Sequence record: PX853108.1
DNA: 64,000 nucleotides
Source: a phage
Strand: one strand, 5' to 3'
Shown: positions 1 to 64,000 of the stretch, in pieces
Layout: every line of letters begins with the position of its first letter
How positions within the stretch are numbered: the first letter of the stretch is position 1
Made by a program: the position numbers and the translations under genes
The notes under the pieces: generated by a model
Databases searched by the model: none
Told to the model about the DNA's origin: nothing
What the model saw: the letters and a program-made list of their open reading frames with translations, nothing else

Positions 1-156
1 ATGGTTGAGGTATCTATCCTCTATTCATCATAGCGTTTGATACTTAAAACCTCATACAGCTTACCATTTACAAGTAATGGTCCTCCCACTTCTATGAAAG
101 CCAGACTGTGTACTATCACTGGTTCAGGTAAGCCCTTGACTGTTACATACCACATG

Positions 157-486
157 TTAATCCTTATACGCAGTTAAATAGGAGGGAGCATACACCAAGT
201 GAGGGGTTTGTAATTCATTCGTAATACCAAAGGTTAGAGAGTACTTATCCGTATTCACATGCCAGGGGGAGTACATGTAAGAGGACCATGGTAGTTCCTT
301 TCCTGGTTCAAGAACTTCTACAATAGTTTCCTTATTTAGTAATAAAGCTAATCCTTTAACTTCGTGTAGTGTTTGTTCATCCGGTACTAGGATAATAGGA
401 GTGAGCCTACCTGGTACAAGGTCTTGTAAGGTTGTATGGGTAGTGGGGTTAGAACTACGAGCATAACCTATCTTAGTAAGTTTCAT
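157..486 (-). CDS. Small early-region protein, paralog 1 of a 7-member tandem family
   Basis: 109 aa ORF; shares the motif ILVPDEQ(T/S)LHE..GL..L....E...LEPG...W....SPWH(V/L)NTDKY with ORF 932-1216 (about 50% identity over ~55 aa) and weaker versions with five neighbours. Confidence 0.5.
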   Translation of the reverse strand: MKLTKIGYARSSNPTTHTTLQDLVPGRLTPIILVPDEQTLHEVKGLALLLNKETIVEVLEPGKELPWSSYMYSPWHVNTDKYSLTFGITNELQTPHLVYAPSYLTAYKD

Positions 487-520
487 TTAATATCCTAAGT
501 GCTTGGGTTAGTAGCATATG

Positions 521-892
521 TTAACTTTTTGTGATTACATCCCAATGAGGTGGCATATTAATATCCCAAGGAAGCATCTTTCCAGATTCAAGTATTCTTA
601 CAGACCTGAAGGAGTTACCTTCTTTTACCATACTGGTTCTTACTGTTACTGGTAAGAAGATATGAAAGTAGTCACCTTCTGGTGCAAGGTAAGTATCCCC
701 TTCATTGAGAATAACTATCTTTGCATTGCTGTTAGTAAGAAGTTTATGCCCCTGTGCAAAGTCTGCTAACTCTCCTGGTTCCATTATTAGCGTTGGAGTT
801 CCATAGGTCATAATGTGGATGATTGCTTTCTCCGGTTCTGAGGAATAGTGCAGTAAGTCTGTACCATTCATACCTAAGAGCTTAACGTTCAT
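521..892 (-). CDS. Small early-region protein, paralog 2 (divergent)
   Basis: 123 aa ORF; carries IVILNEGDTY and LESGKMLPWDINMPPHW, matching the family motifs (hxhxxE.D..HE then LEPG..W..PW). Confidence 0.45.
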   Translation of the reverse strand: MNVKLLGMNGTDLLHYSSEPEKAIIHIMTYGTPTLIMEPGELADFAQGHKLLTNSNAKIVILNEGDTYLAPEGDYFHIFLPVTVRTSMVKEGNSFRSVRILESGKMLPWDINMPPHWDVITKS

Positions 893-931
893 GTTTTAGT
901 ACCTGTATCTGATAAGGAGATGTGTTTAGTT

Positions 932-1216
932 TCATTGCCTTTCCTTGTAGATTGGGGTGTTACCCTCGAAGGATAGGATGTACTTGTCTGTATTGAGATG
1001 CCAAGGACTAAAGCTACCCTGCCAGGACATAGGTGTTCCTGGTTCAAGTAGATGTACTTCTGCCTTCTTACTGTATAAGAAAAGTAATCCTTGTAATTCA
1101 TGCAGAGACTGCTCATCTGGAACCAAGATAAGTACATCAGCGTCTAGATTCGCTATATCTTTATGACGGTAGTAGTCATCCTCATGTACTGCTGAATAAA
1201 TTTTACTGATAACCAT
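932..1216 (-). CDS. Small early-region protein, paralog 3
   Basis: 94 aa ORF; LILVPDEQSLHELQGLLFL...LEPGTPMSWQGSFSPWHLNTDKY; start ATG overlaps the stop of the upstream gene (TAATG). Confidence 0.5.
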   Translation of the reverse strand: MVISKIYSAVHEDDYYRHKDIANLDADVLILVPDEQSLHELQGLLFLYSKKAEVHLLEPGTPMSWQGSFSPWHLNTDKYILSFEGNTPIYKERQ

Positions 1217-1536
1217 TAGAGGCTCTCGTCGCTAGATAAATATGAGGTAGAAGGATAGAGGGTAATAAGTCTACCTGTTAGGGTAGTAACTACCATAGGC
1301 TCAGCAGTAGATAGTACGAATACCTGTGCAAACTCAGATATCTCAACTGATGTATCTATCTTAATGAAAGTGATGGGTATGCCTAACATTAGACATGTAC
1401 CTATGAACTCATCAGCCTCTTCATTTGGTTCATATAGGATAGTAGTTCCATCCAGCTCACCATTTAAACAATCCCGTTTAGTTGCTTTACTGCGATAGCA
1501 ACTTGTACTTAGTGCAACTAATGAGTAGAAGTGCAT
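1216..1536 (-). CDS. Small early-region protein, paralog 4 (divergent)
   Basis: 106 aa ORF; ILYEPNEEADEFIGTCLML resembles the ILVPDEQ.LHE..GL core; same strand and tandem context. Confidence 0.4.
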   Translation of the reverse strand: MHFYSLVALSTSCYRSKATKRDCLNGELDGTTILYEPNEEADEFIGTCLMLGIPITFIKIDTSVEISEFAQVFVLSTAEPMVVTTLTGRLITLYPSTSYLSSDESL

Positions 1537-1539
1537 AAC

Positions 1540-1854
1540 TTACTTCCTTACATAGTAGTAACGGTATTCACCCTTCTTATAACGACTCTCCCATTGGTAG
1601 TCATCAGATACCATCATGTATGGGATAGGGTCATTGGCGTTATAGTTGGTATAGACAGAAGGAGGGATAATACATACAACCTTACGGTCATTACCTGCTA
1701 GAAAGAGTTGTCCCCTTACTTCATGGTAGTCCTCTAAGGTAGGAACCAGGATTACTTGATGGGGGTTGCTGTTCATGACTTCTTCTAAAGTGAAGTCAGT
1801 TGTGTACATAGGCTCCCTTTCAGCAAAACTGGGGATGGTCATTATGAATTTCAT
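1540..1854 (-). CDS. Small early-region protein, paralog 5
   Basis: ORF 1540-1929 trimmed to internal ATG (MKFIMT) because the longer form overlaps the 3' end of gene 1820-2218; contains VILVPTLEDYHEVRGQLFL. Start uncertain (alternatives 1842, 1809). Confidence 0.4.
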   Translation of the reverse strand: MKFIMTIPSFAEREPMYTTDFTLEEVMNSNPHQVILVPTLEDYHEVRGQLFLAGNDRKVVCIIPPSVYTNYNANDPIPYMMVSDDYQWESRYKKGEYRYYYVRK

Positions 1855-2218
1855 GATGGATTTTCCTTCCTTTAGGAATGGGTCTGAAGTAAATGGATAG
1901 TGTTTTATTAAAGACGTTATGGTCAACAATCATTTCCCAGCCAGGTACTTTATAGAATCTGATTCCTGGAAAGAATGTTTCGAAGTTCGAGTACTCAGTA
2001 AGATCATACACCTTTGGTTCAGTAAGTATCTCAGTGTTAAGTTGCAGGTTGGATAAGAAAAAAGAACCAATAATCTCGTGTGATTCCTCGCAATCAGGAA
2101 AGAATACTGATTGCCTCGGGGATAGCATCTTACTTACTACCTCTGGTTCCTCTAGGTAATATGGTTCTTGCTTGCGTAGTACACCGGTAATATCAATATC
2201 AAAAGCGTAGATGCTCAT
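1820..2218 (-). CDS. Small early-region protein, paralog 6
   Basis: 132 aa ORF; VFFPDCEESHEIIGSFFLSNLQLNTEILTEP matches the family core. Confidence 0.45.
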   Translation of the reverse strand: MSIYAFDIDITGVLRKQEPYYLEEPEVVSKMLSPRQSVFFPDCEESHEIIGSFFLSNLQLNTEILTEPKVYDLTEYSNFETFFPGIRFYKVPGWEMIVDHNVFNKTLSIYFRPIPKGRKIHHEIHNDHPQFC

Positions 2219-2231
2219 AATTGCATTCCTC

Positions 2232-2270
2232 CAGAAAAAGAAATGGGGTAGAGCCTCTCGACTCTACCCC
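2232..2270 (-). terminator. Intergenic hairpin with T-tract on the minus strand (putative intrinsic terminator/attenuator inside the paralog array)
   Basis: Perfect 9-bp stem GGGGTAGAG/CTCTACCCC (2245-2253 / 2262-2270) with 8-nt loop; minus-strand 3' flank reads TTTCTTTTTCT. Confidence 0.4.
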
Positions 2271-2418
2271 TTACCGTTTTCTATCACGGGTCAGTTCATC
2301 ACCCTAGATACATGTGTATCGTTAGCCTACTAGGTAGGAAAGGAGCCGGGCAACCCTGACTGTAGAAGTTATTAACTCTTTACGAGTACCGCCACTGTCT
2401 ACTAGGCGGCATGACTAA

Positions 2419-2709
2419 TCACATCGTCACCGTCATCCGAACACTGTCTTTGCTTCGCCTGACGGAGACACTATGAGGTAATTTTGTGAAGAACACAAGA
2501 GAGGAATGACGTTTTTCTAAAGAGTAAGTTTCTCTTGGTTCTAAGATTTTAATGCCGGGTCGATTCTCTAAAAGCATCATCCCAGCTAATTCATGATAGG
2601 TATCTTCATCGTGAGTAATGATAATATCATTTGAAAGAATACCAGCTTTGGTGTGGTCTAGTTCTTTGTATTCATCTTTAGAGTCGTGGACTCTCATATA
2701 GATTCTCAA
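2419..2709 (-). CDS. Small early-region protein, paralog 7 (first gene of the array)
   Basis: 96 aa ORF with TTG start at 2709 preceded by AAGGAG at 6 nt spacing; IIITHDEDTYHELAGMMLLENRPGIKILEP matches the core; C-terminus lacks the W..PWH motif. Confidence 0.45.
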   Translation of the reverse strand: MRIYMRVHDSKDEYKELDHTKAGILSNDIIITHDEDTYHELAGMMLLENRPGIKILEPRETYSLEKRHSSLVFFTKLPHSVSVRRSKDSVRMTVTM

Positions 2710-2880
2710 AGGTTACTCCTTTTGGGAATAGGGTCATCGGAACATTACATACTATTTAGTATCATGAACTTTTTCTATATCATGACTAAAGTGTAACTGT
2801 ATGGTATCGTTTCTTCAAGGGGTAACTCATCCCAAGAAAAGAATCTTCTTTAATAGACATAACTTTGTAGCGAGATAAGT

Positions 2881-3570
2881 ATGAGTGAACTAACTAAGCA
2901 GCAGATTATTAATGCCTTACCTGCTAACTTCAAAAACAGTGTGACCCAGGAGTTGGTAGACACAATCAACAACATAACCCAAGACCAACTGGTTGCTGAG
3001 TCCTTCCGTGAAAACTTTATCTCCTACTCTGGTGTAATGAAGGAAGGTAAGTTTAAGACACAGGACTACATGAATGCAGTTCAGTATGTGACTTACAAAC
3101 ACATGGGTTACTCAAATAAGGAAGCCTACTTCAAGACATTCCCTAACCGACAAGCAGAACTTGTTGCACGAGGAACCAGTGAGAAAGACATTAGTGCTTA
3201 TGTATCCGCTTACCACAGAGGTAAGCTAGTTAACCTCATCATGGAACAAAGTTTGGTTCCAGTGTGGATTGTGAACCAGGACAACTATCAGAAGGCAATC
3301 AACGTTCAGGTTGAACTGATGACTACAGCAGCAAGTGAAAAAGTAAGATGTGATGCAGCTAACTCTATCCTTACTCACTTAGCTAAACCGAAAGACCAGG
3401 TAACGAATATCAATCTGGACTTGAGAGAGAACTCTGGATTAACTGACCTCAAGGCAACACTTGCTGCATTAGCTGAACAGCAAATTAACGCAATCAATAG
3501 TGGTGTACCTACCAAAGAGGTTGCTGGTTCTAAACTAGTACGTGCAGATGAGGACATTACAGATGTCTGA
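2881..3570 (+). CDS. Putative terminase small subunit / packaging protein
   Basis: 229 aa ORF immediately upstream of and overlapping the terminase large subunit (ATGTCTGA overlap); first gene of the plus-strand late block. Call rests on position only. Confidence 0.3.
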   Translation: MSELTKQQIINALPANFKNSVTQELVDTINNITQDQLVAESFRENFISYSGVMKEGKFKTQDYMNAVQYVTYKHMGYSNKEAYFKTFPNRQAELVARGTSEKDISAYVSAYHRGKLVNLIMEQSLVPVWIVNQDNYQKAINVQVELMTTAASEKVRCDAANSILTHLAKPKDQVTNINLDLRENSGLTDLKATLAALAEQQINAINSGVPTKEVAGSKLVRADEDITDV

Positions 3571-5152
3571 GTTAATTAAACAGGAACTAGATGAATGGCT
3601 AGACCAGGTGGATTACTCCCACCTTAATTCGTCTAACTATGTTCCTAGTCAGTTTGCTCTTACCTTTGCCAACTTTATTAAGTTGGTTAATGGTAAAGAG
3701 GGTGAATCCAACAAAACACCTCCAGTTCACCTGAAGATGCTGGATAAGATGATTAGTCCTAACCAGTATGTAGTTAACCTGTGCTTCCGTGGTGCAGGTA
3801 AGACTGCTGTGTTTATGGAATACTTTACTTTGTTCCTGGCAGTGTTTGGACACTTACCAAGTCTGGGTAAAGTAGAAGGGATGATTTACGTATCTGACTC
3901 AATGGATAACGGTGCTAAGTCTGCACGTAAGAACATTGAGTTTCGTTATAAGAATAGTGAGTTCCTACAGCAATGGATACCTGAAGCTACCTTTACGGAT
4001 AACCTATTAGAGTTTCGTAATGTAGAAGGACATCGACTTGGTGTTAAGCTGTTCGGTGCTAAGACAGGTCTTCGTGGTACGAAGATATATGGTAAACGCC
4101 CAACACTCTGTGTACTGGATGACTTGATTAGTGATGGTGATGCTAACTCCAAGACTAGCATGGAAGCTATTAAGGATACTGTTTATAAAGGTGTGAACCA
4201 TGCTCTTGACCCAACCCGTCGTAAAGTAATCTTCAACGGTACTCCCTTTAATAAGGAAGACATTATCATTGAAGCGGTAGAGTCTGGTGCATGGGATGTC
4301 AACGTATGGCCTGTGTGTGAGAAGTTCCCTTGTAGTAGGGAAGAATTTCAGGGTGCATGGGATGACCGTTTCTCTTACGACTATATTAAAGCCCAATATG
4401 ACATGGCAGTTAAGACGGGTAAGCTGGCAGGCTTCTATCAGGAACTTATGCTCCGTATTAGCTCTGAAGATGAGAGACTGGTTCAGGATAGTGAAATTAG
4501 ATGGTATAGCAGACAGCAACTATTAAGGATGAAGTCCTGCTACAACTATTACATTACAACTGACTTTGCTACTTCGGAGAAACAGACCAGTGACTACAGT
4601 GTCATATCAGTTTGGGCTTATAGTTCTAATGGAGATTGGTTCTGGGTTGATGGTGTGGCTAATCGTCAGCTTATGGATAAAAACTTTGATGATCTGTTCC
4701 GTCTGGTTCAAGAATACCAACCACAAAACGTTGGAGTCGAAATCACAGGACAACAGGGTGGATTCATCTCTCTCCTTCAGAAAGAAATGATTAACCGTAA
4801 TGTCTTCTTTAACTTTGCATCCTCCGAGGGTGGTAAGCCTGGCATACGTCCTGTAACCTCTAAGCTGTCACGTTTTAACCTGGTAGTTCCTTGGTTCAAA
4901 GCTGGTAAGATGTACTTCCCAGAAGAGTTGAGAGATTCAACTATCATGGGTCTGTTCATGGGGCAGATTAAACTAGCTACCATTAATGGAATCAAAGGTA
5001 AGGATGACTGTATTGATACTATCTCTATGCTGGGTTATCTCAATCCTTGGAAACCACAAGCAGGTATGACTATGGTGGATAACAAGGGTGACCCAATGTG
5101 GGATGACGAAGAAGAAGATAGTGTTAACCCACTACGTTCATACATTGTGTGA
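3563..5152 (+). CDS. Terminase large subunit
   Basis: ORF 3542-5152 begins at GTG; first ATG with an RBS (GAGGA) is 3563. Deviant Walker A (CFRGAGKT), Walker B-like LCVLDDLISD, size ~530 aa, position at head of structural block. Confidence 0.8.
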   Translation: MSELIKQELDEWLDQVDYSHLNSSNYVPSQFALTFANFIKLVNGKEGESNKTPPVHLKMLDKMISPNQYVVNLCFRGAGKTAVFMEYFTLFLAVFGHLPSLGKVEGMIYVSDSMDNGAKSARKNIEFRYKNSEFLQQWIPEATFTDNLLEFRNVEGHRLGVKLFGAKTGLRGTKIYGKRPTLCVLDDLISDGDANSKTSMEAIKDTVYKGVNHALDPTRRKVIFNGTPFNKEDIIIEAVESGAWDVNVWPVCEKFPCSREEFQGAWDDRFSYDYIKAQYDMAVKTGKLAGFYQELMLRISSEDERLVQDSEIRWYSRQQLLRMKSCYNYYITTDFATSEKQTSDYSVISVWAYSSNGDWFWVDGVANRQLMDKNFDDLFRLVQEYQPQNVGVEITGQQGGFISLLQKEMINRNVFFNFASSEGGKPGIRPVTSKLSRFNLVVPWFKAGKMYFPEELRDSTIMGLFMGQIKLATINGIKGKDDCIDTISMLGYLNPWKPQAGMTMVDNKGDPMWDDEEEDSVNPLRSYIV

Positions 5153-5158
5153 GGAACC

Positions 5159-5869
5159 ATGCAGAAATTATCGGAAGTATATCGTGGCTTGGCACTAAGT
5201 ACCTTGAAGGGTACTGGTGCAGTCACTGATGACAGATTAGGCATTGAACCAGATAGCAAGCCTGAAATATTGGCAGCTATTAATGAAGGGCTGGTACGAC
5301 TACATAGTCGTTTCCCTTTAAGGACTAATAGCTGCATTGTGGAGATGAAGGAAGGTCGTACTGATTATCCCCTTCAATCCAGATATGCTTACTCCAAATT
5401 TATTAAGCCTACTCTTGAGATTCAATACCCATATATCATGGATGGGTTCATGAAACCTTTCCAGGATGATGTCATTAAAATCTTAAATGTGTTTGATAAC
5501 TCAGGGAATCGACGTAGACTGAACGACGATTCAGACCCTCATGCAATCTTTACTCCTCGGCCTGATACTATTCAGTGTATGCGACCTCGACACTTCGAGG
5601 CACTTAACGTAACTTATCAAGCTAAGCACCCTGTACTTACGGGTGATGAAGAACAGGAAGTTGATTTAGCTGATACGCTAATGACGGCACTTCATAACTG
5701 GGTGGGTTATCGTTACCACACTGGTTTGAATACTCCGGAAGCTAATGCTAAGGCAGCAGAGTATCTGCAAACATATGAAAGCATCTGTGGTGAGGTTGTT
5801 GATTACGACCTGGCTAATGGAAGTATTTCAATTACCGAAACTAAATTTGAACAACGAGGATGGCGATGA
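5159..5869 (+). CDS. Virion structural protein (tail-associated by position)
   Basis: 236 aa ORF with RBS GAGGAA; lies between terminase and the tailspike-like genes. Confidence 0.3.
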   Translation: MQKLSEVYRGLALSTLKGTGAVTDDRLGIEPDSKPEILAAINEGLVRLHSRFPLRTNSCIVEMKEGRTDYPLQSRYAYSKFIKPTLEIQYPYIMDGFMKPFQDDVIKILNVFDNSGNRRRLNDDSDPHAIFTPRPDTIQCMRPRHFEALNVTYQAKHPVLTGDEEQEVDLADTLMTALHNWVGYRYHTGLNTPEANAKAAEYLQTYESICGEVVDYDLANGSISITETKFEQRGWR

Positions 5870-8547
5870 ACGCACATACCCCCTTTGATGCAAAACAGGA
5901 TTGGACCAATCCTTACTGCCAAAACAGTTCCAATGACCCAATGGTAGATGCATTACTTGGTAATGCTTACCATGTGGTTCGTACTGTTTACTGTAACTTG
6001 GGTAACCTTAAACTTTTGTATGATTTCCTGAACCAGTATGGAATGGTTCTTGGTGTACAGTCAGAGGCAGAACTTAAAGCATTAACTACTAAAGCTAAGT
6101 ATGCACGTATCTATGGCTTTTCTCGTACAGGTGACCGGCAGGTAACTGACTACCTGTATGTGGAAGGTGATCGTACAGGCATTATCCCTGATGACCCAAA
6201 GGCAACAGGTTCATGGATTACTGTTGCTACTTCTGGTTCCACCGGTGGTGGTACTTCTTCCAGCGAAGGTGCTTACATTCCTTGGGTATACAGCAATGGT
6301 TCCGCTACTGGTGGGGAAACCACAATCAACGTACCAGATGGTACGGTAGGTGTGCCTTTCATTATTGTTAATGGCGACATGCAGTATGTAGGCCGTGGCT
6401 TTGAGTTTAATATTGACAGTCTGTCTGTAACTCTGGCTCAACCTTTAGAAGAAGGGGATGAAGTAGTATTCCTTCTGACAGGAGTGCCTGCTGTACCAGA
6501 TAATCCTAACGTTAATGACTGGGTTCAGATTAACTGGTTATACAACAATGGTGCTGCTGTAGGTGGTGAACAGGTTATTACTATTCCTTACACCTTCCAG
6601 TCTATTCCGGCTGTGTATAAGAATGGACTACGTTTGTATAAAGGATTAACTACTGAGTCCTATACTGCTGACCCAGATAACCAACGTATTTTTCTTACCG
6701 AACCACTGACAACCAATGACCGTCTGATTGTACAGATTGGAGGGGAAACACAGGTACTGGAAACATCAGACCATACTATTCAGGAAGTTGCTCGTGCAGC
6801 TAACGTTAAGGATAGTGAGGTAATTCTTAGTACTGACGTTACTCAATTCTTAAATGGTAAGAAGATTGTTTATTCTGTTAGTGAGCAGAAGGCTTATGGG
6901 TTACCTTCTTTGCCTACCAATGTGTACATTCAATCCGTAGAGAACGGTAAGCTTACATACTCCCCTGGAGCCGTGGAAGTAGATTTAGTTCCTATCCCTG
7001 GTTCCTCTGAAGAATTAAAAAATAGTTTAATATCTGATACTGGGGCTGCCATAGTGAGCACTAGTTCTGGTGCAACTGTACAAGCAGAACTTGATAATAT
7101 TACAGAGAAATTGGGGGACTCTTACCCAAATATAAGAGGTAATATTAATACACCTGCAACTGGGTATGTATTCCAACCATATACCCGCTATTACGGCGAC
7201 CATGACATTCGATACATTGGGGGCGGTAATCCTAAGTCAACTAAGCGATTTAAAAAAGATGGGCATGAAACAATAACTCTTACTGGGATTTCTACGACGG
7301 CATCTAATCCTCCAACCATATCGGTGGATACAGTTGCATATGTAAACCCTGCTAGTGCTGACCCTGATGATAGAACCTTCCCTGCAAGTATTACCTTTAA
7401 CGGCCTAGCCTTTGTAGGTGATGATGATGAGACGGGGGAAGTTGGATTAACCATCCTTCAGGGTCAGAATTTCCAGATTCAAGATTGTGGTTTTAGTAAG
7501 ACTAAACTGGCAACTTGGTTTGTAGATGTATGGATGACCAGTGTGAGTAATTCCACCTTCTTTGGGCAGGTTCGCCATGATGGAGGTACTAGCTGTTTCT
7601 ACACTAACTGTTATGCCACTGTACATGATGCCTCAGTACCACTAGGTGCATACAGAATTTCTAATATTCAGTATGGTAATATGACCTCTTGTGCCTCGGA
7701 TGGGACGATAAATGGTGCTTACTGGTTTAACGGTAATAATGGATTAACAGTTAATAACTGTGGGTCAGAAGTTCCTACCACAATGGACAGGAACTATGGT
7801 ACTGCTGCGCACTTTGAAAAAAGTAATGAGATGGTACTTACCAATTTTTATACTTTACCCGCAGAAGGTACTAACATGCTCATATCAGTAAAAGATGATA
7901 ATGAGTTAGTATTCAATAACATGATGGTATACGGTAGCCCTGATAGATACAGCCGGGATTTCTGGTTTACAGGCACGAACAATAACTTGATTATTAATGG
8001 GGGCATCTTTGGTAATCGAGGAGACTTCCCACGTATTGCCACAGACCATGCAGGAAACACTGTAATTTACAATGCTGTTAATGGTAACTCATACATATGG
8101 AAAACTAAAACAGCGGCCATCACTGCTGTATGGGAACCAAAGTACCTTTCACAGACATTGGATACTACATCTGATGTCGTATTTACGAACAGCGGTCCTG
8201 TAACAGGAGGAACACGAGATATTAAATTCACTAAGAATGGTAATACTGCTACTGTTGAATTTGATATTACTATTCCAAGTGTTTCTGGTGCAGTGGGACA
8301 ACTTCGTATAAATGGTTTGCCTTATGCTGCTGCTCAACAAGCTAGTGGTAGTGTAGCTATAGCCATTGGTTTAGGTACGGGTGTTGGTAATATTTCTTGT
8401 GCCGTTATCAGAAATGGGACTGAGATACTGTTCTATAAATCTACAACAGCAGGCGGTGTATCATCCGCACTTGTGCCATCAGACCTAACCGATGGATGCA
8501 GCCTTCGCGGTAGTATTACCTACTCCTGTGTATCCGATTGGGATTAA
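5860..8547 (+). CDS. Tail fibre / tailspike-like protein with beta-helix-type C-terminal region
   Basis: 895 aa; Gly/Thr/Asn-rich repetitive C-terminal half typical of parallel beta-helix receptor-binding proteins; internal ~70 aa module (nt ~6781-7015) homologous to the N-terminus of the next gene. Alternative start ATG 5866. Confidence 0.45.
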   Translation: MAMNAHTPFDAKQDWTNPYCQNSSNDPMVDALLGNAYHVVRTVYCNLGNLKLLYDFLNQYGMVLGVQSEAELKALTTKAKYARIYGFSRTGDRQVTDYLYVEGDRTGIIPDDPKATGSWITVATSGSTGGGTSSSEGAYIPWVYSNGSATGGETTINVPDGTVGVPFIIVNGDMQYVGRGFEFNIDSLSVTLAQPLEEGDEVVFLLTGVPAVPDNPNVNDWVQINWLYNNGAAVGGEQVITIPYTFQSIPAVYKNGLRLYKGLTTESYTADPDNQRIFLTEPLTTNDRLIVQIGGETQVLETSDHTIQEVARAANVKDSEVILSTDVTQFLNGKKIVYSVSEQKAYGLPSLPTNVYIQSVENGKLTYSPGAVEVDLVPIPGSSEELKNSLISDTGAAIVSTSSGATVQAELDNITEKLGDSYPNIRGNINTPATGYVFQPYTRYYGDHDIRYIGGGNPKSTKRFKKDGHETITLTGISTTASNPPTISVDTVAYVNPASADPDDRTFPASITFNGLAFVGDDDETGEVGLTILQGQNFQIQDCGFSKTKLATWFVDVWMTSVSNSTFFGQVRHDGGTSCFYTNCYATVHDASVPLGAYRISNIQYGNMTSCASDGTINGAYWFNGNNGLTVNNCGSEVPTTMDRNYGTAAHFEKSNEMVLTNFYTLPAEGTNMLISVKDDNELVFNNMMVYGSPDRYSRDFWFTGTNNNLIINGGIFGNRGDFPRIATDHAGNTVIYNAVNGNSYIWKTKTAAITAVWEPKYLSQTLDTTSDVVFTNSGPVTGGTRDIKFTKNGNTATVEFDITIPSVSGAVGQLRINGLPYAAAQQASGSVAIAIGLGTGVGNISCAVIRNGTEILFYKSTTAGGVSSALVPSDLTDGCSLRGSITYSCVSDWD

Positions 8548-8601
8548 TATTTATATAGCCTCCGTAACTGGAGGCTTACTTAGAAAAACAAAGAGGTTGT
8601 T

Positions 8602-10485
8602 ATGAACGAAATGTTCTCACAAGGTGGTAAAGGTTCAACTGGTATTCTTACCAATAAGCAAGCCATTGCCCGTAAGTTTGGTGTTAAGCAGAATGAAGTA
8701 GTCTACTTTTCTGTAGGTGTAGACTTAGGTGGATACAAAGTCATTTATGATAAGACTACTCAACGTGCTTACTCATTGCCCGTACTTCCAGTAGGAACCA
8801 CTGCTGTAAGTCTCAGTGAGCAGGCAGTCCTGGTTCATTCAGCAGGTACAGTTGATTTGGGTGAACTGGCTGCTACACGTAGGGAATTCGTAAGCCTGTC
8901 TGATACGTTTGCTACTGGTTTGGTAGTGAATACTCGAAATGAGATTCTGATGCATGATGGTATAGGTTATACCTATTTAGGTGCTCTACCTGTAACTATT
9001 GCCGCAGGAACTAACCCTGTCGGTAATTCTGACTGGAAGGCTCAGACAGACCCATATTTACGCACAGACTTGGCTAGTTCTGATGTAAACAAAGGCGCAT
9101 CGATTATCAACACTACTTCTGGTTTAAACGTTCAGGAGTCGCTAAACACCCTGAGGTTATCGGCTACCGCGAGTTCTATTTCGGCCAATCTGGCTTTAGG
9201 CTCCGCAAAAGTTATTGACTCCGTATCCAGTGCCGATTCTTTTATCCTCCCATCCTTCGCTACGTTAGAAGGGGGAGATAATTTCTTAACCGGCTTCATA
9301 GGAACCTCATACCAGAAAAACAAAACTATTCGTAAATCAAGTAATACAACTGTTACGTTAACAAACCAAGACCCCAGCGCTGGGAGTCAATCCGTGGACG
9401 CGGTTGTATACCAAGACCCGGCATGGCCAGGTGGCGCTGTATTTCCTCAAAAATCGGCATTAAAGCATATTACTATTGAGGGTAACTCTGCTGCTAACCC
9501 TAGTCAGGCCGGTTTTTTTGTATTACAAGGCGGAGTAGTTGACATTGAGAATGTGGATTTCATCAACTGCACCTATGCGATATGGGCTAAAGATATCTGG
9601 CAAAGCCGCATCTCCAGAGTATTCTCCAACAACGGAAAGATTCGCCTTGATAACGGTACGTCTGTTGTACTAACAGGATGTGGGTTGGCTTCTGCCGATA
9701 CTACAAGAACAGGCGCATTTGATCTTACGGGCATGAAGTATTCAACGCTTATTGGTTGTACATCAGACCATACTACCAATACTGCCTATTCATTCGATGC
9801 TTGTGAAGGAATTGTGCTGGACGCTTGCGGATGTGAGGGGGCCAACACCACAACAGCTAATTCTGGAACGGCTCTGGCTTTTAAAGATAACAATCATAAT
9901 ATAGTGGTCAACGCTTTCACATGTTTCCCGGTAGCTGACCAAGGCCCCGCTTTGATATCATTCGGTAGTAACAACCAGGTAACCCTAAACTCGTTCGAGG
10001 TTATACCAGGAATTACATATAATGGGGACATATACCTTTATGGGGCTAATTCTCATATCACTATAAACGGGGGACGCTTTGGTTCAGACGGCAATGCTAT
10101 GCCTATTGTAACGGCTTCGGCTAATGCCATTGGCTCCACTATAACATATCATCACCGCAGGGGTATTACGTATACATACACAGTAACAGCCGCAGGAATT
10201 GTAACTCCGGTACAACATTTCCGCCCTATTGTGTCTGCTGTTATTAACTCTGATGGTACTGTTAGAAGCGGTTTCGGCGTTAATAATGTAACTAAAAATA
10301 GCACAGGTTCTTACACTATTAATTTCACTAGTGAGATTGCCACGGGATATGCGATCCAACATTTATCCTCATTTGGATTTGTGCAGGTGAGCGTTTTCGA
10401 CTCAACAACACTAACGGTATTATTCCTTGACCCAAGCAAAACACCAACTGATACGGACTTCTCGGTTAATATAGCTGGCTGGTAA
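8602..10485 (+). CDS. Tailspike-like protein, pectate-lyase-like beta-helix (putative depolymerase)
   Basis: 627 aa; RBS AAGAGG; N-terminal module (nt ~8665-8866) shared with gene 5860-8547; Asn/Cys-rich repeats (ITIEGNSAA...VDIENVDFINCTYAIWAK...) suggest a right-handed beta-helix. Confidence 0.45.
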   Translation: MNEMFSQGGKGSTGILTNKQAIARKFGVKQNEVVYFSVGVDLGGYKVIYDKTTQRAYSLPVLPVGTTAVSLSEQAVLVHSAGTVDLGELAATRREFVSLSDTFATGLVVNTRNEILMHDGIGYTYLGALPVTIAAGTNPVGNSDWKAQTDPYLRTDLASSDVNKGASIINTTSGLNVQESLNTLRLSATASSISANLALGSAKVIDSVSSADSFILPSFATLEGGDNFLTGFIGTSYQKNKTIRKSSNTTVTLTNQDPSAGSQSVDAVVYQDPAWPGGAVFPQKSALKHITIEGNSAANPSQAGFFVLQGGVVDIENVDFINCTYAIWAKDIWQSRISRVFSNNGKIRLDNGTSVVLTGCGLASADTTRTGAFDLTGMKYSTLIGCTSDHTTNTAYSFDACEGIVLDACGCEGANTTTANSGTALAFKDNNHNIVVNAFTCFPVADQGPALISFGSNNQVTLNSFEVIPGITYNGDIYLYGANSHITINGGRFGSDGNAMPIVTASANAIGSTITYHHRRGITYTYTVTAAGIVTPVQHFRPIVSAVINSDGTVRSGFGVNNVTKNSTGSYTINFTSEIATGYAIQHLSSFGFVQVSVFDSTTLTVLFLDPSKTPTDTDFSVNIAGW

Positions 10486-10490
10486 AACTA

Positions 10491-10515
10491 AGGCCCCAAA
10501 GGGGGCCTTTCTTGT
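10491..10515 (+). terminator. Intrinsic terminator after the tailspike gene
   Basis: Stem AGGCCCC/GGGGCCT with AAAG loop followed by TTTCTTGT, 6 nt after the stop codon. Confidence 0.6.
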
Positions 10516-10741
10516 ATAGAGTTTACTGTTTGCATTACCCTAATAGATACTGCTGTTAGGGTGATTACTTGTCCGGATATGTTAAACATATCTAGCTGAA
10601 TACCATCCACCATGAATGGGTCTGTTGAACCAAGTGTGTATGTAGCTAATACATTGTCTCTGTTAGCAATGTCCGTACCTTGTACCTTAACACTAACATC
10701 TGAACATACTACTGTAGTTCCATTGGTTCATCTTGTTTGTG

Positions 10742-10777
10742 TTGCCATTCCCTTACCGTGCCAGCACTTCTTATAAT
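10742..10777 (+). promoter_or_regulatory. Candidate late promoter (perfect -10 TATAAT, no convincing -35)
   Basis: TATAAT at 10772-10777 in a ~380 bp ORF-free gap about 115 nt upstream of the lysis cassette; a missing -35 fits N4-type late promoters, which depend on the phage SSB. Confidence 0.2.
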
Positions 10778-10892
10778 AGTTCCTAGGGCAGACACTATGT
10801 CTGGATGTACCTCATCATACTAAGTATTATCTAATGGTCATCTTATGATATGACCCTATTGGGGTTCCTAACTACACAACTACGGTAATATT

Positions 10893-11222
10893 ATGAATGA
10901 ATCGGGTGAACTGCTTCTAGTCAGACTGGAGGAACGATTGAAGACTCTGTTTGATAACCAGGCAAGAGACAGACAGGACCGTGAGAAACTGGAGGAAACT
11001 CTGGTAGAACTACGGGATTCAATCAATGACATAGGTAATAGATTAAAGAATGTGGAGGATAGCTTAGCTAAGAATGAACCTACTATTGAAGAGTTCATCA
11101 CCATTAAGCATAAAGTTGTTGGTGCTGGAATTTTTGGTAAGTGGGTATGGGCTGGGGCAGGTGCAATTATCGGTGTATTAGCTGCTGCAAGACGGGAGAT
11201 ATTCGCATGGTTCGCAGGCTGA
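10893..11222 (+). CDS. Membrane-anchored coiled-coil protein (lysis-associated; antiholin/holin-like)
   Basis: 109 aa; charged coiled-coil N-terminus and one C-terminal hydrophobic Gly/Ala-rich segment (VVGAGIFGKWVWAGAGAIIGVLAAA); first gene of the lysis cluster. Confidence 0.35.
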   Translation: MNESGELLLVRLEERLKTLFDNQARDRQDREKLEETLVELRDSINDIGNRLKNVEDSLAKNEPTIEEFITIKHKVVGAGIFGKWVWAGAGAIIGVLAAARREIFAWFAG

Positions 11223-11467
11223 GAAGAAAAGTAGAGTTAGTACCCAACTGGAAAAGGTGCTGGAAGTGGGCATCCATTCAGATTAGTACCGTTGGCTTAA
11301 TTTTATTTTCTGCCATAGATATTATCCAACCAATGATGACAGGATTACCTCGTCACATCCTGGAAGATATTCCCCATGGTTCCAATATTGCAATTGCACT
11401 GTTTGCCTTGAACATCATAGGCAGATTAATACGATTCCGACCAAAGGAAGATTCTCATGAAAGCTAA
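11207..11467 (+). CDS. Holin candidate (two predicted TM segments)
   Basis: ORF 11141-11467 trimmed to ATG 11207, which overlaps the upstream stop; two hydrophobic segments; stop overlaps the endolysin start (ATGA). Confidence 0.4.
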   Translation: MVRRLRRKVELVPNWKRCWKWASIQISTVGLILFSAIDIIQPMMTGLPRHILEDIPHGSNIAIALFALNIIGRLIRFRPKEDSHES

Positions 11468-12092
11468 ACAGAAACTTGCTGCGAAAGGTGGTGCAGTGGG
11501 AGGAGTTGTCGCTGCTATCCTGGGGGCAGTGTTTTATATGGAAGGGGGATATGTAAACAATCCTCGTGACCCAGGTGGTGAAACTAATCATGGTATTACC
11601 CAAGCAGTAGCTAAGACCCACAAAGAAGTTCTGGCTACTGAATACGGTTGGGATGGTTCTATGAAAGGTTTATCTAAAGAGATGGCTGCTGAGATATACA
11701 TTGATGACTACGTACTTAAGCCTAACTTCGTAGCCTTCGCTGATATATCTCCTGCTGTAACACATAAGCTGGTAGATGCTGGTGTTAACACTGGTGTAAC
11801 CCGTCCTGCTAAGTGGTTGCAATTATCTCTTAATGAGATGTCCCGTAATGGCAAAGACTACCCTAAAATACAGGTTGATGGTAAAGTCGGTACAAGTACT
11901 GTTAATGCATATAAAGCATTACAGAAAAAACGAGGCAAAGTTGAAGCATGTAAAGTAATGATTAAGTTACTTGATGCTAAACAACTGAACCACTACACCT
12001 CATTAAACATGCCAGACTTTACGTATGGTTGGGTAGCTAACCGAATAGGCAATGTGCCACTGGAGGCATGTAATGAAGATGCTAATCTCTAA
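11457..12092 (+). CDS. SAR-type endolysin, N-acetylmuramidase (GH108-like)
   Basis: 211 aa; N-terminal weak Gly/Ala-rich hydrophobic segment (signal-anchor-release-like) followed by EGGYVNNPRDPGGETNHGIT, the EGGY catalytic motif of GH108 muramidases; RBS AAAGGAAG. Confidence 0.75.
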   Translation: MKAKQKLAAKGGAVGGVVAAILGAVFYMEGGYVNNPRDPGGETNHGITQAVAKTHKEVLATEYGWDGSMKGLSKEMAAEIYIDDYVLKPNFVAFADISPAVTHKLVDAGVNTGVTRPAKWLQLSLNEMSRNGKDYPKIQVDGKVGTSTVNAYKALQKKRGKVEACKVMIKLLDAKQLNHYTSLNMPDFTYGWVANRIGNVPLEACNEDANL

Positions 12093-12579
12093 AGGTTGGC
12101 CTTATCTTCTGGTGGTGGTCCTAGGGGCCACCATTTACTTTTGGGGTAATTCCAATGGACAGTCTACTGTTCAAAAGAAGTGGGATGACCAAAAGGTTGA
12201 AGATCAGAAGGCAATGCAAAAACTACAGGACAAATACAATGCTCTCCAAAGAAACCATAGTTATGAAGTCGGGTTACTCACTTCCCGGTTGCAGACGGCT
12301 GAGAGTAATTACGCAAGCGAGCTTGCTCGCGTTAGCAATGATTACGACAGCCGGATGCAACAGTCTGAAAGACGAGCATCGGTATATAAACGTCAAGCCG
12401 AAGCCGGAACCTTTGAGTGCAGAAGTCTTGCAAGCCATGCAGCCAGACTCGACAACAGTCTTGAAGAAGGCAGACGTTTGGTTGAAGAACTCCGGGCAAC
12501 TGTTAGACTCCGTGACAGCCAACTAATTGAGTTGGGTAAACAGATTCAGGCTGACCGTAAACTTTTTGAACAGGAATAA
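12073..12579 (+). CDS. i-spanin (Rz-like)
   Basis: ORF 12052-12579 trimmed to ATG 12073 (GGAGG at 6 nt); N-terminal TM helix then long charged coiled-coil; directly follows the endolysin. Confidence 0.55.
12263..12526 (+). CDS. o-spanin (Rz1-like), embedded in the +1 frame of the i-spanin gene
   Basis: Within ORF 12155-12526: hydrophobic leader ending in lipobox-like TTAGC, then proline-rich mature region ([11 protein letters not shown]); start codon uncertain (12239 or 12263). Confidence 0.45.
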   Translation: MKSGYSLPGCRRLRVITQASLLALAMITTAGCNSLKDEHRYINVKPKPEPLSAEVLQAMQPDSTTVLKKADVWLKNSGQLLDSVTAN

Positions 12580-12581
12580 CT

Positions 12582-14852
12582 ATGGAACACCAAGACACTT
12601 TTAAGCCTTTACCAGACCCGGCTCAATCAGAGAAGTTAACGGACTGGAAGAAGGAACCAAGTATCCAATTGCTGAAAGGTGATTTGGAATCGGCTAAACC
12701 TGCTCACGATGCAATCATGGCTCAGATTCGTGAGTGGAATGATTTAATGGAAGTTAAGGGTAAGGCTAAACCCCCAAAGGTTAAAGGACGTTCGCAAGTC
12801 CAACCTAGACTGGTTCGCCGTCAGGCAGAATGGCGTTATGCACCATTGTCTGAACCATTCCTCTCATCCAATAAACTCTTTAAGGTAACTCCTGTTACTT
12901 TTGAAGATGAGTTAGCTGCACGTCAGAATGAATTAGTTCTTAACTACCAATTCCGTACCCAGCTTAATAAAGTAAAACTAGTGGATGATTACGTACACAG
13001 TGTCGTAGATGACGGTACTGGTATTGCTCGTATTGGTTGGGAACGTAAGACTGTTAAGATTAAAACAGAAACCCCAGTCTTCCAGTTGTATCCAATTGAG
13101 AACCAGGAACAAGCAGATATTCTTCAGCAGGCTTTACAGCTTCAGGCAGAGAATCCTCGTGAGTATGATGAAACAATGCCGGAAGATATTAAGGAAGCTG
13201 TTAACTACTTCAATGAAACTGGAGAAGCTACCTATGCAATCCAGACAGGTGTTACTGAAGTAGAAGTTGAAAAAGCATTGGTTAACAGACCTACTGTTGA
13301 AATGCTTAATCCTAATAACGTAGTCATTGACCCAAGCTGTAATGGTGATTTGGATAAAGCTCTGTATGCAGTTATCTCATTTGAGACTTGCAAAGCAGAC
13401 CTCATGAAGAACAAGGACCGTTATCACAACCTGGATAAGATTGACTGGGAAAGTTCTAGTCCTATGACTGACCCAGACCATGAAAGTAAAACTCCTGGTG
13501 ACTTCCAGTTTAAGGATGCACTTCGTAAGAAAGTCATTGCTTATGAATACTGGGGATTCTACGACATTAATGATGATGGTTCACTGGAACCAATTGTTGC
13601 TACCTGGATTGGTTCTACCCTTATTCGTATGGAGAAGAACCCATTCCCTGACGGTAAGTTACCGTTGGTAGTTGTTCCTTACATGCCCCGTAAACGCGAA
13701 CTCTACGGTGAAGCTGATGCTGAACTGTTAGGAGATAACCAAGCAATTCTTGGTGCAACTATGCGTGGGATGATTGACCTATTAGGTAGAAGTGCAAACG
13801 GTCAACGTGGTTATCCTAAAGGGATGTTAGATACCCTGAACCGACGTCGATATGATGATGGACAAGACTATGAGTACAACCCAATGCAGGGCAATCCTAG
13901 TCAGGCCATTATGGAGCACAAGTTCCCGGAATTACCTCAGTCAGCAATAGTAATGACTCAGATGCAGAACCAGGAAGCAGAAGCACTAACTGGTGTTAAA
14001 GCATTCTCTGGTGGTGTAACTGGTGCAGCTTACGGAGATGTGGCTGCTGGTATTCGTGGTGCACTTGATGCAGCATCCAAACGTGAGATGGCAATTCTTC
14101 GCCGATTAGCTAAAGGTATGGCAGACATTGGTACTAAGATTTGTGCAATGAATGCTGTGTTCTTATCTGAGAAAGAAGTAGTACGTATTACTAATGAACA
14201 GTATGTAGAAATTAACCGAGAAGACCTTAAAGGTAATTTCGATATTGAGGTTGATATTAATACTGCTGAAATTGATAACCAGAAATCCCAGGACTTGAGC
14301 TTCATGGTTCAAACATTAGGTAATACAGTTGACCAGACTATTACGTTATCTCTTGTAGCTAAGATTGCAGAACTTAAACGTATGCCAGACCTTGCACATG
14401 AATTACGTACCTGGAAACCACAACCAGACCCTATGGAAGAACAGCTTAAGCAATTAGCAATTCAGAAAGCACAGCTTGAGAATGAAGAGTTGAAAAGTAA
14501 GATTGCACTTAATAATGCTAAGGCTAAAGAAACTATTTCTAGTGGTGACCTTAAAGACCTGGATTATCTGGAACAAGAATCTGGTACTAAACATGCTCGT
14601 GATATGGAAAAACAAAAAGCACAATCTCAAGGAAACCAGAACCTTCAAATAACTAAGGCGTTGACAACACCTACTAAAGAAGGTGAAACTACCCCCAACA
14701 TATCTGCTGCTGTCGGATATAACGCTTTGACTAACGGGAACTCTTTACAGGAACGTGACTTAGCTGCACAGCAAGACCCGACTTATTCACTAAGTTCCCA
14801 GTATTATGACCCTAGCCAAGACCCAGCATCGGCTCTTGGTATGAACTTATAA
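12582..14852 (+). CDS. Portal protein
   Basis: 756 aa; RBS AGGAA; size and position (lysis cassette upstream, scaffold and capsid downstream) match N4-type portal. Confidence 0.65.
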
Positions 14853-14865
14853 GGCAGACCTTCAC

Positions 14866-15210
14866 ATGAGTAAAGAATCAACAATCGCAGGACTGGAACA
14901 TCGACTGGAAGCTGCTAAAGGTGCAGTTGCACATGCAGAAGATGTACGTAAACTTCTGGAGAATCCACTGTTCCGTAAAGTAATCCTTCGTCAGTTCTGT
15001 GTAGAAGATTGTGCACGTTACGTGCAGGAGTCTGGTGACCCACTGCTTGAACCTAATAACCGTGCAGATGCACTCAACATGGCTCAAGCTGCTGGTCACT
15101 TACGTCGTTGGCTCGACCTCGCCATTCGTATGGGTGAGAATGAAGCTGACGTTATTCTACAGGTAGAAGAAGAACTCGACGCAGTTCGTGCTGAACCTGA
15201 AGACGAATAA
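14866..15210 (+). CDS. Hypothetical head-assembly-region protein
   Basis: 114 aa ORF between portal and scaffold-like gene; no recognised motif. Confidence 0.35.
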   Translation: MSKESTIAGLEHRLEAAKGAVAHAEDVRKLLENPLFRKVILRQFCVEDCARYVQESGDPLLEPNNRADALNMAQAAGHLRRWLDLAIRMGENEADVILQVEEELDAVRAEPEDE

Positions 15211-15229
15211 TTAACCGGAGATATTTCTT

Positions 15230-16450
15230 ATGACTACGGAAGCTGCAACCACAGCTTCCGACATTCTCGCAATGTCGGATGATGAGATTCTGAATATGGA
15301 AGCCCCAGCTATTATTGCTGAGGAAGATACTTCCACTCAGAACAACCCAGAAACCAACGGCGTACAGACTCCTGATGAAGAAGTTGACACCTCTGCTGTT
15401 GAAGACCTACCAACCGAAGAAACCTCCCCTGAAACTGATCCAGATGAAGATGATTCAGCAAATTCTTTAACTTCTGATAAAGTTGATGATAAAGTTGTTG
15501 ACACAGAAGTTGATAGTAACGGTAAGCCGATTACTGAAGCTGAACCTTCTACTACTGAACCAGGCCAGGAACAGAAAGAAGAAGGCAAACAGTCTGAAGG
15601 TCTGCCTGCTGACTTCAACTATAAGGAAGGTTATGAGAAGTTGATGGCTCCTTTTAAAGCTAACGGCAAAATGATTACTCCCCGTTCTCCGGAGGAGGCC
15701 ATTAGCCTGATGCAGATGGGTGCTAACTATACTCGTAAGATGCAAGAACTTCAGCCGTACCGTAAGGTAATGCTGATGTTACAGAACAACGGTTTAATGG
15801 ATGAGGAAAAACTTTCTTTCCTGATTGACCTGGATAAGAAGAATCCTGAAGCCATTAAAAAGTTGTTGAAAGACTCTGGTACAGATCCTCTGGACTTTAA
15901 TCCTGATGAGGAAATTAACTACCAGGGTGGCAATTACCGTGTTACAGACACCGAAGCAGATTTTGCAACCGAAATTGACGACTTAAAGTCTACTCAAGAA
16001 GGACAAGCTACATTAGGTGTTATTAGCTCGACATGGGATGCTGCCAGTAAAGATGCTCTTTATCAGAATCGTGGCTTACTCCACACCATTCACGAACAAC
16101 GTGAGAATGGTATTTATGACACCATTGCTAACGAAGTGAATCGTCTTCAGGTGTTGGGTCAGATTCCGGTAGGTACTCCGTTTATTCAGGCTTATAACTA
16201 CGTTGGTAACCTCCTTGCACAACAGGGAGCATTTAACCAAGTGGCTAAGCCTGAGCCAGTACAAGCAGTTAAACCAGCTGTTCAGCCGGTAGTGCGTGTA
16301 GCACGACCTAAGCAGACTCTGGCTAATAACGAGCAAGCTAAAGCAGCTTCCCTTAATCGGGCTGCTACACGTAAAGCAACACCTATTGTAAACCCACTCG
16401 CTATGAGTGATGAAGATTTCGCTAAACTCCCAGTACCGGGTAGTCTTTAA
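15230..16450 (+). CDS. Scaffolding-like protein (highly acidic N-terminus)
   Basis: 406 aa; RBS GGAG; Asp/Glu/Thr-rich low-complexity N-terminal ~130 aa, then helical region; immediately upstream of the capsid gene. Confidence 0.45.
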   Translation: MTTEAATTASDILAMSDDEILNMEAPAIIAEEDTSTQNNPETNGVQTPDEEVDTSAVEDLPTEETSPETDPDEDDSANSLTSDKVDDKVVDTEVDSNGKPITEAEPSTTEPGQEQKEEGKQSEGLPADFNYKEGYEKLMAPFKANGKMITPRSPEEAISLMQMGANYTRKMQELQPYRKVMLMLQNNGLMDEEKLSFLIDLDKKNPEAIKKLLKDSGTDPLDFNPDEEINYQGGNYRVTDTEADFATEIDDLKSTQEGQATLGVISSTWDAASKDALYQNRGLLHTIHEQRENGIYDTIANEVNRLQVLGQIPVGTPFIQAYNYVGNLLAQQGAFNQVAKPEPVQAVKPAVQPVVRVARPKQTLANNEQAKAASLNRAATRKATPIVNPLAMSDEDFAKLPVPGSL

Positions 16451-16466
16451 ACAGGAATGAGATGAT

Positions 16467-17669
16467 ATGTTAAACTATAACGCTCCAATTGACGGTCAGA
16501 AATCTAGCATTGATGGTGCTGGTTCCGACCAGATGAATACCTATTACTGGCTGAAGAAAGCTATTATTCAGTCCCGTAAAGACCAGTATTTTATGCCTCT
16601 GGCTAACACCGTTAACATGCCGAAGAACTACGGTAAGACTGTTAAGGTGTATGAGTACGTTCCTCTGCTCGATGATAAGAACATTAACGACCAGGGCATT
16701 GATGCTAATGGTGCTACCATCGTTAACGGTAACCTGTACGGTTCTTCTAAAGACGTTGGTAACATCACTTCTAAACTGCCCCTGCTGTCAGAGAATGGTG
16801 GTCGAGTTAACCGCGTAGGTTTTACTCGTCTGGCTCGTGAAGGCTCTATTCATAAGTTCGGTTTCTTCTACGAATTTACCCAAGAGTCTCTGGACTTCGA
16901 TTCTGATGACCAACTGAAAGAACATCTGTCCCGTGAACTGATGAACGGTGCCGTACAGTTGACTGAAGCTGTTCTCCAGAAAGACCTGCTGGCTGCTGCC
17001 GGTACTGTACTGTATGCAGGTGCTGCTGTCTCTGATGCTACCATCACCGGTGAAGGTTCTACCCCGTCTGTAGTTTCTTATAAGAACCTAATGCGTCTTG
17101 ACCAGATTCTTACTGAGAACCGTACTCCGACCCAGACTACTATCATCACTGGTTCTAAACTGACAGATACCAAAGTACTTGGTGGTACTCGTGTAATGTA
17201 CGTTGGTTCTGAACTGGTTCCAGAACTGAAAGCGATGAAAGACCTGTTCGGTAACAAAGCATTCATCGAAGTTCAGCACTATGCTGATGCTGGTACTCTG
17301 ATGAATGGTGAAATCGGTTGTATTGATAAGTTCCGTATTATCCAGGTTCCTGAGATGCTGCATTGGGCAGGTGCTGGTGCACAGGTTGGCACTAACCCTG
17401 GCTACCGTTCTTCCATGGTTGGTGGTCAGGAACACTACGACGTATTCCCGATGCTGGTAGTTGGTGATGACTCCTTCTCTACCATTGGCTTCCAGACTGA
17501 TGGTAAGTCTGTTAAGTTCACCATCATGACTAAGATGCCGGGTAAAGAAACTGCTGACCGTAATGACCCGTATGGTGAAACTGGCTTCAGTTCTATCAAG
17601 TGGTACTATGGTATCCTGGTTAAACGTCCAGAACGTCTGGCTCTGATTAAGACTGTTGCTCCTCTGTAA
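16467..17669 (+). CDS. Major capsid protein
   Basis: 400 aa; follows the scaffold-like gene and is followed by a strong hairpin; codon usage looks highly expressed. Size and position match N4-type MCP. Confidence 0.65.
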
Positions 17670-17686
17670 TAGTCCGAAATAAAACA

Positions 17687-17706
17687 AGGGGGACATAAGT
17701 CCCCCT
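17687..17706. terminator. GC-rich hairpin after the capsid gene (terminator or RNA-stability element)
   Basis: Stem AGGGGGAC/GTCCCCCT with ATAA loop; the U-tract is on the minus-strand side (TGTTTTATTT), so the plus-strand terminator role is uncertain. Confidence 0.4.
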
Positions 17707-17736
17707 CTTAATAAAACTAAATGAACCACAGGAAAT

Positions 17737-18375
17737 ATGAACATGAGCATTAACGATAAACCGACCACTGACGTAGAAGTAAACGTACAGGGCAACGAAG
17801 ATACCGTTAACGATATTGCAATGCCTAGCGAACTTGAAGTTCTTAAGCAACGTGCAACGTTGATGAATATCAAGTTCTCTAACAACATTTCCGTTGAAAA
17901 GCTTCGTGAGAAGATTGAAGCTGCACAGGTAAAAGATGAACCAGTAGTAGAAGCTGCTGTTAATCCACTGGGTGCTAACCAAGAAGCTGGTGTTAAGAAG
18001 ATGACTCTGGGTCAGAAGATTCGTGCAGAACAGACTCGACTGATTCGTGTACGTATCCAGAACCTTGACCCTAAGAAGAAAGACCTGCCTGGTGAGATTA
18101 TCACCGTAGCTAACGAATACATGGGTACTGTACGTAAGTTTGTTCCGTTCGGTGAAGTAACCGACAATGGTTATCATATTCCGTACTGTATCTACGAGTT
18201 CCTTAAAGAGCGTAAGTTTATCAACATTACGACCCGTAAAGGTAAGAATGGCTTACCGGATATCCGTGCAACAGAAGCACGCGAGTTCTCCATTGAAGTA
18301 CTGCCTCCGTTGACTGAAGCTGAATTAGCTCAACTGGCTCAAGCACAGATTGCTGCTGGTAGCCTTAACGATTAA
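17737..18375 (+). CDS. Virion structural protein
   Basis: 212 aa; RBS AGGAAAT; located between capsid gene and a terminator. Confidence 0.4.
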   Translation: MNMSINDKPTTDVEVNVQGNEDTVNDIAMPSELEVLKQRATLMNIKFSNNISVEKLREKIEAAQVKDEPVVEAAVNPLGANQEAGVKKMTLGQKIRAEQTRLIRVRIQNLDPKKKDLPGEIITVANEYMGTVRKFVPFGEVTDNGYHIPYCIYEFLKERKFINITTRKGKNGLPDIRATEAREFSIEVLPPLTEAELAQLAQAQIAAGSLND

Positions 18376-18396
18376 CGTATAAGCTACAGTTCAACA

Positions 18397-18433
18397 CGGC
18401 TCACTGGGGTAACTCCGTGGGCCGTTTCTTTTT
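18397..18433 (+). terminator. Intrinsic terminator
   Basis: Stem CGGCTCAC/GTGGGCCG (one G-U pair) followed by TTTCTTTTT. Confidence 0.6.
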
Positions 18434-18445
18434 GAACCAAGAGGA

Positions 18446-19288
18446 ATGATTATGTCTTGTTCTGCTGAGGTAGAAGCTAACCGACTCTTAGAAGAGTTAA
18501 CTAAGGGTGATGACTTTACCCTTCCTGATATTGATATGTCCGGTCCTGAATGGGATATACCTGGTGGAGATGCTTCTCCAATCTTTGGTGCTATTTCTAA
18601 AGTAACTAATGAATCCCTTACTACCCGTGAAGTAGGTGGCAGTGGTACGTTTGATGCATTAATGGAATCTGCACACAATCACCTTAAGGCTGAGTTTAAG
18701 GCTAACCGTATTACTGGTGGTGAATATACCAAAGCATACATTGCTATGATGGAATCCTGCATGAGTAATGCTGTTCAGTTCTTACTTGGCCGTGACCAGG
18801 CATACTGGGCTGCTGCACTGGCACAGATTCAGGCAGTTACTGCTCGTGTTACATTGGCAACTTCTAAAGCACAGTTTGTACTGGCTAAGATTCAGGCACT
18901 GTCTGCTAAGAGTGAATATGCTCTTACTAAGATGAAGATTGCTACTGAGTCTGAGACATACTGTGCTGCATTGTTTAACGCCAGTCAGATGTTACCTCAA
19001 CAGCTTAAGCTGGTTACTGAGCAAACCGAATCACAACGTGCACAGACACTAGATACACGTAGTGATGGTGCTACTGTTACTGGTTCTGTAGGTAAACAGA
19101 AAGAACTGTACTCCCAACAGATTACTTCTTACCAACGTGATGCAGAGGTTAAGGCATCTAAGCTGTTTACTGATGCATGGATTACTCAGAAGACTATTGA
19201 TGAAGGCTTGAACCCACCAAATGGTTTCACTAACGCAAGTATTGATACCATTCTGGCCAAGCTGAAGTCTAACAACGGGCTGAACTAA
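18446..19288 (+). CDS. Virion structural protein
   Basis: 280 aa; RBS AAGAGGAA; Ala/Gln-rich helical sequence; structural block context. Confidence 0.4.
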
Positions 19289-19289
19289 T

Positions 19290-21944
19290 ATGGGCTTATT
19301 CAGTGGGAAGACCAAAGTATACGTAGCATCCTCTGTCTATAACATGGCAGGGGATATACATAAACGTCCTAACTATATGAAGACTGTAGTCATTGGTAAC
19401 ATTGTTTCCAATACAGGATTCACTATGGCAGATACTATCTCTGATAGTTATCTGAATGGACCAGGTATTCGTATGCGACTGTTCTCCAGCTGGAGTAAGA
19501 ACCACTATGATTCAGAAGTTGGTATGGCAGGTTCTTCATTGGGTGTACTGGCTAAGATTGATCCTACTGTAATAGAGGGTCAAATTACACCTCCTGCTGG
19601 GGAATCTGTTTATGTTCAGGCAGCAGAGATTGGCTTTGCTGACTTTGAGCAATGGTGTGACCAGTATCTTTATGAGAATGCACCCAGTCGAATCATGGAA
19701 CGATTCGACGTAGACATTGATGAAGATACTAATGAAATTACTATGACCTCCCTGGATGGAGGTTCTACTATTAAATTCACGCCTACTAACTTTGAACCAG
19801 GTGCTTTGTATCTCTATGCTGATTACTCTTTCTATAAATCTCCTGTTACTAATCCGCCAGTAGTAGGACCAACTACTGTCTATGATAGTGAGGATGACTT
19901 ACCATCTACTTTGTTATGGACTACCATCTCAAGTGACACAACAGCTAATACAACTAATCTTACCAAGACAATACATACCCATTCTGTTTACTCTGATGGT
20001 AGACCAGATGAAGACAGTACTGTTACTGAACCAAGTGTGGATAACTGGAACTCTTACGTTAAGGTCTACCGTAGAGGATTTACCGAGAAACCTGATGACG
20101 TAACTGTAGTTGTATCTGACAGGGTAATGACTCATAAAAAGTTCGGTGAGATTCAATCAAGTACTACTGTAACTACTAATGTAGTTGATATAGGTGGTGG
20201 TGTTACTCGTACTGACACAATTACTACAACCACAGAGACACTGGTTCGTAAGTATTCATCTCAGACTACTCGTACTGATACTGAGATGACTGCTGTTGGC
20301 ACACCTAAGATGCTTATTTATAAACAGAATTCCGGTAACGTTGTACTGGATTCACTGTTTGAAACCGAGGCTACTGACAACCGATTCTACCCATTCATTC
20401 CAATCAGGAATGATAAACAATGGGTAGAGAATGACCCAATCTACCCACACTGTAAGAAAGCTCTTTATAAAGCTACTGGTGGAAAAATTGATAAGGTAGT
20501 GACAGAACTTAAGAAGAATAAGGATATAGGTGATATTCAGTACATTTACGGTACATTCGGTGTATCTCTTAATACCCCAGAGGATACTGCTAAGGAATAC
20601 ATCTACCGTTTCTTTCAGATGGCTACTGAAGCATTCCCACCTGACCCAACCTACCCGACTTTGGAAGCAGTAATTGCAGGTTATCAGGCAGCTAATGATG
20701 CAGTTGATGCATATGTAGAATGGTGGAACAGGACGGAAGGGCACACTATTGGAACTCCCCCACCACTGCCAGAATACCCTGTCATACCTAAGCGAGAGTT
20801 TAGGGTACACAGTAATAAACACTACAAGTACGATATGACCATTGGTTGGAATTACGTGTCTGAAACTACCCACTCAGGACAAGCATGGTCTGGTGCTAAG
20901 CAGGGTCAACTTCGATCCAGGTATGCAGGAGATATAACTCTTACTCGCAAGAATATACGTACTGCTAGTAACTCAGGTTCAACTAAGAAGCTGGAGGTAA
21001 CTACTACGTTCTATTCAATGCAGGAGTATGAGTTGCTTTGGCAGGATGGTAATGACACTTACCGTAAACTCAGAGTACTGGGCCTAAATCACAATAACAG
21101 AGTATATAAGAATAAGTCAGTACATATTGATGTTGCCGGGGCAATGGGTGATGCAGAGGAGAGTGGATTCATTATTCCATTACACACTAACATCTACCGT
21201 TCCATGTCACTGGTTCGAAGTACTCAGCTATCTACTGCCTGTTCCTACTTAGTGATGAACTCATATAAGAAGGTTAAGAAGAAATGGTATCAGACTGGGG
21301 CATTTAAGATTGTTGTTGTTGTGGTCGCTGTGGTTATCTCTGTATTTACAGCTGGTGCTGGTGGTGCAGGTATACTTGGAGCGTATGGTGCAGTTGGTGC
21401 ATCTCTGGGTTTTGTTGGATTAGCTGCTGTAATAGTCGGTGCTGTAGCAAACGCCATTGCTGGAATGATTCTGGTATCTATTATCACTAAAGTATCCGCC
21501 TCACTGTTCGGTGATAAACTCGGTTTTATTATTGCAGCTATTGCTTCAATGGTAGCTATGAATGTTGGTACTGCATTGTCTACTGGTACATCATTATCTA
21601 CCTTAGCTAGTGAAATGATGAATGCCCAAAACATTATGCAGCTTACCAGTTCAGTAGGTAATGGTATTAGTCAGTATATTAATGCATCTACGGCTGCTAC
21701 TATTCAGAAAGCAGAGAAAGTAATGCAGCAGTACAATACTGATATGATGGCAATCAATAAGCAGTATGAAGAGATGTTTGGTACTGCTGGGCAGGGTGTA
21801 ATTGACCCAATGCAATTCGTGTCAATGGAGTCACTGGATTCATTCTTATCCCGTACTCTCATGACTGGTTCAGATATAGCTGACTTGTCTCTAGACATGA
21901 TTGGCAACTACTCTGACATGACCCTTAATACAGACCTTGTTTAA
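19290..21944 (+). CDS. Large internal virion protein with C-terminal Gly/Ala-rich multi-TM region (putative ejection/channel protein)
   Basis: 884 aa; residues ~670-780 (nt ~21300-21600) form consecutive hydrophobic glycine-zipper-like segments (FKIVVVVVAVVISVFTAGAGGAGILGAYGAVGASLGFVGLAAVIVGAV...). Confidence 0.4.
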   Translation: MGLFSGKTKVYVASSVYNMAGDIHKRPNYMKTVVIGNIVSNTGFTMADTISDSYLNGPGIRMRLFSSWSKNHYDSEVGMAGSSLGVLAKIDPTVIEGQITPPAGESVYVQAAEIGFADFEQWCDQYLYENAPSRIMERFDVDIDEDTNEITMTSLDGGSTIKFTPTNFEPGALYLYADYSFYKSPVTNPPVVGPTTVYDSEDDLPSTLLWTTISSDTTANTTNLTKTIHTHSVYSDGRPDEDSTVTEPSVDNWNSYVKVYRRGFTEKPDDVTVVVSDRVMTHKKFGEIQSSTTVTTNVVDIGGGVTRTDTITTTTETLVRKYSSQTTRTDTEMTAVGTPKMLIYKQNSGNVVLDSLFETEATDNRFYPFIPIRNDKQWVENDPIYPHCKKALYKATGGKIDKVVTELKKNKDIGDIQYIYGTFGVSLNTPEDTAKEYIYRFFQMATEAFPPDPTYPTLEAVIAGYQAANDAVDAYVEWWNRTEGHTIGTPPPLPEYPVIPKREFRVHSNKHYKYDMTIGWNYVSETTHSGQAWSGAKQGQLRSRYAGDITLTRKNIRTASNSGSTKKLEVTTTFYSMQEYELLWQDGNDTYRKLRVLGLNHNNRVYKNKSVHIDVAGAMGDAEESGFIIPLHTNIYRSMSLVRSTQLSTACSYLVMNSYKKVKKKWYQTGAFKIVVVVVAVVISVFTAGAGGAGILGAYGAVGASLGFVGLAAVIVGAVANAIAGMILVSIITKVSASLFGDKLGFIIAAIASMVAMNVGTALSTGTSLSTLASEMMNAQNIMQLTSSVGNGISQYINASTAATIQKAEKVMQQYNTDMMAINKQYEEMFGTAGQGVIDPMQFVSMESLDSFLSRTLMTGSDIADLSLDMIGNYSDMTLNTDLV

Positions 21945-21957
21945 CAGGAGAATCCCC

Positions 21958-22401
21958 ATGGATTTGTCATTCTTAACAGGCAACCAAACCCCACAGCCAG
22001 CTGCTATGTCTTGGATGTCTAATAACAATCAGAACTTTAATACCCCGGCTATGAACTATAACCCTGGTGCAACTATTGGCATGGGTACGAATTTGGGTAC
22101 ATCTGCTTCTACTCCTTTCATGTCTGGCTCAGCTGGTCAATTGGGCATGAACGTACCTACCTTCCAACTAGGACTGGGTGCTCTTGGCTCATTAGCTAAT
22201 ATCTATAGTGGTTTCCAGGCTAATAAATTAGCTAAAGACCAGTTGAACTTTGCTAAGAGTGTTACTAACACTAACCTGAATAACCAGATTAAGTCTTATA
22301 ACACTGCACTGGAAGACCGTGCTCGTAGCCGTGCTGTTGCAGAGAACCGTGACCAATCCACTGCTGATGCTTATATTGCAGCTAATAAATTAACCCGTTA
22401 A
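21958..22401 (+). CDS. Small virion protein
   Basis: ORF 21937-22401 trimmed to ATG 21958 (AGGAGAA at 6 nt); Gly/Ser/Asn-rich. Confidence 0.4.
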   Translation: MDLSFLTGNQTPQPAAMSWMSNNNQNFNTPAMNYNPGATIGMGTNLGTSASTPFMSGSAGQLGMNVPTFQLGLGALGSLANIYSGFQANKLAKDQLNFAKSVTNTNLNNQIKSYNTALEDRARSRAVAENRDQSTADAYIAANKLTR

Positions 22402-22413
22402 TAGGAAACCATC

Positions 22414-24369
22414 ATGGCTCAAATTACATGGCGTAATGTTGATGCACCTAACTTCTCTGGAGTTGGTGACAGCATTCGTACATTTGGCAACATGATTGGT
22501 AACGCTACCTCCGGCTTAAGTGATGCACTGGGTAATTTCCAGAACGCTGCCAAGCAGGAGGCTGGCAATGCCGTCATGATGAATGCTATGCGATACCAAG
22601 ACCCTACTGAGTATCGTAATGCTTTGGCATCTGGTGCATTGTTTCAGGGGGTTGACCCTTCATTGGTAAGCCAGCGTACTCTTCAGAATCTGGATGAGCG
22701 AGCAGGTACTCTTCTGACTCAGCAAGGTCAGCAGGGAACCAATGACTACAATGCTTATAATTTTGGTCGCTTAAAGGATGTTAACTCTGCATTAGATAAT
22801 GCATCTCCAGCTATTCGTTTACTGTCTGAGGCTTATCAGTCTGGTGACCAGAACCGTATTAATGCTGCATTGGGTCAGACTCGTGATGCATTATCTGCAC
22901 TTCCTGCTGACCAACAACTGGATTTGTTGAGTCGTCTGCAAGGTCAAGGCGGTCAGGCTATTAACCAAGCACAGAACCGTTTTGATTTGGGAGTGGCTCA
23001 ACGTAATGATGCTGATAGTCAGGCAGCTATGGGTGTAATGTCACAGATTACTCGTGGTGCTGAGAATGCTGACGATGCCCGTATTCTGGCAGAGTCTTAT
23101 AGTAAGCATCTGTCTCCGGTTGCCCAGGCACGTTTACAGGAAATGCTTGCACGAGCATATCCGGGTGTTTACGGTAACAATGTTGGCGCTACATCTGCTC
23201 CTGGTACTGCTGGTACTCGTCAAGGTTCTCCTTACGATGTTACTTACCAATTTGCTGGTACATCTACTCCTATTACTCAGATGAGTATTGGTGATGTAAT
23301 TAAGCACCAGGATAGTATGAAGACGAACCAGGGTGCTTCACCTGTTGGTGCATTCCAGATTAACCAAGCTACTCTACTAGACTTCGCTCCCAAAGTTCTC
23401 GGTTCAGATTGGCAAAGCCAGCCTCTTTCTCCAGAGAACCAGGATAAGATTGGTAAGGCTATCTTCGAGGCTCGTAAGAATGGTAACCTTAAAGATACCT
23501 GGGCTGCTTTACCTAACTCTACCCCAGGTGCTTATAAGGATATGACTTGGGAACAGATTAAGCCTGTTATTGCTCAAGCTGAGGTAGGGGCTGACCCACT
23601 GGCTATGATTCAGAATAATCAAGGTAATCAGGCAGTATCTACTCTGGCTACCGGTATGATTGGTACTCGTTCTATGGAGGACAATGCTGGAAGTATTGCT
23701 CCTGATTATTTACCTGCCTTAAATGACACCTCTACTGTTGGGGAGGTTGCTAATAGATTACTGGAGGGTGATTTTAAGGGGGCAGATAAAAAATGGGTTG
23801 TGGCTCGTATTAGTGATATCGCTCAACGTGCTAATGTATCCCCTGCTATGGCAGGTGTTGTTGTTCAACGTGCAATGACTAATGCACCAGAAAGTTATAC
23901 AGGGCGTCTTATTGATTATCTAACCATAGGACAAACCCCAGAAGCCGGTAATGGCTTGCGTCTTAATGATGCTGCTGTAGACCAAATGGTTGAGGGGTTA
24001 AAACGTGGTGAACCCCTTGAAGCAAGTGTTCGTAACCTTGGTCGTGCTCAGGCTATGCAGAACATTCAGGCAGCACAGACTGCATATGATGCTGCTGTAG
24101 CTGCACTGACAAATACCCAGAATAAGATTGCTACTGGGCAGACAGCACTCACTGCGTTACTTCCGTCACGACAGGAACAAGTGCGTAGAGCTGCTGAAAT
24201 GCTTAAAAATGCACAAGGCCAAGTCCAGGCTGACCCACAAAACCTGGCTCCACGTAACTTTCGGTCACAGGCTTCCGTAGATCGAGAGGCTGAGAAAGAA
24301 AACCAGGAGCGTGCTATACGGTATATACGCCAAGCCCAGGGCATACCTGGGTATGTGAAAATGCCTTAA
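22414..24369 (+). CDS. Internal virion protein with lytic-transglycosylase-like (SLT-type) motif
   Basis: 651 aa; RBS AGGAAA; contains DSMKTNQGASPVGAFQINQAT, resembling the SLT signature ES-x7-SPVGA-(GLMQ) but with Asp in place of the catalytic Glu. Confidence 0.4.
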   Translation: MAQITWRNVDAPNFSGVGDSIRTFGNMIGNATSGLSDALGNFQNAAKQEAGNAVMMNAMRYQDPTEYRNALASGALFQGVDPSLVSQRTLQNLDERAGTLLTQQGQQGTNDYNAYNFGRLKDVNSALDNASPAIRLLSEAYQSGDQNRINAALGQTRDALSALPADQQLDLLSRLQGQGGQAINQAQNRFDLGVAQRNDADSQAAMGVMSQITRGAENADDARILAESYSKHLSPVAQARLQEMLARAYPGVYGNNVGATSAPGTAGTRQGSPYDVTYQFAGTSTPITQMSIGDVIKHQDSMKTNQGASPVGAFQINQATLLDFAPKVLGSDWQSQPLSPENQDKIGKAIFEARKNGNLKDTWAALPNSTPGAYKDMTWEQIKPVIAQAEVGADPLAMIQNNQGNQAVSTLATGMIGTRSMEDNAGSIAPDYLPALNDTSTVGEVANRLLEGDFKGADKKWVVARISDIAQRANVSPAMAGVVVQRAMTNAPESYTGRLIDYLTIGQTPEAGNGLRLNDAAVDQMVEGLKRGEPLEASVRNLGRAQAMQNIQAAQTAYDAAVAALTNTQNKIATGQTALTALLPSRQEQVRRAAEMLKNAQGQVQADPQNLAPRNFRSQASVDREAEKENQERAIRYIRQAQGIPGYVKMP

Positions 24370-24385
24370 AATACTTCATACTAAT

Positions 24386-24410
24386 AAAAGCCCTACGGGG
24401 CTTTTTTCTT
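24386..24410 (+). terminator. Intrinsic terminator upstream of the vRNAP gene
   Basis: Stem AAAAGCCC/GGGCTTTT with TACG loop, followed by TTCTTT. Confidence 0.7.
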
Positions 24411-24472
24411 TAACTGGCTTACTGTAGAGTAAGTTACCTATATACGATATAAGTTTGAATAGGAAACATGCT

Positions 24473-27400
24473 ATGTCAACATTTGACCGTCTGGCAGGTT
24501 TCGCAGACAGCATCACTAATGCTAAGCAAGTCGATGTCTCTACTGCAACCTCCCGGAAGCAAGCTGCACAGGGGCAAAGCCCTTTCCAATTAACCCCAGA
24601 TAATGCTTACAATCTACAGACTGGACGAGTAGGTAATCTTGGAATCGGTGCATACGAACCAGGTTCACTTCAGGCAGATTTCACTCAAGCCTCCCCCTTA
24701 GAAATCATTAATAAATATGGTAATGAGCAAGGTCTACAGATTCTTAATAGTCGAGCTAATGCTGCTGATGCTGTACGTCAGGACTTATCTAAACAACGTA
24801 CTAACGCAGAAGCATTTGGCGATATCCTTTCTGGTGTTGGTCTTGGTGTTGCTAATACCCTTGGGGGCATTGCTGCTCTTGGCACAGGCTTGGTCAATGA
24901 TAATGCCGGGGCATCCATTGCTTCCGGTCTTGACTGGTTGAATAAAGGTGTACACAACCTACAGTCCGATGCACTGAATGCTCGCCGTAATGTAGTACAG
25001 AACCAGAACGTAATATCTGCACAGGAAAATGAGAAACTCTATAAGCAAGATATTGCTAAAGGAGAAAGCGAACTCGTTGCTTCCCTGTCTCGCATTGGTC
25101 GTGATGCTTACGATTCTGTTGCTAATACCCTGTCTAACGGCATGGCTGCTACTGATGGTATTGCTGAAGGTGTAGGTTCTCTGTTTACTGGTGGCCCATT
25201 AATCCGTGGTGTATCTGCACTCGGTAAGGTAATGGTAGGTGGAGATAAAGCTGTTAAGGGTATTACCTTAGCTGCTGAGTTAGGTTCACGTCCTGCACGG
25301 ATTGCACAGTCTGCTGGTCGTGTTGCTGCACCTGCTATAGCAATTGGTGGTATGGAAGCTGGTGGTGCATACCAACAGACTGCTAATGAAATTATGGAAA
25401 TGCCATTCAGTGAACTGGCTGCTAAATCTCCAGTATACCAACAGCATATTAAAGATGGTTTATCTCCTGAAGAAGCACGTCGTCAGACTGCATCTGAAAC
25501 AGGTATTACTGCTGCTGGCTTAACTGCTCCAGTTGCTGCTCTTACTGGTCCACTGGTATCCAAGTTTGAACTTAACCCACTCAAGGTAGGTTCACTGGCT
25601 GGTGCTGGTTCTAACATGCTGCGTGAGACTGTAGAAGAAGGTATCCAGTCTGGTACAAGTCAGTTCGCACAAAACACTGCAATCAAGGAAAATGTTGATG
25701 CATCTCGTGACATCCTCAAAGGTGTAGGCGAACAAACTGGTCTTGGTGCATTGTATGGCTTTGGTTCTGCTGGGGTTGCTCAAGCTCCTGGTGCAACTGT
25801 TAAGGCTGCTGGTGCTGCCGTTGGTCCTGCTGTACGTACTACCCTGGCTGGTGCTTCTTTGGCTGGTAAGGCACTAGCAAAAGTAGCCTCCCCTATTACT
25901 AACATCCTGGTTCAGCGTGGTGAAGAAGTAGCTAAACGTAACGAACAGGCATCTCCTGTATCTGATGCTACGGTTAATGCTGCTGCACAGGAAGCTACTG
26001 CTCAGGCAGAACAGGCCCAGGCAACCGTACAGGAAGCAGTAGATGCAATGGATATTTCTCCAGAAGAGAAAGCTGCTGCTACCCAGTATGCTGCTGACTT
26101 AACTCAGGTAATGAAGTTTGATCCAGTAGAACTGGAACAAGCTAGCCCTACAGTCCGTGAAGCTGTTTCTGGTTCCACTAACCGTGTTGAAGCTATTCAG
26201 AAGATGGCTGACCTGGTTAATACTGCCGAAGACCCTAACGTTCAAATGGAAGCTGCAATCCAGATGTACGACAACATCATGTCTATGGATAGCTTCATTA
26301 ACCGTGACCCAGGTGCTCTGGCTAATCTGGAACAAGGCTCTCCTGCTGCTAATATCGTTGACCAATTCTCTGGCCTGATGGCTAACGTTCAGAATACACC
26401 GAAAGTACTTCGTGCATTCCGTGCTATTCATTCCATGATTCAGGAACAGGCAGAAGCAGGTAAACTGAAAGCTACTGAAGAAGCTAACCAAGCCCAGGCA
26501 AACAATATTGCCATGGCTGCTGATATGTCTCCAGAAGTACTGGATGCAGATTCAGTAAACATGGTTCTGAAACATGCAAGTGAAGGTAAGATTACACTGG
26601 GGAATCGTCAGCGTGCTGCCCTGCAATCTGCTGCTGCCTTGTTACAGGGTGCACGAGAATTTGACGCTAAAGCAGAAGAACTAGGCTTACGTCCTCAAGA
26701 CATTGTTAGTAAACAGATTAAAACCGACGAGTCTCGTTCTAATGAAGGCCAGTACTCTGCGTTGCAACATGCTAAACGCATTCGTTCTGCGTACAACTCT
26801 GGTAACTTCGATTTGGCTTCCGCTTATCTCGACGACTTTATGAAGTTCGCCCAGCACATGCAGAATAAGGTCGGAGCGTTGAATGAGCATCTGATTTCTG
26901 GGAATGCGGATAAGAATAAGTCTGTCCATTATCAGGCTCTTACTCCCTCCCGTGAATGGGTACGTAGTCGTACTGGCCTCGGTGTCAATCCGTATGATAC
27001 CAAGTCTGTTAAGTTTGCCCAGCAAGTAGGACTGGAAGCCAAGACCGTAGCTGATATTGCTAACGCACTTGCTACGGCTTACCCGGAGCTTAATGTTTCT
27101 CATGTTAAGGTTACCCCATTGGATTCCCGTTTGGACAAGCCTGCTGCCCAAGTAGTTAAAGAGTTCCGTCAGGGCAATCTTGATGCTGCTCAATCCCAAC
27201 AGACCAATGAACCAGTGAATCAGGTTGATGAATCTCCTGTTACAAAACAGGAACCAGTTACCCCTACTGTACAGACTAAACCCTCTGTTAGTGAAGCTGT
27301 TAAAACAGAACCTACTATTAAAGAGTCTAAACCACAGACTGCAAAAGAACCTGAGAACCAGTCTGAAAAACAGGATGCTGTTGAACAGCCTACTGAATCT

Positions 27401-30400
27401 GAAAGGGATGCTTATGTAAAAGAGAATACTATTTCTCAAGAAACTCTTAATAAGTATGGTGACCGTAGGGAGAGTCCTTGGCTATTTGCTGATGGTACTG
27501 TTGTTGGTTCCAATGGTGACCATATCAGCCTGTCTGATGTATTTGGTCATGATGGTTATCGTGACATGTCTTTGGATACTGGTGCTGTACGTTCTACTTT
27601 CTACAAAGGAAGTGAGCAACCGTTCGTATCCCTGCAATTGTTTGATAATCAGAAGCTAACTGCTGAACAATTCAATACTGTTCAATCATTCGTAGAAGCA
27701 AACAATGCACTGATTCAGATTGGTGTAGATACATCTGGGCTTAATACCAATAACGTTGAGAAAGAAGAAGTATCACTGGCTCAACTGAAAGCAGACTATA
27801 CCGTTGGTGGTAAACCCCTATCTCAAATGGAAACAGTGTTCCCTGTCTATAACAATGAAAAGACATCGAACCAGTTCCTTAAAGCATTTTCTCTACCAGA
27901 GGAGCCTAAGTCTCGTACCATTGGTTCTGAATCTCCTTTGACTGATGTTAAGAAAGCACTGTCTTCTGCTGCCCGCTTTGAAGCATTCACTCAAAAAGAA
28001 AATAACGCACTCACGAGTGATGTGATTAAGCGTTACCAGGATTTGTTTGATTTTGGTGAAACTTTGAAGACCACTCTGTCTGACCGTCTGGCTAAGTTCC
28101 TTGCTAACAAGAACGTTGGTAAACGTTTTGCAGAAGGTACTGAGGCTAACCGTTGGGTGGGTGGTAAGTTACTTAACATCGTAGAGAAAGATGGTGATAC
28201 CTTTAAGTTCAACGACCAGTTGTTAGAGACTGCTGTACTTGCAGGTTTGCAATGGCGACTAACTGCTACACAGAATGCTGCTGTTAAAGACATGAAAGAC
28301 GTAGCTGCTATTACTGGTGTGGAAGCATCTCTGCTACCAGAAGGTATCCTCGCAGAGTTTGAGAATGCTCAAACCTTAGTAGAGGCTACTAACTCACTGG
28401 CTCAGAAGATTGAATCCTATTGGGGGCTTAATCGTAATGCTGATGCACCATTGGGTTATACCAAGGGTATCCCAATGGCAATGGCTACAGAGATTCTGTC
28501 TTCTCTCATTGAGATGGGTGAAGTTAAAGAGTCCATGCTGGATGTGTCTGAGATTGACCCAGAATCTAATAAGACCGTTGGTTTGTATACCATTGAGAAG
28601 TTAGATGATAACGATGCCATTAATAAATTCCCTACTGCTATTGAGGAAGCAGTCCTTCTAGAACCAGTAGAGAAATTGTACTTGGGTGATGATATTCCTT
28701 CAGTGGCTCAAACTCAGTTACGTAACCCGGCTGTCAAGAATACCCCGGAACAGAAAGCTGCTCTTAAAGCAGAACAGGCTACTGAGTTCCGTGTACACAT
28801 GCCCATGGTTAACTTCTATGAAGCATTGGGTCGTGACAACATTCTGGAATTGATGGGTGCTGGTGCTCTTAACCCAGAATTGCTGAATGTGAATACTGCT
28901 AAATCTCTGGAAGGTAAAAACCTGTCCGTGTCTATGGCATATGATTCCTTGTTTGGTGTTATCAATCAGATTAAGGAACAGGAGAATGGACTGGATACAC
29001 CTATTCACTATGGTTACAACATGACCCGTGTAGGTCGTATGCAGATGCTTGGTAAAAATAACCCACAATCCAGTAAGCTGGTCCGTGAAGCAATCTTACC
29101 AACCTTCTCTACCATCGACTTGAGCAATGAAAACAGTCAAACGTTCTCCGATTTCCAGTTAGGTCTGGCTCAGGCATTGGGCATCAAAGTTCATAAAATG
29201 TCTCGCGAAGTTATGTCAGATGAACTGACTAAAGCTCTGGAAGGTAAACTGAAACCTGCCGTTGATATGATGGTTGAGTTTGATAAGTCTGGACACTTAC
29301 CTACTGATGCAGTGGATATTCTGAAGACCTCTTTGGGTAATGATAAATCATTTGTAGCTCTCATGGCTCTTATGGAATATGCCCGTTACCTTAACAGTGA
29401 TGACCGTGCCAACTTTAATACCCCACTGTACGTTGAAGCTGATGGTGTAACCAACGGACCAATCAACGCAATGGTATTAATGACTGGTGGTAAGTTCACC
29501 CCAGACTGGATTAAGAATACTGCTAAAGGTGGCTTGTTCTTCGGTAAAGCTGGCAAGACTATGAACGAGCATCATTCGCACGAGGACAGTGTTGACCTGT
29601 ATGAAGCATCCACTAATGGTCTGCAACAAGCACTGAATGAATTACGTAGTACTTACCGTAACAACGTTCCTGTTATGAACCAGATGAACCATCTCCAGAA
29701 ATTAATGGACCTGTTCATTAAAGATTTCAATCTTAAGGAAGATGGTACTCTGGACCTGAAACGTGGTATTGCGAAAAACCCACTGACCATTACCATTTAT
29801 GGTTCTGGTGCTCGTGGTATTGCTGGCAAGATGGTTAGTGCAATTACTGATACCATCTACGAACGCTTCAGTGACGTTCTACAAGCTCGTGCTGCTGACC
29901 CTAGCATTTCACCAGCTATGGCTATGTTTGGTAAGGAGGCTGCGTCTGAGGCTGATGCTCAGGCTATGCTGGATACTTTCCTTACTTCTATGGAAGCATT
30001 GACTGGCAATGTTCCGGTTATGCGTAAAGGTGAGTTGTCTATTCAGCAGGTAGAAGGTGCTCTGACCGGTAAATTAGACCCTCAGAAGTTTACTGTATCA
30101 GGCAATGCTCTGAAGAATTTACAAGAGAACATGCTTCACTTGTTCGTTGAACCAATGCGTACTGGTATCCGAAATACTGTTGGCGAAGGTTTGATGTACT
30201 CTACTGAGAATTTGCAGAAGGCTACCCAGATTCAGTCTCTGGTATTGCAGGATATGTTCCAACAGGCAGTACAGGCTAAGCTGGCAGAAAAAGAAAAAGA
30301 CCCAACATGGAAGAAAGGTGATTTCTTAACACAGAAAGAACTGAATGAAATCCAGAATAGCTTAGCTCCACTGGCTCCAATGATTGAGACTGGTTCACAG

Positions 30401-33400
30401 ACTTTCTACATTGCTGGTAGTGAGAATACTGATGTTGCTAACCAAGTATTGGCTACTAACTTAGATGACCGTATGCGTGTACCAATGAGCATCTATGCTC
30501 CTTCACAGGCAGGCGTTGCAGGTATTCCGTTTATGACCATCGGTACTGGTGATGGCATGATGATGCAGACCCTTTCTACTATGAAAGGTGCTCCGAAGAA
30601 TACCCTGAAAATCTTTGATGGTATGAACATTGGTATCAACGATATCACCGATGCAAGCCGTAAAGCTAATGAGGCTGTATATACTTCCTGGCAGGGTAAC
30701 CCTATCAAGAATGTTTATGATTCCTTTGCTAAGTTCATGAAGAATGTAGACTTCAGTAAACTGTCTGATGAAACCAAACAGGCTATCGCTAAGTCTGCTC
30801 TGGAGTATGACCAGCGTGAGGGTGCTACCGATGACCTGTTACGTGTTGGTGCTGAACAGATTGAACGTAACCTGCGTAACATTGCTTTGGGTGTAGATAT
30901 TCGTCACAAGGTAATGGACCAGGTACAGGTCACCGTTGACCAGATGGCTGCTGTTGGTGCTCCTTACGTGAACAACGGTAAAATCTCTCTGGAAGGTCTG
31001 ACTGTAGACCAGCAAGTAGCTAAGCTGAACGAACTGTTTGATGCTGAATTAAACAAACGTCGTGATGCAGTTCGTGCTGCTAAAGCAGAACCAGTGAAAG
31101 AAGTACCGGCTATGGAGAAGGTTGGTCGTGTACTGAAGTCTGGTGTACGTCTGTTGTCTAATACTGCCATTACTAAGCTGGCTAAAGAGATGTCTCCTGA
31201 ACAGCAAGCAGTATTGAAAGAAATACAGAAATCCCTCGCTGCTAAAGACTATAAGGTTGTTTACGGTACACCTGCTCAACTGGATGCTTATGCTATTGAG
31301 AAGAATATTACTCGCCCAGCACCGGAAGATATTGAAGCTGCTGAAGCTGGTAATGCATATGGCTGGACTAACTTTGAAGATAAGACCATCTACTTAGTTA
31401 CCCCTTCCTTAGAGACTCTGGTTCATGAATTGGTACATGCTACTACTTTTGAATCTGTACTGGCTCATTATGAGGGTACTCCTAATGAAGCAGTACAGAA
31501 TATTGAAGACCTGATGAACCAGTTCCTTACTCTGGATGTTAAGGATGAATCTCCGGCTGTACGTGAAGCGTATGCCGATGCACTGAATACCATTAATGGT
31601 CATTTGTCTAATGGCTTCATTGAACCCGCAATGGCTAAAGCTGCTGCATTGAACGAGTACATGGCTTGGGGTTTAACCAACCGTGAACTGATTAGCAAGC
31701 AGAAGAAAACTACTGCACTTAAAACTATGGTTCAGGCTGTATATGAAGCAATCAAACGTCTGGTATTTGGACGTAAGAAAGCTCCAGCTAATGCAGATGA
31801 TATGTTCTCTGGCTTACTGTTTAACTCTGCTGTAGTAATGCGTGGGCAAGCTCCTACTGCTGCTGTAGCTAAAGACACTACTCTGTTCCATAACAAAGCA
31901 TATGGTGACAATACTCGTCTGGAAGAGTTAGGTAAGACCTTTGATAAACTGATTACTGACTACATTGGTTCAGAACCAGTACAGCAAGTAATTCGTAAAG
32001 GTAAATTCTCTGATGCAGTAGTGAATGCAACTAAAGTAACCCGTGATGTTCAGGCTCATGGCTTCACCATGAATATGCAGGAACAACGCCTCTTCACTAA
32101 CATTGTTGCTGCATTGGCTACTGAGGCTGCTATTAACCCTGCTGCTCTTGCTCGTGCACAGGAATACTACACGCATGTTACTAAAAACCTGACTGTTGAA
32201 GCATTTATGGCTGACCCTGATAGTACTAACCCTGCTGACCGTTATTATGCACAGCAGAAGTTCGATACTATCATGGGTGCTAACAACATTGAGTTTGATG
32301 CACAAGGTCGTTCTTCCTTACTGCCTACCTTTGTTGGTCTGGCTATGGTAAGTGAAGAAGTACGTAAGGTTCTGGCTGATATTCCTGTTATGAAAGCAGA
32401 TAAGAAATCAGGCAATACTGTTGACGCAATGCTGACTAACATTGGTACTGCTGCAATGGCTAGCCTGAATGCTCGTGTAGCAGGTGATACTAAAGCCACT
32501 AACGTACAGGAAGGTATGGATGCACTGGCTCAGACAATCATGCAGACCAGTCTTAATGCAGAATCCTTCTATGATTCCGTTGCTACCCCTACTGGTAATG
32601 CTATCGACCGTGCTAACCAGTATCTGGTGGATTCTATTGATGTACTGTCTACCCGTGCTTTGGAAGGTGCTCGTGAAGTTGCAGCTAATACCAAGAACCC
32701 GTTGGTTAAAGGTGCTGCTCATGCTGCACAATTGGTAGCTGCTATTGCTACAGAGAAGAATGGTGCAATCGTAGCCGAAGGTGTTATGGCTGCAATGAAC
32801 CAGGGTAAAGTATGGCAACCCTTCCATGACCTGGTTAATGACATAATCGGACGTACTAAGAGCAATGCTTCTGTATACGATTTGATTAAAGCAGTTCGTG
32901 CACAGGTACAGGCTGACCGTCAACAGTTCCGTGAACACTTGCCTACCACTATCGCATCCAAGTTCAGCCGTAAGCTGACTAATGATGAGTGGAAAGCAAT
33001 GCATACAGGTATGGGTAAAACTGACTTAGCTGTTCTGCGTGACACTATGTCTCTGGATGAAATCCGTGACCTGCTGTCTGACCAAAAGATTGTTGACCGT
33101 GAGGTTAATAAACTGGAAGCAGATTTGCAGAAACAAGCAGGACGTAACTGGCCTCTGATTAGTCGTAAATCTAAGCAACTGGCTCAGTACATGATTAATG
33201 GTACGGTTGGTAATAACCTGTTGCGTAATGCTACTGCAATTTCTCGTTTACTGGGTGAACGTAAGACTACACGTTCTGTTGTAGATGTAGCTCAACTGGA
33301 TAAACTCATTACCCTGTATGCACTGGAAGCAATGAATAAAACTGACCGTGAGATGTTATCTTCACTGGCTCAGACAGAAATTGAAGGTATGGACTTTGCT

Positions 33401-35227
33401 ACTTCTTACCTGGTTGGTCAGCGTAAAGATGAAATGGCTAAAGCTAAGTCTGATAGTCGTGCAACCCTGAACCAGTACAAAGGGTATATTCCTGGTGAGA
33501 ACAAACAGGGTGTTAACCTGATTGTTGCTGAAGATAGTCAGTTTGCTGATTTGATTGAGAAATCCTATGTACGACTGGGTACTTATCAGGGTAGCTCTGC
33601 TAATCGTGGTCCAGCACGTAGTTACTACTTTGCACCGGTACAGGCACAGGCTCCATTCTCACAAGGTATCCTACAGAACGTTCGCAATACTGCTGGTGGC
33701 GTAGACCTTGGCACAGGCTTTACGATGGGAACCATGGTAGCTGGTCGTATTACTGACAAGCCTTCTGTAGACCGTATCACTAAAGCACTGGCTCGTGGTG
33801 AACGCGGTAATGAACCACTGCTGCCTGTATATGATGCCAATGGTAATGTGGTTGCTTACGAGCAATCCATTGACCCTAACATGCTGAAGCACATCGAAGG
33901 TGAGAACCATCTTGCTCGTGCAATTGGTGTATGGCGTGGTCGTCAGGTGGAAGAAGCTAAGGCTCAGCGTTTCAACGATATGCTGATTGAGAACCTGCAT
34001 AGCATGTACGAGAACGACATTAAGATGTCTGCTTCTAATAAGTCCCAGTACGTTAACCTTCTTGGTTCGAAACTGGACCCAGTAACTGCCGATGCTCTTA
34101 AACTGATGAACAGTGAAACTCGTCAGAAAGCAGAAAGTCTGTTTGGACCGGGTGAGTTGTGGGTACGTCGTGACATGCTCAACGATGCACTGGGTTATCG
34201 TGCAGCTTCTGTTGGTGATGCCTGGTCTGGTAATTCTCGTTGGTCCCCAGAAACACTAGATACCTTCAAGAAAGCTATGCTGGGTGTCTTTGGAAACCGT
34301 GCTTATAAGTACGTAATGGGTGGTGAGAATCTGGTTCAAAACTTAGTTAAAGAAGCCAAGACTCTGATTGTAGTTAAGTCAGTAGTCGTACCTGCTGTTA
34401 ACTTCCTGGCTAACCTTTACCAGATGGTTGCTCGTGGTGTACCTGTTAAGAACATTGCTAAGAGCATCCCACAGAAAACTGCTGAGATTAATCAGTATCT
34501 GAAATCTCGCCTGCGTCAGGTAGATGCAGAAGCAGAATTACGTGCAGCTACTAACCCTAACCAGATTCGTAAGCTGAAGGCTGAGATTCAGTCCATCACG
34601 GATAGCCATAAGCGTTTGAGTATCTGGCCTCTGTTAGAAGCTGGTGAGTTTTCTTCAATTGCAGATGCTGGTATTGGACGTGATGACATCCTGATTACTG
34701 AAGGTAAACTTCACGAATACATGGAAAAGCTGGCTGATAAGTTGCCTAAGTCTGTACGTAATGCTGGTCGTTATGCACTTATCACTAAGGATACTGCTCT
34801 CTTCCAGGGTATCCAGAAGACGGTTGAGTACTCTGACTTTATTGCTAAAGCAATCATCTATGATGAACTGACTCAGCGTAAAGGTAAGACCCGAGAAGAA
34901 GCACTCGGACGTGTAACGGAAGAGTTCATTAACTATGACCGTTTGCCTGGCCGTTTCCGTGGGTATATGGAAAGTGTTGGTCTGATGTGGTTCTACAACT
35001 TTAAGATTCGTTCTGCAAAAGTTGCAGTGTCCATGATTCGTAACAACCCAGTACATGCTGCTATGGCTATGTTGGCTCCAACTCCTACCATGTTTGGTAA
35101 CGTTGGTCTGCCTATTAAGGACAACATCTTTAGTATTGCTGCACAGGGCAACCTCGGTTACTCCTTCGGATTCGGTATGGGCTTACGTGCCCATACCCTG
35201 AACCCGTGGCTCAACCTCACTAACTAA
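24473..35227 (+). CDS. Virion-encapsidated RNA polymerase (N4 gp50-like giant vRNAP)
   Basis: ORF 24455-35227 begins at TTG; first ATG with RBS AGGAAA is 24473 (~3,584 aa). Central region has T7-like motif A (ADGVTNG, nt ~29423), motif B (RGIAKNPLTITIYG, nt ~29762) and motif C (IFDGMNIG, nt ~30611). Confidence 0.85.
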   Translation: MSTFDRLAGFADSITNAKQVDVSTATSRKQAAQGQSPFQLTPDNAYNLQTGRVGNLGIGAYEPGSLQADFTQASPLEIINKYGNEQGLQILNSRANAADAVRQDLSKQRTNAEAFGDILSGVGLGVANTLGGIAALGTGLVNDNAGASIASGLDWLNKGVHNLQSDALNARRNVVQNQNVISAQENEKLYKQDIAKGESELVASLSRIGRDAYDSVANTLSNGMAATDGIAEGVGSLFTGGPLIRGVSALGKVMVGGDKAVKGITLAAELGSRPARIAQSAGRVAAPAIAIGGMEAGGAYQQTANEIMEMPFSELAAKSPVYQQHIKDGLSPEEARRQTASETGITAAGLTAPVAALTGPLVSKFELNPLKVGSLAGAGSNMLRETVEEGIQSGTSQFAQNTAIKENVDASRDILKGVGEQTGLGALYGFGSAGVAQAPGATVKAAGAAVGPAVRTTLAGASLAGKALAKVASPITNILVQRGEEVAKRNEQASPVSDATVNAAAQEATAQAEQAQATVQEAVDAMDISPEEKAAATQYAADLTQVMKFDPVELEQASPTVREAVSGSTNRVEAIQKMADLVNTAEDPNVQMEAAIQMYDNIMSMDSFINRDPGALANLEQGSPAANIVDQFSGLMANVQNTPKVLRAFRAIHSMIQEQAEAGKLKATEEANQAQANNIAMAADMSPEVLDADSVNMVLKHASEGKITLGNRQRAALQSAAALLQGAREFDAKAEELGLRPQDIVSKQIKTDESRSNEGQYSALQHAKRIRSAYNSGNFDLASAYLDDFMKFAQHMQNKVGALNEHLISGNADKNKSVHYQALTPSREWVRSRTGLGVNPYDTKSVKFAQQVGLEAKTVADIANALATAYPELNVSHVKVTPLDSRLDKPAAQVVKEFRQGNLDAAQSQQTNEPVNQVDESPVTKQEPVTPTVQTKPSVSEAVKTEPTIKESKPQTAKEPENQSEKQDAVEQPTESERDAYVKENTISQETLNKYGDRRESPWLFADGTVVGSNGDHISLSDVFGHDGYRDMSLDTGAVRSTFYKGSEQPFVSLQLFDNQKLTAEQFNTVQSFVEANNALIQIGVDTSGLNTNNVEKEEVSLAQLKADYTVGGKPLSQMETVFPVYNNEKTSNQFLKAFSLPEEPKSRTIGSESPLTDVKKALSSAARFEAFTQKENNALTSDVIKRYQDLFDFGETLKTTLSDRLAKFLANKNVGKRFAEGTEANRWVGGKLLNIVEKDGDTFKFNDQLLETAVLAGLQWRLTATQNAAVKDMKDVAAITGVEASLLPEGILAEFENAQTLVEATNSLAQKIESYWGLNRNADAPLGYTKGIPMAMATEILSSLIEMGEVKESMLDVSEIDPESNKTVGLYTIEKLDDNDAINKFPTAIEEAVLLEPVEKLYLGDDIPSVAQTQLRNPAVKNTPEQKAALKAEQATEFRVHMPMVNFYEALGRDNILELMGAGALNPELLNVNTAKSLEGKNLSVSMAYDSLFGVINQIKEQENGLDTPIHYGYNMTRVGRMQMLGKNNPQSSKLVREAILPTFSTIDLSNENSQTFSDFQLGLAQALGIKVHKMSREVMSDELTKALEGKLKPAVDMMVEFDKSGHLPTDAVDILKTSLGNDKSFVALMALMEYARYLNSDDRANFNTPLYVEADGVTNGPINAMVLMTGGKFTPDWIKNTAKGGLFFGKAGKTMNEHHSHEDSVDLYEASTNGLQQALNELRSTYRNNVPVMNQMNHLQKLMDLFIKDFNLKEDGTLDLKRGIAKNPLTITIYGSGARGIAGKMVSAITDTIYERFSDVLQARAADPSISPAMAMFGKEAASEADAQAMLDTFLTSMEALTGNVPVMRKGELSIQQVEGALTGKLDPQKFTVSGNALKNLQENMLHLFVEPMRTGIRNTVGEGLMYSTENLQKATQIQSLVLQDMFQQAVQAKLAEKEKDPTWKKGDFLTQKELNEIQNSLAPLAPMIETGSQTFYIAGSENTDVANQVLATNLDDRMRVPMSIYAPSQAGVAGIPFMTIGTGDGMMMQTLSTMKGAPKNTLKIFDGMNIGINDITDASRKANEAVYTSWQGNPIKNVYDSFAKFMKNVDFSKLSDETKQAIAKSALEYDQREGATDDLLRVGAEQIERNLRNIALGVDIRHKVMDQVQVTVDQMAAVGAPYVNNGKISLEGLTVDQQVAKLNELFDAELNKRRDAVRAAKAEPVKEVPAMEKVGRVLKSGVRLLSNTAITKLAKEMSPEQQAVLKEIQKSLAAKDYKVVYGTPAQLDAYAIEKNITRPAPEDIEAAEAGNAYGWTNFEDKTIYLVTPSLETLVHELVHATTFESVLAHYEGTPNEAVQNIEDLMNQFLTLDVKDESPAVREAYADALNTINGHLSNGFIEPAMAKAAALNEYMAWGLTNRELISKQKKTTALKTMVQAVYEAIKRLVFGRKKAPANADDMFSGLLFNSAVVMRGQAPTAAVAKDTTLFHNKAYGDNTRLEELGKTFDKLITDYIGSEPVQQVIRKGKFSDAVVNATKVTRDVQAHGFTMNMQEQRLFTNIVAALATEAAINPAALARAQEYYTHVTKNLTVEAFMADPDSTNPADRYYAQQKFDTIMGANNIEFDAQGRSSLLPTFVGLAMVSEEVRKVLADIPVMKADKKSGNTVDAMLTNIGTAAMASLNARVAGDTKATNVQEGMDALAQTIMQTSLNAESFYDSVATPTGNAIDRANQYLVDSIDVLSTRALEGAREVAANTKNPLVKGAAHAAQLVAAIATEKNGAIVAEGVMAAMNQGKVWQPFHDLVNDIIGRTKSNASVYDLIKAVRAQVQADRQQFREHLPTTIASKFSRKLTNDEWKAMHTGMGKTDLAVLRDTMSLDEIRDLLSDQKIVDREVNKLEADLQKQAGRNWPLISRKSKQLAQYMINGTVGNNLLRNATAISRLLGERKTTRSVVDVAQLDKLITLYALEAMNKTDREMLSSLAQTEIEGMDFATSYLVGQRKDEMAKAKSDSRATLNQYKGYIPGENKQGVNLIVAEDSQFADLIEKSYVRLGTYQGSSANRGPARSYYFAPVQAQAPFSQGILQNVRNTAGGVDLGTGFTMGTMVAGRITDKPSVDRITKALARGERGNEPLLPVYDANGNVVAYEQSIDPNMLKHIEGENHLARAIGVWRGRQVEEAKAQRFNDMLIENLHSMYENDIKMSASNKSQYVNLLGSKLDPVTADALKLMNSETRQKAESLFGPGELWVRRDMLNDALGYRAASVGDAWSGNSRWSPETLDTFKKAMLGVFGNRAYKYVMGGENLVQNLVKEAKTLIVVKSVVVPAVNFLANLYQMVARGVPVKNIAKSIPQKTAEINQYLKSRLRQVDAEAELRAATNPNQIRKLKAEIQSITDSHKRLSIWPLLEAGEFSSIADAGIGRDDILITEGKLHEYMEKLADKLPKSVRNAGRYALITKDTALFQGIQKTVEYSDFIAKAIIYDELTQRKGKTREEALGRVTEEFINYDRLPGRFRGYMESVGLMWFYNFKIRSAKVAVSMIRNNPVHAAMAMLAPTPTMFGNVGLPIKDNIFSIAAQGNLGYSFGFGMGLRAHTLNPWLNLTN

Positions 35228-35233
35228 ATGAAA

Positions 35234-35255
35234 AAGCCCCTCTAATGAGGGGCTT
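35234..35255. terminator. Bidirectional intrinsic terminator at the plus/minus convergence point
   Basis: Stem AAGCCCCTC/GAGGGGCTT with TAAT loop, 7 nt after the vRNAP stop; the minus-strand side has a TTTTTCATTT tract. Confidence 0.6.
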
Positions 35256-35290
35256 CTGCTAGTACTCATACTTGATGTGCTGTAAAGGAT

Positions 35291-35524
35291 TTAATCACAT
35301 TTTTTCCACATCTTAGGCTTACGCCCTTCACTTGGAAATTTACCAGTCTCTTTAATCTTCCGTAGCATTTCCTCTGATGGGAACCACAGGAATGAGAAGT
35401 AAAGTTTCTTAGCTACGTAACGAGTTACTCCTAGTTTCTCTGCGATTTCATCAAATGAATATGTACGAACAGTATTGTTGAGAATGGCTTCACGAACAAC
35501 AGAGGTAATAGATACTTGTGTCAT
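35291..35524 (-). CDS. Small DNA-binding (HTH-like) protein
   Basis: 77 aa; FDEIAEKLGVTRYVAKK resembles a helix-turn-helix; last gene of the minus-strand block. Confidence 0.4.
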   Translation of the reverse strand: MTQVSITSVVREAILNNTVRTYSFDEIAEKLGVTRYVAKKLYFSFLWFPSEEMLRKIKETGKFPSEGRKPKMWKKCD

Positions 35525-35545
35525 GCTATTTTCCTATAAATGAGA

Positions 35546-35566
35546 AAGCCCTCACTAGGAGGGCTT
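35546..35566. terminator. Second hairpin terminator (plus-strand oriented T-tract) inside the minus-strand block
   Basis: Stem AAGCCCTC/GAGGGCTT with 5-nt loop, followed on the plus strand by GTTTTGTTTTGG. Confidence 0.45.
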
Positions 35567-35647
35567 GTTTTGTTTTGGCTTCATGAGCCTTACTACTTTG
35601 TCGGGTAGTTCAGTACCTTTCGGTAAAAACTACCTTACACCTTTGAA

Positions 35648-36028
35648 TCAGATTGTACAACCACCACCGTCACAGGTATTGTTCTCTGCAAAGGAAGCCA
35701 GAGCCTTAGCAGTCTCTTCTTTCTCATGTAGTGCCTGACGTAGCAGGTAACCCTCTAATTCCCAAATCTTATTGAATGCATTTTCATATGCATACTGACG
35801 GCCCTTTTGCTCATCATAGATAGTCGGGTCTACACAGGCAGATACGCCTTCGACTTTGAATCCATTTTCCAGAATTATTACACAATAGGTTACCAGACCC
35901 AGGTTAGCCAAATCATCTGCCGGTAGTGCAGAGGGGTCAACGAATGCAGACTTCACTGCATCTGCACCATTAAAATAGTAGACGCTCTTAATCTTAGATT
36001 CGATTGCTTCTTTACTTACTGTTGCCAT
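35648..36028 (-). CDS. Hypothetical protein
   Basis: ORF 35648-36040 trimmed to the internal ATG (MATVSKE); C-terminal Cys-rich tail (CDGGGC). Confidence 0.4.
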   Translation of the reverse strand: MATVSKEAIESKIKSVYYFNGADAVKSAFVDPSALPADDLANLGLVTYCVIILENGFKVEGVSACVDPTIYDEQKGRQYAYENAFNKIWELEGYLLRQALHEKEETAKALASFAENNTCDGGGCTI

Positions 36029-36174
36029 TATTAGCCTCATAGAGTGGTTTGAGTTTGTACTTAAACATGACTGCGTTGTTATAGGCTACGCTACCTGCAA
36101 ATACCAAGTATTTATGTCCTCGATTATCCGTTACCTCATAGGCATACGGGGTAGAGATTAGGTCAATCATAACT

Positions 36175-36450
36175 TCAGCTTAGTGTTGTTGATTTAACAT
36201 AGGTTTCCCGGAATATATCCGGTTTACAAGGATATAACTCCCCATGTATGCCCTGGATAATATAGTCATTAGGTGAAGCAGTTAAGATACCCTCCAAGGT
36301 TCTAATACATAATTTACTATCATTCCCAGAGAACCAGACTACCCCATTACGAAGGGCATCTACTATCCAAGCTGGTTCTTTGTTCAGATTAAGACTTCCG
36401 TCCCATTGAAAAGCTTCAATCTCAACAGGTTTTTTACGATATTTAGCCAT
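36175..36450 (-). CDS. Hypothetical protein
   Basis: ORF 36175-36558 trimmed to ATG 36450 (MAKYRKKPVEIEAFQWDG), which has AGGAGA at 7 nt; the longer form would run through a terminator hairpin. Confidence 0.45.
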   Translation of the reverse strand: MAKYRKKPVEIEAFQWDGSLNLNKEPAWIVDALRNGVVWFSGNDSKLCIRTLEGILTASPNDYIIQGIHGELYPCKPDIFRETYVKSTTLS

Positions 36451-36467
36451 AGTATTTCTCCTACTTT

Positions 36468-36497
36468 CAAATAAAAAAGTCCCTCCGAAGAGGGACT
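36468..36497 (-). terminator. Intrinsic terminator (minus strand) downstream of the tRNA region
   Basis: Stem AGTCCCTC/GAGGGACT with CGAA loop; the minus strand reads the hairpin followed by TTTTTTATTT. Confidence 0.6.
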
Positions 36498-36754
36498 TAG
36501 TAGCTTTAACGCAGCTAACGAGGCTTGTATGAGTGCTAGGATTTGTAACTCCCAGCATATCCCCACCGTTTTAGCTGACGGCAAACAGAGATTGATAGTC
36601 TCAGAGGATACTTTACTCAGGCGAGTATTATAGTCTACTCATACTCACACTACCCTAACGGGTAGTATGTTTGCAATACCTAGAGTGCCGGACTGTCTCA
36701 CCGGCATTGTCTTTAGAGTGCAATGCAATCAGGACTATGTTCTCTATTAATGAG

Positions 36755-36828
36755 TACCCACTACTGGATTTGAACCAGTGACCTTCCGATTATTAGTCGG
36801 TTGCTTTCCCCGTCTAAGCTAAGTGGGC
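36755..36828 (-). tRNA. tRNA, hand-folded anticodon AAT (Ile?); no encoded CCA
   Basis: Minus-strand sequence GCCCACT-TA-GCTT-AGACGGGGA-AAGC-A-ACCGA-CTAATAA-TCGGA-AGGTC-ACTGG-TTCAAAT-CCAGT-AGTGGGT-A: 7-bp acceptor (G1-U72), D arm, T arm with TTCAAAT loop, 7-nt anticodon loop with U33 and A37. A34 is unusual. Confidence 0.7.
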
Positions 36829-36833
36829 ATAAA

Positions 36834-36909
36834 TGGTTACCCGGACAGGATTCGAACCTGTGTCCTAGTTGGTTTACTAGTGGGGCTTTACCACTAAGCC
36901 TACCGGGTA
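36834..36909 (-). tRNA. tRNA-like gene with encoded CCA but non-canonical anticodon arm
   Basis: Minus-strand TACCCGG-TA-GGCT-TAGTGGTAA-AGCC ... ACAGG-TTCGAAT-CCTGT-CCGGGTA-A-CCA: perfect acceptor, D and T arms; the anticodon region CCACTAGTAAACCAACTAGG folds only as a 5-bp stem with 6-nt loop or 4-bp stem with 8-nt loop. Confidence 0.6.
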
Positions 36910-37493
36910 TTAATGAGTGAGTCACGCCAGACTTTAACTGGCTCCTTCTTCGCAATCCTTACATACCCCTACATAATTATTGCGTTAAGCTTTTTTGTTT
37001 AAGTTTAAGTGAAGGCGTTCTTGCTGACTCATAATAGGTTGGGCGTTTGACGAATGACTAGTTCGTTACTACCCGTTTGCCATAAGTACCTGGCGACTTT
37101 GGTTTGAGGTGGGAGTCCGAGTCCTGTACAGCCTTACCGTTCACACATTGGCAGCGTATCTAGAATAGCACTTCCGGCAACTGGATTTAACTGTTACACC
37201 TCAAATCTGGTAGGGGCGTCCAGAAGTCTCATCTGGTACTTACGCCGTCGTATGGTTACGACTTACCCCCATAATCTTTCTAATTCAGAGTAGCACTGCT
37301 CCACGTTTGGCCTTTGAACTCCGGGATGGATTAGTGCAATGCTACTTTGAATTAGTTGTCAGGGATTCCACCTGGCTCCATCTGTTTTTATAGTCACTCA
37401 GATATCGTCTGGACTCTTTACTATGGGACTCACCGGCTACTTAGAGTAACTACGGTAAATATTATTCCACAGCTTACATTGATGTCGCATCCC

Positions 37494-37577
37494 ATCAAAG
37501 AGTACACTAGCACTGGGCCACGCATAAGTGGGCATCGGCCTTCCTCCCACAGCTAATCTACTAATGTACTCATTGAT
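37494..37577. repeat. Repeat unit A bounded by 17-bp imperfect terminal inverted repeats
   Basis: 5' end ATCAAAGAGTACACTAG and 3' end CTAATGTACTCATTGAT are reverse complements at 15 of 17 positions; followed by a GC hairpin at 37582-37608. Confidence 0.5.
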
Positions 37578-37749
37578 TGGCCCCCCGTTTCTAATACATG
37601 GACGGGGGAACTCCACGGTCGTTTGATAATCAGGACGACTCACTCCTGACTGACGCTTGGCTTATTAGGCTGCCATCAGAACAACATCATCGTTTGCATT
37701 TATGTTATTGGTTCGTTTCTAAAAAACCGCATAATCGCTTACGAAAACT

Positions 37750-37850
37750 ATCAAAGAGTACACTAAGCACAGGTAGCTATCCTGCCGTCTTCTCCACCTA
37801 CACCGGCTACAGTGTAAACCTCCGCACGTTAGCTTAATGTACTCATTGAT
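37750..37850. repeat. Repeat unit B, second copy of the TIR-bounded element
   Basis: 5' ATCAAAGAGTACACTAAG and 3' CTTAATGTACTCATTGAT (16 of 18 complementary); ends nearly identical to unit A, interior diverged but shares CTTC(C)TCC(C)AC. Confidence 0.5.
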
Positions 37851-38035
37851 AGGATGTCATAATAGGGGAGGGAGGACGAGTCCCTCTTTACCCTATGATT
37901 TAGTTTGCATGTAAGACCTAACAATTCGATGCTGTAGGTAGCTATGCTATCCGACATTTAACCCAGCCCATATAGGGGCTTATGTGATTAAAATGCTCAA
38001 CATTGAGCGGTTAGTTGATAAGGGATCTGAAGCCT

Positions 38036-38063
38036 TATCCCAAAGATACTAACCTTTGGGATA
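38036..38063. other. Perfect 10-bp stem hairpin in the ORF-free region
   Basis: TATCCCAAAG-ATACTAAC-CTTTGGGATA; neighbouring hairpins at 38080-38105 (AATGGCC / CCTATAGGGAGA loop / GGCCATT) and 38164-38194 (CTGACG...GGGG-GGCCA-CCCC...CGTCAG). Confidence 0.4.
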
Positions 38064-38582
38064 TAGCCTAAGATTCAGAAATGGCCCCTATAGGGAGAGG
38101 CCATTGATTAACCCGAATGTTGCTTTACCTTTTATGTGATAACCCATTCTTAAAATAGTCTAGCTGACGGATGGGGGGCCACCCCTAGCGTCAGTGCCAT
38201 ACGGCAAAGATTAAGTTAAGAAAGGTTATGATAGGAGTTCCTATCTCAAAGGATTCTAACAGAACCCTTCACGATATTAACTACTCAACGTGAAATTCTT
38301 TGATTCCCTCGACAGGTTCTACACCCCAGGAAAAAGCTAACTTTTCCATTTAATTTTGATTGAACCAATGGACTGGGGAGAGTATTCCAATCCACTGGTT
38401 CGGTTGTTGTTGTTACTCTGGCGGCTTGTCACCACCGTTTTTATCACTGAGTTTCCAAAGTATAAGCACAGTGATGATAAATGCTATGTATGGAGCCGAC
38501 ACGTCCAGAATCCTGATAAGCAATAGCATCAGAATTACGAACACTACCACAAATAGCAGCAGCTTCTGAGCCACCTACCAGA

Positions 38583-39023
38583 TTAACTACGTTTAAGGCC
38601 AGCGAACAGTGAAGGCTTAGTAGCAGGTTTCTCTGCTGGTTCTTCAGCCTTAACTTCTTCCTGCACAACTTCTTCTTGTGCTTCTGGTTCAGTCACTGCT
38701 TCTTCTTTAGGTTCCGGCGTAGAACTCTCGTTCTGACCACCAGTAGAGGTCTGGGTTTCTTCTACCTTTACCTCTTCAACTACTTCTTCCGGCTCTGATT
38801 CTACTGGACGGTGTTTAGCTTCTTGTGGGTTCTTACGAGAACGACGAGTTTTCTTCTCTACTCCCACGGGTGGGGTATCTTCGTGAACCTCTTCGTTGAT
38901 GCCTACGGAGGCTGTACCATCTGCATTGATGACAATATTAACGTCACCAGCAAGATTGATTTGATCATCGACATAAGCCTGTACAGCAGCTTCTACTTCG
39001 GACTGGTTCAAAATGATTTGCAT
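38583..39023 (-). CDS. Acidic low-complexity protein (hypothetical)
   Basis: 146 aa; C-terminal half extremely Glu/Pro/Val-rich (EEVVEEVKVEETQ...); first gene downstream of the ORF-free region on the minus strand. Confidence 0.45.
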   Translation of the reverse strand: MQIILNQSEVEAAVQAYVDDQINLAGDVNIVINADGTASVGINEEVHEDTPPVGVEKKTRRSRKNPQEAKHRPVESEPEEVVEEVKVEETQTSTGGQNESSTPEPKEEAVTEPEAQEEVVQEEVKAEEPAEKPATKPSLFAGLKRS

Positions 39024-39024
39024 A

Positions 39025-39579
39025 TTACGCCTTTAATAACTTAATAAGGTTCTGGAAAGCTGGGAGATTTACACCAGCATGGATTGCACCGATTGCATCA
39101 GCTAAGTGCTCATTCTTATTCAGAAGTTTGCCCTTCTTATCTGTGAGCCAGTTGGCTTCAGGATAGAAGGCATGAGCAGCACGAATCATCGTGTCTTTGG
39201 ATGCGGTTTTATCACCGACCAGTGCAAGTTTGTTTTCAATTGGGGATACTTCAAAGATTGGACAACCCAATGCACGAAATGCACCTATTAATCCTACGCA
39301 TACTCCATAGGATTTCATACCATTAGCAGACTGGGAGCCTACTGGTACTTCTACGAATACTGCTTTAGCAGACCGTAACCATTCCTCACAACCAAGAAAC
39401 AAATCGTGAGCGGCTTGTATATCTTTGGAGTTGGTTCGAACTTGTTTGTTGTGGTCAACTTCAGTTTGAACCAGTTTAAGTTCGACCTGCTCGAAGACGC
39501 CGGACTCAATGTCCAGCGTCCCACGAGCTAAACCCCAATTGCGGAGACTAATGTCTGCACCAACAATTGGGATTTTCAT
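39025..39579 (-). CDS. RuvC-like Holliday junction resolvase
   Basis: 184 aa; N-terminal IVGADISLRNWG (catalytic Asp), FVEVP, and C-terminal HLADAIGAIHAG resemble RuvC-fold motifs. Confidence 0.5.
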   Translation of the reverse strand: MKIPIVGADISLRNWGLARGTLDIESGVFEQVELKLVQTEVDHNKQVRTNSKDIQAAHDLFLGCEEWLRSAKAVFVEVPVGSQSANGMKSYGVCVGLIGAFRALGCPIFEVSPIENKLALVGDKTASKDTMIRAAHAFYPEANWLTDKKGKLLNKNEHLADAIGAIHAGVNLPAFQNLIKLLKA

Positions 39580-40376
39580 TAACGTTTACCGAACAGTGAT
39601 TTACCACCAGCAGGAGTAGTACTCGTGCCAGCACCTGGTTTAGGAGGTAAGCCACCTTTACCATTACCACCAGCAGAACTCTTAGTCTTGTCGCGAGTTT
39701 TGCCTTTGTTCTTCTCCAGCCATGCTGCGTAGAATACAGCCAGTTCTGGGGTCAGCTCTTTTTCAGCCTTCTCTGCTTCCTGAGCCTCGACGACTGTGAC
39801 CAGCAGTTCCGGGTGAAACACTTTCTGAATCTCGTTTACTTCACGGGTTTCACCGGAGTCAACGTAGCCGTTGTCACCTTTAACCTGCTTGGATTCCAGA
39901 ACTTTTTCCAGAGCGAAGGTAACAGTCTGGTTTACCAGATCAACTGGAACCATGACAGACTTATTAACTTCTGCTTTAGCATCGAAATCGTAGACTTTAA
40001 CAATCTTCTCTTCGAAGTCTGCTTCAGGCAGTTCAGTACCAGTAGCCATTAGCATCATGTCGTTAATGACAGTGTAGCCAGGCAAGAAGTATTCTTTACC
40101 GTTCTTCTCGTAAGTAGGCTTGTTGCCTTTAGCATTACCAGAAGTGAAATATACCTGAGCACGGAACTCACCAGCAGGTACGCCATCTGAGTTTTTCATG
40201 TCATCAATGATTAACTGCATCCAGTCTGCCCCAGAGTCAGCTTTGCCTACGTAAGCTACTTTTACATTACCGGTGTAGATATCGGTTTCTTTTGCACCGA
40301 AGCCACCTCCACCCAGAGAGTCTTTAACAGCTTCAACGTTTTTGGTTTTTTCTTTCAGATTACTGAACAATGACAT
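39579..40376 (-). CDS. Single-stranded DNA-binding protein (N4 SSB-like)
   Basis: 265 aa, the length I recall for N4 SSB; Gly-rich N- and C-terminal tails; sits between the resolvase and the recombination ATPase. Assignment by position and composition only. Confidence 0.45.
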   Translation of the reverse strand: MSLFSNLKEKTKNVEAVKDSLGGGGFGAKETDIYTGNVKVAYVGKADSGADWMQLIIDDMKNSDGVPAGEFRAQVYFTSGNAKGNKPTYEKNGKEYFLPGYTVINDMMLMATGTELPEADFEEKIVKVYDFDAKAEVNKSVMVPVDLVNQTVTFALEKVLESKQVKGDNGYVDSGETREVNEIQKVFHPELLVTVVEAQEAEKAEKELTPELAVFYAAWLEKNKGKTRDKTKSSAGGNGKGGLPPKPGAGTSTTPAGGKSLFGKR

Positions 40377-40415
40377 ATGATTTTCCTAATAAGTGATTAA
40401 CAACCAGGCAAACAC

Positions 40416-41168
40416 TTAAGCGTAGTATTCAGCCAGATGGTCTAAGAGTTTCTGGGCATCGTTATCAATGTAAGTCTCGGACTTATCGAACATACCCATT
40501 GGGGAACGAAGTCGTTTGCCAACAGACTTCTTGGTTGGACGGGTCTGGAATACGTGTTTATAGCCTAAGTCACGTTCTTCTTCCGTAATTTCTAGCATCT
40601 TGTTTCCGTACTTCTCCAGTTCTTTAATGTCTACACGTTCTGCGTAAACCACTGTAGAGAAGTAGGCTTCAAGCCCGTTATTCTTAAGAGAACCTTTCAC
40701 TGGGATGAATGTTTTCATCACACCGGCAGCTTCATCAAGTTCGTCTTTAGCATGTGCAGTAATGATTACTGGCTTACCAAACTTAACGACTTTCTGTTGC
40801 AGCAGTATCTTAAAGAACTGTGCAAAATCCCCCCATGCTTTCTGCGTATTTGCAGAAGGCAATACGTACTGGGATTCCAGCATATCCATCATAAAGGTTG
40901 CTGAGTCAATGATGATACCATCAACATCATCTGCCATTTCTCCACCAGGAGATGCAACATCAAATGCTTCCCAGATTTGGTAAGGGTCTTCAATGTTGTA
41001 AGTATTGAACTTGTTACGGAAAGGCAGACGCTTACCTGCTTCAGTATTCAGATAGAGCCAGCGTTCCTGGTTCCGGATGTTACGCAGTGATGCTGATTTA
41101 CCACTCGCAGAGAATCCTGCAATCAGGATTAGCTGAGTGTTCATATCATTGGGAATTGCTTCGGACAT
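40416..41168 (-). CDS. RecA-fold ATPase (AAA_24 / Sak4-like recombination protein)
   Basis: 250 aa; Walker A GFSASGKSA and Walker B IIIDSA. Confidence 0.5.
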   Translation of the reverse strand: MSEAIPNDMNTQLILIAGFSASGKSASLRNIRNQERWLYLNTEAGKRLPFRNKFNTYNIEDPYQIWEAFDVASPGGEMADDVDGIIIDSATFMMDMLESQYVLPSANTQKAWGDFAQFFKILLQQKVVKFGKPVIITAHAKDELDEAAGVMKTFIPVKGSLKNNGLEAYFSTVVYAERVDIKELEKYGNKMLEITEEERDLGYKHVFQTRPTKKSVGKRLRSPMGMFDKSETYIDNDAQKLLDHLAEYYA

Positions 41169-41224
41169 TATTTTTCCTCATTTAATTTAGGAGTCCTTCA
41201 AACCAAAGAAAGACTCCCGTTTGC

Positions 41225-43378
41225 TTACTTGCCAGCGAAGCGTTTAGCCACGGTGACCATTACGGTTGCATTCAATTCATCATCTGGTAATGGATTAGCC
41301 AGTTTCTTATTGAATGAGTGGACGGCTTGCTGTACTTGGGCAAAATCCCAACCACTGTCAACCAATGCCAGTGCGTACTTAATCATTTGATTATTACGAT
41401 TACCGGTAGCAATACGACTAGCGAACCAACGCTCCAGATTATCCAAGGACTGTACTTCCTTCATCTGGTTCCGGAACTGCTCGTTCTTACTAGTACGAGG
41501 AATAAAGTCACGCACGTCCAACAGATTTGCTTCAAGGTTGTAATGATAAGAACCAGTCTCGCAGGACATCCATTTCTTGGCTCGTTGGTTAGCAGATTCA
41601 TCCGTTTCGAATGGTAGCCAAGACATAACGTTATTCATGAACTCTTTGTATTCCTCGGTGTCGAGGTGTAACTCATAGTTCATTGGAATAATCAGTCGGA
41701 AGCGGTTCTCTTCATCAGAATGACGCTTAGTGGTATAGGTCATGAACTTATATTCCTTCATTAGTTCATGGCACGTATGCAGTGGTACTCCACCATCACA
41801 GTCAATAACAATCATGTTAAATCCTGGAATAACGTTCTCTTCAGAACGGTGTCCATTCTTCATGTGATGGTTTACCCAGTGCATACCGGGAGCTTGGGTT
41901 AATACATGCAACTGGTCGAACGGTACACGTTCACCAATGTAGTCATAAGCAAAGCTATCACTATATGCCACTATCATCTCATTGATGTCAGTCTCTTTCA
42001 GAGTCTCACCACGGAAGAACTCAATACCTTCGTTGAAGGTTTTCTTAATGATGATGTGCTGTTTGTAGCCCCATGCTGTAGCAAGGGTCATCATCTCATT
42101 ACGAGCTGCATTGCCACTCTTATAGAACGGCAATGACTCTAGTAAGTCAGCATGAGTCACTTCTTTACCTACAGAGGCAATGTACTTAGCCAGCTTCACA
42201 TAGGCTTTCTCACGATTGAGAATACCCTGGAATGCTGCTCCAGATTCTTCTACAAGCAAAATTGCTTGTTTAAGATGAGACATCTCAATGAATGAACTCT
42301 GGTCAACAAATGCCAGTGCTCCAGCTAGTTTAAGTGCTTTGAAGTAACGGTGGGAGATTTCAGCCTTACGAATTTCTTCGTGGTCAGCCATAGCTTCTGC
42401 TTGTTTCTCACAATCAATTTTGTAAGTAATCAGAGCAATCCCCACTGCATCTTCTACAACCATCTTAAAGCCAAACAGGTTCGGGTCAGCCAGACTATGG
42501 AAGTGGTTAGCCCACTTACCAAGAGACTGTACGTTATCCTGCTTAATCAGGTTACGGTAGATTTCTTCCGGAGACATTGTTGCATGTGCTCGTTTGTCTA
42601 AATGCCCAATGGCAAACAGACAGCGACGTGCATATCCTGTATCGAGGAAGTCATAGAACTGGTCTTCAGTCTGACCACCATCCAGTAGCTTACTTGGTGT
42701 ACCAAACAACAACAGGTTAGCTGGAGTCTTACCATCCAGTTCTTCACCACGAACACTTTCAGCAGTGTTTTTGGTTAGCTTCTGCTTAACCTTACCCTGG
42801 TCATATAATTCCAGGAACAGGGTTAACACATCTGTGTTAGCCAGCAGGTTCGAACCAATTTCATCAATCTGAAGGTTGATTGAACCACACCCAGCCATTA
42901 ACAGCTTATGACGTAGCTGTTTAACTGCTGGTGGAGTACCAGAGTCAAACGTAAACGGATATGCCCCGGCACGTTTATACTCTGCTTCAACTTTATCAAA
43001 CTCATCATTCTGGTCTGTACCTTGACGAGCAGCACGTTCGTTAGCAATCTTCCATAAACGGTCATTTGCAATGACGGGCATGGTGTCTTCCATAAAGCGT
43101 TTACGGAAGCCAGTCATGAACCCGTCTTCAATAATATTTACCGAGTGACCTTTACCGAAACCAGATGTAGCCAACGCAATGGCGTAGATGTTTACCGGCA
43201 GGTCACCACGGTCTTTAGTTACAATGGTTGCACCCATGCAGGATGCCATTTTAGCCAAGAAGTAGGCTACTTCGACACGGAAAAATCCCCGGTCATTATT
43301 CTGGGTTTTATTGCAGAGCACATCTACGATTTCTTCAATCGCTGGATGGTGACTGATGCCAGTAAGGTCGATACTCAT
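41225..43378 (-). CDS. DNA primase (AEP-type prim-pol domain with PriCT-like C-terminus)
   Basis: 717 aa; N-terminal P-loop-like ATSGFGKGHS; C-terminal half has IVIDCDGG (DxD) and PLHTCHEL (His motif) as in archaeo-eukaryotic primases, then a PriCT-like tail. Confidence 0.5.
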   Translation of the reverse strand: MSIDLTGISHHPAIEEIVDVLCNKTQNNDRGFFRVEVAYFLAKMASCMGATIVTKDRGDLPVNIYAIALATSGFGKGHSVNIIEDGFMTGFRKRFMEDTMPVIANDRLWKIANERAARQGTDQNDEFDKVEAEYKRAGAYPFTFDSGTPPAVKQLRHKLLMAGCGSINLQIDEIGSNLLANTDVLTLFLELYDQGKVKQKLTKNTAESVRGEELDGKTPANLLLFGTPSKLLDGGQTEDQFYDFLDTGYARRCLFAIGHLDKRAHATMSPEEIYRNLIKQDNVQSLGKWANHFHSLADPNLFGFKMVVEDAVGIALITYKIDCEKQAEAMADHEEIRKAEISHRYFKALKLAGALAFVDQSSFIEMSHLKQAILLVEESGAAFQGILNREKAYVKLAKYIASVGKEVTHADLLESLPFYKSGNAARNEMMTLATAWGYKQHIIIKKTFNEGIEFFRGETLKETDINEMIVAYSDSFAYDYIGERVPFDQLHVLTQAPGMHWVNHHMKNGHRSEENVIPGFNMIVIDCDGGVPLHTCHELMKEYKFMTYTTKRHSDEENRFRLIIPMNYELHLDTEEYKEFMNNVMSWLPFETDESANQRAKKWMSCETGSYHYNLEANLLDVRDFIPRTSKNEQFRNQMKEVQSLDNLERWFASRIATGNRNNQMIKYALALVDSGWDFAQVQQAVHSFNKKLANPLPDDELNATVMVTVAKRFAGK

Positions 43379-43890
43379 TTGATTAATCCTACGCTCTTAT
43401 TAGTGACGGCATATTCTCCGAAGTATTTTACGGCAGCTAAGTCATACGCTTTGGCTGCTTCAATTGCTTCCAGGAATACACCTAAATGAATTGATTTACG
43501 GTTTACTTTGATTTTGGCTAAGTAGTTACCCCTGAACTTAGTAACACCCATAAAACCACTGGTGTTGTTTTTATTCAGTCCACGGTTAGCACCATTGGTG
43601 CTTTTATCCGCTTCCCTTAGATTGTCTATCCAGTTGTGGTGACGTATGGTGTCTTTATGGTCTATTAAACCAGTAGGCCACATACCGTACACGTACAACC
43701 AAGCTAACCTATGAGCAGCTTCCCGTTTGGAATCAACTGTTATGTAGAGATAACCGTCACTGTTATTGAGCGACCCAGCAACACTACCGACAGGTGTTCG
43801 GTTACTGAGGGAGATGCGGCGAGTAAATATCCCAGTAAGTGGGTCATAATGCAGCAACTCTTTTAGCCGTTGCTGAGTCAGCTTAATCAT
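43375..43890 (-). CDS. HNH homing endonuclease with C-terminal AP2 DNA-binding domain
   Basis: ORF 43375-43947 trimmed to ATG 43890 (MIKLTQQRLKELL), which overlaps the upstream stop as ATGA; HNH core HRLAWLYVYG...IDHKD...N..NLREA; AP2-like SGFMGVTKFRGNYLAKIKVNRKSIHLGVFLEAIEAAKAYDLAAVKYFGEYA. Confidence 0.75.
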   Translation of the reverse strand: MIKLTQQRLKELLHYDPLTGIFTRRISLSNRTPVGSVAGSLNNSDGYLYITVDSKREAAHRLAWLYVYGMWPTGLIDHKDTIRHHNWIDNLREADKSTNGANRGLNKNNTSGFMGVTKFRGNYLAKIKVNRKSIHLGVFLEAIEAAKAYDLAAVKYFGEYAVTNKSVGLIK

Positions 43891-44867
43891 GATGGAAAAT
43901 ATCTCTCTCTTTGTTTGCAAATGGACGCGACAGGGCAGTATAGACAACGCTTAACCTGCCCCTCCACGACCTTGATAGCACCCTTGCCACCTTTTTCAGC
44001 CATGAAGATACGAGCAGATGCCATATCGTCAAAGTTTTTAGTACTTCTGGCTCCAGGTACATCTACCTTAGAAGCATCAGAGAAGTATTTGAACTGTGGC
44101 TCTGTTCGCCACAACTCCTCGTCAGTACATTCAGGAATTTCCTCTTCAGGTGCATTCCAGTACTTCTCAATGAGGTGAATCTTCTCTTCTACCCAACGTT
44201 CAGTCTTATCGACAGATAGCAACGGAATATCCTTATGCATAATACGATTAGCAGGATAGTTCGGATTGCTATTAGCCATGTGCTTCATGAAGTCAGTGAA
44301 GATGTAGTTAATACGAATTACATCCTCGGTAATGATGTCGTTGTGAATCCAACGATACAAGCTGCCTTGCATCTTGTGTTCATCATCACGGGAACCAGCA
44401 ACCCAGGAATAGGTTGAAGTAGACTTAAAGTCCTGCAACAGACCTTCTGTTACGATGTCGAACTTACCACCGATAGTCCAACCCTTAACTACCCTGGTTC
44501 CACGTTGTTCAATGTAGATTGGGATAAGGTCAGGGTTAGCATCAAAGTCTGCTTCGGTTGGGTTAATGACTACTGCATCAATTACTCGTTGAGGATATCC
44601 CAACTTCTTCAATGCAGTTTTATGGCCTAACTTCCAGGCTTTCTCGATAGAATCATGTAAACCAGTACCCATTGATGTGGAGACAAAATCCATAACATCA
44701 ATCGACTGGTCACTAAGATCTACACGATGTTTCATGACGATTTGCTTAATAGGCTTAAGCAATGTAGTAACAGACAGGTACTTAGGATTGTCTACGTAAT
44801 CATACTCGTCATGTAATAGCCATACAGCCAGAGCCAGTGAAACATCATGGTTGTTGGTTATCTTCAT
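43887..44867 (-). CDS. PD-(D/E)xK nuclease, Cas4/RecB-like
   Basis: 326 aa; FDIVTEG...QDFK motif and C-terminal CLYCPVASIC (Cx2Cx5C) as in Cas4/RecB-family exonucleases. Confidence 0.5.
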   Translation of the reverse strand: MKITNNHDVSLALAVWLLHDEYDYVDNPKYLSVTTLLKPIKQIVMKHRVDLSDQSIDVMDFVSTSMGTGLHDSIEKAWKLGHKTALKKLGYPQRVIDAVVINPTEADFDANPDLIPIYIEQRGTRVVKGWTIGGKFDIVTEGLLQDFKSTSTYSWVAGSRDDEHKMQGSLYRWIHNDIITEDVIRINYIFTDFMKHMANSNPNYPANRIMHKDIPLLSVDKTERWVEEKIHLIEKYWNAPEEEIPECTDEELWRTEPQFKYFSDASKVDVPGARSTKNFDDMASARIFMAEKGGKGAIKVVEGQVKRCLYCPVASICKQRERYFPS

Positions 44868-45129
44868 TATAAGCCTTTTTCAATATGCGATTGGCATAGT
44901 GCACAATCTTCTCTGAGTCGTACACAGAAGAGTTTCCAGGTTTACCATTACCCATACGGGCAGCAGCATTTCGCCACAGAGCTTTAAAGGCACAACCTTC
45001 ATCGAAGGTCATGCCCAGTGCTTGGATAATATCCTCACACTCTGCTTGGTATGGCTCTTGCTCTTCCCGTTGGGGATTCTTAATTAGAACTACATAGTAG
45101 TTATTAAGACCACCGGAGAGCTTAGTCAT
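44845..45129 (-). CDS. Hypothetical protein
   Basis: 94 aa ORF; start overlaps the stop of the upstream gene (ATGA at 45129). Confidence 0.4.
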   Translation of the reverse strand: MTKLSGGLNNYYVVLIKNPQREEQEPYQAECEDIIQALGMTFDEGCAFKALWRNAAARMGNGKPGNSSVYDSEKIVHYANRILKKAYNEDNQQP

Positions 45130-45434
45130 TATTTATCCTTAGGAATCATGTTTGCCTGGAACTCTGGTTCAGACATCAGACCCAGGTTGCTAAGAGACAG
45201 ATAAACAATGTCTTTCAAGTCAACTGAGGTATCGAAACGCTGGTCCAGACTAATCTTCATGGAGTGATTGGCACGGGCCAAATCTTTATAAGTCACATAA
45301 GGTTCATCAGTGAGCAACATTGTGTTCATGGTAAGCAGGGAACCATCATCCACTTTAGGAAGTTGGAAGACTACCTGTGCTGCTACCATCCAATGATATT
45401 TTCTGACTACAGTTTCTTTAGTACTTTTGGTCAT
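45129..45434 (-). CDS. Hypothetical protein
   Basis: 101 aa ORF; translationally coupled to the DNA polymerase gene. Confidence 0.4.
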   Translation of the reverse strand: MTKSTKETVVRKYHWMVAAQVVFQLPKVDDGSLLTMNTMLLTDEPYVTYKDLARANHSMKISLDQRFDTSVDLKDIVYLSLSNLGLMSEPEFQANMIPKDK

Positions 45435-48010
45435 GCGAATGCCTTTTGAATTATTTGATGAACTTCTTCTGGGGTAGCGTGATTTGGAATTTCAATCTCG
45501 TTAGCCCACGTTGGGTAGAACAAGGATAGTTCCCCACCCAAACCAACTTCTGGATGAGCAATATCAGGATGATCTTGCCAGTTAACAGCTTCAACCAAGT
45601 GCTTGTTCGTGAACTGCAAGGTATCCATGTTGTCACGAATCATGAAGTACTGGGCATCATGAATATGAATACTAGGACGAATATCTAACCTGAACTCACT
45701 GGCTCTGACTTTACGCATAAACTCTGAACCAGCACGGTTATTCAGTAGACACCAGCTTTGCCCTAAAGCATTACCAGCAGTTCTGCCTTCTGCTTCTGCT
45801 TCATACGGAGTCTTACATGTCCCACGTAAAACCTGAGCCAGTAAAGGAGTACGCACTCTCAAACCGAATGCGGCAGTAACATAACCAGTTTTGGCAGCTT
45901 CGTCCAGTTTAGCCTGAACCCACATGTCGCTAACTACATAGAGGTCGTGATAACGTTTCTCTGTAGTCTTAGCCTTTTCTTCAGAGAAGCCACAGTTTTT
46001 CATTAAACCCATATACGTACCACCATAAGTAAGCAAGAAGGTTGGAGCCTTCGAGTCACTACGTAATGATTTGTACTTATGCTGGATGGAGTTAATGGAT
46101 TCTACTGTGTCTTCGATATCTGGCATCTGCTCACCGAAGTAAGCATATGCACGGAGACTGTGCCCATCATAACCATCGGTATATACCTTAAGCTTCTGTG
46201 GGTCTTTAGTAGTTAAAGCTGAGATACGGTCTTCAAGGCTTGCAAAGTCCAGTCCACAAAAGATCCAACCTGGTGGGGCTTCGAAGCATTTTTTAATCTT
46301 CTTGGCATATTTGGAGCCAGACGGTATGGTTTGCAAGTTTGGCTCGGAGGCAGATAATCTACCAGAAACCGTTCCCCCCAGATTGAGGTTGCCGAATAGA
46401 TAGTGCCAGCCATCCGGTCCTGGTTGTGCATTCCTGAAAGCCGGGATGAAGCTAGTGATAATCTTATCCACGAGCTTATAGTCGATAAGTGCATTGAGCA
46501 GTTCCTTAACATCTTCACTCTGCGTATGTGTACGCAGTGCTTTAATAGTGTCACCGTCAGTAGCAGGTTGCTTGCTCTTAGTAAGACCAAGAACTGGTAA
46601 GCCAATATAATCAAATAACAGCTTCTGTAGTTGTGGACCAGAGTTTGGATTAAACTCGATGTCACAGTCAGCAAGCGTTACTTGCTTCTTCTTGAGCTTA
46701 GCATTCTTATCATCTACCCATTCCTGACGAAGCATCAGGGTAAAGTTCTTCATGAGCTTAGACTCACGAATAGTTTTCAGAGCTTGGTTCCTGTCAGTTT
46801 CCATCTCCTTAGCTACTTGGTTAACGGTATCCATATTCATAGGCATACCGGTTAATTGCATCTGGATGATGTCTTCACAAGCTGGCTTAAAGATGTTGTT
46901 GTAAACATCTAGCTGGTCATCAGCAATTAGAGTATCCCAGTGCTTCTCGTAGGTGTACCAGGTACACAAACCATCAATGAGGTTGTAGCGTAACAGCTGC
47001 TCATTGGGGATAAGACAAATGTCTTTAATATCATCCTGAGCATAGTTACCAGCATACTCCTGAGCCTGGTCTTTCAGACTAAGGTGATTGCCAGCACAAC
47101 TATTAGTAGCCAGATAGGTGATTAACTTAGTGCAATCCCAGTTACGTAGCATGATTTCCATGCCATGCAGTAAGCCTTCCGTATCAATCAGGTTATCCAT
47201 GAATAACTGATAGATGAGTACGTACACGTCATAGCTAATGTTGTGATACATCTGCCGTTGGGTGTACTTAATAAAGAACTCACGTAGAAGATTTCGAACA
47301 ATATCATTTCTGTTGATACGCCCATAAGGTGCTTCAGTAGCCCCAGGGATTGGCTCGTAGTCCACATTAAAGGCTATGCCTTGTGTCTTACTCCAACAGA
47401 GTGTAATTGTCCCTATACCGGCGTTATAGTGCTTTAAACCAAATGCCTCAATGTCTATAGCTAATGGCTTATTCATCTCAAGCAACTGGTCTAGCCAGGC
47501 TTTAATTTTCTCTGGAGTATCTGGATAGGCTTCAAACTCAATGATTCCCTGACCTGGTTCAGCATACTGTCCACGTATGTGGTTAAGTAATGCATCCATA
47601 CCCTGAGCAATCTTAGATTTCACTACAGGTGGATCATAGAAGACCTGCCTGTAGCTGGGTGCATAGATAACCTTCTGTTTACCCCATACTGAGTCACAAA
47701 CATAGCCGAGGTTAGCCTCTGCTTTAGCCTCTTTAGTCAGTATTTTGAAGTAGTCAGAATCGGTACAGATAATGTATTGAGTCTCTGCATCATCCAGTAC
47801 TTGTTGCAGTTCCTGCTGTATGAACTCTTTAATTTCCCTTGCAGGAGTCTTCTTCTTGCCTGGGGCAGAATGAAGTTCAATGAAGATGAAATCTTCCATG
47901 CTTAGGTCATTAGGCAGCAGGTAGGTTTTAATCATCTCCTCCCTTCGGATTTGATGACCGAGGATAGCAATAGGATACTTACCCGTATCTTGAGAGGTGA
48001 TGTAACGCAT
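45431..48010 (-). CDS. DNA polymerase, family A, with 3'-5' exonuclease domain
   Basis: 859 aa; Exo I-like LAIDIEAFG; motif A GLDFASLEDRI; motif B SDSKAPTFLLTYGG (K...YG); HD motif IHIHDAQ. Confidence 0.85.
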   Translation of the reverse strand: MRYITSQDTGKYPIAILGHQIRREEMIKTYLLPNDLSMEDFIFIELHSAPGKKKTPAREIKEFIQQELQQVLDDAETQYIICTDSDYFKILTKEAKAEANLGYVCDSVWGKQKVIYAPSYRQVFYDPPVVKSKIAQGMDALLNHIRGQYAEPGQGIIEFEAYPDTPEKIKAWLDQLLEMNKPLAIDIEAFGLKHYNAGIGTITLCWSKTQGIAFNVDYEPIPGATEAPYGRINRNDIVRNLLREFFIKYTQRQMYHNISYDVYVLIYQLFMDNLIDTEGLLHGMEIMLRNWDCTKLITYLATNSCAGNHLSLKDQAQEYAGNYAQDDIKDICLIPNEQLLRYNLIDGLCTWYTYEKHWDTLIADDQLDVYNNIFKPACEDIIQMQLTGMPMNMDTVNQVAKEMETDRNQALKTIRESKLMKNFTLMLRQEWVDDKNAKLKKKQVTLADCDIEFNPNSGPQLQKLLFDYIGLPVLGLTKSKQPATDGDTIKALRTHTQSEDVKELLNALIDYKLVDKIITSFIPAFRNAQPGPDGWHYLFGNLNLGGTVSGRLSASEPNLQTIPSGSKYAKKIKKCFEAPPGWIFCGLDFASLEDRISALTTKDPQKLKVYTDGYDGHSLRAYAYFGEQMPDIEDTVESINSIQHKYKSLRSDSKAPTFLLTYGGTYMGLMKNCGFSEEKAKTTEKRYHDLYVVSDMWVQAKLDEAAKTGYVTAAFGLRVRTPLLAQVLRGTCKTPYEAEAEGRTAGNALGQSWCLLNNRAGSEFMRKVRASEFRLDIRPSIHIHDAQYFMIRDNMDTLQFTNKHLVEAVNWQDHPDIAHPEVGLGGELSLFYPTWANEIEIPNHATPEEVHQIIQKAFA

Positions 48011-48019
48011 AGCTTTACC

Positions 48020-48550
48020 TTAGAAAATCAGATGGGAAGCTGCATAGTACTCAATAGAGGGAAGAATCTTCTCATACTGTTTTATTGCCATAGGATCACC
48101 AGCAAGAGTCCAGGCTGCTTCACGAGTACGTGGCAGTTCCTTATACTTACCAGTCTGGTCTTGAGCTACCAGGCATTCAGGTAAAGCATCACGTACATCC
48201 TGATAGGACATACAACCACGCACCAGACGATATACAGTCTGGTTCACAAGGTGTACTTCCATAATCAGACGACTGGAGGCTTTCAGATACTTGTCCATTG
48301 CAGGCCACAGTTCTGGATTAAGAGTTAATCGTTCACCGTAGGTTGGAGGTCTGGAAGCATTAGAACGCTGATAGAACTCCCCTTGATAAAGGAATCCAGC
48401 TGATACATCAATACCATTGATACGGTCATTCTTATCAATGATACCGTTTAACACATTATCAAGACGAACCAGTTCTGCTAAGAACAGGTGTTTGACTATC
48501 TCACTGCTATTGGCAACTTGACCAATAGTCGCTGAACCAATCTGAGGCAT
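48020..48550 (-). CDS. Hypothetical replication-module protein
   Basis: 176 aa ORF between helicase and polymerase; no recognised motif. Confidence 0.45.
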   Translation of the reverse strand: MPQIGSATIGQVANSSEIVKHLFLAELVRLDNVLNGIIDKNDRINGIDVSAGFLYQGEFYQRSNASRPPTYGERLTLNPELWPAMDKYLKASSRLIMEVHLVNQTVYRLVRGCMSYQDVRDALPECLVAQDQTGKYKELPRTREAAWTLAGDPMAIKQYEKILPSIEYYAASHLIF

Positions 48551-48560
48551 ATATCCTCCC

Positions 48561-49871
48561 TTAGAAAGTTAGACCACCATACTTACTGGCAAGATTGCCA
48601 TAGAACACTACTCGCTTACGGGCACGAGATACAGCGACGTAAAGCAGACGGGCAACCATATCTGGTTGGCGACAGCTTGAGAGGTCATTTGCATCAATGA
48701 AGATTGTGTCGTAAGTAGAGCCTTGTGATTTATGGACAGTACATGCGTGAGTAGCACGTAGGTCTGGAATGGTTTCTTTAAGACGGAAGTAAGGTTCCCA
48801 GTTTTTCTCTTTACCTAGCCACTTAACCAAACGGTTGAAGTATTCTGGGTCAGTAGGTACTGGAACTTCACTTACAATACCACCATAACCAAGGTCCAGA
48901 GTACTATCACGAACTTCCAGTTCCAGGTCACCTGTAACCTTAATCATGCGAGTACTGCTATCCTGGTCGATGAGTTTTACGTCTTGCTCGATAGATAAAC
49001 GGTCTTCCCCACCTAAGCGAACAGCAGAGTTAGAAACTAACTGTTCACCGATGGAGTACTCGCCTACATAGCCATTAGCTTCACGAATGTAGTTATTGTA
49101 ATTAATAACTTGGTCATTTGTGTAAGCAACAATACGGCTATTGGTAGGTTGAGTGAAGTGACTGAGAACCAGTTTCTCCATCTCTTCCCCCTGTACCCAG
49201 TCAATAATGCCTGGAATACATTTAATAGGCAGGAAACCCGTCTTACCTTCCACCGTATCACGTAATTGCTGATGCAATGCTTTGAGTTCCGGTGCATCGG
49301 TACGCATCTGTTCAGTCAGATAATGTGTTGGGATATTACCTGCATACACTGGAGACTTATTCTCTTTAACAGGCAGAAGCTGAGAAGCATCGCCTACGAA
49401 TACCAGTTTGCACTGGTGAGTACCTTCACGAGCATACTTAAGTAACTGACGGTCAATCATGGATGCTTCATCTACGAAGATGATTTTGTTCTTCTTAATA
49501 TTGAATGATTTAGACGGTACGACATTAGCCTCACCGGTCTTAAAGTCATTCTTAACAATCAATCCCTGGAAGGAATGATAGGTAGATGTAGGACGTCCAG
49601 TAGCCTGAGCCAGAACTTCGGCAGCTTTGTTCGTGGTCGCAGTCATAACAACTTCGTTATACAGAGGCTTGGTTCCCATAAGGGAGCAAGTTTCCATATA
49701 TGCAGGCATTGTGTCATCAATGAGATGCGACATCAGGAATGTCTTGCCAGTTCCCCCTGGGCCACTAATATTGAATTCGGTAGCATTAGGGTTGAGCAGG
49801 AAGTCGAAGAACTCCTTCGCAACCGCTTCTTGCCCCTTGTTCAGCGGGGCTTTGGTAGGTTTGGAAAACAT
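48561..49871 (-). CDS. SF1 DNA helicase (Dda/RecD-like)
   Basis: 436 aa; Walker A GPGGTGKTF, Walker B IIFVDEASMI, C-terminal TVHKSQGSTYD. Confidence 0.75.
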   Translation of the reverse strand: MFSKPTKAPLNKGQEAVAKEFFDFLLNPNATEFNISGPGGTGKTFLMSHLIDDTMPAYMETCSLMGTKPLYNEVVMTATTNKAAEVLAQATGRPTSTYHSFQGLIVKNDFKTGEANVVPSKSFNIKKNKIIFVDEASMIDRQLLKYAREGTHQCKLVFVGDASQLLPVKENKSPVYAGNIPTHYLTEQMRTDAPELKALHQQLRDTVEGKTGFLPIKCIPGIIDWVQGEEMEKLVLSHFTQPTNSRIVAYTNDQVINYNNYIREANGYVGEYSIGEQLVSNSAVRLGGEDRLSIEQDVKLIDQDSSTRMIKVTGDLELEVRDSTLDLGYGGIVSEVPVPTDPEYFNRLVKWLGKEKNWEPYFRLKETIPDLRATHACTVHKSQGSTYDTIFIDANDLSSCRQPDMVARLLYVAVSRARKRVVFYGNLASKYGGLTF

Positions 49872-49904
49872 TAAAATCTCCAGTAAAAAACCCTCCGTAG
49901 AGGG

Positions 49905-50360
49905 TTAGATGTAAGGGGTTAAATCCGGGGGAGTGTAGTCTTTCCCTTTCATAACTTTCATATTCTCATTGAAGACAGGTTCACCATCTTCAAACTTAGA
50001 ATAGTTTGAGCGATTGACCTCAGCCAATGCTCCAGGGACATTCATCCCAAGGAAAGTACCGACGCCAGTTGCTGTAACAATCTGATCTGCCAGTGAATCC
50101 AGTAGGTTGGTACTAGCGTCAATGCGATAAGCATCGTCATTACGTTTCATACGGTTTGCCAGATTTGTAAGAGCATCCTGTGCACGTTGCAGTAATTCTG
50201 CATCGTAACTACCATTTGGATGAATGGTCTGAAGCATTTCTTCTACTTCTTCCAGATGGCAACCAATCTGGGTACTAATGTTCTTACTTGTTGGATTTGC
50301 TACTGCTTTCCGGAACCAGGCTTCCGTATTTGCCAGCGTACAAACGGATGAACTTGTCAT
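49905..50360 (-). CDS. All-alpha nucleotide pyrophosphohydrolase-like (MazG-like?) protein
   Basis: 151 aa; acidic clusters HLEEVEEM and LLDSLADQ; first 77 nt overlap the upstream HTH gene in another frame, so the real start may be ATG 50237. Confidence 0.3.
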   Translation of the reverse strand: MTSSSVCTLANTEAWFRKAVANPTSKNISTQIGCHLEEVEEMLQTIHPNGSYDAELLQRAQDALTNLANRMKRNDDAYRIDASTNLLDSLADQIVTATGVGTFLGMNVPGALAEVNRSNYSKFEDGEPVFNENMKVMKGKDYTPPDLTPYI

Positions 50361-50679
50361 GCTCAGTCTCTTGGTTAAGGTGGCGATTGTTATATGCCTC
50401 CAGAATCAAGTCTCTTACGTATGAGCGAATCTCATAAGCAGGACCAACTTGCTCTGACAGCCAATCAACCACATGGGTTGGTAAAGGTTTTAATACGTTT
50501 TCCATGAACGTCCGACGTGTGTCGGCTGGTTCAATGTTTAGAGAACGCAATCGCAAAGTAACCGTAGTGGGGTGAACCCCCAACGTCTTAGCGATAGTTG
50601 CGAGGGACAGACCAACAGCATTCATACGAATGATGTCTTCATCAGTTGCTTTGCGATTACTTCTGAATACTTTAGACAT
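50284..50679 (-). CDS. HTH DNA-binding protein
   Basis: 131 aa; helix-turn-helix-like LSLATIAKTLGVHPTTVTLRL near the N-terminus. Confidence 0.45.
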   Translation of the reverse strand: MSKVFRSNRKATDEDIIRMNAVGLSLATIAKTLGVHPTTVTLRLRSLNIEPADTRRTFMENVLKPLPTHVVDWLSEQVGPAYEIRSYVRDLILEAYNNRHLNQETEHDKFIRLYAGKYGSLVPESSSKSNK

Positions 50680-50741
50680 AGCTTATTTCCTCTTCAAATA
50701 TAGCCTCACTTTATTATAAGTGAGGCTATTTGAACAGGCTA

Positions 50742-52790
50742 TTACTTAGCAGCTTTGACCAGATTGGTAGCTAATTTAGCTTCTTCTTCAGTCAGACCCA
50801 TTGCAGTGAATGACTTCTTAGCATGACGCTTATAGTCTTGCAGAGCATGGCCTTTCTGATAGTCGGAGTACGTCGTATCGTTCAGGATGCTACGCAGATT
50901 ATCAGCATGTTTACCAGACGGAGCTACTTTAGTGGCAGCAGCAGAACGCGTAGGTTTAACTGTCTTATCCTGCTTAACAGCTTTAGGTGCAGGAATGCGA
51001 GTACTACGGATAGTAGCAATAGCGTCTACTACATCGCTACCTACATCGAATGCACCCCAGGGCTTACGAGCTTTACCACGCAGTTCTACCAGAAGGTCAG
51101 CAGCAGCTAACTTATCTTCTGGGGTTGTTGCATTGAGGAACTCTTTGACCAGTTCCTGGATTTGTTCTTTCACAGTAGGAGCCTTCTTATTAACTGGTTT
51201 AAGGTCGGTAGCTTTCACTGGTTCAGCAGCTACAGCTTCATTCAGTGACTCTTCCATGTTCAGTGCTTCTTTACTAGCAACTGTACGGAATTGTTCTACA
51301 GAACCAGATGTGAGATTAGTGTATTTGAGGTTAGTACCACGATGACCACCAACCATAATAAGTGTGGTGGGTGAACTATGGTTCCCAACAATGGCATCAT
51401 TAAGTAACTTCTTACCTACTTCTGTTTTAGACAGGTAGATACCATTGTTAACGTTATTACGTTCCTCTTCAGGCAGTTCAGCAATAATATGATACGCAGA
51501 TACACGCATCTTATTGGTGCTGTACTCAGGAACAGCAAATACATCTTCTGGTGCTACTTTACCAAGGATTGTTACGTTACCACCGAAGCTACGGATATAG
51601 CTCATGGATGCTACGTGCAGACCGTTAGAGCAGTCCTGACGACGGTCAGGGTCTACCAGGTCTTCACGTACCTGCACTTTACAGCCTACCCACTGACGGA
51701 TGTTACCTGAGTGACAGTCAACGAATACACGTTTACCATCTTCTGTTCCTTTATACTGAAGGCGTTTCAGAAACAGGATAGAACCATCATCAGCAATAGG
51801 TAGCTCAGCAGTCTCCATGAATTTCATCAGGTCTTCTACTGAGTGCAGGCGGTCTTTAATAACCGGAGCCAGACGCTCAAGGAACTTAGTAAAGCCCTTG
51901 TAGTCTTTCAGCTTGGCTGACTGACGTAAGTGTCGATGCAGGTTTTCAACTCCAGGGATAACCCCATTGTTGGTAACAGCAACAACCACTTCATCTTCCT
52001 TCACTTCAGTGTGGAAGTTAGCATCATCAGTACTAATAGCACCCAATGCAGCTAACTTCTCAGAAGCAGCAGCCAGCTTGTCCTGGTTCGCAGTTTTAGC
52101 TACTTCAATGTAAGGTGGTGGGGTATGTTTACGGCTGGTGAATACAATGTGTACTCCTTTGATGTGTTTGGCTTGTTTGGCAAACTCGCTCATTTCATCA
52201 TCAGATACTGCACGAATTGCAATAGGCCATTCCTGTGCAAGGGTACGGTTGGTATGGTCATAACCATAACGCAGTACGTCATTGATAAAACGAACCAGTG
52301 CAGGATGGTTATGGTCCTTATCCCAGCCAGTAACCCACATCAGGTTATCACGTCTGTCATAACAACCATCTGTTACAGTTACTTCTGGTTCATTAGCCTG
52401 TACAGCCAGGAAGGTATCTATAGCTTTAGACACCAGTGTCTTAGTAGGATTGCCCAGCTTAATATCTGAGACGATACGTGCAGGTGGAATACCTGTACCA
52501 TCCTGGAAGAACTCTTTCAGTTTAGCTTTGGCTACCTTGAAGAAACGGACAAATCCGTTAGTGTTCTTCTCTGCTTCCAGATACTCAGTACGCAGGCTTA
52601 CTTCTGGTGCAATGTTTACTTCTATCAAGTCTTTGGTAGTTCCCAGACCTTTGGTTTGTGCTTCAGATACAATGCGAGCAACCCGTGGGTCGCTCTGTGG
52701 GTATACAATTGTGGAGCCATCAGGCTTCCACAGTGTGAGGTTACGACTGTCAACTGCCAGTGCGATGATAGAAATCAGTTCGATTTTCAT
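50742..52790 (-). CDS. rIIB: rIIB-like protein
   Basis: 682 aa ORF immediately downstream of the rIIA-like gene; assignment by size and synteny. Confidence 0.45.
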   Translation of the reverse strand: MKIELISIIALAVDSRNLTLWKPDGSTIVYPQSDPRVARIVSEAQTKGLGTTKDLIEVNIAPEVSLRTEYLEAEKNTNGFVRFFKVAKAKLKEFFQDGTGIPPARIVSDIKLGNPTKTLVSKAIDTFLAVQANEPEVTVTDGCYDRRDNLMWVTGWDKDHNHPALVRFINDVLRYGYDHTNRTLAQEWPIAIRAVSDDEMSEFAKQAKHIKGVHIVFTSRKHTPPPYIEVAKTANQDKLAAASEKLAALGAISTDDANFHTEVKEDEVVVAVTNNGVIPGVENLHRHLRQSAKLKDYKGFTKFLERLAPVIKDRLHSVEDLMKFMETAELPIADDGSILFLKRLQYKGTEDGKRVFVDCHSGNIRQWVGCKVQVREDLVDPDRRQDCSNGLHVASMSYIRSFGGNVTILGKVAPEDVFAVPEYSTNKMRVSAYHIIAELPEEERNNVNNGIYLSKTEVGKKLLNDAIVGNHSSPTTLIMVGGHRGTNLKYTNLTSGSVEQFRTVASKEALNMEESLNEAVAAEPVKATDLKPVNKKAPTVKEQIQELVKEFLNATTPEDKLAAADLLVELRGKARKPWGAFDVGSDVVDAIATIRSTRIPAPKAVKQDKTVKPTRSAAATKVAPSGKHADNLRSILNDTTYSDYQKGHALQDYKRHAKKSFTAMGLTEEEAKLATNLVKAAK

Positions 52791-52794
52791 CAGA

Positions 52795-55362
52795 TTAGTT
52801 ACCTTTCAGTTTATTTAGACGATTACGGTAGAGGGACTTAAACCCAGGAATATCCTCTGGATTCTTCTTGAGGTGTTTTACCAAACTACCTAAGTCCAGC
52901 GTCTGTAGGATGTCATTTTTATTCCAGCTGTAGCTGAATAAACCTTTGTAACCATTAAGTATTTCAAAGTACTTATGGTTACGTGGATTAGTCATCACTA
53001 TATATGGCTCTAGGTCATCTACTGATTTAATACAATCCATTTCAACAAGTTTTTCTTTGTTGTTATGTGGTCGATTTCGTAAAAAGTCATATGCCCATTC
53101 ATATTCTGGTTTAAAAATCAGATTCTGTAATGGTTTGAAGGTTAAACCTAGTATGTCGAGGATTTCCCAGTATTCTCTGTCGTCCAATCCTACATATTCC
53201 AGAATACCAATACGGTGTTCAGTAACATATTTCTTGAAGCCTTTACTGGTAATAACTGACATCAATTTACTGTAGCGAACATCATCAATGTGGATAGCAC
53301 CACGCCGTTTGGCCTTGTTAGCCTCGATTTGATTGCGACAGACAACTGTCTCTGCTTTCATCTCATCGGATAACTCATACCATTTCCACATGGTTCCAAT
53401 TCGAGCAGTTACAGGACTACCAGAACTAATCTGATTAGCCAGTACATAGTACTTAGGCTGTTCTATCTCAACGAAACCATACTTCTCATGGAAGCTAGGA
53501 TCAGTAAAATCCTTGTCAATGTACGGTTTAGAATCCCAATCCCCACTTTTATTCCGTACAGGGGTAGTGCCGAGAACTGCATTCAATGAAATCAGAGCAT
53601 TAGTTTTACCTCCTGCTTTGGTTTTATTAGCAGCTATTGTCTTAGCTCGCTTCTCAGCAGCTAACTTAGCCTGTTCCCTGCGGTAGTTAGTCGGTTTGTC
53701 CCACTCATTATATTGAGTAAGGTCAATTACCCGATAACCCATAGCAGTGAACTTAGCTACAGCTTCCTCTGCTGCACCCTTCTTAGGACCAACAACGTGA
53801 ACAAAAGCTGTACGCTCCAGATCACCTCGGTTGTACTCAGGGAAGTATGAGAAAGAGTCTGCACAATCAGATAAACGTCGGGTAACTACAACGTTTTTGG
53901 TAGTGAATATGCCAATACTTTGGTGGGAGTTATTGTATATCCTAAAGTAGTCAGTAAGTTTACCTTTTACCAAGTCAACACGGTTACCTTGATTCATTAT
54001 GTAACCATACCACTTAATACCAGAGGTTTTCAAAGCAGCCAGCTGAGGTAAGTGCAGATGGCGATATACTAATTCCGAGAATGGGGAGTATGTACTTTCT
54101 TCACGAGTATCCTTAAGAGCACGCATAGCCTTACCATATAGTTTCTTAAGACCTGCATACTCAGGACGAGCTAATAATGCCTTATTGGATAAATTACGCC
54201 AGTGCTTGATGCGATGCTTACGTTGCTTAGCCCATAAACTAGAGGACATATAACGTTGAACAATAGGGTCTGTAACAGCAAGTAGGAAAGAAGGATATTC
54301 CCAGAAGCGAGTAGAGGATTTAGAGGCGTATTCTTCAACTTGCTTAATAGCTTCAGGAATCTTAGCCTTAATCTCTTTCTCCATACGGTCTACTAAATCT
54401 ATACACAGAGTAGTAATACCATCGTCGGTTAACTTCTGATTGGACAGCGTTTCTCGACTAGGAGCAATAGCTAGAGTATCCGGTGCAGCCTGAACTACTA
54501 AATTAGATGCTCCAATAATATTCATGAAGTTGAGAATAAGACCTACTGCCTCTTCACTAGCAGGGCTGGATACAATTGGGTACATTACGTTACCGTAACG
54601 AACGAAAATGTTACTGTTACCCATATAACCCTTATACCATCTATCAGACATATCATATGAACCAGGTTCAAATGACATACCCAGCGTATCCAGCAGAGTG
54701 TAGTCGCCTTGCTGAATGTTAATGCCTTCTTCTGTTTTAACGAGTTTAGTGGTACTTAGCTCAGCTTTAATCTCACCGTTAAACACGATTGATCTGATGT
54801 AATGCACGAAGGTATTTACGTCATGCTTACCTAACTGGAACTTAACTTCCAGACCAGATTCCTCAGTGGGAATATTGGTAACAATGGGGACAATACCAGG
54901 CTTACCATCATTCTCAATCGCAGCCTTAGCTACGTTGTATACAGACATCTTCCCTTGGTTCCATGAAGTAACCTGGAAGCTATCTGTATAAGCGAATGGG
55001 GATTTACATCCCAGACCAAAGCCACCAGTAACACTACTGTTGGCTTTCTTAGTAGATGCACCATAGACACCATAAATGGAGCCAATGAGTTCATCCGGGA
55101 TTCCGTTACCGTAGTCACGGAAGGTAATAAAGTTGTCTTTATCAATGGTAATACGAATAGGGGTATCAGTCTTACCTGCTTCAATATGAGCATCCCAACT
55201 GTTACAGATAGTCTCACGAACTACTGCCAAAGTAGGATTGTTATACAAGGAAGTACTTAATACATGGAAGAATGCCGGGTCATCAGAGATGCCAAAGGCA
55301 ATTGTTTCTTTGCCACCCAGTGTCGCTGAGGTAGCTACTTCATTGGTATCTGCAACTAACAT
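52795..55362 (-). CDS. rIIA: rIIA-like protein with N-terminal GHKL (histidine-kinase-type) ATPase domain
   Basis: 855 aa; N-box-like ETICNSWDA, G1-box RDYGNGIP, G2-box GGFGLGCKS within the first ~120 aa, as in T4 rIIA. Confidence 0.65.
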   Translation of the reverse strand: MLVADTNEVATSATLGGKETIAFGISDDPAFFHVLSTSLYNNPTLAVVRETICNSWDAHIEAGKTDTPIRITIDKDNFITFRDYGNGIPDELIGSIYGVYGASTKKANSSVTGGFGLGCKSPFAYTDSFQVTSWNQGKMSVYNVAKAAIENDGKPGIVPIVTNIPTEESGLEVKFQLGKHDVNTFVHYIRSIVFNGEIKAELSTTKLVKTEEGINIQQGDYTLLDTLGMSFEPGSYDMSDRWYKGYMGNSNIFVRYGNVMYPIVSSPASEEAVGLILNFMNIIGASNLVVQAAPDTLAIAPSRETLSNQKLTDDGITTLCIDLVDRMEKEIKAKIPEAIKQVEEYASKSSTRFWEYPSFLLAVTDPIVQRYMSSSLWAKQRKHRIKHWRNLSNKALLARPEYAGLKKLYGKAMRALKDTREESTYSPFSELVYRHLHLPQLAALKTSGIKWYGYIMNQGNRVDLVKGKLTDYFRIYNNSHQSIGIFTTKNVVVTRRLSDCADSFSYFPEYNRGDLERTAFVHVVGPKKGAAEEAVAKFTAMGYRVIDLTQYNEWDKPTNYRREQAKLAAEKRAKTIAANKTKAGGKTNALISLNAVLGTTPVRNKSGDWDSKPYIDKDFTDPSFHEKYGFVEIEQPKYYVLANQISSGSPVTARIGTMWKWYELSDEMKAETVVCRNQIEANKAKRRGAIHIDDVRYSKLMSVITSKGFKKYVTEHRIGILEYVGLDDREYWEILDILGLTFKPLQNLIFKPEYEWAYDFLRNRPHNNKEKLVEMDCIKSVDDLEPYIVMTNPRNHKYFEILNGYKGLFSYSWNKNDILQTLDLGSLVKHLKKNPEDIPGFKSLYRNRLNKLKGN

Positions 55363-55405
55363 TTATTTACTCTCCAGATTAAATGTTGCTTCTTGGTTAT
55401 GACTA

Positions 55406-55600
55406 TTAAGAATCTAATGCTGATTTACAGGCTTCAAAGATTACTTTACGTAATTCCCGTTCTTTTTCCGGTTCCTCATGGGGACTGTAACCAAAAGGAC
55501 TGTTTTGCATAAAACCAGCCAGAATTAGTAAATCTTCTTCAGATAGACCATCAATAGTTATGGAGTATTGGTTTTTGCTTTTTACTGTAGCGTTAGCCAT
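55406..55600 (-). CDS. Hypothetical small protein
   Basis: ORF 55406-55630 trimmed to ATG 55600 (GGAG at 8 nt). Confidence 0.35.
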   Translation of the reverse strand: MANATVKSKNQYSITIDGLSEEDLLILAGFMQNSPFGYSPHEEPEKERELRKVIFEACKSALDS

Positions 55601-55909
55601 TTCGTTTCTCCGCCATTGCTTGTAATACAAATACTACAGTGTCTGAAATTTGGTCATCAGTTGGTTCAACTAATTGACCGTTCTCGTCATACATTTCTTT
55701 CAGAAGTGCATTTAGTTCAGCCATACCAGCCAGTATCATTTCTTTACTTGGTTCCAGCCATAATTTTCGTTCCTCTGCTAGTGCAGCGATGCACATACAT
55801 AGAGAGGCAATGTTAGCTGGGCAAGCAGCAATATCACCAGTTACTGCAATCTCACTAAGTGGGACAGCTTTACCGGTTTTACTATGAATAACTTCAGGAT
55901 TAATCATGG
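55593..55909 (-). CDS. Hypothetical protein
   Basis: ORF 55593-55955 trimmed to ATG 55909, which overlaps the upstream stop (ATGA) and has GGAG at 8 nt. Confidence 0.4.
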
Positions 55910-56112
55910 ATTTGCTCCAGGTTATGGGCAGGAATAGGGAAGCATGGATAGTCACCTGTAGGGTCCAGTGTTACTGACACATGCAGTGTATTGGTCATTT
56001 GGGTTAGCATTTGAGCAGCATTGAAATCATCCTGAATACAGGCATATACAATGTCACCTTTCTCACCTTCACACATTACTGGTGTGTCTTTGATGCGGTA
56101 TTTAGCAGGCAT
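55900..56112 (-). CDS. Hypothetical small protein
   Basis: 70 aa ORF; gene-dense minus-strand context. Confidence 0.35.
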   Translation of the reverse strand: MPAKYRIKDTPVMCEGEKGDIVYACIQDDFNAAQMLTQMTNTLHVSVTLDPTGDYPCFPIPAHNLEQIHD

Positions 56113-56121
56113 ATCATTTCC

Positions 56122-56346
56122 TTATTTTTTAATAACAATGGGATTTCTGTAATTCCAGGCTCTATTAAGCTTTTCCAGCCTAAATCCTGCATATCCTGAT
56201 TCTTTAGACAGGATTTCTTCCGCAGTATCTATTGCATTAATTTTGCATAAACGCCCATCTATACAGATGTTTTTAAAACTGCCCGTAGATTCTCTGTATA
56301 TTCCATTGGAGTCTTTCTCCAACATAGTTGCATACCAACTTGCCAT
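56122..56346 (-). CDS. Hypothetical small protein
   Basis: ORF 56122-56376 trimmed to ATG 56346 (AGGAGG upstream); the longer form would start inside the A-tract of a terminator. Confidence 0.35.
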   Translation of the reverse strand: MASWYATMLEKDSNGIYRESTGSFKNICIDGRLCKINAIDTAEEILSKESGYAGFRLEKLNRAWNYRNPIVIKK

Positions 56347-56373
56347 AAGTCCTCCTGGGACAGTAATTGAAAC

Positions 56374-56401
56374 CAAAAAAAGACCTCCCGGAGGAGGTCT
56401 T
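56374..56401 (-). terminator. Intrinsic terminator (minus strand)
   Basis: Stem AGACCTCC/GGAGGTCT with CGGA loop; minus strand reads hairpin then TTTTTTT; 5 nt after the stop of gene 56406-56642. Confidence 0.6.
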
Positions 56402-56405
56402 AGGT

Positions 56406-56642
56406 TTACTTACTATTCTCTTCAATGAAGCGTCTCATACGTTTCTTTGCTTCATCATGTTCCTTAATGGCTACATAGTCTCGTGCATAATAATATACAC
56501 ACCATAGGCCAAGAACACATGCAGAGAAGCGAGCCACCACGAAGAACATCTCTTCTAGGCTCTGAGCATTATGTAATGAAAATACAAATTCCAGAACCAG
56601 GATGATACTTACAATCATTGCTTGAATAGCTAAGCGTTTCAT
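56406..56642 (-). CDS. Small membrane protein (2 predicted TM segments)
   Basis: 78 aa; two hydrophobic segments and a basic C-terminus. Confidence 0.4.
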   Translation of the reverse strand: MKRLAIQAMIVSIILVLEFVFSLHNAQSLEEMFFVVARFSACVLGLWCVYYYARDYVAIKEHDEAKKRMRRFIEENSK

Positions 56643-57583
56643 TCAGTAATAGTCTCACCAGGGATTAATTTACGGAACTGGATAAAGTGGAGTAGGTTGC
56701 CTGAGTACAGATTCCCCTCTTTATCCATGGAAGTAACACCTTGTTCCCATGTAACTGGGTTCATGTTATTCACGTACTTCTCACTAAGGTTCATGGGCGT
56801 AGCTTGATGTTCCGTTGGGGAAGCATGAATAGGTTGGTTTTCAACTAATTTAGCAAATAAACTAAGGTCTTCTTCAATAGTAGATGGACGTCCTTCAAAG
56901 TTGTTATAGGAAGCACGAGCACAGCGTGCAGCACTTACTTTGAGAAGTAGTCCATGCACTTCTGCATCACTTGGTTCATCACGTGTAATTCGATTACGTT
57001 TGCAGAAATTGTAAGCCCCAACACGATCAATATGAGCAATATATGGCAGATGCCATTGCCCATATGGTAATGCCCTTGGCGTACTTTCTTCATGTGCCTT
57101 ACGCATTGCTTGAGCCAGTTCACGAATCTCTGGTTGTGCATCTTTGTGGTCACGCAATCCATAGAAATTAGCCCAGCTAGTTGAAGTTACCACTACACGG
57201 ATATGAGTGAAGGGTTCCAGAATACGGTTAACAATCTGCTTATGCACTTGCCCACGACGCAGCATTTCTGCATAGGTAGCAACACTAGATGCAGCCTGTT
57301 CCCAGATAAAAATTGCATCACTGCGTTGGTCTTCAGATAGCTCTTCAAATGCCTGCATACCTTTCTGGTTCTTACCCCAGTGACTAGGCATCACTGGTTC
57401 ATTACGAACCTGTTCGATGAACTTAGAAGTAGGGATAGCACGACTGCTTGAAGCGTTACGGTTAAATACACGGTGGGTCATAAATTCACTGTGAATGAAT
57501 CGGGGATAAACCAATTCAAAGGTTGTGATACGAGTTCCTGTTTCTGGATGAACGGAATCTGCAATAACTGATGCCTTAATCAT
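56639..57583 (-). CDS. thyX: Flavin-dependent thymidylate synthase (ThyX-like)
   Basis: 314 aa; FMTHRVFNRNASSSR fits the ThyX signature (R/T)HR-x7-S-x-R. Confidence 0.5.
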   Translation of the reverse strand: MIKASVIADSVHPETGTRITTFELVYPRFIHSEFMTHRVFNRNASSSRAIPTSKFIEQVRNEPVMPSHWGKNQKGMQAFEELSEDQRSDAIFIWEQAASSVATYAEMLRRGQVHKQIVNRILEPFTHIRVVVTSTSWANFYGLRDHKDAQPEIRELAQAMRKAHEESTPRALPYGQWHLPYIAHIDRVGAYNFCKRNRITRDEPSDAEVHGLLLKVSAARCARASYNNFEGRPSTIEEDLSLFAKLVENQPIHASPTEHQATPMNLSEKYVNNMNPVTWEQGVTSMDKEGNLYSGNLLHFIQFRKLIPGETITE

Positions 57584-58026
57584 TAGAATGACCTTAGATA
57601 GTTGGTGATACCACTTCTCGTCTCTGTGATTCTCTTAACCTGAACGTATACCAGCTTAAACTCACTACGAGGTAGTTCTTGTAATACTGCCACACCTTCA
57701 GTAAGGGCCACAGAACACGCTACAGCGGTTTCTTCTTTAAAGGAGTACAAGTCTTCATACATGAGGGCTTCATACTCTTTACGGAGCATACAGAGAGCAT
57801 CTCTTGCTTTATCACTTACTTCTTGTGAACCAGCAGACATAGCTAAGCTGTATATGATAAAGACTTGTTCAAAAACAAAGTCCAGTAATTTATCAGGGTT
57901 GCTAGTACCCATAAATAATTTTGTTGTGTAGGAACGAGCTTTACTGTTGAGTTCATACTCATCCTCTATGCCTTTATTGTAAAGAACAGGATTTCGTTCC
58001 CTTTTTCTTAGGAATGGGATACGCAT
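57583..58026 (-). CDS. Hypothetical protein
   Basis: 147 aa ORF; stop overlaps the thyX-like start. Confidence 0.45.
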   Translation of the reverse strand: MRIPFLRKRERNPVLYNKGIEDEYELNSKARSYTTKLFMGTSNPDKLLDFVFEQVFIIYSLAMSAGSQEVSDKARDALCMLRKEYEALMYEDLYSFKEETAVACSVALTEGVAVLQELPRSEFKLVYVQVKRITETRSGITNYLRSF

Positions 58027-58406
58027 TAGTATTTACTACCTCTTCTATACCAGGGGTAGTGGTGAGTAGTGCTTTTACTTTTGAACACATCCTTAGTACG
58101 GGGGTTCTTTTGTATTTGAGCCAGATAAAGTTGTGTATCGTCTTTACACGGGTTAAGCCAGAACTTATCTATGATTCGGTCTACCTTAGATTTCAGATGA
58201 GGTTCTGGGGGAATGTATGAAGGAAATGATCTGCTAGTGGCCCATTTTTTCTGAATAAGAACCTGCATTGTTGCATAAATATCTGCTTCAATTTCATTAT
58301 CCACCCGGTCATGGATAGCTTTACCCAAAGCAAGCATTGCAGTTTGTTCCAGCTTACCGAAGTCCATCCCTTGAAAGATAGACTTACCATTTTGTCTGTT
58401 TGACAT
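58026..58406 (-). CDS. Hypothetical protein
   Basis: 126 aa ORF, preceded by a terminator hairpin. Confidence 0.45.
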   Translation of the reverse strand: MSNRQNGKSIFQGMDFGKLEQTAMLALGKAIHDRVDNEIEADIYATMQVLIQKKWATSRSFPSYIPPEPHLKSKVDRIIDKFWLNPCKDDTQLYLAQIQKNPRTKDVFKSKSTTHHYPWYRRGSKY

Positions 58407-58422
58407 AAGAGTACCTGTAATT

Positions 58423-58448
58423 AAAAAAGCCCACGGGTTAGGTGGGCT
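58423..58448 (-). terminator. Intrinsic terminator (minus strand)
   Basis: Stem AGCCCAC/GTGGGCT with 7-nt loop; minus strand then reads TTTTTT. Confidence 0.55.
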
Positions 58449-58523
58449 TGGGTTAGGAGATGGATAAGCAATGAGCTGGAAGTAACTTCCACAAGCACCA
58501 CTATGTAATGATGCTTAGATTAG

Positions 58524-58766
58524 TTACTCTGCTTTACTGCCACCATTGGTTTGAACAACAGTTACATTTGTAACCTGGTTCTGACCTTTGTTGGACAGTG
58601 ACCAAATCAGTGCTACTACCCAGAATACTAGTGACCAGCCTAATACGATATTAAGCACACCAATACCCCACTTAGAGGCATGGCCTCGTGAAAAAGCAAT
58701 GATAGTAGGGATAAGGTATACAGCTAATACAAATAACAGAACAAGGATTGCTGCTAAAGATTCCAT
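58524..58766 (-). CDS. Superinfection-immunity-like (Imm family) small membrane protein
   Basis: ORF 58524-58802 (GTG) trimmed to ATG 58766 (AGGAA at 5 nt); PTIIAFSRGHASKWGIGVLNIVLGWSLVFWVVALIWSLS matches my recollection of the Imm superinfection-immunity family pattern. Confidence 0.5.
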   Translation of the reverse strand: MESLAAILVLLFVLAVYLIPTIIAFSRGHASKWGIGVLNIVLGWSLVFWVVALIWSLSNKGQNQVTNVTVVQTNGGSKAE

Positions 58767-58839
58767 GATGGTTCCTATGTGGGGTTGAGTTAGTTTCTTC
58801 ACAAATAGCCCAGCATAGTTGGGCTATTTAGGCAGTTAC

Positions 58840-59049
58840 TTACTCAGCATCTTTGCTTGCAGGAGCAAGAGCTTTCTTCAGGTAATTACGTACTGAACGA
58901 TAGGTTTCTTTGGTTTCTATATAGTTATTATCTACAAATATGACGCGTGCATGGTCAGACTGTGGAATCTGTTCTACTGCAATTACATTTGCAGCATTAA
59001 TGGTTAAGCGTACATCTGAGGTTGCATGAGTTACTTGAAATACTGACAT
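58840..59049 (-). CDS. Hypothetical small protein
   Basis: 69 aa ORF between the dCTP-deaminase-like gene and a hairpin at 58804-58828. Confidence 0.35.
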   Translation of the reverse strand: MSVFQVTHATSDVRLTINAANVIAVEQIPQSDHARVIFVDNNYIETKETYRSVRNYLKKALAPASKDAE

Positions 59050-59058
59050 GAGTTTTCC

Positions 59059-59565
59059 TTATTTACTGCTTCTTGCAGCTACTGGTTTGTTTTCCTGGTT
59101 CTGATACTTGCCATTGTAATTAGCAGGTTCCTGAACCAGATGAAATAATACTTGAGCTATCCCAGAACCAGCCGGGATATGCAATTTCTTGCGACCATGA
59201 TAGACCAGTTCAAGAGTCAGATACCCTTTCCATCCTGGTTCTATTACGGTATTGAACACAGATAATGCACGTCTTGCCCATGTAGACTTATCGTGAACGA
59301 TAGCTACACAGGACGGGGACATGTTGAACTTCTCAATTGCTGAAGCTAATGTGAATTTACCGAAATGTCGTGATACTTGATTTCCATCAACAACCTTCAC
59401 CATTGGAATCAACCCAAATAAGCGATAAAAGGTAATATCTTGTTTGATACGAATATCATAACCAGCTTCACCTAATCCATAGCTTACACCATGCTCTGAT
59501 ATCTTATGGTCTGGGACATCCAGCAACTGAGATGAACGATAAAGAGAATTACCATTAACAACCAT
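59059..59565 (-). CDS. dcd: dCTP deaminase / dUTPase-fold protein
   Basis: 168 aa; VIEPGWKGYLTLELVYHG resembles the Dcd/dUTPase beta-barrel motif (D/E-P-G-F/W-x-G ... LE). Confidence 0.45.
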   Translation of the reverse strand: MVVNGNSLYRSSQLLDVPDHKISEHGVSYGLGEAGYDIRIKQDITFYRLFGLIPMVKVVDGNQVSRHFGKFTLASAIEKFNMSPSCVAIVHDKSTWARRALSVFNTVIEPGWKGYLTLELVYHGRKKLHIPAGSGIAQVLFHLVQEPANYNGKYQNQENKPVAARSSK

Positions 59566-60770
59566 TATTTCATTCCTTTAGGGATATGAACTACCTCCCC
59601 AAAAGGTACGGTAGCATTAGGATTATTCAGAACACACCAGATGATAGGAATATCAAATGGCAGTTCTTCCATTGGATGAACATACATATCGGAGAATATG
59701 ATTGCAGCGGTTGGCTTATTCTTAATAATCCACTCGCGTACTGGTTCCAGGTTTGTACCACCACGACCGGTAATCTTAATCTCTTCAAAAGTATCTTCTT
59801 CAGTGATGTCCATCTCTTCTTGAATAATATCGTCGAAGGTAATTAGGGACATCTTCTTAGGATTGAACTGGCTCTTAACGTAGGCAACCTCTGAGTTAAA
59901 ACGCAGAGAATCAGCACTACTAATAGAACCAGATACATCCTCAAAGTAGGCTAGGTGTCGCAGACGTCCTTCGTCATCTTCCAGCGAAGGTAGATAGATG
60001 TCAGTGTAACGACGGTTAGGTCTGGCCCACGTATAGTGTGTATCATCAATGTCGGTAAAGAAGTTCATCAGAACTTCTTGCCATGGAACCACTGGTTTAA
60101 GGAATTGGGTAATGACCTCTTCCATACGACCAGCACCTTTACCGGGCATCTGTCCACCAGCCATCTTCTGGCTCTGCATTGCACGTACTACGTTGTTGAC
60201 GACAGCACCCTGGGACTGCCCCGAAGAGGGGGATTTCATGTCGCCAGCAAGACCTGCTCCAGCACCCCCTGACGGCTTCTGCCTTTTCTGAGGGTTCTTC
60301 ATCAGGTCATCGTAGATGTCTTCTTCGACCCATCCTTTATATTGAGGATCTTTGCAAATGCCTTCATTAATACCAGTGAACTTGTAACCATCCTCTTCTA
60401 ACTGAAGGTTAATGAAGTGGTCACATGCCTGGTTCCAGACTTCTGGGTCACGGCTTCCACGACGAATGTCATGTAGATATGCTACATGCCATAGTTCATG
60501 CATAAGCACCGTTTCTCTTGCATCTGGACACATCCAGATAAAGAAGTCTGGGTTGAAATGGAGTTCTATCCCATCAGTACATGCAGTGGGACAATTCTCA
60601 CGTTTCCATGAGAACTTAAGACTACACAGTAATGAACCAAAGAACGCAGCAGACTTGCCTAGGAAAGCCTGAGCCTGAATACGGTCATACTCACGCATGA
60701 GTTGTTCATCACTAAGTGTGTGCTGAGGAAATTGGTTCATTATTTTATCCGTGAATGTAACGAGAGACAT
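59565..60770 (-). CDS. VWA-domain protein with N-terminal HExxH metallopeptidase-like motif (MoxR partner)
   Basis: 401 aa; HELWH near the N-terminus; MIDAS-like DVSGSIS in the C-terminal half; overlaps the upstream AAA ATPase gene. Confidence 0.6.
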   Translation of the reverse strand: MSLVTFTDKIMNQFPQHTLSDEQLMREYDRIQAQAFLGKSAAFFGSLLCSLKFSWKRENCPTACTDGIELHFNPDFFIWMCPDARETVLMHELWHVAYLHDIRRGSRDPEVWNQACDHFINLQLEEDGYKFTGINEGICKDPQYKGWVEEDIYDDLMKNPQKRQKPSGGAGAGLAGDMKSPSSGQSQGAVVNNVVRAMQSQKMAGGQMPGKGAGRMEEVITQFLKPVVPWQEVLMNFFTDIDDTHYTWARPNRRYTDIYLPSLEDDEGRLRHLAYFEDVSGSISSADSLRFNSEVAYVKSQFNPKKMSLITFDDIIQEEMDITEEDTFEEIKITGRGGTNLEPVREWIIKNKPTAAIIFSDMYVHPMEELPFDIPIIWCVLNNPNATVPFGEVVHIPKGMK

Positions 60771-61797
60771 TAGCAGCAGCCTTACGCCATTCAGGTGTAG
60801 CCTGAATTTCTGGTAATGCTTTGCCTACTGTACGGAAGTACAGAATTTTATGAGTGAACGTTTTAAAGCGTTCAATGTACTGAAGAACATCAACAAAGTT
60901 CTCTTCAGTAGTTTTGTTAGCCAGATGGTTAACGGTAGCCCAGCACAGATTGTTATCTTCCGGTAGTGCACAGCCCAGTGGGTCTTTGACTACCTTCTCA
61001 ATCGTAATGATACGATTATATACCTGAGTAAACTGAATAAATTCTGTAGCCTTACCAGCAGTAACGTGACCTGCATAGTAGATAGAATCTTCGTCAGGCA
61101 GAGCACCTTCTGGCTGATTCTTGAGGTCTTTGTTAACAAAGTCCCAGGTACGTGGGCAACAGAATGTTTTGTTCTTATGAGCTGGGTCGAAGTCATGCAG
61201 GTAACCTGGGTTAGCATGTAAGAATGCAACCAGACGTTCATCCCATTGCTGAGGAATCATTACGTCTTCAACAAAGATGTCGAAGTTAAGTTCCATTTCA
61301 AAGTGAACCACACGAGACTGCATTGCAGTACCTAGTGGGTTAACAATGGCACGGTCAGTAGCTTTGTTACCTGCACAGACAATCATCACATTAGGATGAA
61401 GTTTTTTCTGACCAGTCATACGGTCTAGAATCAGTTTATATGCAGCAGCTACTACTTCTTTCTTAGCGGAGTTGAACTCATCTAGGAATAATAGCCAGCC
61501 ATTATAACCTTCGGGTACTTCATCCCCCTCAATCGGGAATAGGTCAGCGAATGGAATAAACTCTGCACGGTCACCATTACGGAATGGTAGACCAGAAAGA
61601 TCTTCTGGGGCAGAAGTAGACAGACGGTGGTCAATTAACTTCATACCAAATTCTTCTGCAATAGAACGAATGATTGCAGATTTACCCATACCTGGGGATG
61701 AAGTCAGGAACGGTACGTTACCTGCTTTTAAGGCACGAATAATAAAGTTACGAGCTTGACGTGAATTACATACAGTCAAGGAGTCAATGCTTGTCAT
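60745..61797 (-). CDS. MoxR-like AAA+ ATPase
   Basis: 350 aa; Walker A SSPGMGKSA and Walker B LLFLDEFNSA. Confidence 0.7.
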   Translation of the reverse strand: MTSIDSLTVCNSRQARNFIIRALKAGNVPFLTSSPGMGKSAIIRSIAEEFGMKLIDHRLSTSAPEDLSGLPFRNGDRAEFIPFADLFPIEGDEVPEGYNGWLLFLDEFNSAKKEVVAAAYKLILDRMTGQKKLHPNVMIVCAGNKATDRAIVNPLGTAMQSRVVHFEMELNFDIFVEDVMIPQQWDERLVAFLHANPGYLHDFDPAHKNKTFCCPRTWDFVNKDLKNQPEGALPDEDSIYYAGHVTAGKATEFIQFTQVYNRIITIEKVVKDPLGCALPEDNNLCWATVNHLANKTTEENFVDVLQYIERFKTFTHKILYFRTVGKALPEIQATPEWRKAAANVSRYIHG

Positions 61798-61831
61798 TTA
61801 CTTACTCTCCTAAAGCTAATGGGATTACTGA

Positions 61832-62161
61832 TTAAGATTTGGTGCAGGGATATGCCTTATGTACTGAGTACACAATAATTTGGGATGTATTCTTCAATTT
61901 AAGGATTGCAGAGTCATAAATAACTACTTTGGCAATCTTAGGCAAAATGACTGAGTATTTGATACCTTCTGGAACACAGTTATCTGTGCTCTCTATGTAA
62001 GAGATCATACTGCCCATGAAGAACCCTTGCCCGAACGCATCACGGGTGTCGTCCAGGTAAGCCTGAGCACCTTCCAGAATTGGTTCTGGTTCAATTGCTT
62101 GTGCATTTGGGGCCAAAGCTATCAGTGCAGCTACTGCAACACCTTTAAGTAAAGTTTTCAT
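61832..62161 (-). CDS. Secreted/periplasmic protein (signal peptide)
   Basis: 109 aa; N-terminal MKTLLKGVAVAALIALAPNAQA looks like a Sec signal peptide with an AQA cleavage site. Confidence 0.45.
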   Translation of the reverse strand: MKTLLKGVAVAALIALAPNAQAIEPEPILEGAQAYLDDTRDAFGQGFFMGSMISYIESTDNCVPEGIKYSVILPKIAKVVIYDSAILKLKNTSQIIVYSVHKAYPCTKS

Positions 62162-62347
62162 TTAGTTACCTTTCATTTCATTGAGTTGAAGTACACCGAT
62201 AGGGGTTAATGACCACCCAAGACCAGCATTGAACTGTACTAAGCCCAGCTTCTTAAGAGACTGTGCGGTTTTGTTATTACGGTTGCTGGTGGCAGAGCCA
62301 CCTTGAACCATACGAAGGAAGATTGCCTGGGACTGGGTAAGTTTCAT
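62162..62347 (-). CDS. Hypothetical small protein
   Basis: 61 aa ORF, tightly packed with neighbours. Confidence 0.3.
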   Translation of the reverse strand: MKLTQSQAIFLRMVQGGSATSNRNNKTAQSLKKLGLVQFNAGLGWSLTPIGVLQLNEMKGN

Positions 62348-62532
62348 TTCTTCTCCGGTATGAACTGCATTACACAGTTTTGATTACGAGGGATATTAAG
62401 TTCACATTCATGCTTGAGGGTTTGAGTTACGGAGTTTGGAGTAGAACCAAAGTAGGTATTAGAAATAGCTACAAATCCTGCACCTATTAAACCACCCAGC
62501 AAGAATGAGAAGAATGCAATTTCTTTATACAT
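62344..62532 (-). CDS. Small membrane protein
   Basis: 62 aa; hydrophobic N-terminus FFSFLLGGLIGAGFVAI; preceded by a terminator. Confidence 0.35.
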   Translation of the reverse strand: MYKEIAFFSFLLGGLIGAGFVAISNTYFGSTPNSVTQTLKHECELNIPRNQNCVMQFIPEKK

Positions 62533-62557
62533 TTCCTGTCTCCAGAATGTTTAAGTC

Positions 62558-62587
62558 AAAAAAAGACCTCCCTTCAATAGGGAGGTC
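62558..62587 (-). terminator. Intrinsic terminator (minus strand)
   Basis: Stem GACCTCCC/GGGAGGTC with 7-nt loop; minus strand then reads TTTTTTT. Confidence 0.6.
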
Positions 62588-62637
62588 AAACTTGAGGGTT
62601 TCATTTCAGGGTTTATAACCCCAAACAAAGGATACTC

Positions 62638-63471
62638 TTATTCTGCAACAGTAACAGCGATGGTTACATCGACCGTACCGTTGGTAACTACTACAGAAGT
62701 AGCTTCACCAGCAGCCACTGGTTTAACTGTCAGTACGTTGCCAGCAATGGTAGCTGTAGCACGGGCAGAATCTGGAGCAGTCTTGATAGACAAAGCACCA
62801 GCAGAAGAGCCAACAGGCATAGCAACAATTGTTACAGTCTTACCAGCAGCAAGATCGGCAGCAACAGACAGAGCCAGTGAAGCAGGAGTAGCTACCAGTG
62901 AGCTTGCTTCGTAGTAGCCTATAGCTAACAGCGACTCATCTTCTACCGTGGTTCCATTAGCATCGGTAACAATCACTTTATAAGTACCAGCAGAAGCAGC
63001 TGTTACATCATTAAGAGTCAATGTTGCAGTAGCAGCAGATGGGTTAGTACTGGAGCTAATATCAGCGAATACTGCACCAGCGGTATCAGCTTTGAATTGC
63101 CATTTATAAGTAAAGGGTGCTTTACCACCTGCTACATCAACATGCCAGTTGATGTTTTCACCTTCAATAGCGGAGACTACACGAGGCAGTTTGGTAGCAA
63201 TAGTCAGTCGTGGAGTAGCTTTCATATCAATAGAAATAGACTGCATATCCACGATGTTGTTAGGCCAGAAGCCTTCTTCAGCTGGGTTTTTAGCAGAACG
63301 TTTATATAACAAATCACGAACACCATGAAAGATAACTAAGCTATCTGGGTAAGTGGCATCCGGGTGTACAAAAGTACCCACTTCTACGGAATCCTCTGGG
63401 ATAGAACCACTGGCATCTAGTACAGTTGCAACGTTAGTGGTTTTGTTAAAACCTACTTTCAAAGTTGGCAT
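62638..63471 (-). CDS. Ig-like domain protein (capsid-decoration-type)
   Basis: ORF 62638-63630 trimmed to ATG 63471 (GAGGA at 8 nt); Thr/Ala/Val-rich beta-strand repeats (TYKVIVTDANGTTV, VTIVAMPVGSSAG) typical of Ig-like folds; follows the RNA polymerase gene as the decoration protein does in N4. Confidence 0.45.
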   Translation of the reverse strand: MPTLKVGFNKTTNVATVLDASGSIPEDSVEVGTFVHPDATYPDSLVIFHGVRDLLYKRSAKNPAEEGFWPNNIVDMQSISIDMKATPRLTIATKLPRVVSAIEGENINWHVDVAGGKAPFTYKWQFKADTAGAVFADISSSTNPSAATATLTLNDVTAASAGTYKVIVTDANGTTVEDESLLAIGYYEASSLVATPASLALSVAADLAAGKTVTIVAMPVGSSAGALSIKTAPDSARATATIAGNVLTVKPVAAGEATSVVVTNGTVDVTIAVTVAE

Positions 63472-63545
63472 ATCAATTTCCTCATAAGTAAATAGCAGGA
63501 TTAGTATACATGATGAATAAAAATAAAAACCCTCCAAAAGGAGGG

Positions 63546-63761
63546 TTAGTTGTTTACACAGTAGATAGCAAAAGCTATCCATCCTGCCATTACAAAGCAA
63601 CCAAGTGAGTATGCTCCATAATAGTAGCAAGCAAACTTAGACTTGTGGGCATGAACTATTGTAGACAGAGCCAGTACAGATAAAACTATCAGTATTAGCT
63701 GAAAGATTACTTCAAAAGGGATTAGCATAGTTGTTACCTCCAAGCAAAAAATAAGCCTCAC
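63546..63761 (-). CDS. Small membrane protein
   Basis: 71 aa with two hydrophobic segments; start uncertain. Confidence 0.3.
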   Translation of the reverse strand: MRLIFCLEVTTMLIPFEVIFQLILIVLSVLALSTIVHAHKSKFACYYYGAYSLGCFVMAGWIAFAIYCVNN

Positions 63762-63785
63762 TCCCGAAGGAATGAGGCTAGTTTA

Positions 63786-64000
63786 TTAACTTAATGCATA
63801 ATCTGTTTCAAGAATGTCCTGCCAGAGGCTGTCATCCAGTTTACCAGCAGAGAACTCTTGCCCCAGTACCTGAGACAGGATGAAGCCCAGTAAGTCACTC
63901 TTAGCAATGTCAGACAGAATCTGATTGTACTGACGACGCAAGTCATTACCGTAGTTAGGATGGCAACGGAAGCAGTCATGTACAGTCATTACAGGGAATG
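63786..64000 (-). CDS. T7-like single-subunit RNA polymerase, C-terminal fragment (gene continues beyond the window end)
   Basis: C-terminus ...SAGKLDDSLWQDILETDYALS parallels the T7 RNAP C-terminus (...KGNLNLRDILESDFAFA); VHDCF resembles motif C (HD). The ORF is open to the window edge. Confidence 0.55.
   Translation of the reverse strand, partial: FPVMTVHDCFRCHPNYGNDLRRQYNQILSDIAKSDLLGFILSQVLGQEFSAGKLDDSLWQDILETDYALS

Follow-up and report, generated by a model that had tools for sequence, protein, structure and literature searches.

The locus considered here raises a simple question: what is a tRNA-shaped gene that carries no regular anticodon loop, and what could it be doing in a phage? 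The gene (hereafter, the odd tRNA) occupies positions 36834–36909 on the minus strand of a 64,000-nt stretch of phage DNA (record PX853108.1; hereafter, the window) and comprises 76 nt, including an encoded CCA. The window represents a Gamaleyavirus, i.e., a G7C/N4-like coliphage of the Schitoviridae. A preceding inspection of the letters (the sequence-only reading) had proposed a tRNA-like gene with a non-canonical anticodon loop at this place, and the same span was returned by ARAGORN, which called a pair of minus-strand genes in the 64 kb, tRNA-Ile(AAU) and a “tRNA-???” at exactly 36834–36909, with an “anticodon (ac)” of 2 nt. The Rfam tRNA model RF00005 (gathering threshold 29 bits) matched 36837–36909 (−) with 42.0 bits (E 1.5e-05 for the whole window), passing over 18 nt in the anticodon arm, which it handled as a local end.

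The 5′ half of the RNA reads UACCCGG UA GGCUUAGUGGUAAAGCC CCA CUAGU AAACCA ACUAG GAC and is followed by ACAGG UUCGAAU CCUGU CCGGGUA A CCA. RNAfold arranged it into a cloverleaf (−26.1 kcal/mol, z = −2.56), the anticodon site being taken by a hairpin with a 5-bp stem, CUAGU/ACUAG, and a 6-nt loop; the sole alternative was CUAG/CUAG with an 8-nt loop, in which the closing U-A pair is open. Since RNAfold returned the 6-nt-loop cloverleaf, the earlier description of this region, which allowed just these two folds, was correct. A canonical 7-nt loop reached through an overlooked fold was found by none of ARAGORN, Rfam and RNAfold, and U33 was found in neither the 6-nt nor the 8-nt version of the loop. 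The parts of the gene and its neighbor are as follows.

36834..36909, minus strand: whole gene, hairpin type t1 (ARAGORN; Rfam, 42 bits; MFE cloverleaf)
36903..36909, minus strand: 5′ strand of the acceptor stem, UACCCGG, pairing with 36838–36844 (sequence, RNAfold)
36884..36900, minus strand: D arm GGCUU-AGUGGUA-AAGCC, with A14, R15, G18 G19 and A21 in the Rfam register (Rfam, RNAfold)
36881..36883, minus strand: 3-nt linker CCA from the D helix to the hairpin (sequence, RNAfold)
36865..36880, minus strand: hairpin in place of the anticodon arm, CUAGU/ACUAG, with the loop AAACCA at 36870–36875 (ARAGORN, RNAfold)
36862..36864, minus strand: variable region GAC; C at 36862 is the “48” partner of R15 (fold, covariation)
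36845..36861, minus strand: T arm ACAGG-UUCGAAU-CCUGU (Rfam, RNAfold)
36834..36844, minus strand: 3′ strand of the acceptor stem, CCGGGUA, discriminator A (36837) and CCA (36834–36836) (sequence)
36754..36828, minus strand: adjoining canonical tRNA-Ile(AAU), 5 nt downstream of the odd tRNA (ARAGORN; Rfam, 64.8 bits)

The body of the molecule had been described as canonical, which holds for a part of it. The acceptor stem (UACCCGG/CCGGGUA) with the discriminator A and CCA, the consensus T loop (ACAGG-UUCGAAU-CCUGU) and the G18 G19 elbow of the D loop (AGUGGUA) are those of a regular tRNA. The D helix has 5 bp, which in the Rfam register corresponds to the canonical 4-bp D stem with one inserted G. 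The core departs from the canon: the D helix and the hairpin lie three nucleotides (CCA) apart, as against the single nucleotide (position 26) of a tRNA, and the variable region is 3 nt (GAC) instead of 4–5 nt or a long arm. The same is true of the anticodon arm, which lacks the combination of a 5-bp stem and a 7-nt loop with U33 and a purine at position 37. The encoded CCA, also part of the earlier description, is present in the window and not conserved in relatives, where it drifts to UCA, UUA or UCC (genomic ATCA, ATTA and CTCC).

Such a molecule might be a pseudogene, an unusual decoding tRNA or a processing or priming element, the three explanations offered by the sequence-only reading; of these, the comparative data disfavor the first two and leave the processing element as a possibility, whereas nothing was seen that would favor a priming element. 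The first of them, a decaying tRNA whose anticodon arm was hit by an indel and which persists by inertia, agrees with the normal tRNA length of 76 nt and the local character of the defect, as well as with the CCA drift and the loss of the gene in some relatives. It predicts relaxed, pair-breaking substitutions, and these were not observed. A 501-nt stretch around the odd tRNA is 98.3% identical to Escherichia phage nithesis and 88–96% identical to many other Gamaleyaviruses; the t1 gene itself was found in about 20 Gamaleyavirus records with 91–99% identity. Its 11 distinct variants align without gaps, and all of the 253 pair cells (11 variants × 23 pairs, including the tertiary 15-48) are standard, as compared with only 19–60% of the cells when the 3′ partners are slid by 1–3 columns. 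Both sides change in the pair 6-67 (G-C, A-U or G-U) and in the pair 49-65 (A-U, G-U or G-C), and the tertiary 15-48 pair, generally G/C, is A/U in CU10EC, a double-sided change. Within the hairpin, variation is restricted to loop position 5 (C, U or G) and the closing pair (U-A or U.G).

Across 15 distinct Gamaleyavirus contexts, including two unrelated upstream contexts, the t1 gene had a mean column diversity of 0.039, as compared with 0.29–0.37 for the upstream flank and 0.24 for the 3′ tail and spacer. The gene is thus the most conserved segment of its neighborhood, about ten times less variable than the upstream flank, and it stays beside tRNA-Ile even when the upstream sequence is unrelated. 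At the same time, it is precisely absent (an 81-nt gap) from the Bp4-type Gamaleyaviruses, which keep the tRNA-Ile. From the low diversity, the preserved pairing and this precise absence, the comparison of sequences indicates that the odd tRNA is a constrained, accessory gene rather than a decaying one, and that purifying selection acts on it. The case against decay also includes the compensatory changes in three helices and a tertiary pair and the retention of the tRNA body with a covarying hairpin in other phage families: the odd architecture persists in four further lineages, and the covarying hairpin is a different one in each (see below). Overall, the pseudogene explanation is largely refuted already and would be very improbable.

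The wider family was revealed by blastn with a 97-nt region, which gave weaker matches (76–81%) in other phages, whose loci were then read. Its members have a common body, U1-A72, UAGGCUUA(N2)GG ... CAGGUUC(N)A(N)UCCUG, and differ in the central hairpin; along with t1, two further hairpin types are distinguished.

t2: Enterobacter phages SABI and SonariX, Klebsiella phage 05F01 (Stephanstirmvirinae) and three IMG/VR contigs; hairpin CCCAG-(A/G)ACUUAAGA-CUGGG
t3: KP8-like Kaypoctaviruses, VLCpiP4b and NDO71 (a 136-kb myovirus, Vequintavirinae); hairpin CAUAGCA-GGCA-UGUUAUG

According to RNAfold, the t2 hairpin consists of 5 bp and a 9-nt loop, and that of t3 of 7 bp and a 4-nt loop. Each covaries: in 05F01, the t2 stem is CCCAA/UUGGG vs. 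CCCAG/CUGGG, whereas the t3 stem of NDO71, CGCAGCA/UGUUGCG vs. CAUAGCA/UGUUAUG, contains two compensated pairs. All three types share the displaced hairpin and a short variable region (2–3 nt; 2 nt in t2 and t3), and the loop sequence is conserved inside each type (the AGGCAU region, ACUUAAGA and AAACNA). In the 16 distinct family sequences, U1-A72 and C3-G70 are invariant, and double-sided changes were recorded at the pairs 2-71, 4-69, 6-67, 7-66 and 49-65. The 15/48 combination is G/C in nine of these sequences, A/U in four, G/U in two and U/U in one, and the discriminator is A in ten, G in five and C in one, with A and G both occurring among t2 copies with identical stems. RNAalifold, run on 12 sequences, showed compensatory change in 9 of the 19 consensus pairs. 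All copies of the family reside inside phage tRNA clusters, with tRNA-Gln as the commonest neighbor.

The KP8 tRNA cluster also harbors a second, unrelated tRNA-like gene without an anticodon (1245–1319 of the KP8 locus examined), called tRNA-??? by ARAGORN. It displays G3.U70, A73 and CCA, which make up the identity set for alanine and are shared with tmRNA; where the anticodon arm would be, 6 bp close a 4-nt loop (CACGAC-ACAG-GUCGUG).

The three types bear directly on the possibility of an unconventional decoder, i.e., an aminoacylated tRNA with an altered anticodon loop that would serve the phage in frameshifting, stop suppression or other recoding. The body is fully tRNA-like, including the T loop, and tRNAs with 8-nt loops are able to decode quadruplets, e.g., SufJ (PMC4238358) and engineered ones (PMC9094753). 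The strongest case would be t2: its 9-nt loop holds CU-UAA-GA, which is a canonical 7-nt anticodon-loop sequence (CUUAAGA, anticodon UAA) preceded by two extra bases, and among the three hairpin types it is the only one with anything like U33-NNN-R37. The U33/R37 arrangement is impossible in the 6-nt loop of t1 and the 4-nt loop of the KP8 type. In addition, C, U and G all occur at loop position 5 among phages that are 93–99% identical, and the discriminator switches between A and G in close relatives with identical stems, a change which most synthetases would not tolerate. The features permitting anticodon-free charging, G3.U70 and a long variable arm, are absent, and Bp4-type phages dispense with the gene. 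With loops of 6, 9 and 4 nt, a variable loop position 5 and a switching discriminator, a decoding role is disfavored and appears quite unlikely for the family.

Several ideas built on the loops were rejected. Stop-like or Leu-like words in the hairpins (UAG, UAA, CAG) are too short to be meaningful. A kissing-loop dimer was considered because of the palindrome CUUAAG in t2, an arrangement reminiscent of the HIV-1 dimerization loop; since the t1 loop contains no palindrome and the KP8 type just CAUG, this is not a feature of the family. As for a guide or antisense role, RNAduplex comparison of the loops with the neighboring ~2 kb transcript of the respective phage gave results no better than those of shuffled loops.

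The distribution of the family was probed by five IUPAC pattern scans, of which three covered IMG/VR and the other two species-representative genomes and metagenomes. The 185,579 species, each represented by one genome, gave no family member, and the family sequences from metagenomes were all of type t1, t2 or t3. No new type emerged from the scans, including those of IMG/VR with looser patterns; what they added was canonical tRNAs (Lys, Trp, Met, Asn) or unrelated sequence. Origin from a host tRNA was rejected, as blastn with the odd tRNA matched none of 5,426 complete E. coli genomes. Where it matched canonical tRNAs of the phage collection, the alignment was partial, covering only ~30 nt of the T arm and acceptor stem. 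Within the reach of these searches, the family is confined to phages of Enterobacteriaceae; it has moved between unrelated phage families.

Current annotation treats these genes inconsistently. In sequence records, t1 is labeled “tRNA-OTHER”, once “tRNA-Thr”, or is unannotated; for the family as a whole, the labels are “tRNA-OTHER”, “tRNA-Undet-NNN”, “tRNA-Thr”, “tRNA-Leu” or none. The t1 gene is given as “tRNA-Undet-NNN” with no comment in PMC11927229, and t3 of KP8 was called Leu(CAG) by tRNAscan (PMC6950046), a call that depends on a 3-bp stem. ARAGORN gives no call at all for t2 and t3; t1 (42 bits) and the t2 of SABI (33 bits) exceed the Rfam threshold, which the t2 of 05F01 and every t3 fail to reach, and no Rfam family other than tRNA matched the odd tRNA at E up to 5. 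Since standard tools miss or mislabel most of its members, the family is invisible in current phage tRNA surveys. In the searchable literature, description of the odd tRNA goes no further than the above “tRNA-Undet-NNN”; there, the family, its three hairpin types and the covariation pattern appear to be undescribed, the gene being known to annotators only as a label.

The remaining explanation from the initial list depends on the genomic surroundings. The 3,590-codon ORF 24455–35227, a virion RNA polymerase according to the annotation of relatives, ends 1.6 kb away from the odd tRNA. Directly upstream of both tRNA genes on the minus strand lies a ~1.6-kb stretch without long ORFs (36955–38583, both strands). 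It is a mosaic of blocks common to KP8, DS8, IME11 and others, e.g., GAGTCCAGACGATATCTGAGTGACTATAAAAACAGATGGAGCCAGGTGGAATCCCTG at ~37415–37360. The odd tRNA sits at the downstream end of this ORF-poor region, which is rich in conserved unannotated RNA elements common to very different enterobacterial phages; in this region, only the two tRNAs passed the Rfam thresholds.

The possibility to be weighed is that the odd tRNA is an RNA-processing or stability module only (“tRNA punctuation”), its fold recruiting RNase P and 3′ enzymes to make the ends of its neighbors, the tRNA-Ile and the upstream non-coding RNAs, and the released piece being functionless. Its position between the ~1.6-kb ORF-poor region and tRNA-Ile on one strand fits this, as does the KP8 homolog located 7 nt upstream of another conserved non-coding element. 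The parts conserved (acceptor stem, T arm and elbow) are those known to be recognized by RNase P, and the discriminator and CCA are free to vary. However, Bp4-type phages retain both the tRNA-Ile and the upstream island without the odd tRNA. Furthermore, such a module would need neither the 15-48 covariation nor a stable hairpin with a lineage-conserved loop, and an ordinary tRNA would do equally well. A pure processing role is, on balance, unlikely.

A number of other elements were noted in these surroundings. A unit with a long-range stem of ~19 bp at its base, AUCAAUGAGUACAUUA...UAGUGUACUCUUUGAU, is present twice, at 37748–37855 and 37490–37578 (−). In the first copy, low-stringency ARAGORN outlined a tRNA-like fold with a long variable arm (37760–37839); the stretch of the second is matched by Kuravirus phages (SU10), and the same unit also follows the odd tRNA of KP8. 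The tRNA-Ile at 36754–36828 (−) is itself peculiar: its anticodon AAU starts with A34, unusual for bacteria, and its anticodon stem has only four Watson–Crick pairs with an A27.A43 mismatch. For tRNAs with 4-bp anticodon stems, relaxed codon reading has been proposed (PMC13092985). In the same non-coding island, the Bp4-type Gamaleyaviruses have, instead of the odd tRNA, two weak tRNA calls, “Cys(ACA)” and “Ala(CGC)”, in which several pairs are mismatched (2400–2478 and 2770–2841 of the Bp4 locus examined); the first 15 nt of these calls have no exact match in the window. The tRNA-like content of the island varies between close relatives. A conserved hairpin, GCCAG-UUAAAGU-CUGGC, is situated at 36926–36942 (−), 17 nt upstream of the odd tRNA. 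At 36477–36498, ~255 nt downstream of tRNA-Ile, a hairpin resembling a strong terminator, AAGTCCCTC-TTCG-GAGGGACTT with a T-run behind it, falls inside the 5′ part of the ORF 36175–36558. These two hairpins may bound the transcription unit.

The same ORF-poor stretch includes an unannotated conserved RNA at ~37585–37755 (−), ~800 nt upstream of the odd tRNA; within it, ~37698–37663 resembles the tag frame of a tmRNA. Its conserved 5′ part, GUUUUCGU..AGCGAUUAUGCGG..AGAAAC, precedes a frame without a start codon, GCA AAC GAU GAU GUU GUU CUG AUG GCA GCC UAA UAA, encoding ANDDVVLMAA. In length and pattern, this peptide corresponds to ANDENYALAA, the tag of E. coli tmRNA. The nucleotide differences between copies encoding ANDDVVLMAA are synonymous in the tag frame; other phages possess the tags ANDDLMMVAA, ANDNAYLMVA, ANDNAFRVAA or ANEEMYLAVA. 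In Rfam, the RNA gave a sub-threshold match to permuted tmRNA (33 bits, E 3e-4), and ARAGORN found the tag only at lowered stringency. An alanine-type tRNA-like domain (G3.U70) belonging to this RNA was searched for and not found. In two phages, a sigma-70-like promoter, judged by eye, ends ~10 nt before the conserved 5′ end. Copies of the tag RNA were found in 286 phage records, among them those of P1 and of T1-like, Ackermannviridae, lambdoid and N4-like phages. Of 5,426 E. coli genomes, 657 carry it, for the most part on P1-like plasmids, and it is unannotated among the matches listed; the papers searched contain no description of it. The odd tRNA was considered as an acceptor module for this RNA, and the idea was discarded: its pair 3-70 is C-G, not G.U, there is no complementarity between the two RNAs, the tag RNA is absent within 1.5 kb of the SABI, 05F01 and NDO71 homologs, and it occurs in many phages without the odd tRNA.

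What, then, is the odd tRNA? Selection has kept the acceptor stem, T arm, D-loop GG and 15-48 pair, that is, the upper half and elbow of a tRNA, which are recognized by RNase P, the 3′ processing and CCA enzymes, and many tRNA-binding proteins. Not kept across the family are the loop size (6, 9 or 4 nt), U33, R37, the loop sequence between lineages, the discriminator and CCA; of the features allowing anticodon-independent charging, neither G3.U70 nor a long arm was found. Because the body is retained and the decoding and charging features are not, the odd tRNA is best explained as a phage-specific, non-decoding tRNA mimic, or pseudo-tRNA, with an intact upper half and no working anticodon, to which a probability of roughly 0.45 is assigned.

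As a mimic, the odd tRNA would be transcribed on the minus strand together with the upstream ~1.6-kb non-coding region and the downstream tRNA-Ile and excised in tRNA fashion, with RNase P cutting at U1, the 3′ end being trimmed and CCA repaired or added where it is not encoded. The D-loop GG, the T loop and the 15-48 pair would then give the RNA its L shape. Since the lineage-specific hairpin that replaces the anticodon arm offers no 7-nt loop, U33 or R37, normal codon reading would be impossible, so the RNA would have to work through its body, presumably by occupying or diverting a factor which recognizes tRNA shape. Candidate factors include a host tRNA-directed nuclease or toxin and a tRNA processing or modification enzyme; the sequence contains no pointers to a particular nuclease or enzyme target. 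The hairpin would be a lineage-specific add-on to the tRNA body and, with its loop conserved within each type, a putative second contact.

The most attractive concrete version of the mimic is a decoy for a tRNA-directed host factor. Its components have precedents: a pseudo-tRNA of Bacillus cereus has a non-translational role (PMC3399842), phage DS6A possesses a tag-less tmRNA-like RNA inhibiting host tmRNA (as cited in PMC11915505), and phage tRNAs counter tRNA-cleaving defenses (PMC11555353, PMC10802454). There are arguments against the mimic as well. A stoichiometric decoy would need high abundance, and the conservation of the loop within each type suggests a specific interaction, which is not explained by the body alone. 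The t2 type, at least, could still decode, since its 9-nt loop contains the canonical CU-UAA-GA, and a pure processing role would account equally well for the conserved upper half.

A bolder extension of the mimic reading, at present doubtful, is that the three hairpins on one body represent a family of phage “anticodon-less” tRNA decoys in which the hairpin chooses the factor to be trapped. If so, the body would ensure that the RNA is made, processed and recognized, the exchangeable hairpin would pick, e.g., an immune anticodon nuclease or toxin, and the whole would constitute an RNA-only anti-defense module, mobile between unrelated enterobacterial phages within their tRNA clusters. The usual explanation for phage tRNA genes is codon supply; a more recent one is replacement of host tRNAs cleaved by immune nucleases. 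A conserved, horizontally spread, non-decoding tRNA look-alike fits neither of these explanations and suggests that phages also exploit the tRNA shape itself as a tool.

Comparison with known systems helps to place the family. With a canonical elongator tRNA (RF00005), it shares the 7-bp acceptor stem, U8, G18 G19, the 15-48 pair, the 5-bp T stem with the UUCGAAU loop, the discriminator and CCA, and the location in a phage tRNA cluster. Unlike it, the odd tRNA has no 7-nt loop, U33 or R37, its linker is 3 nt and its variable region 2–3 nt long, and the hairpin sequence is unconserved across the family. Frameshift suppressors with 8- or 9-nt loops (SufJ, PMC4238358) likewise combine a normal tRNA body with a loop other than 7 nt; they keep U33 and a purine 3′ of the extended anticodon, and their parent isoacceptor is identifiable. 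In contrast, U33 is missing from the loop of the odd tRNA in both its 6-nt and its 8-nt version, and its parent is not identifiable, as no related canonical tRNA was found in the phage and E. coli collections.

Other non-decoding RNAs contain or resemble tRNA modules, such as the Y-RNA-like YrlA of bacteria and phages, which is larger and bears a Ro-binding stem, and the “species 1 and 2” RNAs of T4, which are stable and are co-transcribed and processed with the phage tRNAs. The odd tRNA is not known to have sequence similarity to either of them. The tRNA-Other of B. cereus, in which the anticodon arm is of normal size, resembles the phage family in its tRNA shape, non-standard anticodon region and tool label “tRNA-Other”. 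It is a bacterial, chromosomal gene without sequence relation to the phage family and is reportedly non-translational and regulatory, with a phenotype (PMC3399842). The tRNA-like domain of tmRNA likewise unites acceptor, T arm and D loop and has no anticodon. The tag-less tmRNA-like RNA of DS6A is, like the odd tRNA, phage-encoded and tRNA-like and, as cited in PMC11915505, illustrates that such an RNA can interfere with a host translation factor. The tmRNA domain differs in that it needs G3.U70 for AlaRS and has a stemless D loop, while the odd tRNA has a D helix and C3-G70, the latter in 16 of 16 family sequences. By analogy, then, the closest functional counterparts of the odd tRNA would be the B. 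cereus tRNA-Other and the tRNA-like domain of tmRNA, with the phage family, belonging to neither, standing beside them.

Follow-up and report, generated by a model that had tools for sequence, protein, structure and literature searches.

Several described systems resemble parts of the locus reported here. The RNase III hairpins of the T7 early genes (R0.3-R1.3) are intergenic, have internal loops, lack a U-tract and belong to a polycistronic transcript; hairpins of this description are found here too, one of them (h5) of the right length. The T4 species 1 and 2 RNAs, ROOL and GOLLD are structured non-coding modules of phage tRNA or stable-RNA clusters and are spread among phages, as are the elements described below. 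The lambda pR′-tR′ leader (6S RNA) and the nut/put elements offer a further likeness, a structured RNA of ~100-200 nt immediately before a terminator and ahead of lysis or late genes. Intrinsic terminators, and the sRNAs that end in them, are matched by the Kuravirus and phage 7-11 homologues of our element B, which follow an upstream ORF and end in a G+C-rich stem and U6. Finally, the early promoters of N4, used by its virion RNA polymerase (vRNAP), have 5-7-bp stems with 3-nt loops and lie at the early-gene end of the genome. Middle genes of the N4 type are transcribed by a different RNA polymerase.

The window (the whole 64,000-nt stretch of phage DNA that was analysed) belongs to a G7C-like coliphage (Gamaleyavirus, Schitoviridae, N4-like) and is organized around the locus as follows:

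24455-35227, plus strand: vRNAP gene, an ORF of 3590 aa
36910-38583: spacer of ~1.7 kb with no credible ORF, between the minus-strand middle genes and the vRNAP gene
38583-64000, minus strand: genes, among them gp47, the RuvC-like gp46 and the single-strand-binding gp45

Phages PD38, Bp4 and ECBP1 are the closest records to the spacer (~91% identity over its length). It carries a tRNA-Ile and one odd tRNA, both on the minus strand, and two further long duplexes are found downstream of the hairpins in the form of 17-bp helices (37835-37853/37750-37765 and 37562-37580/37494-37509). The Gamaleyavirus spacer is a mosaic, with modules that differ from phage to phage; these have been shuffled among phages at common ACUAACC and hairpin motifs. 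An HNH endonuclease gene adjoins the spacer in G7C. In addition, an RNA module resembling the messenger part of tmRNA (tmRNA-tag-like) was observed ~330 nt downstream.

An earlier note on this DNA, which read the plus strand, had pointed to three hairpins. They occupy the gp47-proximal part of the spacer, and all three were found at the coordinates it gave:

38036-38063: hairpin 1, a perfect 10-bp stem, TATCCCAAAG / CTTTGGGATA, with an 8-nt loop
38080-38105: hairpin 2, a 7-bp stem, AATGGCC / GGCCATT, with the 12-nt loop CCTATAGGGAGA
38164-38194: hairpin 3, CTGACG-GAT-GGGG-GGCCA-CCCC-TAG-CGTCAG, two stems flanking a 3x3 internal loop

A longer inverted repeat (38025-38045 / 38054-38074) has hairpin 1 as its core. 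When a 191-nt stretch was compared with dinucleotide shuffles, the z-score was -4.24 on the plus strand and -4.18 on the minus strand, with none of 200 shuffles equally good; for a 436-nt conserved block the folding z-score was -5.4 on the minus strand. The minus strand is the right one to read, given the orientation of the tRNA and neighbouring genes, the G-U pairs and the terminators of the homologues, so the plus-strand reading has to be abandoned. The stems lengthen on the minus strand, to 10 bp with a 6-nt loop for hairpin 2 and to ~21 bp for hairpin 1, because G-U pairs there would be A-C on the plus strand. Such pairs occur in the extended forms of these two hairpins (h4 and h5, respectively) and in the leader hairpin a, and a U-G pair occurs in the Kuravirus and 7-11 counterparts of hairpin 3. 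In the homologues, terminator and structured RNA share a strand. The best explanation of the hairpins is that they are part of a non-coding RNA gene cluster on the minus strand, downstream of gp45-gp47 and upstream of both tRNA genes.

The block 37857-38286 is present in all Gamaleyaviruses. Conservation, which the earlier note had named as a check, is high: the 251-nt stretch round the hairpins is 94-98% identical in at least 56 Gamaleyavirus records covering at least 80% of the query. Against 21 relatives, the mean identity was 96.0% for element B with h5, compared with 85.7% for the gp47 CDS and 95.8% for gp46; taken separately, h4 was 98.3% and h5 98.9% conserved, and the rest of the element A block had a mean identity of 81.8%. 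Element B and h5 were found in 77/77 Gamaleyavirus-type records.

The BLAST query unexpectedly matched phiEco32-like phages over its first 56 nt. The matching locus of phage ECBP2 is the same non-coding block (element A) minus the central ~200 nt that hold the hairpins, and the missing piece (element B) lies ~2.3 kb farther on the same strand as a separate intergenic element. In phiEco32-like phages (Kuravirus, Suseptimavirus), element A is located between phi32_101 and phi32_100 and element B between phi32_91 and phi32_90, in the early operon, and a partial third paralogue (B2) lies between phi32_113 and phi32_112. Salmonella phage 7-11 (Moazamivirus) also has both elements, with B just upstream of the endolysin gene. 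In the Gamaleyaviruses, element B sits inside element A and hairpin b is duplicated. There is no homology between the ORFs that precede the element in G7C and in ECBP2, which makes the RNA, and not an ORF, the thing that is shared.

Element B and its leader consist of the following parts, all on the minus strand:

38249-38269, minus strand: hairpin a, AAGGGUUCU-GUU-AGAAUCCUU, first hairpin of the shared 5′ leader, from the minimum-free-energy fold
38230-38245, minus strand: hairpin b1, GAUAGG-AACU-CCUAUC, upstream copy of leader hairpin b
38134-38230, minus strand: element B core, a three-way junction of ~100 nt
38224-38229 with 38139-38144, minus strand: helix P0, AUAACC with GGUUAU, closing the junction
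38216-38221 with 38148-38153, minus strand: helix P1, UCUUAA with UUAAGA, closing the junction
38196-38205, minus strand: helix P2, GCC-GUAU-GGC, a 3-bp hairpin
38164-38194, minus strand: helix P3 (hairpin 3), CUGACG/CGUCAG, the 3x3 loop CUA/AUC, then GGGG-UGGCC-CCCC

Hairpin a immediately follows the gp47.2 remnant and its stop codon; in every lineage, the stop codon of the upstream ORF has a stable hairpin behind it. The counterparts of hairpin a are AAGGAUUCU-UACG-AGAGUCCUU in ECBP2 and AAGGGUUCU-UUCG-AGAGCCCUU in phage 7-11, pair 5 being A-U, G-C or G-U across the three lineages. The stem of b1 is identical to that of hairpin b in the Kuravirus element A. Within the core, joining strands of 10 nt connect the P1 5′ strand to P2 and P3 to UUAAGA, and beyond it a variable stretch separates the GGUUAU of P0 from h4 (38080-38105). 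No variation was seen in the CUA/AUC loop of P3 or in the G-C pairs flanking it among the 32 distinct sequences from the three lineages. By inspection only, the positions next to this loop in Kuravirus and 7-11 resemble a G-C pair followed by purine-purine pairs. Likewise by inspection only, an A..G / C..A position pair near the loop changes jointly in most Kuravirus and 7-11 sequences. Likenesses of P3 and the terminator to a K-turn, a hammerhead or a boxA were considered by eye and set aside, the key nucleotides being absent or not conserved.

The suggestion of the earlier note that the hairpins could be parts of a larger structured RNA was borne out, since the three-way junction shows covariation in related genomes. 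A covariance model (R1) was built from 10 Kuravirus and 2 Moazamivirus sequences, with no Gamaleyavirus sequence included. Searched against the 64-kb window, it gave a single match (53.1 bits, E 9.7e-11), which spanned the full length of the model and occupied minus-strand positions 38134-38230, with all pairs formed and with the register of P0 and P1 chosen by Infernal itself. The model also matched every Gamaleyavirus locus tested. In the alignment of Kuravirus with 7-11, the 27 pairs were 99.1% paired and six of them had a compensatory change; when the partners were shifted by 1-3 columns as a control, at most 51% remained paired. The three-lineage alignment (32 distinct sequences) had 99.0% of its cells paired, at most 49% when slid, and compensatory changes in 7/27 pairs, which, coming from three lineages, represent few independent events in an alignment (A5) fitted to the model. 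Of these seven, four belong to P3 (three of its six proximal pairs and one distal pair), two to P1 and one to P2; a further proximal P3 pair shows C-G/U-G. P0 and most of P1 are invariant and hence uninformative for covariation. Moreover, P0-P3 were recovered independently by RNAalifold and by single-sequence folding.

Element B does not code for protein, since single-nucleotide indels fall inside the core: they break the frame of the only shared short ORF both within the Gamaleyaviruses and within the Kuraviruses. A small peptide over P2-P3 (ATG...TAA, 16-19 codons, in two lineages) was rejected for the same 1-nt indels. Searches of Rfam, at the gathering threshold and up to an E of 10, returned no family in 38025-38236 (only a noise match to a miRNA model, E 1.8), and ARAGORN found no tRNA or tmRNA there. 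No match to element B was found in E. coli genomes, which were searched as a test of host-RNA mimicry. In bacterial genomes, a loose pattern gave at least 120 chance matches, and 0/80 loci screened fitted the model; pattern scans of IMG/VR and metagenomes returned the same lineages, chance matches and the Kuravirus paralogue B2 only. The literature on non-coding RNAs of phiEco32 or N4-like phages held nothing relevant. As judged from sequence comparison, element B is a previously unannotated, strongly conserved structured RNA family common to three phage lineages.

Hairpin 2 corresponds to the terminator of this family:

38080-38105, minus strand: h4 (hairpin 2), AAUGGCCUCU-CCCUAU-AGGGGCCAUU, -14.5 kcal/mol, followed by UUCUGAAUCUU

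On the minus strand, h4 has the G+C-rich, 10-bp stem of -14.5 kcal/mol expected of an intrinsic terminator, and the AUUUCUGA (only UUUCU) that follows it is below the threshold of the terminator scan. It aligns column for column with GGCUCUC-UUAG-GAGAGUCC-UUUUUU in Kuravirus and GGCUCUG-GAAA-CAGAGUCC-UUUUUU in phage 7-11, and these counterparts with U6 were classed as terminators, by the scan as well as by the 7-11 record. The statement that none of the hairpins has a U-tract holds for the plus strand and not for the minus strand, where UUCUGAAUCUU after hairpin 2 is a degraded U-tract (AUUUCU, if the last pairs of the stem are included). Similarly, the view that the hairpins are unlikely to be terminators fails for hairpin 2, the positional homologue of a canonical stem and U6 terminator in phiEco32-like and 7-11-like phages. 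By its alignment, hairpin 2 is the apparent remnant of the intrinsic terminator of element B, of which the Gamaleyaviruses kept the stem and lost most of the U-tract. A scan for a conserved sigma-70 promoter before element B found none.

Hairpin 1 lies at the joint between elements B and A:

38025-38074, minus strand: h5 (contains hairpin 1), ~21 bp with three 1x1 mismatches, loop UAGU, -25.8 kcal/mol
38017-38039, minus strand: hairpin b2, GAUAAGG-CUUCAGAUC-CCUUAUC, the leader hairpin of element A, -6.8 kcal/mol alone
38009-38015, minus strand: ACUAACC motif, found after the second leader hairpin of elements A and B in all lineages
37857-38008, minus strand: element A body, homologous to the intergenic element of Kuravirus (phi32_101/phi32_100) and of phage 7-11
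37995-38008, minus strand: variable hairpin of element A
37908-37923, minus strand: conserved 16-mer of element A, UGUUAGGUCUUACAUG
37862-37896, minus strand: terminal G+C-rich hairpin of element A, flagged as terminator-like in the phiEco32 copy

Helix h5 is present only in the Gamaleyaviruses, where B is joined to A, and is absent in Kuravirus and 7-11. Its 17 distinct sequences include one compensatory change, U-A to C-G (L062), and a few single mismatches. The 3′ half of h5 consists of the 5′ arm and loop of b2, so h5 and b2 are mutually exclusive. Hairpin b2 covaries with GAUAGGA..UCCUAUC in ECBP2 (two compensatory pairs) and GUUGAGG..CCUUGAC in 7-11. In addition, the ACUAACC motif is complementary to the h5 apex GGUUAGU (38048-38054), 33 nt apart, and to GUUAG (37918-37922); it may pair with either, as suggested by complementarity and not by covariation. 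Helix h5 has the nearly continuous double-stranded length (about two turns, at least 20 bp) of RNase III substrates, which makes it, by length, a candidate RNase III-type processing site between B and A; several of its natural variants bear a mismatch. The RNA-processing role that had been raised for the hairpins is plausible for hairpin 1.

We hold with moderate confidence that the minus-strand cluster is a set of RNAs in which element B is a stable, trans-acting small RNA released by processing, with h4 leaky and h5 cut. Hairpin 2 would act as a leaky stop or as a hairpin protecting the 3′ end, and transcription would run on into the RNA modules and tRNAs. Host RNase III would cut h5 and release element B; this cleavage would also separate B from A and free the leader hairpin b2 of element A. 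The released element B would act in trans as a stable, probably protein-binding small RNA, and its invariant internal loop and junction would form the recognition surface. The analysis establishes the structures, their homology and covariation, the strand, the conservation and the lack of coding potential; transcription, processing and a trans-acting or protein-binding role are what we infer for element B. A role in trans is preferred to one in cis since the core persists in three different settings, with a 50-aa ORF, the endolysin gene or other RNA modules downstream, and since it is kept in an N4-like phage with a decayed U-tract and a different RNA polymerase.

The main rival to a trans-acting RNA is an element that works in cis on attenuation or antitermination (a riboswitch-like RNA or a nut/put-like protein site), in which the junction would gate the following terminator and so set temporal classes. 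The layout of Kuravirus and 7-11 fits this model equally well: a strong intrinsic terminator stands within ~40-60 nt of the core, with a ribosome-binding site and an ORF (the endolysin in 7-11) after it. The early operon of Kuraviruses is tightly packed except for three structured gaps of this kind (B2, A and B). The conserved core is sensor-like, and in some Kuraviruses AAGAGC, the P1 3′ strand, has its complement in the 5′ arm of the terminator, as an anti-terminator would; on inspection, this candidate pairing does not extend to 7-11 or to the window. PHROGs gives all genes downstream of element B as of unknown function, so that a general control of lysis genes by element B would have phage 7-11 as its single example. 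The Gamaleyaviruses fit poorly: they retain the core at 95-96% conservation despite a decayed U-tract and a following ~1.5 kb that holds no protein gene, and middle transcription of the N4 type depends on a different RNA polymerase. Rfam gave no riboswitch match either, and we regard a role in cis as rather unlikely.

The hairpins could also be processing or stability signals only, like the RNase III sites of the T7 early genes, with element B itself being without function. Hairpins between genes, with internal loops and poor U-tracts, in a polycistronic phage transcript are what such signals look like; h5 and the downstream 17-bp helices are long duplexes, and the hairpin after the upstream stop codon is stable in all lineages. 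However, signals of this kind would have no use for a three-way junction that three lineages maintain together with its conserved strands and an invariant 3x3 loop, and P3 (6 + 4 bp) is too short for RNase III. We consider this reading doubtful.

A broader idea, which we put forward as speculation of low probability, is that A, B, the long-helix modules, the tRNAs and the tmRNA-tag-like module make up a mobile set of stable RNA tools that unrelated enterobacterial phages exchange and that reprograms host translation or ribosome rescue, where B would serve as a decoy that sequesters a host RNA-binding factor through CUA/AUC and the junction. In phiEco32-like and 7-11-like phages, U-CCA follows the closing helix of element B, like the acceptor end of a tRNA. 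Mimicry of a tRNA acceptor is conceivable on this ground, and element B could even be such a mimic.

Element B may instead be a hitch-hiking relic, a mobile RNA cassette acquired from a phiEco32-like phage and now inert in the Gamaleyaviruses. Its insertion in element A with duplication of hairpin b, the decay of the terminator U-tract and the presence or absence of the surrounding modules by isolate would all be expected of a relic. An inert sequence would hardly be retained with h5 in 77/77 records, at 94-98% identity in those with full coverage, and be better conserved than the adjacent gp47 gene; we judge this explanation improbable.

Signals at the DNA level were also considered. The loop of hairpin 2 does match a T7 promoter over 11 nt, as had been noticed, at CTATAGGGAGA (-5 to +6, 11/23 positions), and the T7-promoter reading was nevertheless rejected, the match being at chance level in a loop that is not conserved. 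With at most one mismatch, the 11-mer has 1 match against 1.44 expected, and at least one was present in 80/100 shuffles; the 23-nt consensus TAATACGACTCACTATAGGGAGA has no match with up to three mismatches. G7C and nithesis lack one nucleotide of the loop, and phiG17, L022 and HK2 carry substitutions in it; the stem is kept. Unlike a T7 class III promoter, the window lacks the -17 to -6 recognition region, and the match is on the non-transcribed strand in a hairpin loop. The site, between the middle genes and the vRNAP gene, is not that of an N4 vRNAP hairpin promoter, nor are its loops of 8, 12 and 5 nt, against the 3-nt loops of N4. A T7-like or N4 vRNAP promoter, an origin, or a recombination or homing site, palindromic only by coincidence, is very improbable here, despite the CTATAGGGAGA in the loop, the mosaic spacer with its modules shuffled at common ACUAACC and hairpin motifs and the HNH endonuclease gene adjacent in G7C, as G-U pairs are tolerated, compensatory changes preserve pairing and not sequence, and the homologues end in transcription terminators.

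If the element is real, three well-studied groups of enterobacterial phages (the N4-like G7C phages, the phiEco32-like phages and the 7-11-like phages of Salmonella) have an unannotated structured RNA family in common. The conservation of its core equals that of the best-kept protein gene nearby and implies a function, one that has so far gone unsought. Since these phages are in wide use for phage therapy and as transcription models, a role of the RNA in binding a host or phage factor, or in gating transcription, could be tested directly in them. The annotation of the spacer can also be corrected, several records having placed tiny hypothetical ORFs there: the 1.7-kb "non-coding" spacer is an array of exchangeable RNA modules, and the one resembling the messenger part of tmRNA may merit more interest than element B.

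Compared with the systems described at the outset, element B differs from each in its own way. The T7 RNase III sites are not known to have any sequence relation to the hairpins found here; element B is a multi-helix junction with invariant unpaired nucleotides, and cleavage of h5 is only predicted. Unlike ROOL and GOLLD, element B is far smaller (~100-170 nt), with no Rfam match to either, and, unlike the phage RNAs linked to tRNAs, it has no tRNA next to it in Kuravirus and 7-11. It has no boxA/boxB or similarity to put, and no promoter in front, which sets it apart from nut/put, and, unlike the lambda pR′-tR′ leader and nut/put, it is kept in an N4-like phage with a decayed terminator. Finally, where sRNAs ending in an intrinsic terminator have a short seed region, the body of element B is a conserved three-way junction. 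We place it, as a new family, among the structured small RNAs of phages, which are a known kind.

Within the RNA cluster, the non-coding spacer on the minus strand between the middle genes on the gp47 side and the vRNAP gene, one module resembles the messenger portion of tmRNA. Two copies of another module flank it, and the features from here to the genes on either side of the cluster are:

~38285-38400, minus strand: disrupted small ORF, remnant of gp47.2
37750-37853, minus strand: long-helix module, first copy, with a 17-bp closing helix
37582-37752, minus strand: tmRNA-messenger-like module (tag ORF 37668-37697, stops 37662-37667)
37494-37580, minus strand: long-helix module, second copy, with a 17-bp closing helix
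36910-37490, minus strand: further non-coding stretch of ~580 nt, between these modules and the tRNAs
36834-36909, minus strand: second tRNA
36175-36558, minus strand: ORF of 127 aa, matching phrog_419
35648-36040, minus strand: ORF of 130 aa, matching phrog_419

The tag-like module comprises one pseudoknot, the tag ORF and two further pseudoknots, in this order, and the ORF with its stops reads GCA AAC GAU GAU GUU GUU CUG AUG GCA GCC UAA UAA. The Rfam model tmRNA_permuted gave 33 bits, which is under threshold because the tRNA-like domain is absent.

Used as a BLAST query, the stretch 37480-37860 matched 449 phage records. The tag region proper was matched in P1, Pylas, and Buchananvirus, T1-like, Vi01-like and FelixO1-like phages, among others, and the module is without annotation in nearly all of the matching records. 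In P1, the tag region lies between a dicF-like region and the P1 tRNAs. An AND...(A/V)A frame of 10 codons was preserved, with differing codons, in all of the lineages read (8/8), and at least two copies of the module have a sigma-70-like promoter of their own, as judged by eye.

Two structures in other phages lie close to the module:

ECBP1 locus, 1599-1670, and St11Ph5 locus, 1610-1681 (equivalent window site ~37855): extra tRNA-like gene, tRNA-Ala(cgc) by ARAGORN
Klebsiella phage Pylas locus, ~1155-1245, and P1 locus, ~1655-1740: long helix (~18 bp) beside the tag-like module

The first, present in some Gamaleyaviruses and missing from the window, lies ~95 nt upstream of the module; its T arm is good, its anticodon stem is poor and G3:U70 is absent. 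The second adjoins the module, with the strands CAACAGGUAAG.GC... / ...GC.CUUUCC.GUUG, and in Pylas hairpins resembling a D arm and a T arm (GCGGUUCGAUUCCGC) cap it. This capped helix could be the missing tRNA-like partner; it is not called by ARAGORN.

In both copies of the long-helix module, the 17-bp long-range helix AUCAAUGAGUACAUUAG / CUAGUGUACUCUUUGAU encloses a small pseudoknot-like core. Compensatory changes in the helix were seen among relatives (for example, AAUG/CUUU to GGGG/CCCC in PhAPEC5), and the module is also found after element A, an RNA shared with Kuravirus, in some Kuraviruses (MN05, SR02). Kuravirus has, moreover, a third intergenic element, B2:

phiEco32 locus, 3440-3660, minus strand, between phi32_113 and phi32_112; also L220, 3142-3231, and L229, 995-1083: element B2

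Its two leader hairpins are identical in kind to those of elements A and B, and its P2-P3 unit reads GGC-AUAU-GCC, then CACCG-CUA-GGG...AAC-AUC-CGGUG. The CUA/AUC loop is identical to that of element B, whereas the stems are different.

Parts of the 36910-37490 stretch are conserved at 93-98% among relatives (for example, 37349-37415), and a strong palindrome lies within it at about 37275-37357. The anticodon region of the second tRNA (Rfam tRNA, 42 bits, with 18 nt left unaligned) is abnormal: the ARAGORN output is "tRNA-???, anticodon (ac)", and in relatives the gene is annotated inconsistently as Cys, Thr, Xle or OTHER. Several records, including PV252060.1 (phage nithesis), cover both strands of the cluster with rows of ORFs of 30-50 codons labelled "hypothetical protein", and in OY979416.1 the spacer region carries the label tail spike protein; such annotations are probably artefacts. 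Among the neighboring protein genes, gp47.2 (56 aa in G7C, whole in most relatives) is reduced in the window to a 22-codon remnant, ~70 nt being absent at 38285/38286. The 127- and 130-aa ORFs are adjacent and correspond, respectively, to N-terminal and C-terminal portions of one 300-position PHROG profile; they may be one split or interrupted gene.

The only phages given in an exhaustive 2014 survey of ssrA were mycobacteriophages and Bacillus phage G (PMC4131195). The tag encoded in the window is ANDDVVLMAA, and that of the E. coli tmRNA is ANDENYALAA.

Follow-up and report, generated by a model that had tools for sequence, protein, structure and literature searches.

The locus raises the question of whether a small nuclease gene lodged between two replication genes in an N4-like coliphage is a mobile element or a resident part of the replication module. 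The phage is a Gamaleyavirus (G7C-like, Schitoviridae), and the window, i.e., the whole stretch of DNA analysed, comprises 64,000 nucleotides. We regard the gene as a free-standing HNH-AP2 homing endonuclease gene, with a probability of roughly 0.85. The gene, its neighbours and their junctions are arranged as follows:

43375..43890, minus strand: putative homing endonuclease gene with HNH and AP2 domains, 171 aa, ATG at 43890 and TGA stop at 43375-43377 (ORF list and sequence)
43887..44867, minus strand: exonuclease, N4 gp42-like, PD-(D/E)XK / Cas4-type, 326 aa, upstream flank (PHROG 2139)
41225..43378, minus strand: DNA primase, N4 gp43-like, 717 aa, downstream flank (PHROG 2135, E=0; PriCT_1, E=9e-7)
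43887..43890, minus strand: ATGA junction, exonuclease TGA stop over endonuclease ATG (plus strand reads tcat)
43375..43378, minus strand: ATGA junction, endonuclease TGA stop over primase ATG (plus strand reads tcat)
43387..43390, minus strand: AGGA, Shine-Dalgarno-like motif for the primase, encoded in the endonuclease 3' end by codons of a conserved C-terminal motif ending in GLI

The position between the primase and a Cas4-like nuclease gene, with ATGA-type overlaps on both sides as described in the initial annotation, can be read directly from the sequence. The upstream gene matched PHROG 2139 'exonuclease' (E=9e-152) and, more weakly, phrog_1706 (CRISPR/Cas-associated, Cas4-type; E=2.5e-10), while its match to Pfam PDDEXK_1 was below threshold; the records of relatives label it exonuclease or N4 gp42-like and the downstream gene DNA primase. 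A search of NCBIfam gave no match for the endonuclease or either neighbour. Both flanking ORFs are intact, of full length and collinear with their versions in phages with an empty site, and the endonuclease gene runs from the exonuclease stop to the primase start. This arrangement supports a free-standing gene between two intact ORFs rather than one within an intron or intein, in line with the initial annotation. An alternative TTG start at 43947, used in the annotation of phage PhAPEC5, would extend the protein to 190 aa, but the N-termini of the homologues favour the ATG at 43890 as the probable start. Equivalents of the AGGA motif (AGGA or GAGG) also precede the primase ATG in other alleles and in distant homologues, and the motif of the window presumably works in primase translation.

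The encoded protein consists of two recognisable parts:

43591..43719, minus strand: HNH (His-Me finger) catalytic core, residues 58-100, with D77-H78, N86, N90 and N99 conserved
43393..43557, minus strand: AP2/ERF-type DNA-binding domain, residues ~112-166, three strands and a helix

The proposed HNH nuclease was confirmed by a match to Pfam HNH_3 (PF13392; residues 58-100, E=1.1e-10, 41.5 bits vs. a cut-off of 24.8) and by PHROG 99 'HNH endonuclease' (E=1.5e-65). A profile built from 50 family sequences matched I-HmuI with an E-value of 1.7e-7, and the fold resembles that of a solved HNH homing endonuclease. Among 50 homologues, H78 and N99 are invariant, and D77, N86 and N90 reach a conservation of 90% or more; all five are present in the window protein and, by analogy with I-HmuI, may act as catalytic/metal-binding or structural residues. 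Because the single-sequence match to Pfam AP2 (PF00847) stayed below the threshold (E=0.033, 14.9 bits vs. a cut-off of 33.3), the assignment of the second domain rests on profile and structure comparison, both of which bear out the AP2 domain named in the initial annotation. The family profile of 50 sequences (positions 107-166) matched the plant AP2/ERF structures WRI1 (7wq5, E=3e-13), TEM1 (7et4, E=4e-8), ERF096 (E=3e-5) and AtERF1 (1gcc, E=2.7e-4), and the region forms a three-stranded antiparallel sheet against a helix that is superposable on solved AP2 domains. Moreover, precomputed PF00847 matches occur together with PF13392 on many full-length homologues.

Proteins combining HNH and AP2 domains reportedly form a family of homing endonucleases, with which the window gene shares the N-terminal HNH and C-terminal AP2 domains, small size, phage-borne and free-standing nature and sporadic spread, while differing in its N4-like podophage host and its exonuclease/primase site. 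Bacillus phage SPO1 encodes the HNH homing endonuclease I-HmuI (PDB 1u3e) within an intron; the C-terminal DNA-binding region of this enzyme is not of the AP2 type, whereas the window gene is free-standing and carries AP2. In T4-related phages such as RB49, RB43, RB16 and JSE, HNH-AP2 genes are tallied as a homing endonuclease category of their own (PMC2993671). The IPA-HNH genes of Vibrio phage ICP1 are likewise HNH-AP2 nuclease genes of a lytic phage and, like the window gene, lie at boundaries between conserved and divergent sequence, where they mark genetic exchange (Barth et al. 2023, PMC10448857). According to the published description (PMC10448857), their HNH domains have diverged too far to be recognised by the Pfam HNH_3 profile; the window protein passes this profile and is thus set apart from them on this description, and its clear match places it in the canonical HNH_3-AP2 group.

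To what extent the gene is an insertion was answered by comparing the primase-nuclease junction with that of relatives lacking it. In the phage collection, about 33 distinct Gamaleyaviruses have an intact empty site, with a single ATGA that holds both the exonuclease stop and the primase start, and five carry the gene as an exact 513-bp insertion; alignment to the empty site of pSb-1 and others likewise gave exactly 513 bp. These counts are raw and ignore phylogeny and duplicate records. The proposal that the gene was inserted therefore holds, and with about 33 empty alleles the gene is far from universally conserved at this position. At empty sites, exonuclease stop and primase start meet in TCATGA, and the exonuclease/endonuclease junction has this sequence too; as seen in the alignment with pSb-1, the insertion recreates the original exonuclease-primase ATGA coupling. 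About 14 more empty contigs were found in metagenomes and IMG/VR. The junction pattern used for the metagenome scan began with C, which catches empty and Moo19-type junctions and misses occupied junctions of the types found in the window and in contig L028; most of its 84 matches were unrelated chance hits, which we filtered by the upstream exonuclease sequence. One IMG/VR contig considered as an occupied site (L022) was rejected: it comes from a distant phage in which the site is empty and the exonuclease ends, by chance, in ...ATCAAATGA.

The gene has also moved recently between phages, together with a piece of the primase:

43079..43378, minus strand: co-conversion tract, ~200-300 nt at the primase 5' end that travel with the endonuclease gene (from diversity and dS)

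The window copy is 98.6-99.6% identical at the nucleotide level to the 'HNH homing endonuclease' genes of ZQ2, PhAPEC5, PBM-2/3 and UE-M6, and the same range applies among the carriers, whose flanks are only 92-97% identical. Among carriers, the gene has a dS of 0.018-0.054, compared with 0.15-0.26 in the exonuclease and 0.34-0.57 in the distal primase, i.e., within Gamaleyavirus the gene value is about 4-30 times below that of the flanks. The first 300 nt of the primase follow the endonuclease gene rather than the distal primase, with a diversity of 0.7-4% (vs. 11-19% further in) and a dS of 0.065-0.117 (vs. 0.34-0.57). In addition, a second allele is present in two contigs (L028 and L029) whose flanks are 96-97% identical to those of the window, although their gene is only 77.5% identical to the window copy. 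Primase nucleotides 1-210 of L028 are only 83-88% identical to the window and the remainder 95-97%, and this allele thus brings its own, co-converted primase tract of about 210 nt. The low dS of the gene relative to its flanks, and the divergent allele that sits with a primase tract of its own in a near-identical phage, agree with the mobile element of the initial annotation. The co-conversion is strongly one-sided, with at most ~36 nt extending into the exonuclease versus ~200-300 nt into the primase, which is unexpected under a simple symmetric break-repair model. A sharp boundary of L028 at the exonuclease stop was considered and dropped, since L028 and the window do not differ over the final ~150 nt of the exonuclease.

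These data also bear on the idea that the gene is a resident accessory gene, now immobile and passed on vertically, whose patchy occurrence is due to repeated precise loss. Outside Gamaleyavirus, the gene of phage Moo19 is 80% identical to the window copy at the nucleotide level, with flanks at 78-82%, a divergence that would also fit old vertical residence combined with loss elsewhere. Similarly, homologues with 62-69% amino acid identity occupy the exonuclease/primase junction of distant N4-like contigs, whose primases (66-68%) and exonucleases (48-50%) have diverged to a like degree. Within Gamaleyavirus, however, vertical residence accounts neither for the low dS of the gene nor for the 77.5%-identical allele that comes with a primase tract of its own in phages otherwise 96-97% identical to the window, and precise loss should leave behind empty sites carrying the Ile-Ser version of the primase patch described below, none of which was found in the phage collection or among the loci compared. 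We therefore consider such an immobile resident highly improbable and keep to the homing endonuclease reading.

Next to the insertion point, the carriers differ from the empty sites in a short primase segment:

43352..43370, minus strand: endonuclease-linked substitution patch covering codons 3-9 of the primase (nt 9-27), which may be the protected target or the cleavage site

Carriers read ...ACTGGCATCAGT (Gly-Ile-Ser) and empty sites ...ACCGGAGTAGTG or ...ACCGGAGTCACT (Gly-Val-Val/Thr); written out over the patch, the empty type is GGAGTAGTG and its carrier counterpart GGCATCAGT. A comparison of 5 carriers with 7 non-carriers over 3.1 kb of flank revealed fixed differences only at primase nt 9, 18, 21, 22 and 26. 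After further loci had been added, only nt 21, 22 and 26 remained diagnostic; nt 9 and 18 were dropped since L028 has a T at nt 9 and two other loci (L019 and L110) have a T at nt 18. All 27 empty loci read GGAGT and all 10 occupied loci, among them three alleles and a member of a second genus (Moo19), read G[GA][CT]AT...AG[TC], with kinship and duplicates ignored in both counts. The linkage between patch and gene is thus complete, and no empty site with the carrier patch occurred in the phage collection. Carrier alleles that differ from empty alleles beside the insertion site are the pattern of self-protection, and the altered codons 7-9 of the primase are likely to represent the protected target. 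The patch could instead be the most tightly linked piece of the donor flank and not a recognition site.

The same patch would serve a gene acting mainly as a weapon in competition between phages, which would cut the markers or genomes of co-infecting relatives and spread only as a by-product. Since the molecular steps are identical, sequence comparison does not separate this role from homing, and the target-like difference between carriers and non-carriers counts equally for both. The clean cassette transfer in L028, which indicates that recipients survive and gain the gene, makes competition as the main function a remote prospect and favours homing.

In the same genus, other HNH-AP2 genes were detected close by. 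G7C gp41.1, with 52% amino acid identity to the window protein, is inserted between the exonuclease and gp41; gp47 of EC1-UPM, with 33% identity, occupies the same exonuclease/primase junction as the window gene. Both share architecture and replication module with the latter, but gp41.1 has a different insertion site and gp47 is accompanied by other flanking substitutions (exonuclease 3' end and primase 5' end), which points to different target specificities. Thus, two adjacent junctions in the genus serve three different HNH-AP2 genes, and the boundaries of divergence fall at the endonuclease gene, in keeping with the recombination hotspot postulated initially.

These findings were also weighed against domestication, i.e., a gene kept for the benefit of the phage, for instance because its product regulates the replication operon as an AP2-type factor or helps as a nuclease in replication or recombination. 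Its tight translational coupling to exonuclease and primase and its long association with their junction would be expected of such a factor, as would the dN/dS of 0.10-0.14 between endonuclease alleles, a ratio indicative of purifying selection and thus of a gene under functional constraint. However, about 85% of the close relatives are viable phages without the gene, its HNH catalytic residues are intact, and its only match to a defence or other functional family was the generic 'homing endonuclease' model of PADLOC (E=2.8e-5), which leaves a defence role without support. Furthermore, the unrelated HNH-AP2 gene at the same junction of EC1-UPM fits competition for a site and not a conserved function. 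A domesticated factor is therefore very doubtful, and a homing endonuclease remains our preferred reading.

Free-standing homing endonucleases known from T4 offer the closest precedents for its way of life, namely the HNH endonuclease mobE (PMC2790892) and the GIY-YIG enzymes SegF and SegG of the 'intronless homing' systems (PMC2988022). As with the window gene, these are inserted between conserved genes, and the carrier genomes are altered at the target. They spread in mixed infections via break repair with co-conversion of flanking markers, as is proposed for the window gene. The T4 enzymes are reported to cleave hundreds to thousands of bp away from their genes (PMC2988022), in contrast to the linked patch of the window at 5-23 nt from the insertion point, and the DNA-binding module differs in being AP2.

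In the papers searched, we found none on this specific gene and no experiment, biochemical or genetic, on cleavage or homing by the protein or a close relative. From the comparisons, we infer cleavage activity, its exact target and the choice between a nick and a double-strand break as parts of the following scheme. The endonuclease gene would share a transcript with the replication genes and be coupled to them in translation, and the ATGA overlaps on both sides plus the AGGA in its 3' end would preserve primase translation. The protein is probably a monomer, whose AP2 domain and N-terminal beta-hairpins would read the DNA while the I-HmuI-like HNH site would cut or nick it. During mixed infection, it would attack the exonuclease/primase junction of a related phage lacking the gene, most likely around ACCGGAGT, within the ~30 nt at the 5' end of the primase. 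Recombinational repair off the carrier genome would then transfer the 513-bp gene and ~30 to ~300 nt of the donor primase 5' end to the recipient. Carriers would be protected by the recoding of primase codons 7-9 from Gly-Val-Val/Thr to Gly-Ile-Ser and possibly also by the insertion splitting the site.

On a longer scale, we tentatively suggest that one HNH-AP2 lineage has tracked the exonuclease-stop/primase-start junction across deeply diverged N4-like phages (flanks of ~50-68% amino acid identity) in repeated rounds of invasion and allele replacement, and in competition with an unrelated HNH-AP2 gene, with primase codons 7-9 as the arena of an arms race between target and anti-target. This broader history is an uncertain reading that we hold with far less confidence than the identity of the gene itself.

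The mobile element is real but of an ordinary, well-described kind, and its presence in the window is not new, near-identical copies in PhAPEC5, ZQ2, PBM-3 and UE-M6 already being annotated as 'HNH homing endonuclease' in GenBank. The comparison adds a concrete candidate target (primase nt ~9-30), together with ready sensitive and protected alleles, and documents the cassette-like transfer of the gene with a 5' stretch of the primase, which accounts for local mosaicism of the replication module in phages currently isolated for therapeutic use. Should the patch prove to be the recognition site, the alleles would form a natural series of enzymes matched to target variants, suited to studying AP2-type DNA specificity. 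The two adjacent junctions common to three HNH-AP2 lineages should be useful for studying recombination boundaries shaped by homing endonucleases in lytic phages.

Regarding expression signals, a scan for sigma-70-like sites, which does not cover N4-like middle promoters, yielded 11 versus 14.5 in shuffled sequences and gave no evidence that the gene has a promoter of its own. Terminator-like sites numbered 11 versus 4.8 in shuffles, and one of them lies within the endonuclease gene on its own strand (43756-43774).

Megablast placed the phage among the Gamaleyaviruses, G7C-like, N4-like E. coli podophages of the Schitoviridae, with vB_EcoP-ZQ2 as the best match (95% identity over 5 kb). The HNH-AP2 gene and its two neighbours are arranged as follows:

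43890..43375, - strand, HNH-AP2 ORF with ATG start, 171 aa (ORF list and sequence)
43887..44867, - strand, upstream gene, exonuclease (PHROG 2139 'exonuclease', E=9e-152)
41225..43378, - strand, downstream gene, DNA primase (PHROG 2135 'DNA primase' and PriCT_1 domain)

Besides the exonuclease assignment, the upstream gene showed a weaker Cas4-type match and a sub-threshold PD-(D/E)XK match. The sequence reads tcat on the + strand at 43887-43890 and at 43375-43378. Therefore, the ATG of the HNH-AP2 ORF overlaps the TGA of the exonuclease gene and its own TGA overlaps the ATG of the primase gene, giving an ATGA junction on either side, just as the initial annotation had described for a gene between a primase and a Cas4-like nuclease. 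The record of phage PhAPEC5 uses a longer, TTG-started reading of the gene (190 aa), and the N-termini of 50 aligned homologues favour the ATG start.

The 171-aa protein matched Pfam HNH_3 with 41.5 bits (E=1.1e-10), while the AP2 match of the single sequence, at 14.9 bits, stayed below the cut-off (33.3), and the AP2 domain was thus not established by this test. We gathered 695 homologues at E<=1e-5, many of which carry precomputed PF00847 and PF13392 together, and aligned 50 of them for a profile. Positions 107-166 of this profile matched the plant AP2/ERF structures WRI1 (E=3e-13), TEM1 (E=4e-8), ERF096 (E=3e-5) and AtERF1 (E=2.7e-4), and positions 40-121 matched the HNH homing endonuclease I-HmuI (E=1.7e-7), the closest solved nuclease. 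Residues D77, H78, N86, N90 and N99 are conserved among the 50 homologues, and an AlphaFold model from the homologue alignment (pLDDT 95.6) shows three strands and a helix at the C-terminus. The protein is an HNH nuclease with an AP2 domain, as proposed before, the sub-threshold AP2 match being upheld by the profile.

Alignment with Shigella phage pSb-1, which lacks the gene, revealed exactly 513 extra bases in the window. At such an empty site, a single ATGA contains both the stop of the exonuclease gene and the start of the primase gene (...TTTTCCATCATGAGTATTGACC...). In the phage collection, the gene was present at 98.6-99.6% identity in ZQ2, PhAPEC5, PBM-2, PBM-3 and UE-M6, and at 80% identity at the same junction in Shigella virus Moo19, which belongs to a different genus. 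Using junction-spanning 120-nt queries, we detected an uninterrupted, empty junction in about 33 distinct Gamaleyaviruses of the collection, and scans of IMG/VR and metagenomes added about 14 further empty contigs. The gene is thus an insertion at the exonuclease-primase junction and is not conserved in all relatives. Several relatives have it annotated as 'HNH homing endonuclease'.

The proposed mobility of the element is supported by its divergence pattern. Compared with each other, the carriers are 98.6-99.6% identical within the gene vs. 92-97% in its surroundings, and their synonymous divergence amounts to 0.018-0.054 in the gene, 0.065-0.117 in primase nt 1-300, 0.15-0.26 in the exonuclease gene and 0.34-0.57 in the remaining primase gene. 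The shared tract is one-sided: carriers diverge 36-56 nt upstream in the exonuclease gene, yet are near-identical for about 200-300 nt into the primase gene. Two Logan contigs of Gamaleyaviruses (L028 and L029) have flanks 96-97% identical to the window, but a gene of only 77.5% identity at the site. Their primase identity is 83% at nt 1-100 and 88% at nt 101-210 and returns to 95-97% beyond. The gene and about 210 nt of the primase gene form a cassette brought in from a diverged donor. The dN/dS values of 0.10-0.14 between alleles indicate purifying selection on the protein.

To compare 5 carriers with 7 non-carriers, we aligned their genes for the exonuclease (981 nt) and for the primase (2154 nt). 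The sole fixed differences were at primase nt 9, 18, 21, 22 and 26, i.e., 5-22 nt past the insertion point. Outside this patch, hardly any differences separate non-carriers of type A (St11Ph5-like) from carriers between nt 30 and 360, indicating that the patch is very local. In a larger set, each of the 27 empty loci (of which about 22 are distinct) has GGAGT at nt 19-23, coding for Gly-Val followed by Val or Thr, and each of the 10 occupied loci (of which about 9 are distinct, from three alleles and two genera) has G[GA][CT]AT...AG[TC], coding for Ile-Ser; nt 21, 22 and 26 remained diagnostic, while nt 9 and 18 were not fixed. A chimeric query that combined an empty site with the carrier patch matched the empty, single-piece junctions of the phage collection at no more than 94.2% identity. 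We infer that the empty allele is recognised or cut by the enzyme around ACCGGAGT, the recoded primase codons protecting carriers from it. Alternatively, the patch might be no more than the stretch of donor DNA in tightest linkage with the gene, and not a recognition site. A candidate target within about 25 nt would distinguish the gene from free-standing T4 endonucleases, which reportedly cleave DNA hundreds to thousands of bp away from their own genes (PMC2988022), and bring it closer to intron-encoded enzymes. Its lifestyle otherwise matches that of mobE and SegF/G, the free-standing T4 endonucleases of 'intronless homing' (PMC2790892, PMC2988022).

The HNH-AP2 type is an established family of homing endonucleases, counted as a separate category in a tally of such genes in T4-related phages (PMC2993671) and discussed by Barth et al. 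2023 (PMC10448857) with reference to Magnani et al. 2004. Our literature search found no papers testing this particular gene. The earlier observation is confirmed and its interpretation as a homing endonuclease supported. Elements of this kind are known, and this one is annotated in relatives; the comparison contributes a candidate target that can be tested and documents the transfer of a cassette.

Around the gene, a scan against shuffles showed no excess of sigma-70-like promoter sites, and terminator-like sites were commoner than in the shuffles. The ATGA overlaps imply translational coupling with the neighbours, and the primase ATG is preceded, at a distance of 9-12 nt, by an AGGA that lies within the gene's conserved C-terminal codons. 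Given both features, the insertion should cost the phage little.

Three homologous proteins from more distant N4-like contigs (P0005, P0006 and P0007; 69%, 64% and 62% aa identity) are each encoded between exonuclease and primase genes, again with ATGA overlaps in the P0006 contig. In the two contigs whose flanks were compared (P0005 and P0007), the exonucleases are 48-50% and the primases 66-68% identical (aa), and the lineage thus seems faithful to this junction over long times. Two other HNH-AP2 genes occur in the same module within Gamaleyavirus, supporting the remark that such genes mark a recombination hotspot. In G7C, gp41.1 (52% aa identity) separates gp41 from the exonuclease gene, and in EC1-UPM, gp47 (33% aa identity, 162 aa, L003 2867-3355) occupies the same junction as the window gene. 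The flanks of gp47 are strongly divergent over the final ~35 nt of the exonuclease gene and the initial ~100 nt of the primase gene. For this region, GenBank lists a 'pathogenesis-related transcriptional factor and ERF protein', an AP2-type name that probably refers to gp47. The paralogous HNH gene known as gp41.1 in G7C was seen in the module of G7C, EC1-UPM, ECBP1, Bp4, PD38, PW8, Mimir124 and 24-32N, and its placement between gp41 and the exonuclease gene, which corresponds to the junction near 44867 in the window, was checked in two of them:

L005 (G7C) 3264-3761, paralogous HNH gene
L003 (EC1-UPM) 4326-4718, paralogous HNH gene

In both phages, a second copy of the first 58-65 nt of the exonuclease gene stands upstream of this HNH gene, and in EC1-UPM the HNH protein is shortened at its N-terminus to 130 aa.

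Further variation was observed nearby. The gp41-like ORF of the window (94 aa, 44845-45129 (and 44867-44885)) is a short form of the N4 gp41-like gene, common to the window, ZQ2, HK2, pSb-1, Bas96 and Moonfish. It lacks about 205-222 bp just upstream of the exonuclease start, corresponding to the C-terminal ~60-70 aa present in the long form of St11Ph5, G7C, PhAPEC5 and PBM-3, and extends 23 nt into the exonuclease gene. In pSb-1, one extra A in the exonuclease gene (L002 about 2983-3040; ATGGACTGAAAA vs. ATGGCTGAAAA) truncates the annotated gene, probably by a sequencing error or a recent frameshift. At window positions 42299-42959 (primase nt ~420-1080), Gamaleyaviruses differ pairwise by 11-19%, vs. 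3-6% elsewhere; this hypervariable zone is a mosaic, with haplotype blocks shared across endonuclease presence and absence. The DNA polymerase is uninterrupted in the window (859 aa, 45431-48010), annotated as split by a 672-bp intron with an HNH endonuclease in PhAPEC5 (L006), likewise split with an adjacent HNH gene in Moonfish (L012), and split with an internal HNH ORF in L028. In Bas96, the annotation assembles the Sak4-like/AAA_24 gene (L010 1-669, corresponding to 40416-41168 in the window) from two pieces, and a 'restriction endonuclease' ORF overlaps it, which suggests another intervening mobile element; the window copy is intact (250 aa).

Follow-up and report, generated by a model that had tools for sequence, protein, structure and literature searches.

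Superinfection exclusion in phage T4 is conferred by Imm and Spackle together (PMC7677548), where Imm is apparently a plasma-membrane protein acting by a poorly understood mechanism (PMC6832632), and according to the RefSeq note on T4 imm the DNA of the superinfecting phage stays behind in the periplasm. The N4 family is so far without a characterised superinfection exclusion system (PMC12642591). Genes of the Imm family are present in unlike virulent phages, which include T4-like myoviruses, Acinetobacter phages of ~44 kb and Salmonella phages of ~42 kb, and such a wide spread fits a generic inner-membrane block and not a T4-specific one. The entry route of N4-type virions is far from that of T4 and a giant virion RNA polymerase is injected along with the genome. 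Accessory genes that lie between conserved phage genes and bring their own regulatory signals are termed morons.

We analysed a stretch of 64,000 nucleotides of phage DNA (sequence record PX853108.1; hereafter the window), which belongs to a Gamaleyavirus, that is a G7C/N4-like podovirus, and shares 91-94% DNA identity with sequenced phages. The genes under study are nine minus-strand genes just upstream of rIIA/rIIB, equivalent to G7C gp27.1 to gp32.1 (Table 1). They constitute an ordinary pre-replicative gene block in the standard layout of Gamaleyavirus and have been annotated before. The same backbone is found in N4 gp26-gp34, which encodes dCTP deaminase, gp27, gp28, gp29, ThyX (gp30), gp31, gp32, rIIA and rIIB with terminators after gp27 and gp30 at matching positions; however, N4 is devoid of Imm, gp30.1, gp30.2 and gp32.1. 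This gp27.1-gp32.1 part of the pre-replicative ('middle') block is arranged as three minus-strand units with two intrinsic terminators, and we consider it fairly likely that it provides a T4-type Imm that excludes later phages, along with an accessory gp30.1.

Table 1. Coordinates of genes, terminators and hairpins in the window.
Feature	Coordinates	Strand	Basis
rIIB	50742..52790		annotation of near-identical relatives
rIIA	52795..55362		annotation of near-identical relatives, GHKL ATPase domain
gp32.1-like acidic soluble protein, 64 aa	55406..55600	-	PHROG 7471
gp32-like acidic protein, 104 aa, invariant CPANIA-LC-CIA hydrophobic helix	55593..55907	-	PHROG 9004, alignment
gp31-like acidic soluble protein, 70 aa	55900..56112	-	PHROG 7900
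gp30.2-like soluble protein, 74 aa	56122..56346	-	PHROG 8099
T2, intrinsic terminator, 9-bp stem (5 G-C pairs), CCGG loop, T7	56373..56401	-	fold z=-3.9 vs shuffles
gp30.1-like 2-TM protein, 78 aa	56406..56642	-	hydropathy, PHROG 12633
ThyX, flavin-dependent thymidylate synthase, 314 aa (N4 gp30)	56639..57583	-	PF02511, PHROG 85
gp29-like protein, 147 aa, helical bundle	57583..58026	-	start/stop overlap with gp28 and thyX
gp28-like basic soluble protein, 126 aa	58026..58406	-	PHROG 12812
T1, intrinsic terminator, 8-bp G+C-rich stem (5 G-C pairs), T6	58421..58449	-	fold z=-4.4 vs shuffles
Short hairpin GGAAG-TTA-CTTCC, part of the ancestral spacer	58478..58490	-	fold
11-bp hairpin just past the imm stop codon	58492..58517	-	fold
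Imm-family protein, 80 aa (G7C gp27.1)	58524..58766	-	PF14373, PHROG 1039, BLASTP to T4 Imm
Hairpin after gp27, upstream of imm; 10-11 bp stem, 7-nt loop, no clean T-run	58803..58829	-	sequence and fold

Transcription units and gene content of the block

The original prediction had described strong terminators in this region, and two were confirmed on the coding strand (T1, with coordinates of 58449..58427 from the terminator scan, and T2, with 56401..56380), both of which recur at matching positions in N4 and in each of the 12 relatives examined. The T1 stem is unchanged in 10 relatives and near-identical in N4 (GCCCAC...GTGGGC), and T1 is annotated as a terminator in SP5M. The loop of T2 varies among relatives and the N4 stem at the same place has a different sequence. 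T1 ends the dcd-gp27-imm unit and T2 ends the gp28-gp29-thyX-gp30.1 unit. The first unit runs through dCTP deaminase and gp27 to the Imm-family gene as its last member, the second is a translationally coupled thymidylate-synthesis unit that ends in a lineage-restricted 2-TM protein, and the third starts with genes for four small soluble proteins, most of them acidic (gp30.2, gp31, gp32 and gp32.1), and proceeds into rIIA and rIIB. The predicted adjacency to these two genes holds, as both are directly downstream of the nine genes. The placement of the membrane-protein genes between thyX and the rII genes does not, as thyX occupies a central position in the interval and imm is upstream of it, with T1 and two genes for soluble proteins between them. 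A scan for sigma-70 promoters yielded fewer matches than expected by chance. It is a speculation that the T-rich, AT-rich stretch after each terminator serves as an N4 RNAPII middle promoter, a class described only as AT-rich (PMC4496689).

All ORFs that had been listed as unassigned proved to be real genes. Each of the nine matches a PHROG family over almost its whole length and has a dN/dS of 0-0.3 with many synonymous differences against close relatives, and most have a plausible Shine-Dalgarno sequence or a stop/start overlap with the neighbouring gene. Purifying selection acts on every ORF of the block. Scans of all the small ORFs with Pfam, NCBIfam and PADLOC gave no match besides Imm and ThyX. 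The absence of Pfam or NCBIfam matches for several ORFs of 64-78 aa might suggest that some are chance open frames between real genes, but this is exceedingly improbable and is already effectively refuted by the PHROG matches, the start signals and overlaps, and the low dN/dS.

ThyX matched PF02511 (E=1e-13, 51.9 bits against a cut-off of 24.8) and PHROG 85 (E=9e-115). It is considered a divergent member because its score for the stricter equivalog model TIGR02170 is under the cut-off (56.8 vs 87.9). The gp28-like protein shares 51-83% identity among relatives, with the C-terminal 44% conserved in N4 gp28, and is dispensable because the gene is deleted in G7C. The gene for gp30.2 is present in ZQ2, G7C, pSb-1 and Bas96 and absent from SP5M, IME11, ECBP1, Bp4, UE-M6, Mimir124, Moo19, Jgk1 and N4. 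The gp31-like protein is strongly conserved within the genus (96-100% amino-acid identity; dN=0 at dS 0.23-0.33 in four relatives) and is 53% identical to N4 gp31. The gp32-like protein has a marginal Ala/Cys-rich hydrophobic helix by the Kyte-Doolittle scale; its AlphaFold2 model is of moderate quality (pLDDT 78, pTM 0.44) and gave no Foldseek match at E<1. Sequence searches of the PDB with gp28, gp29, gp32 and Imm returned no meaningful match. For gp32.1, relatives carry an allele of 94-97% identity, an allele of 50% identity or no gene at all.

Taken across relatives, gp27, gp28, gp30.1, gp30.2 and gp32.1 are variable or dispensable. Rapid positive selection behind the divergence of gp30.1, gp27 and gp32.1 was ruled out by dS >1.8 (saturated) and dN/dS of ~0.15-0.25 between allele classes. 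Because synonymous sites between the classes are saturated and dN/dS is low, the divergent forms of these three genes are interpreted as old alleles that have been swapped by recombination.

The Imm-family protein and its cassette

The 80-aa protein matched PF14373 (Imm_superinfect) over profile positions 1-42 of 42 with 61.9 bits (E=5e-17, cut-off 27.9), and T4 Imm scored a similar 58.2 bits in the same run. It also matched PHROG 1039 'immunity to superinfection' (E=7e-30), which falls in the category 'moron, auxiliary metabolic gene and host takeover'. BLASTP aligned it to T4 Imm with 30% identity over 61 aa (E=4e-10), and in the MAFFT alignment the two are co-linear over the full length, from the N-terminus through the tail. 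They are of similar length (80 aa here, 83 aa in T4) and share a layout of two hydrophobic helices, which here span residues ~7-25 and ~35-53 with 19-residue Kyte-Doolittle maxima of 2.91 and 2.26. Shared motifs are the N-terminal ME(S/T)L, P..IA..RG and W-S..-W....IWS followed by a short polar tail. On these sequence grounds the protein truly belongs to the T4 Imm family. The Imm-family-like gene of the original prediction was therefore borne out with its ATG exactly at the end of the predicted interval, and the profile search that had been named as one possible refutation of the similarity was run and upholds it strongly.

Both proteins are encoded among the pre-replicative genes of a virulent coliphage, and imm lies in an N4 'middle'-type block, where it shares its strand with the neighbouring genes. 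However, the identity is just 30%, the present phage is an N4-type podovirus whereas T4 is a T-even myovirus, and imm here forms a discrete cassette in an intergenic spacer. Most Gamaleyavirus genomes carry the gene. G7C gp27.1 and its orthologues in the genus share 85-99% amino-acid identity (dN/dS 0.05-0.3 among close relatives) and have the same position between gp27 and gp28, the same hairpins and the same terminator. They differ solely in the polar, variable C-tail, for which the window has the 80-aa form along with SP5M, IME11, pSb-1 and UE-M6, and G7C, ZQ2, Bas96 and Mimir124 have an 86-aa form. The gene is already known, being labelled 'immunity to superinfection' in G7C and dozens of relatives, and it carries little weight as a discovery; its modest value is that of a clean experimental handle.

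Comparison with N4 and Jgk1 shows that imm is a self-contained cassette of ~310 bp which comprises a ribosome-binding site, the ORF and its own 3' hairpin. It was inserted into an older hairpin-terminator spacer, as N4 and Jgk1 are without imm and both keep this spacer intact and empty at the site. The hairpin after gp27, which is annotated as a stem_loop in G7C and has counterparts in these two imm-less phages, is the ancestral element that flanks the cassette upstream. The hairpin just past the imm stop codon is missing from the spacers of Jgk1 and N4, and three of its pairs are kept in IME11 by changes on both sides; it travels with the cassette. The short hairpin beyond it has a counterpart in Jgk1 (GGAAGTTCCTTCC) and a similar element in N4. 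A search of distant DNA for a donor of the cassette gave matches only in 55 Gamaleyavirus/Moovirus records, and the window contains the cassette and its hairpins only once. Being one ORF that brings its own ribosome-binding site and 3' hairpin, with empty sites in relatives, imm resembles the morons, but differs from them in that no dedicated promoter was identified for it. The gene appears to rely on transcription reading through from the unit upstream and on a terminator that was already in place.

Proposed function of Imm

By analogy with T4 Imm, the protein is most likely an early-made inner-membrane protein that bars the genome entry of later phages. It would insert in the inner membrane soon after infection, an early timing suggested by gene position only, and would there stop a phage that arrives later from passing its genome across the inner membrane, so that the ongoing infection is protected. 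Because the entry route of N4-type phages differs from that of T4, an Imm-type block may affect relatives of this phage or be confined to unrelated ones. In the literature, no experiment was found on any Imm homologue outside the T-even phages, Gamaleyavirus included. As imm is a natural present-or-absent single gene, plating could tell if podoviruses with an injected giant RNA polymerase are also subject to an Imm-type block, and the outcome with the Gamaleyavirus Imm would also inform how T4 Imm works.

A review of T4 lysis inhibition mentions that Imm reportedly resembles a holin, and the protein is small, with two hydrophobic helices and a polar C-tail that varies between relatives. It could accordingly be supposed that the Imm-like protein makes the infected cell's envelope more stable to damage by secondary adsorption (resistance to lysis from without), or tunes lysis timing in the manner of a holin/antiholin, without blocking genome entry. 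We regard this as unlikely, as imm sits among pre-replicative genes a long way from the late lysis cassette, the lysis genes of the N4 family form a separate late cassette (gp60-gp63 in N4) and G7C is reported to be without lysis inhibition (PMC12642591). Neither gp30.1 nor Imm fits the usual setting of a holin, a small, late-expressed membrane protein whose gene sits beside those for endolysin and spanins in a lysis cassette, since both genes are in the pre-replicative block beside nucleotide-metabolism genes.

gp30.1 and the membrane proteins of the block

Several small 2-TM proteins had been expected in the region. Of the nine proteins, just two, Imm and the 78-aa gp30.1, have clear pairs of transmembrane helices by Kyte-Doolittle hydropathy; the gp32-like protein has the marginal helix and the rest are soluble. 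The two genes are ~1.9 kb apart and each closes a different terminator-bounded unit, so they do not make up the cluster of membrane proteins that had been described. The start of gp30.1 overlaps the stop of thyX (ATGA). The protein begins with MKR, followed by two helices, a conserved GLWCxYYxARDY motif and a charged C-terminal tail. It falls in two allele classes (A and B), in which a divergent membrane-embedded half is joined to a conserved tail, and the classes are judged from their sequences to be old and recombining.

Physical closeness to rIIA/rIIB and the accessory-like variability of gp27, gp28, gp30.1, gp30.2 and gp32.1 could be read as signs of one co-selected module with membrane-acting exclusion or anti-defence functions, comprising Imm, the small membrane proteins, the unassigned ORFs and rIIA/rIIB. 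Gamaleyavirus is also reported to be notably resistant to restriction-modification (PMC11990801), which would imply anti-defence genes somewhere in the genome. Such a module is nevertheless highly unlikely. The membrane proteins are few, Imm and gp30.1 belong to separate units interleaved with dCTP deaminase, ThyX and soluble proteins, and the PADLOC defence models had no match among the proteins of the block. N4 keeps rIIA/rIIB, ThyX and both terminators, yet is without both membrane-protein genes; Jgk1 has gp30.1 but not Imm; and the C-tail variants of Imm and the allele classes of gp30.1 assort independently among relatives. The exclusion reading of the original prediction is thus fair for the Imm gene alone, and its extension to a wider membrane cluster near the rII genes found no support.

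Apart from the entry block proposed for Imm, gp30.1 is probably an accessory envelope protein that was added at the end of an operon, as imm was. It is quite unlikely, though conceivable, that the Imm cassette, perhaps along with gp30.1, gives the N4 family its first superinfection-exclusion system, in which Imm would stop the genome and the virion RNA polymerase at the inner membrane and the divergent half of gp30.1 would set which relatives are excluded.

The taxonomic range of gp30.1 covers only Gamaleyavirus, Moovirus and Jgk1. Searches for remote relatives remained within the same phage group: a profile run against 5.8 billion proteins gave 249 clusters at 90% identity, and an exhaustive HMM search of 1.84 billion representatives gave 6 at 50% identity. 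Among the matches listed, gp30.1 clusters occur on contigs of up to ~76 kb.

Gene map and transcription units

A megablast search of 55300-58900 against 50,697 phage records gave 59 matches, 47 of which span 80% or more of the query. All but one, a record labelled Klebsiella, were Escherichia/Shigella phages in the genus Gamaleyavirus (Schitoviridae, Enquatrovirinae; G7C-like relatives of N4), with 84-94% identity to the query, and the gene order is common to the annotated relatives ZQ2, SP5M, G7C, IME11, ECBP1, Bp4, pSb-1, UE-M6, Bas96 and Mimir124. The feature is typical of the genus, and many public genomes carry its annotation already. Ribosome-binding sites, stop/start overlaps and annotated relatives guided the choice of start codons; the interval originally predicted runs exactly from the imm ATG to the gp32.1 stop codon. 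All nine ORFs matched PHROG families almost end to end, and pairwise Nei-Gojobori comparisons with 11 relatives gave dN/dS of 0-0.3 in close comparisons with many synonymous differences, so they are real genes. Every gene in 50.7-64 kb lies on the minus strand, converging on the plus-strand virion RNA polymerase gene.

Features of the block and its surroundings in the window
Feature	Coordinates	Strand	Length	Remark
Hydrophobic protein	63546-63761	-	~60-71 aa	phrog_12530
Single-helix protein	62344-62532	-	62 aa	phrog_7508
Protein with signal-peptide-like N-terminus MKTLLKGVAVAALIALAPNAQA	61832-62161	-	109 aa	phrog_11132
DUF2201 gene	59565-60770	-		N4 gp25 type
dCTP deaminase (dcd)	59565..59059	-		upstream of imm; PF22769
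gp27	59049..58840	-		upstream of imm
First hairpin	58829..58803
Imm (gp27.1)	58766..58524	-	80 aa
Extra hairpin	58517..58492		11 bp
Short hairpin	58490..58478			GGAAnTTCC type
T1	58449..58427	-		terminator after imm stop; then T6
gp28	58406..58026	-	126 aa
gp29	58026..57583	-	147 aa
ThyX (gp30)	57583..56639	-	314 aa
gp30.1	56642..56406	-	78 aa
T2	56401..56380	-		terminator after gp30.1 stop; then T7
gp30.2	56346..56122	-	74 aa
gp31	56112..55900	-	70 aa
gp32	55907..55593	-	104 aa
gp32.1	55600..55406	-	64 aa
rIIA	55362..52795	-		downstream of gp32.1; GHKL ATPase domain
rIIB	52790..50742	-		downstream of gp32.1
tRNA pair	36754-36909	-		adjacent genes
Virion RNA polymerase	24455-35227	+

The strong terminators of the original prediction were recovered by scanning, folding and conservation of position. 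With 3.1±1.6 terminator-like sites expected, the scan returned eight; T1 and T2, on the coding strand directly after the imm and gp30.1 stop codons, are the strongest of these. Their folding is much more stable than in shuffled sequence (z=-4.4 in the imm-gp28 spacer, z=-3.9 at T2). Both are marked as terminators in the SP5M annotation and occupy the same positions in 12/12 relatives examined and in N4, where the T1 stem is near-identical and the T2 stem differs in sequence (GCCTCC...GGAGGC). On the evidence of these two conserved terminators, the block falls into three co-directional units: one through dcd-gp27-imm, ended by T1; gp28-gp29-thyX-gp30.1, ended by T2; and gp30.2-gp31-gp32-gp32.1-rIIA-rIIB. 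Within the second unit, stop and start codons of adjoining genes overlap (TAATG or ATGA), a sign of translational coupling. Sigma-70-type promoter matches were depleted in 55000-59600 (4 vs 12.8±3.2 in shuffles), as would be expected if a phage RNA polymerase, and not the host enzyme, transcribes the block.

The Imm protein and insertion of its gene

The 80-aa protein matched the whole 42-position profile of Pfam PF14373 (Imm_superinfect; E=5e-17, 61.9 bits, gathering score 27.9), upholding the predicted similarity; in the same scan T4 Imm (from NC_000866) scored 58.2 bits. It also matched PHROG 1039, 'immunity to superinfection' (E=7e-30), and shared 30% identity with T4 Imm over 61 residues in BLASTP (E=4e-10), the two being co-linear in the MAFFT alignment from a common ME(S/T)L N-terminus through the polar tail. 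In the hydropathy profile, residues 7-25 and 35-53 stand out as strongly hydrophobic segments. Judged by sequence and architecture, the gene is a member of the Imm family. The nearest Imm proteins outside the group were those of Acinetobacter phages of ~44 kb (63% identity over a 41-residue core), followed by T4-like Klebsiella/Salmonella phages (~54%) and Salmonella phages of ~42 kb (48%). In T4, too, imm has a neighbour from the thymidylate synthase family, gene 42 for dCMP hydroxymethylase (3480-4625 of the fetched T4 locus); this echo of the imm/dcd/thyX neighbourhood is probably coincidence.

N4 carries gp26-gp34 in the same order without Imm, gp30.1, gp30.2 and gp32.1, and Jgk1 likewise is without Imm. 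What lies between gp27 and gp28 in these two phages is a hairpin, then a short GGAAnTTCC-type hairpin, the motif CCATTGCTTA and a terminator. All four elements are found in the window, with the first two ~310 bp apart; this interval contains the imm ORF with a ribosome-binding site, and the extra hairpin. On this comparison imm is a cassette inserted in the gp27-gp28 spacer. Pairing in the extra hairpin is kept in IME11 through three double changes and, as these come from one lineage only, its conservation is weakly suggested. At the DNA level the cassette was found in 55 records, all Gamaleyavirus/Moovirus.

In T4, Imm acts with Spackle to render infected cells resistant to a second infection (PMC7677548); Imm appears to be a plasma-membrane protein, its action understood less well than Spackle's (PMC6832632), and according to the T4 RefSeq note on imm, superinfecting phage DNA stays behind in the periplasm. 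The reading with most support, based on homology, is that Gamaleyavirus Imm would be made before replication, sit in the inner membrane and block genome entry of later phages. Alternatives are that it protects the envelope against secondary adsorption or has a role in lysis timing; G7C is without lysis inhibition (PMC12642591). We found no experiment on a Gamaleyavirus Imm in the literature. According to a 2025 preprint on N4 lysis, no superinfection exclusion system has been characterised for N4 (PMC12642591), and a genome paper does no more than name a 'superinfection exclusion protein' among the genes of the G7C-like phage ST4 (PMC9404725). As a tidy natural present-or-absent cassette, imm lends itself to tests of Imm-type exclusion among N4-family phages.

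gp30.1 and the other small proteins

A Kyte-Doolittle scan of all proteins in 55.4-59.6 kb (the nine, gp27 and dCTP deaminase) identified Imm and gp30.1 as the only clear 2-TM proteins; gp32 has a single marginal alanine-/cysteine-rich hydrophobic helix within an otherwise acidic protein, and the remainder are soluble. The rII genes do lie directly downstream of gp32.1. With only two clear 2-TM proteins, ThyX mid-interval and Imm upstream of it, the block is not the predicted cluster of several 2-TM small proteins between thyX and the rII genes. The proposed exclusion reading is supported in part, for Imm only, and it is unlikely, on the same grounds, that membrane proteins and rII work together as one module.

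gp30.1 is basic at its N-terminus (MKR) and charged in its C-terminal tail, with two hydrophobic helices and a short loop in between, and its gene lies outside the lysis cassette. In N4, thyX runs directly into the T2-bearing spacer; by this comparison gp30.1, like imm, is an addition at the operon end. It was found by tblastn in 55 phage records, all of this phage group. A profile search of 5.8 billion proteins gave 249 clusters at 90% identity, those listed being on contigs of up to ~76 kb, many near genome length. Searched exhaustively with an HMM, 1.84 billion representatives yielded only six, so the family is restricted to these phages. Two allele classes share the first five residues (MKKLA), a GLWCxYYxARDY motif and the tail, and look unrelated at residues 6-44, a stretch taking in helix 1, the loop and the greater part of helix 2. 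The two Imm tail variants are distributed independently of these classes. Between-class dS is saturated (>1.8) with dN/dS of ~0.15-0.2, so the classes are old alleles that recombination has shuffled, and recent positive selection was rejected.

The basic gp28 shows 51-83% identity among relatives and is dispensable, since G7C carries a clean deletion (fetched G7C locus, 2560-2620, vs window 58026-58406) in which gp29 directly follows T1. The acidic gp31 is 100% identical in four relatives (dN=0 at dS 0.23-0.33) and 53% identical to N4 gp31, pointing to strikingly strong constraint, unusual for a small protein. gp32 has an invariant CPANIA-LC-CIA helix; its structure model was mediocre and gave no fold match. 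gp27, gp30.2 and gp32.1 are variable or optional among relatives. None of gp27, gp28, gp30.2, gp31, gp32 and gp32.1 matched Pfam, NCBIfam or PADLOC, and PDB sequence searches with gp28, gp29, gp32 and Imm found no meaningful match. In Jgk1 the place of gp32.1 is taken by a very hydrophobic 40-aa ORF (MYYKLWLVNVMADIWLALLIFVSNFGALLGFAVILLALFS; 4593-4715 of its fetched locus), possibly one more small membrane peptide, immediately preceding rIIA.

Neighbouring genes

The DUF2201 gene encodes DUF2201_N metallopeptidase-like and DUF2201 VWA-like domains and is split in pSb-1 and Bp4; the 'HNH endonuclease' label of its counterpart in several RefSeq relatives looks like a propagated misannotation. 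Real HNH endonuclease genes, missing from the window, are inserted between dcd and gp27 in Bas96 (1020-1586 of its fetched locus) and before gp25 in G7C (1-268). The 109-aa, 62-aa and ~60-71-aa proteins are further small envelope-type proteins upstream of the block. Near the meeting point of the minus-strand pre-replicative genes and the virion RNA polymerase gene, the first of the paired tRNA genes encodes tRNA-Ile (anticodon AAT), and the second, to which ARAGORN assigned no anticodon, scores 42 bits, above the Rfam tRNA threshold.
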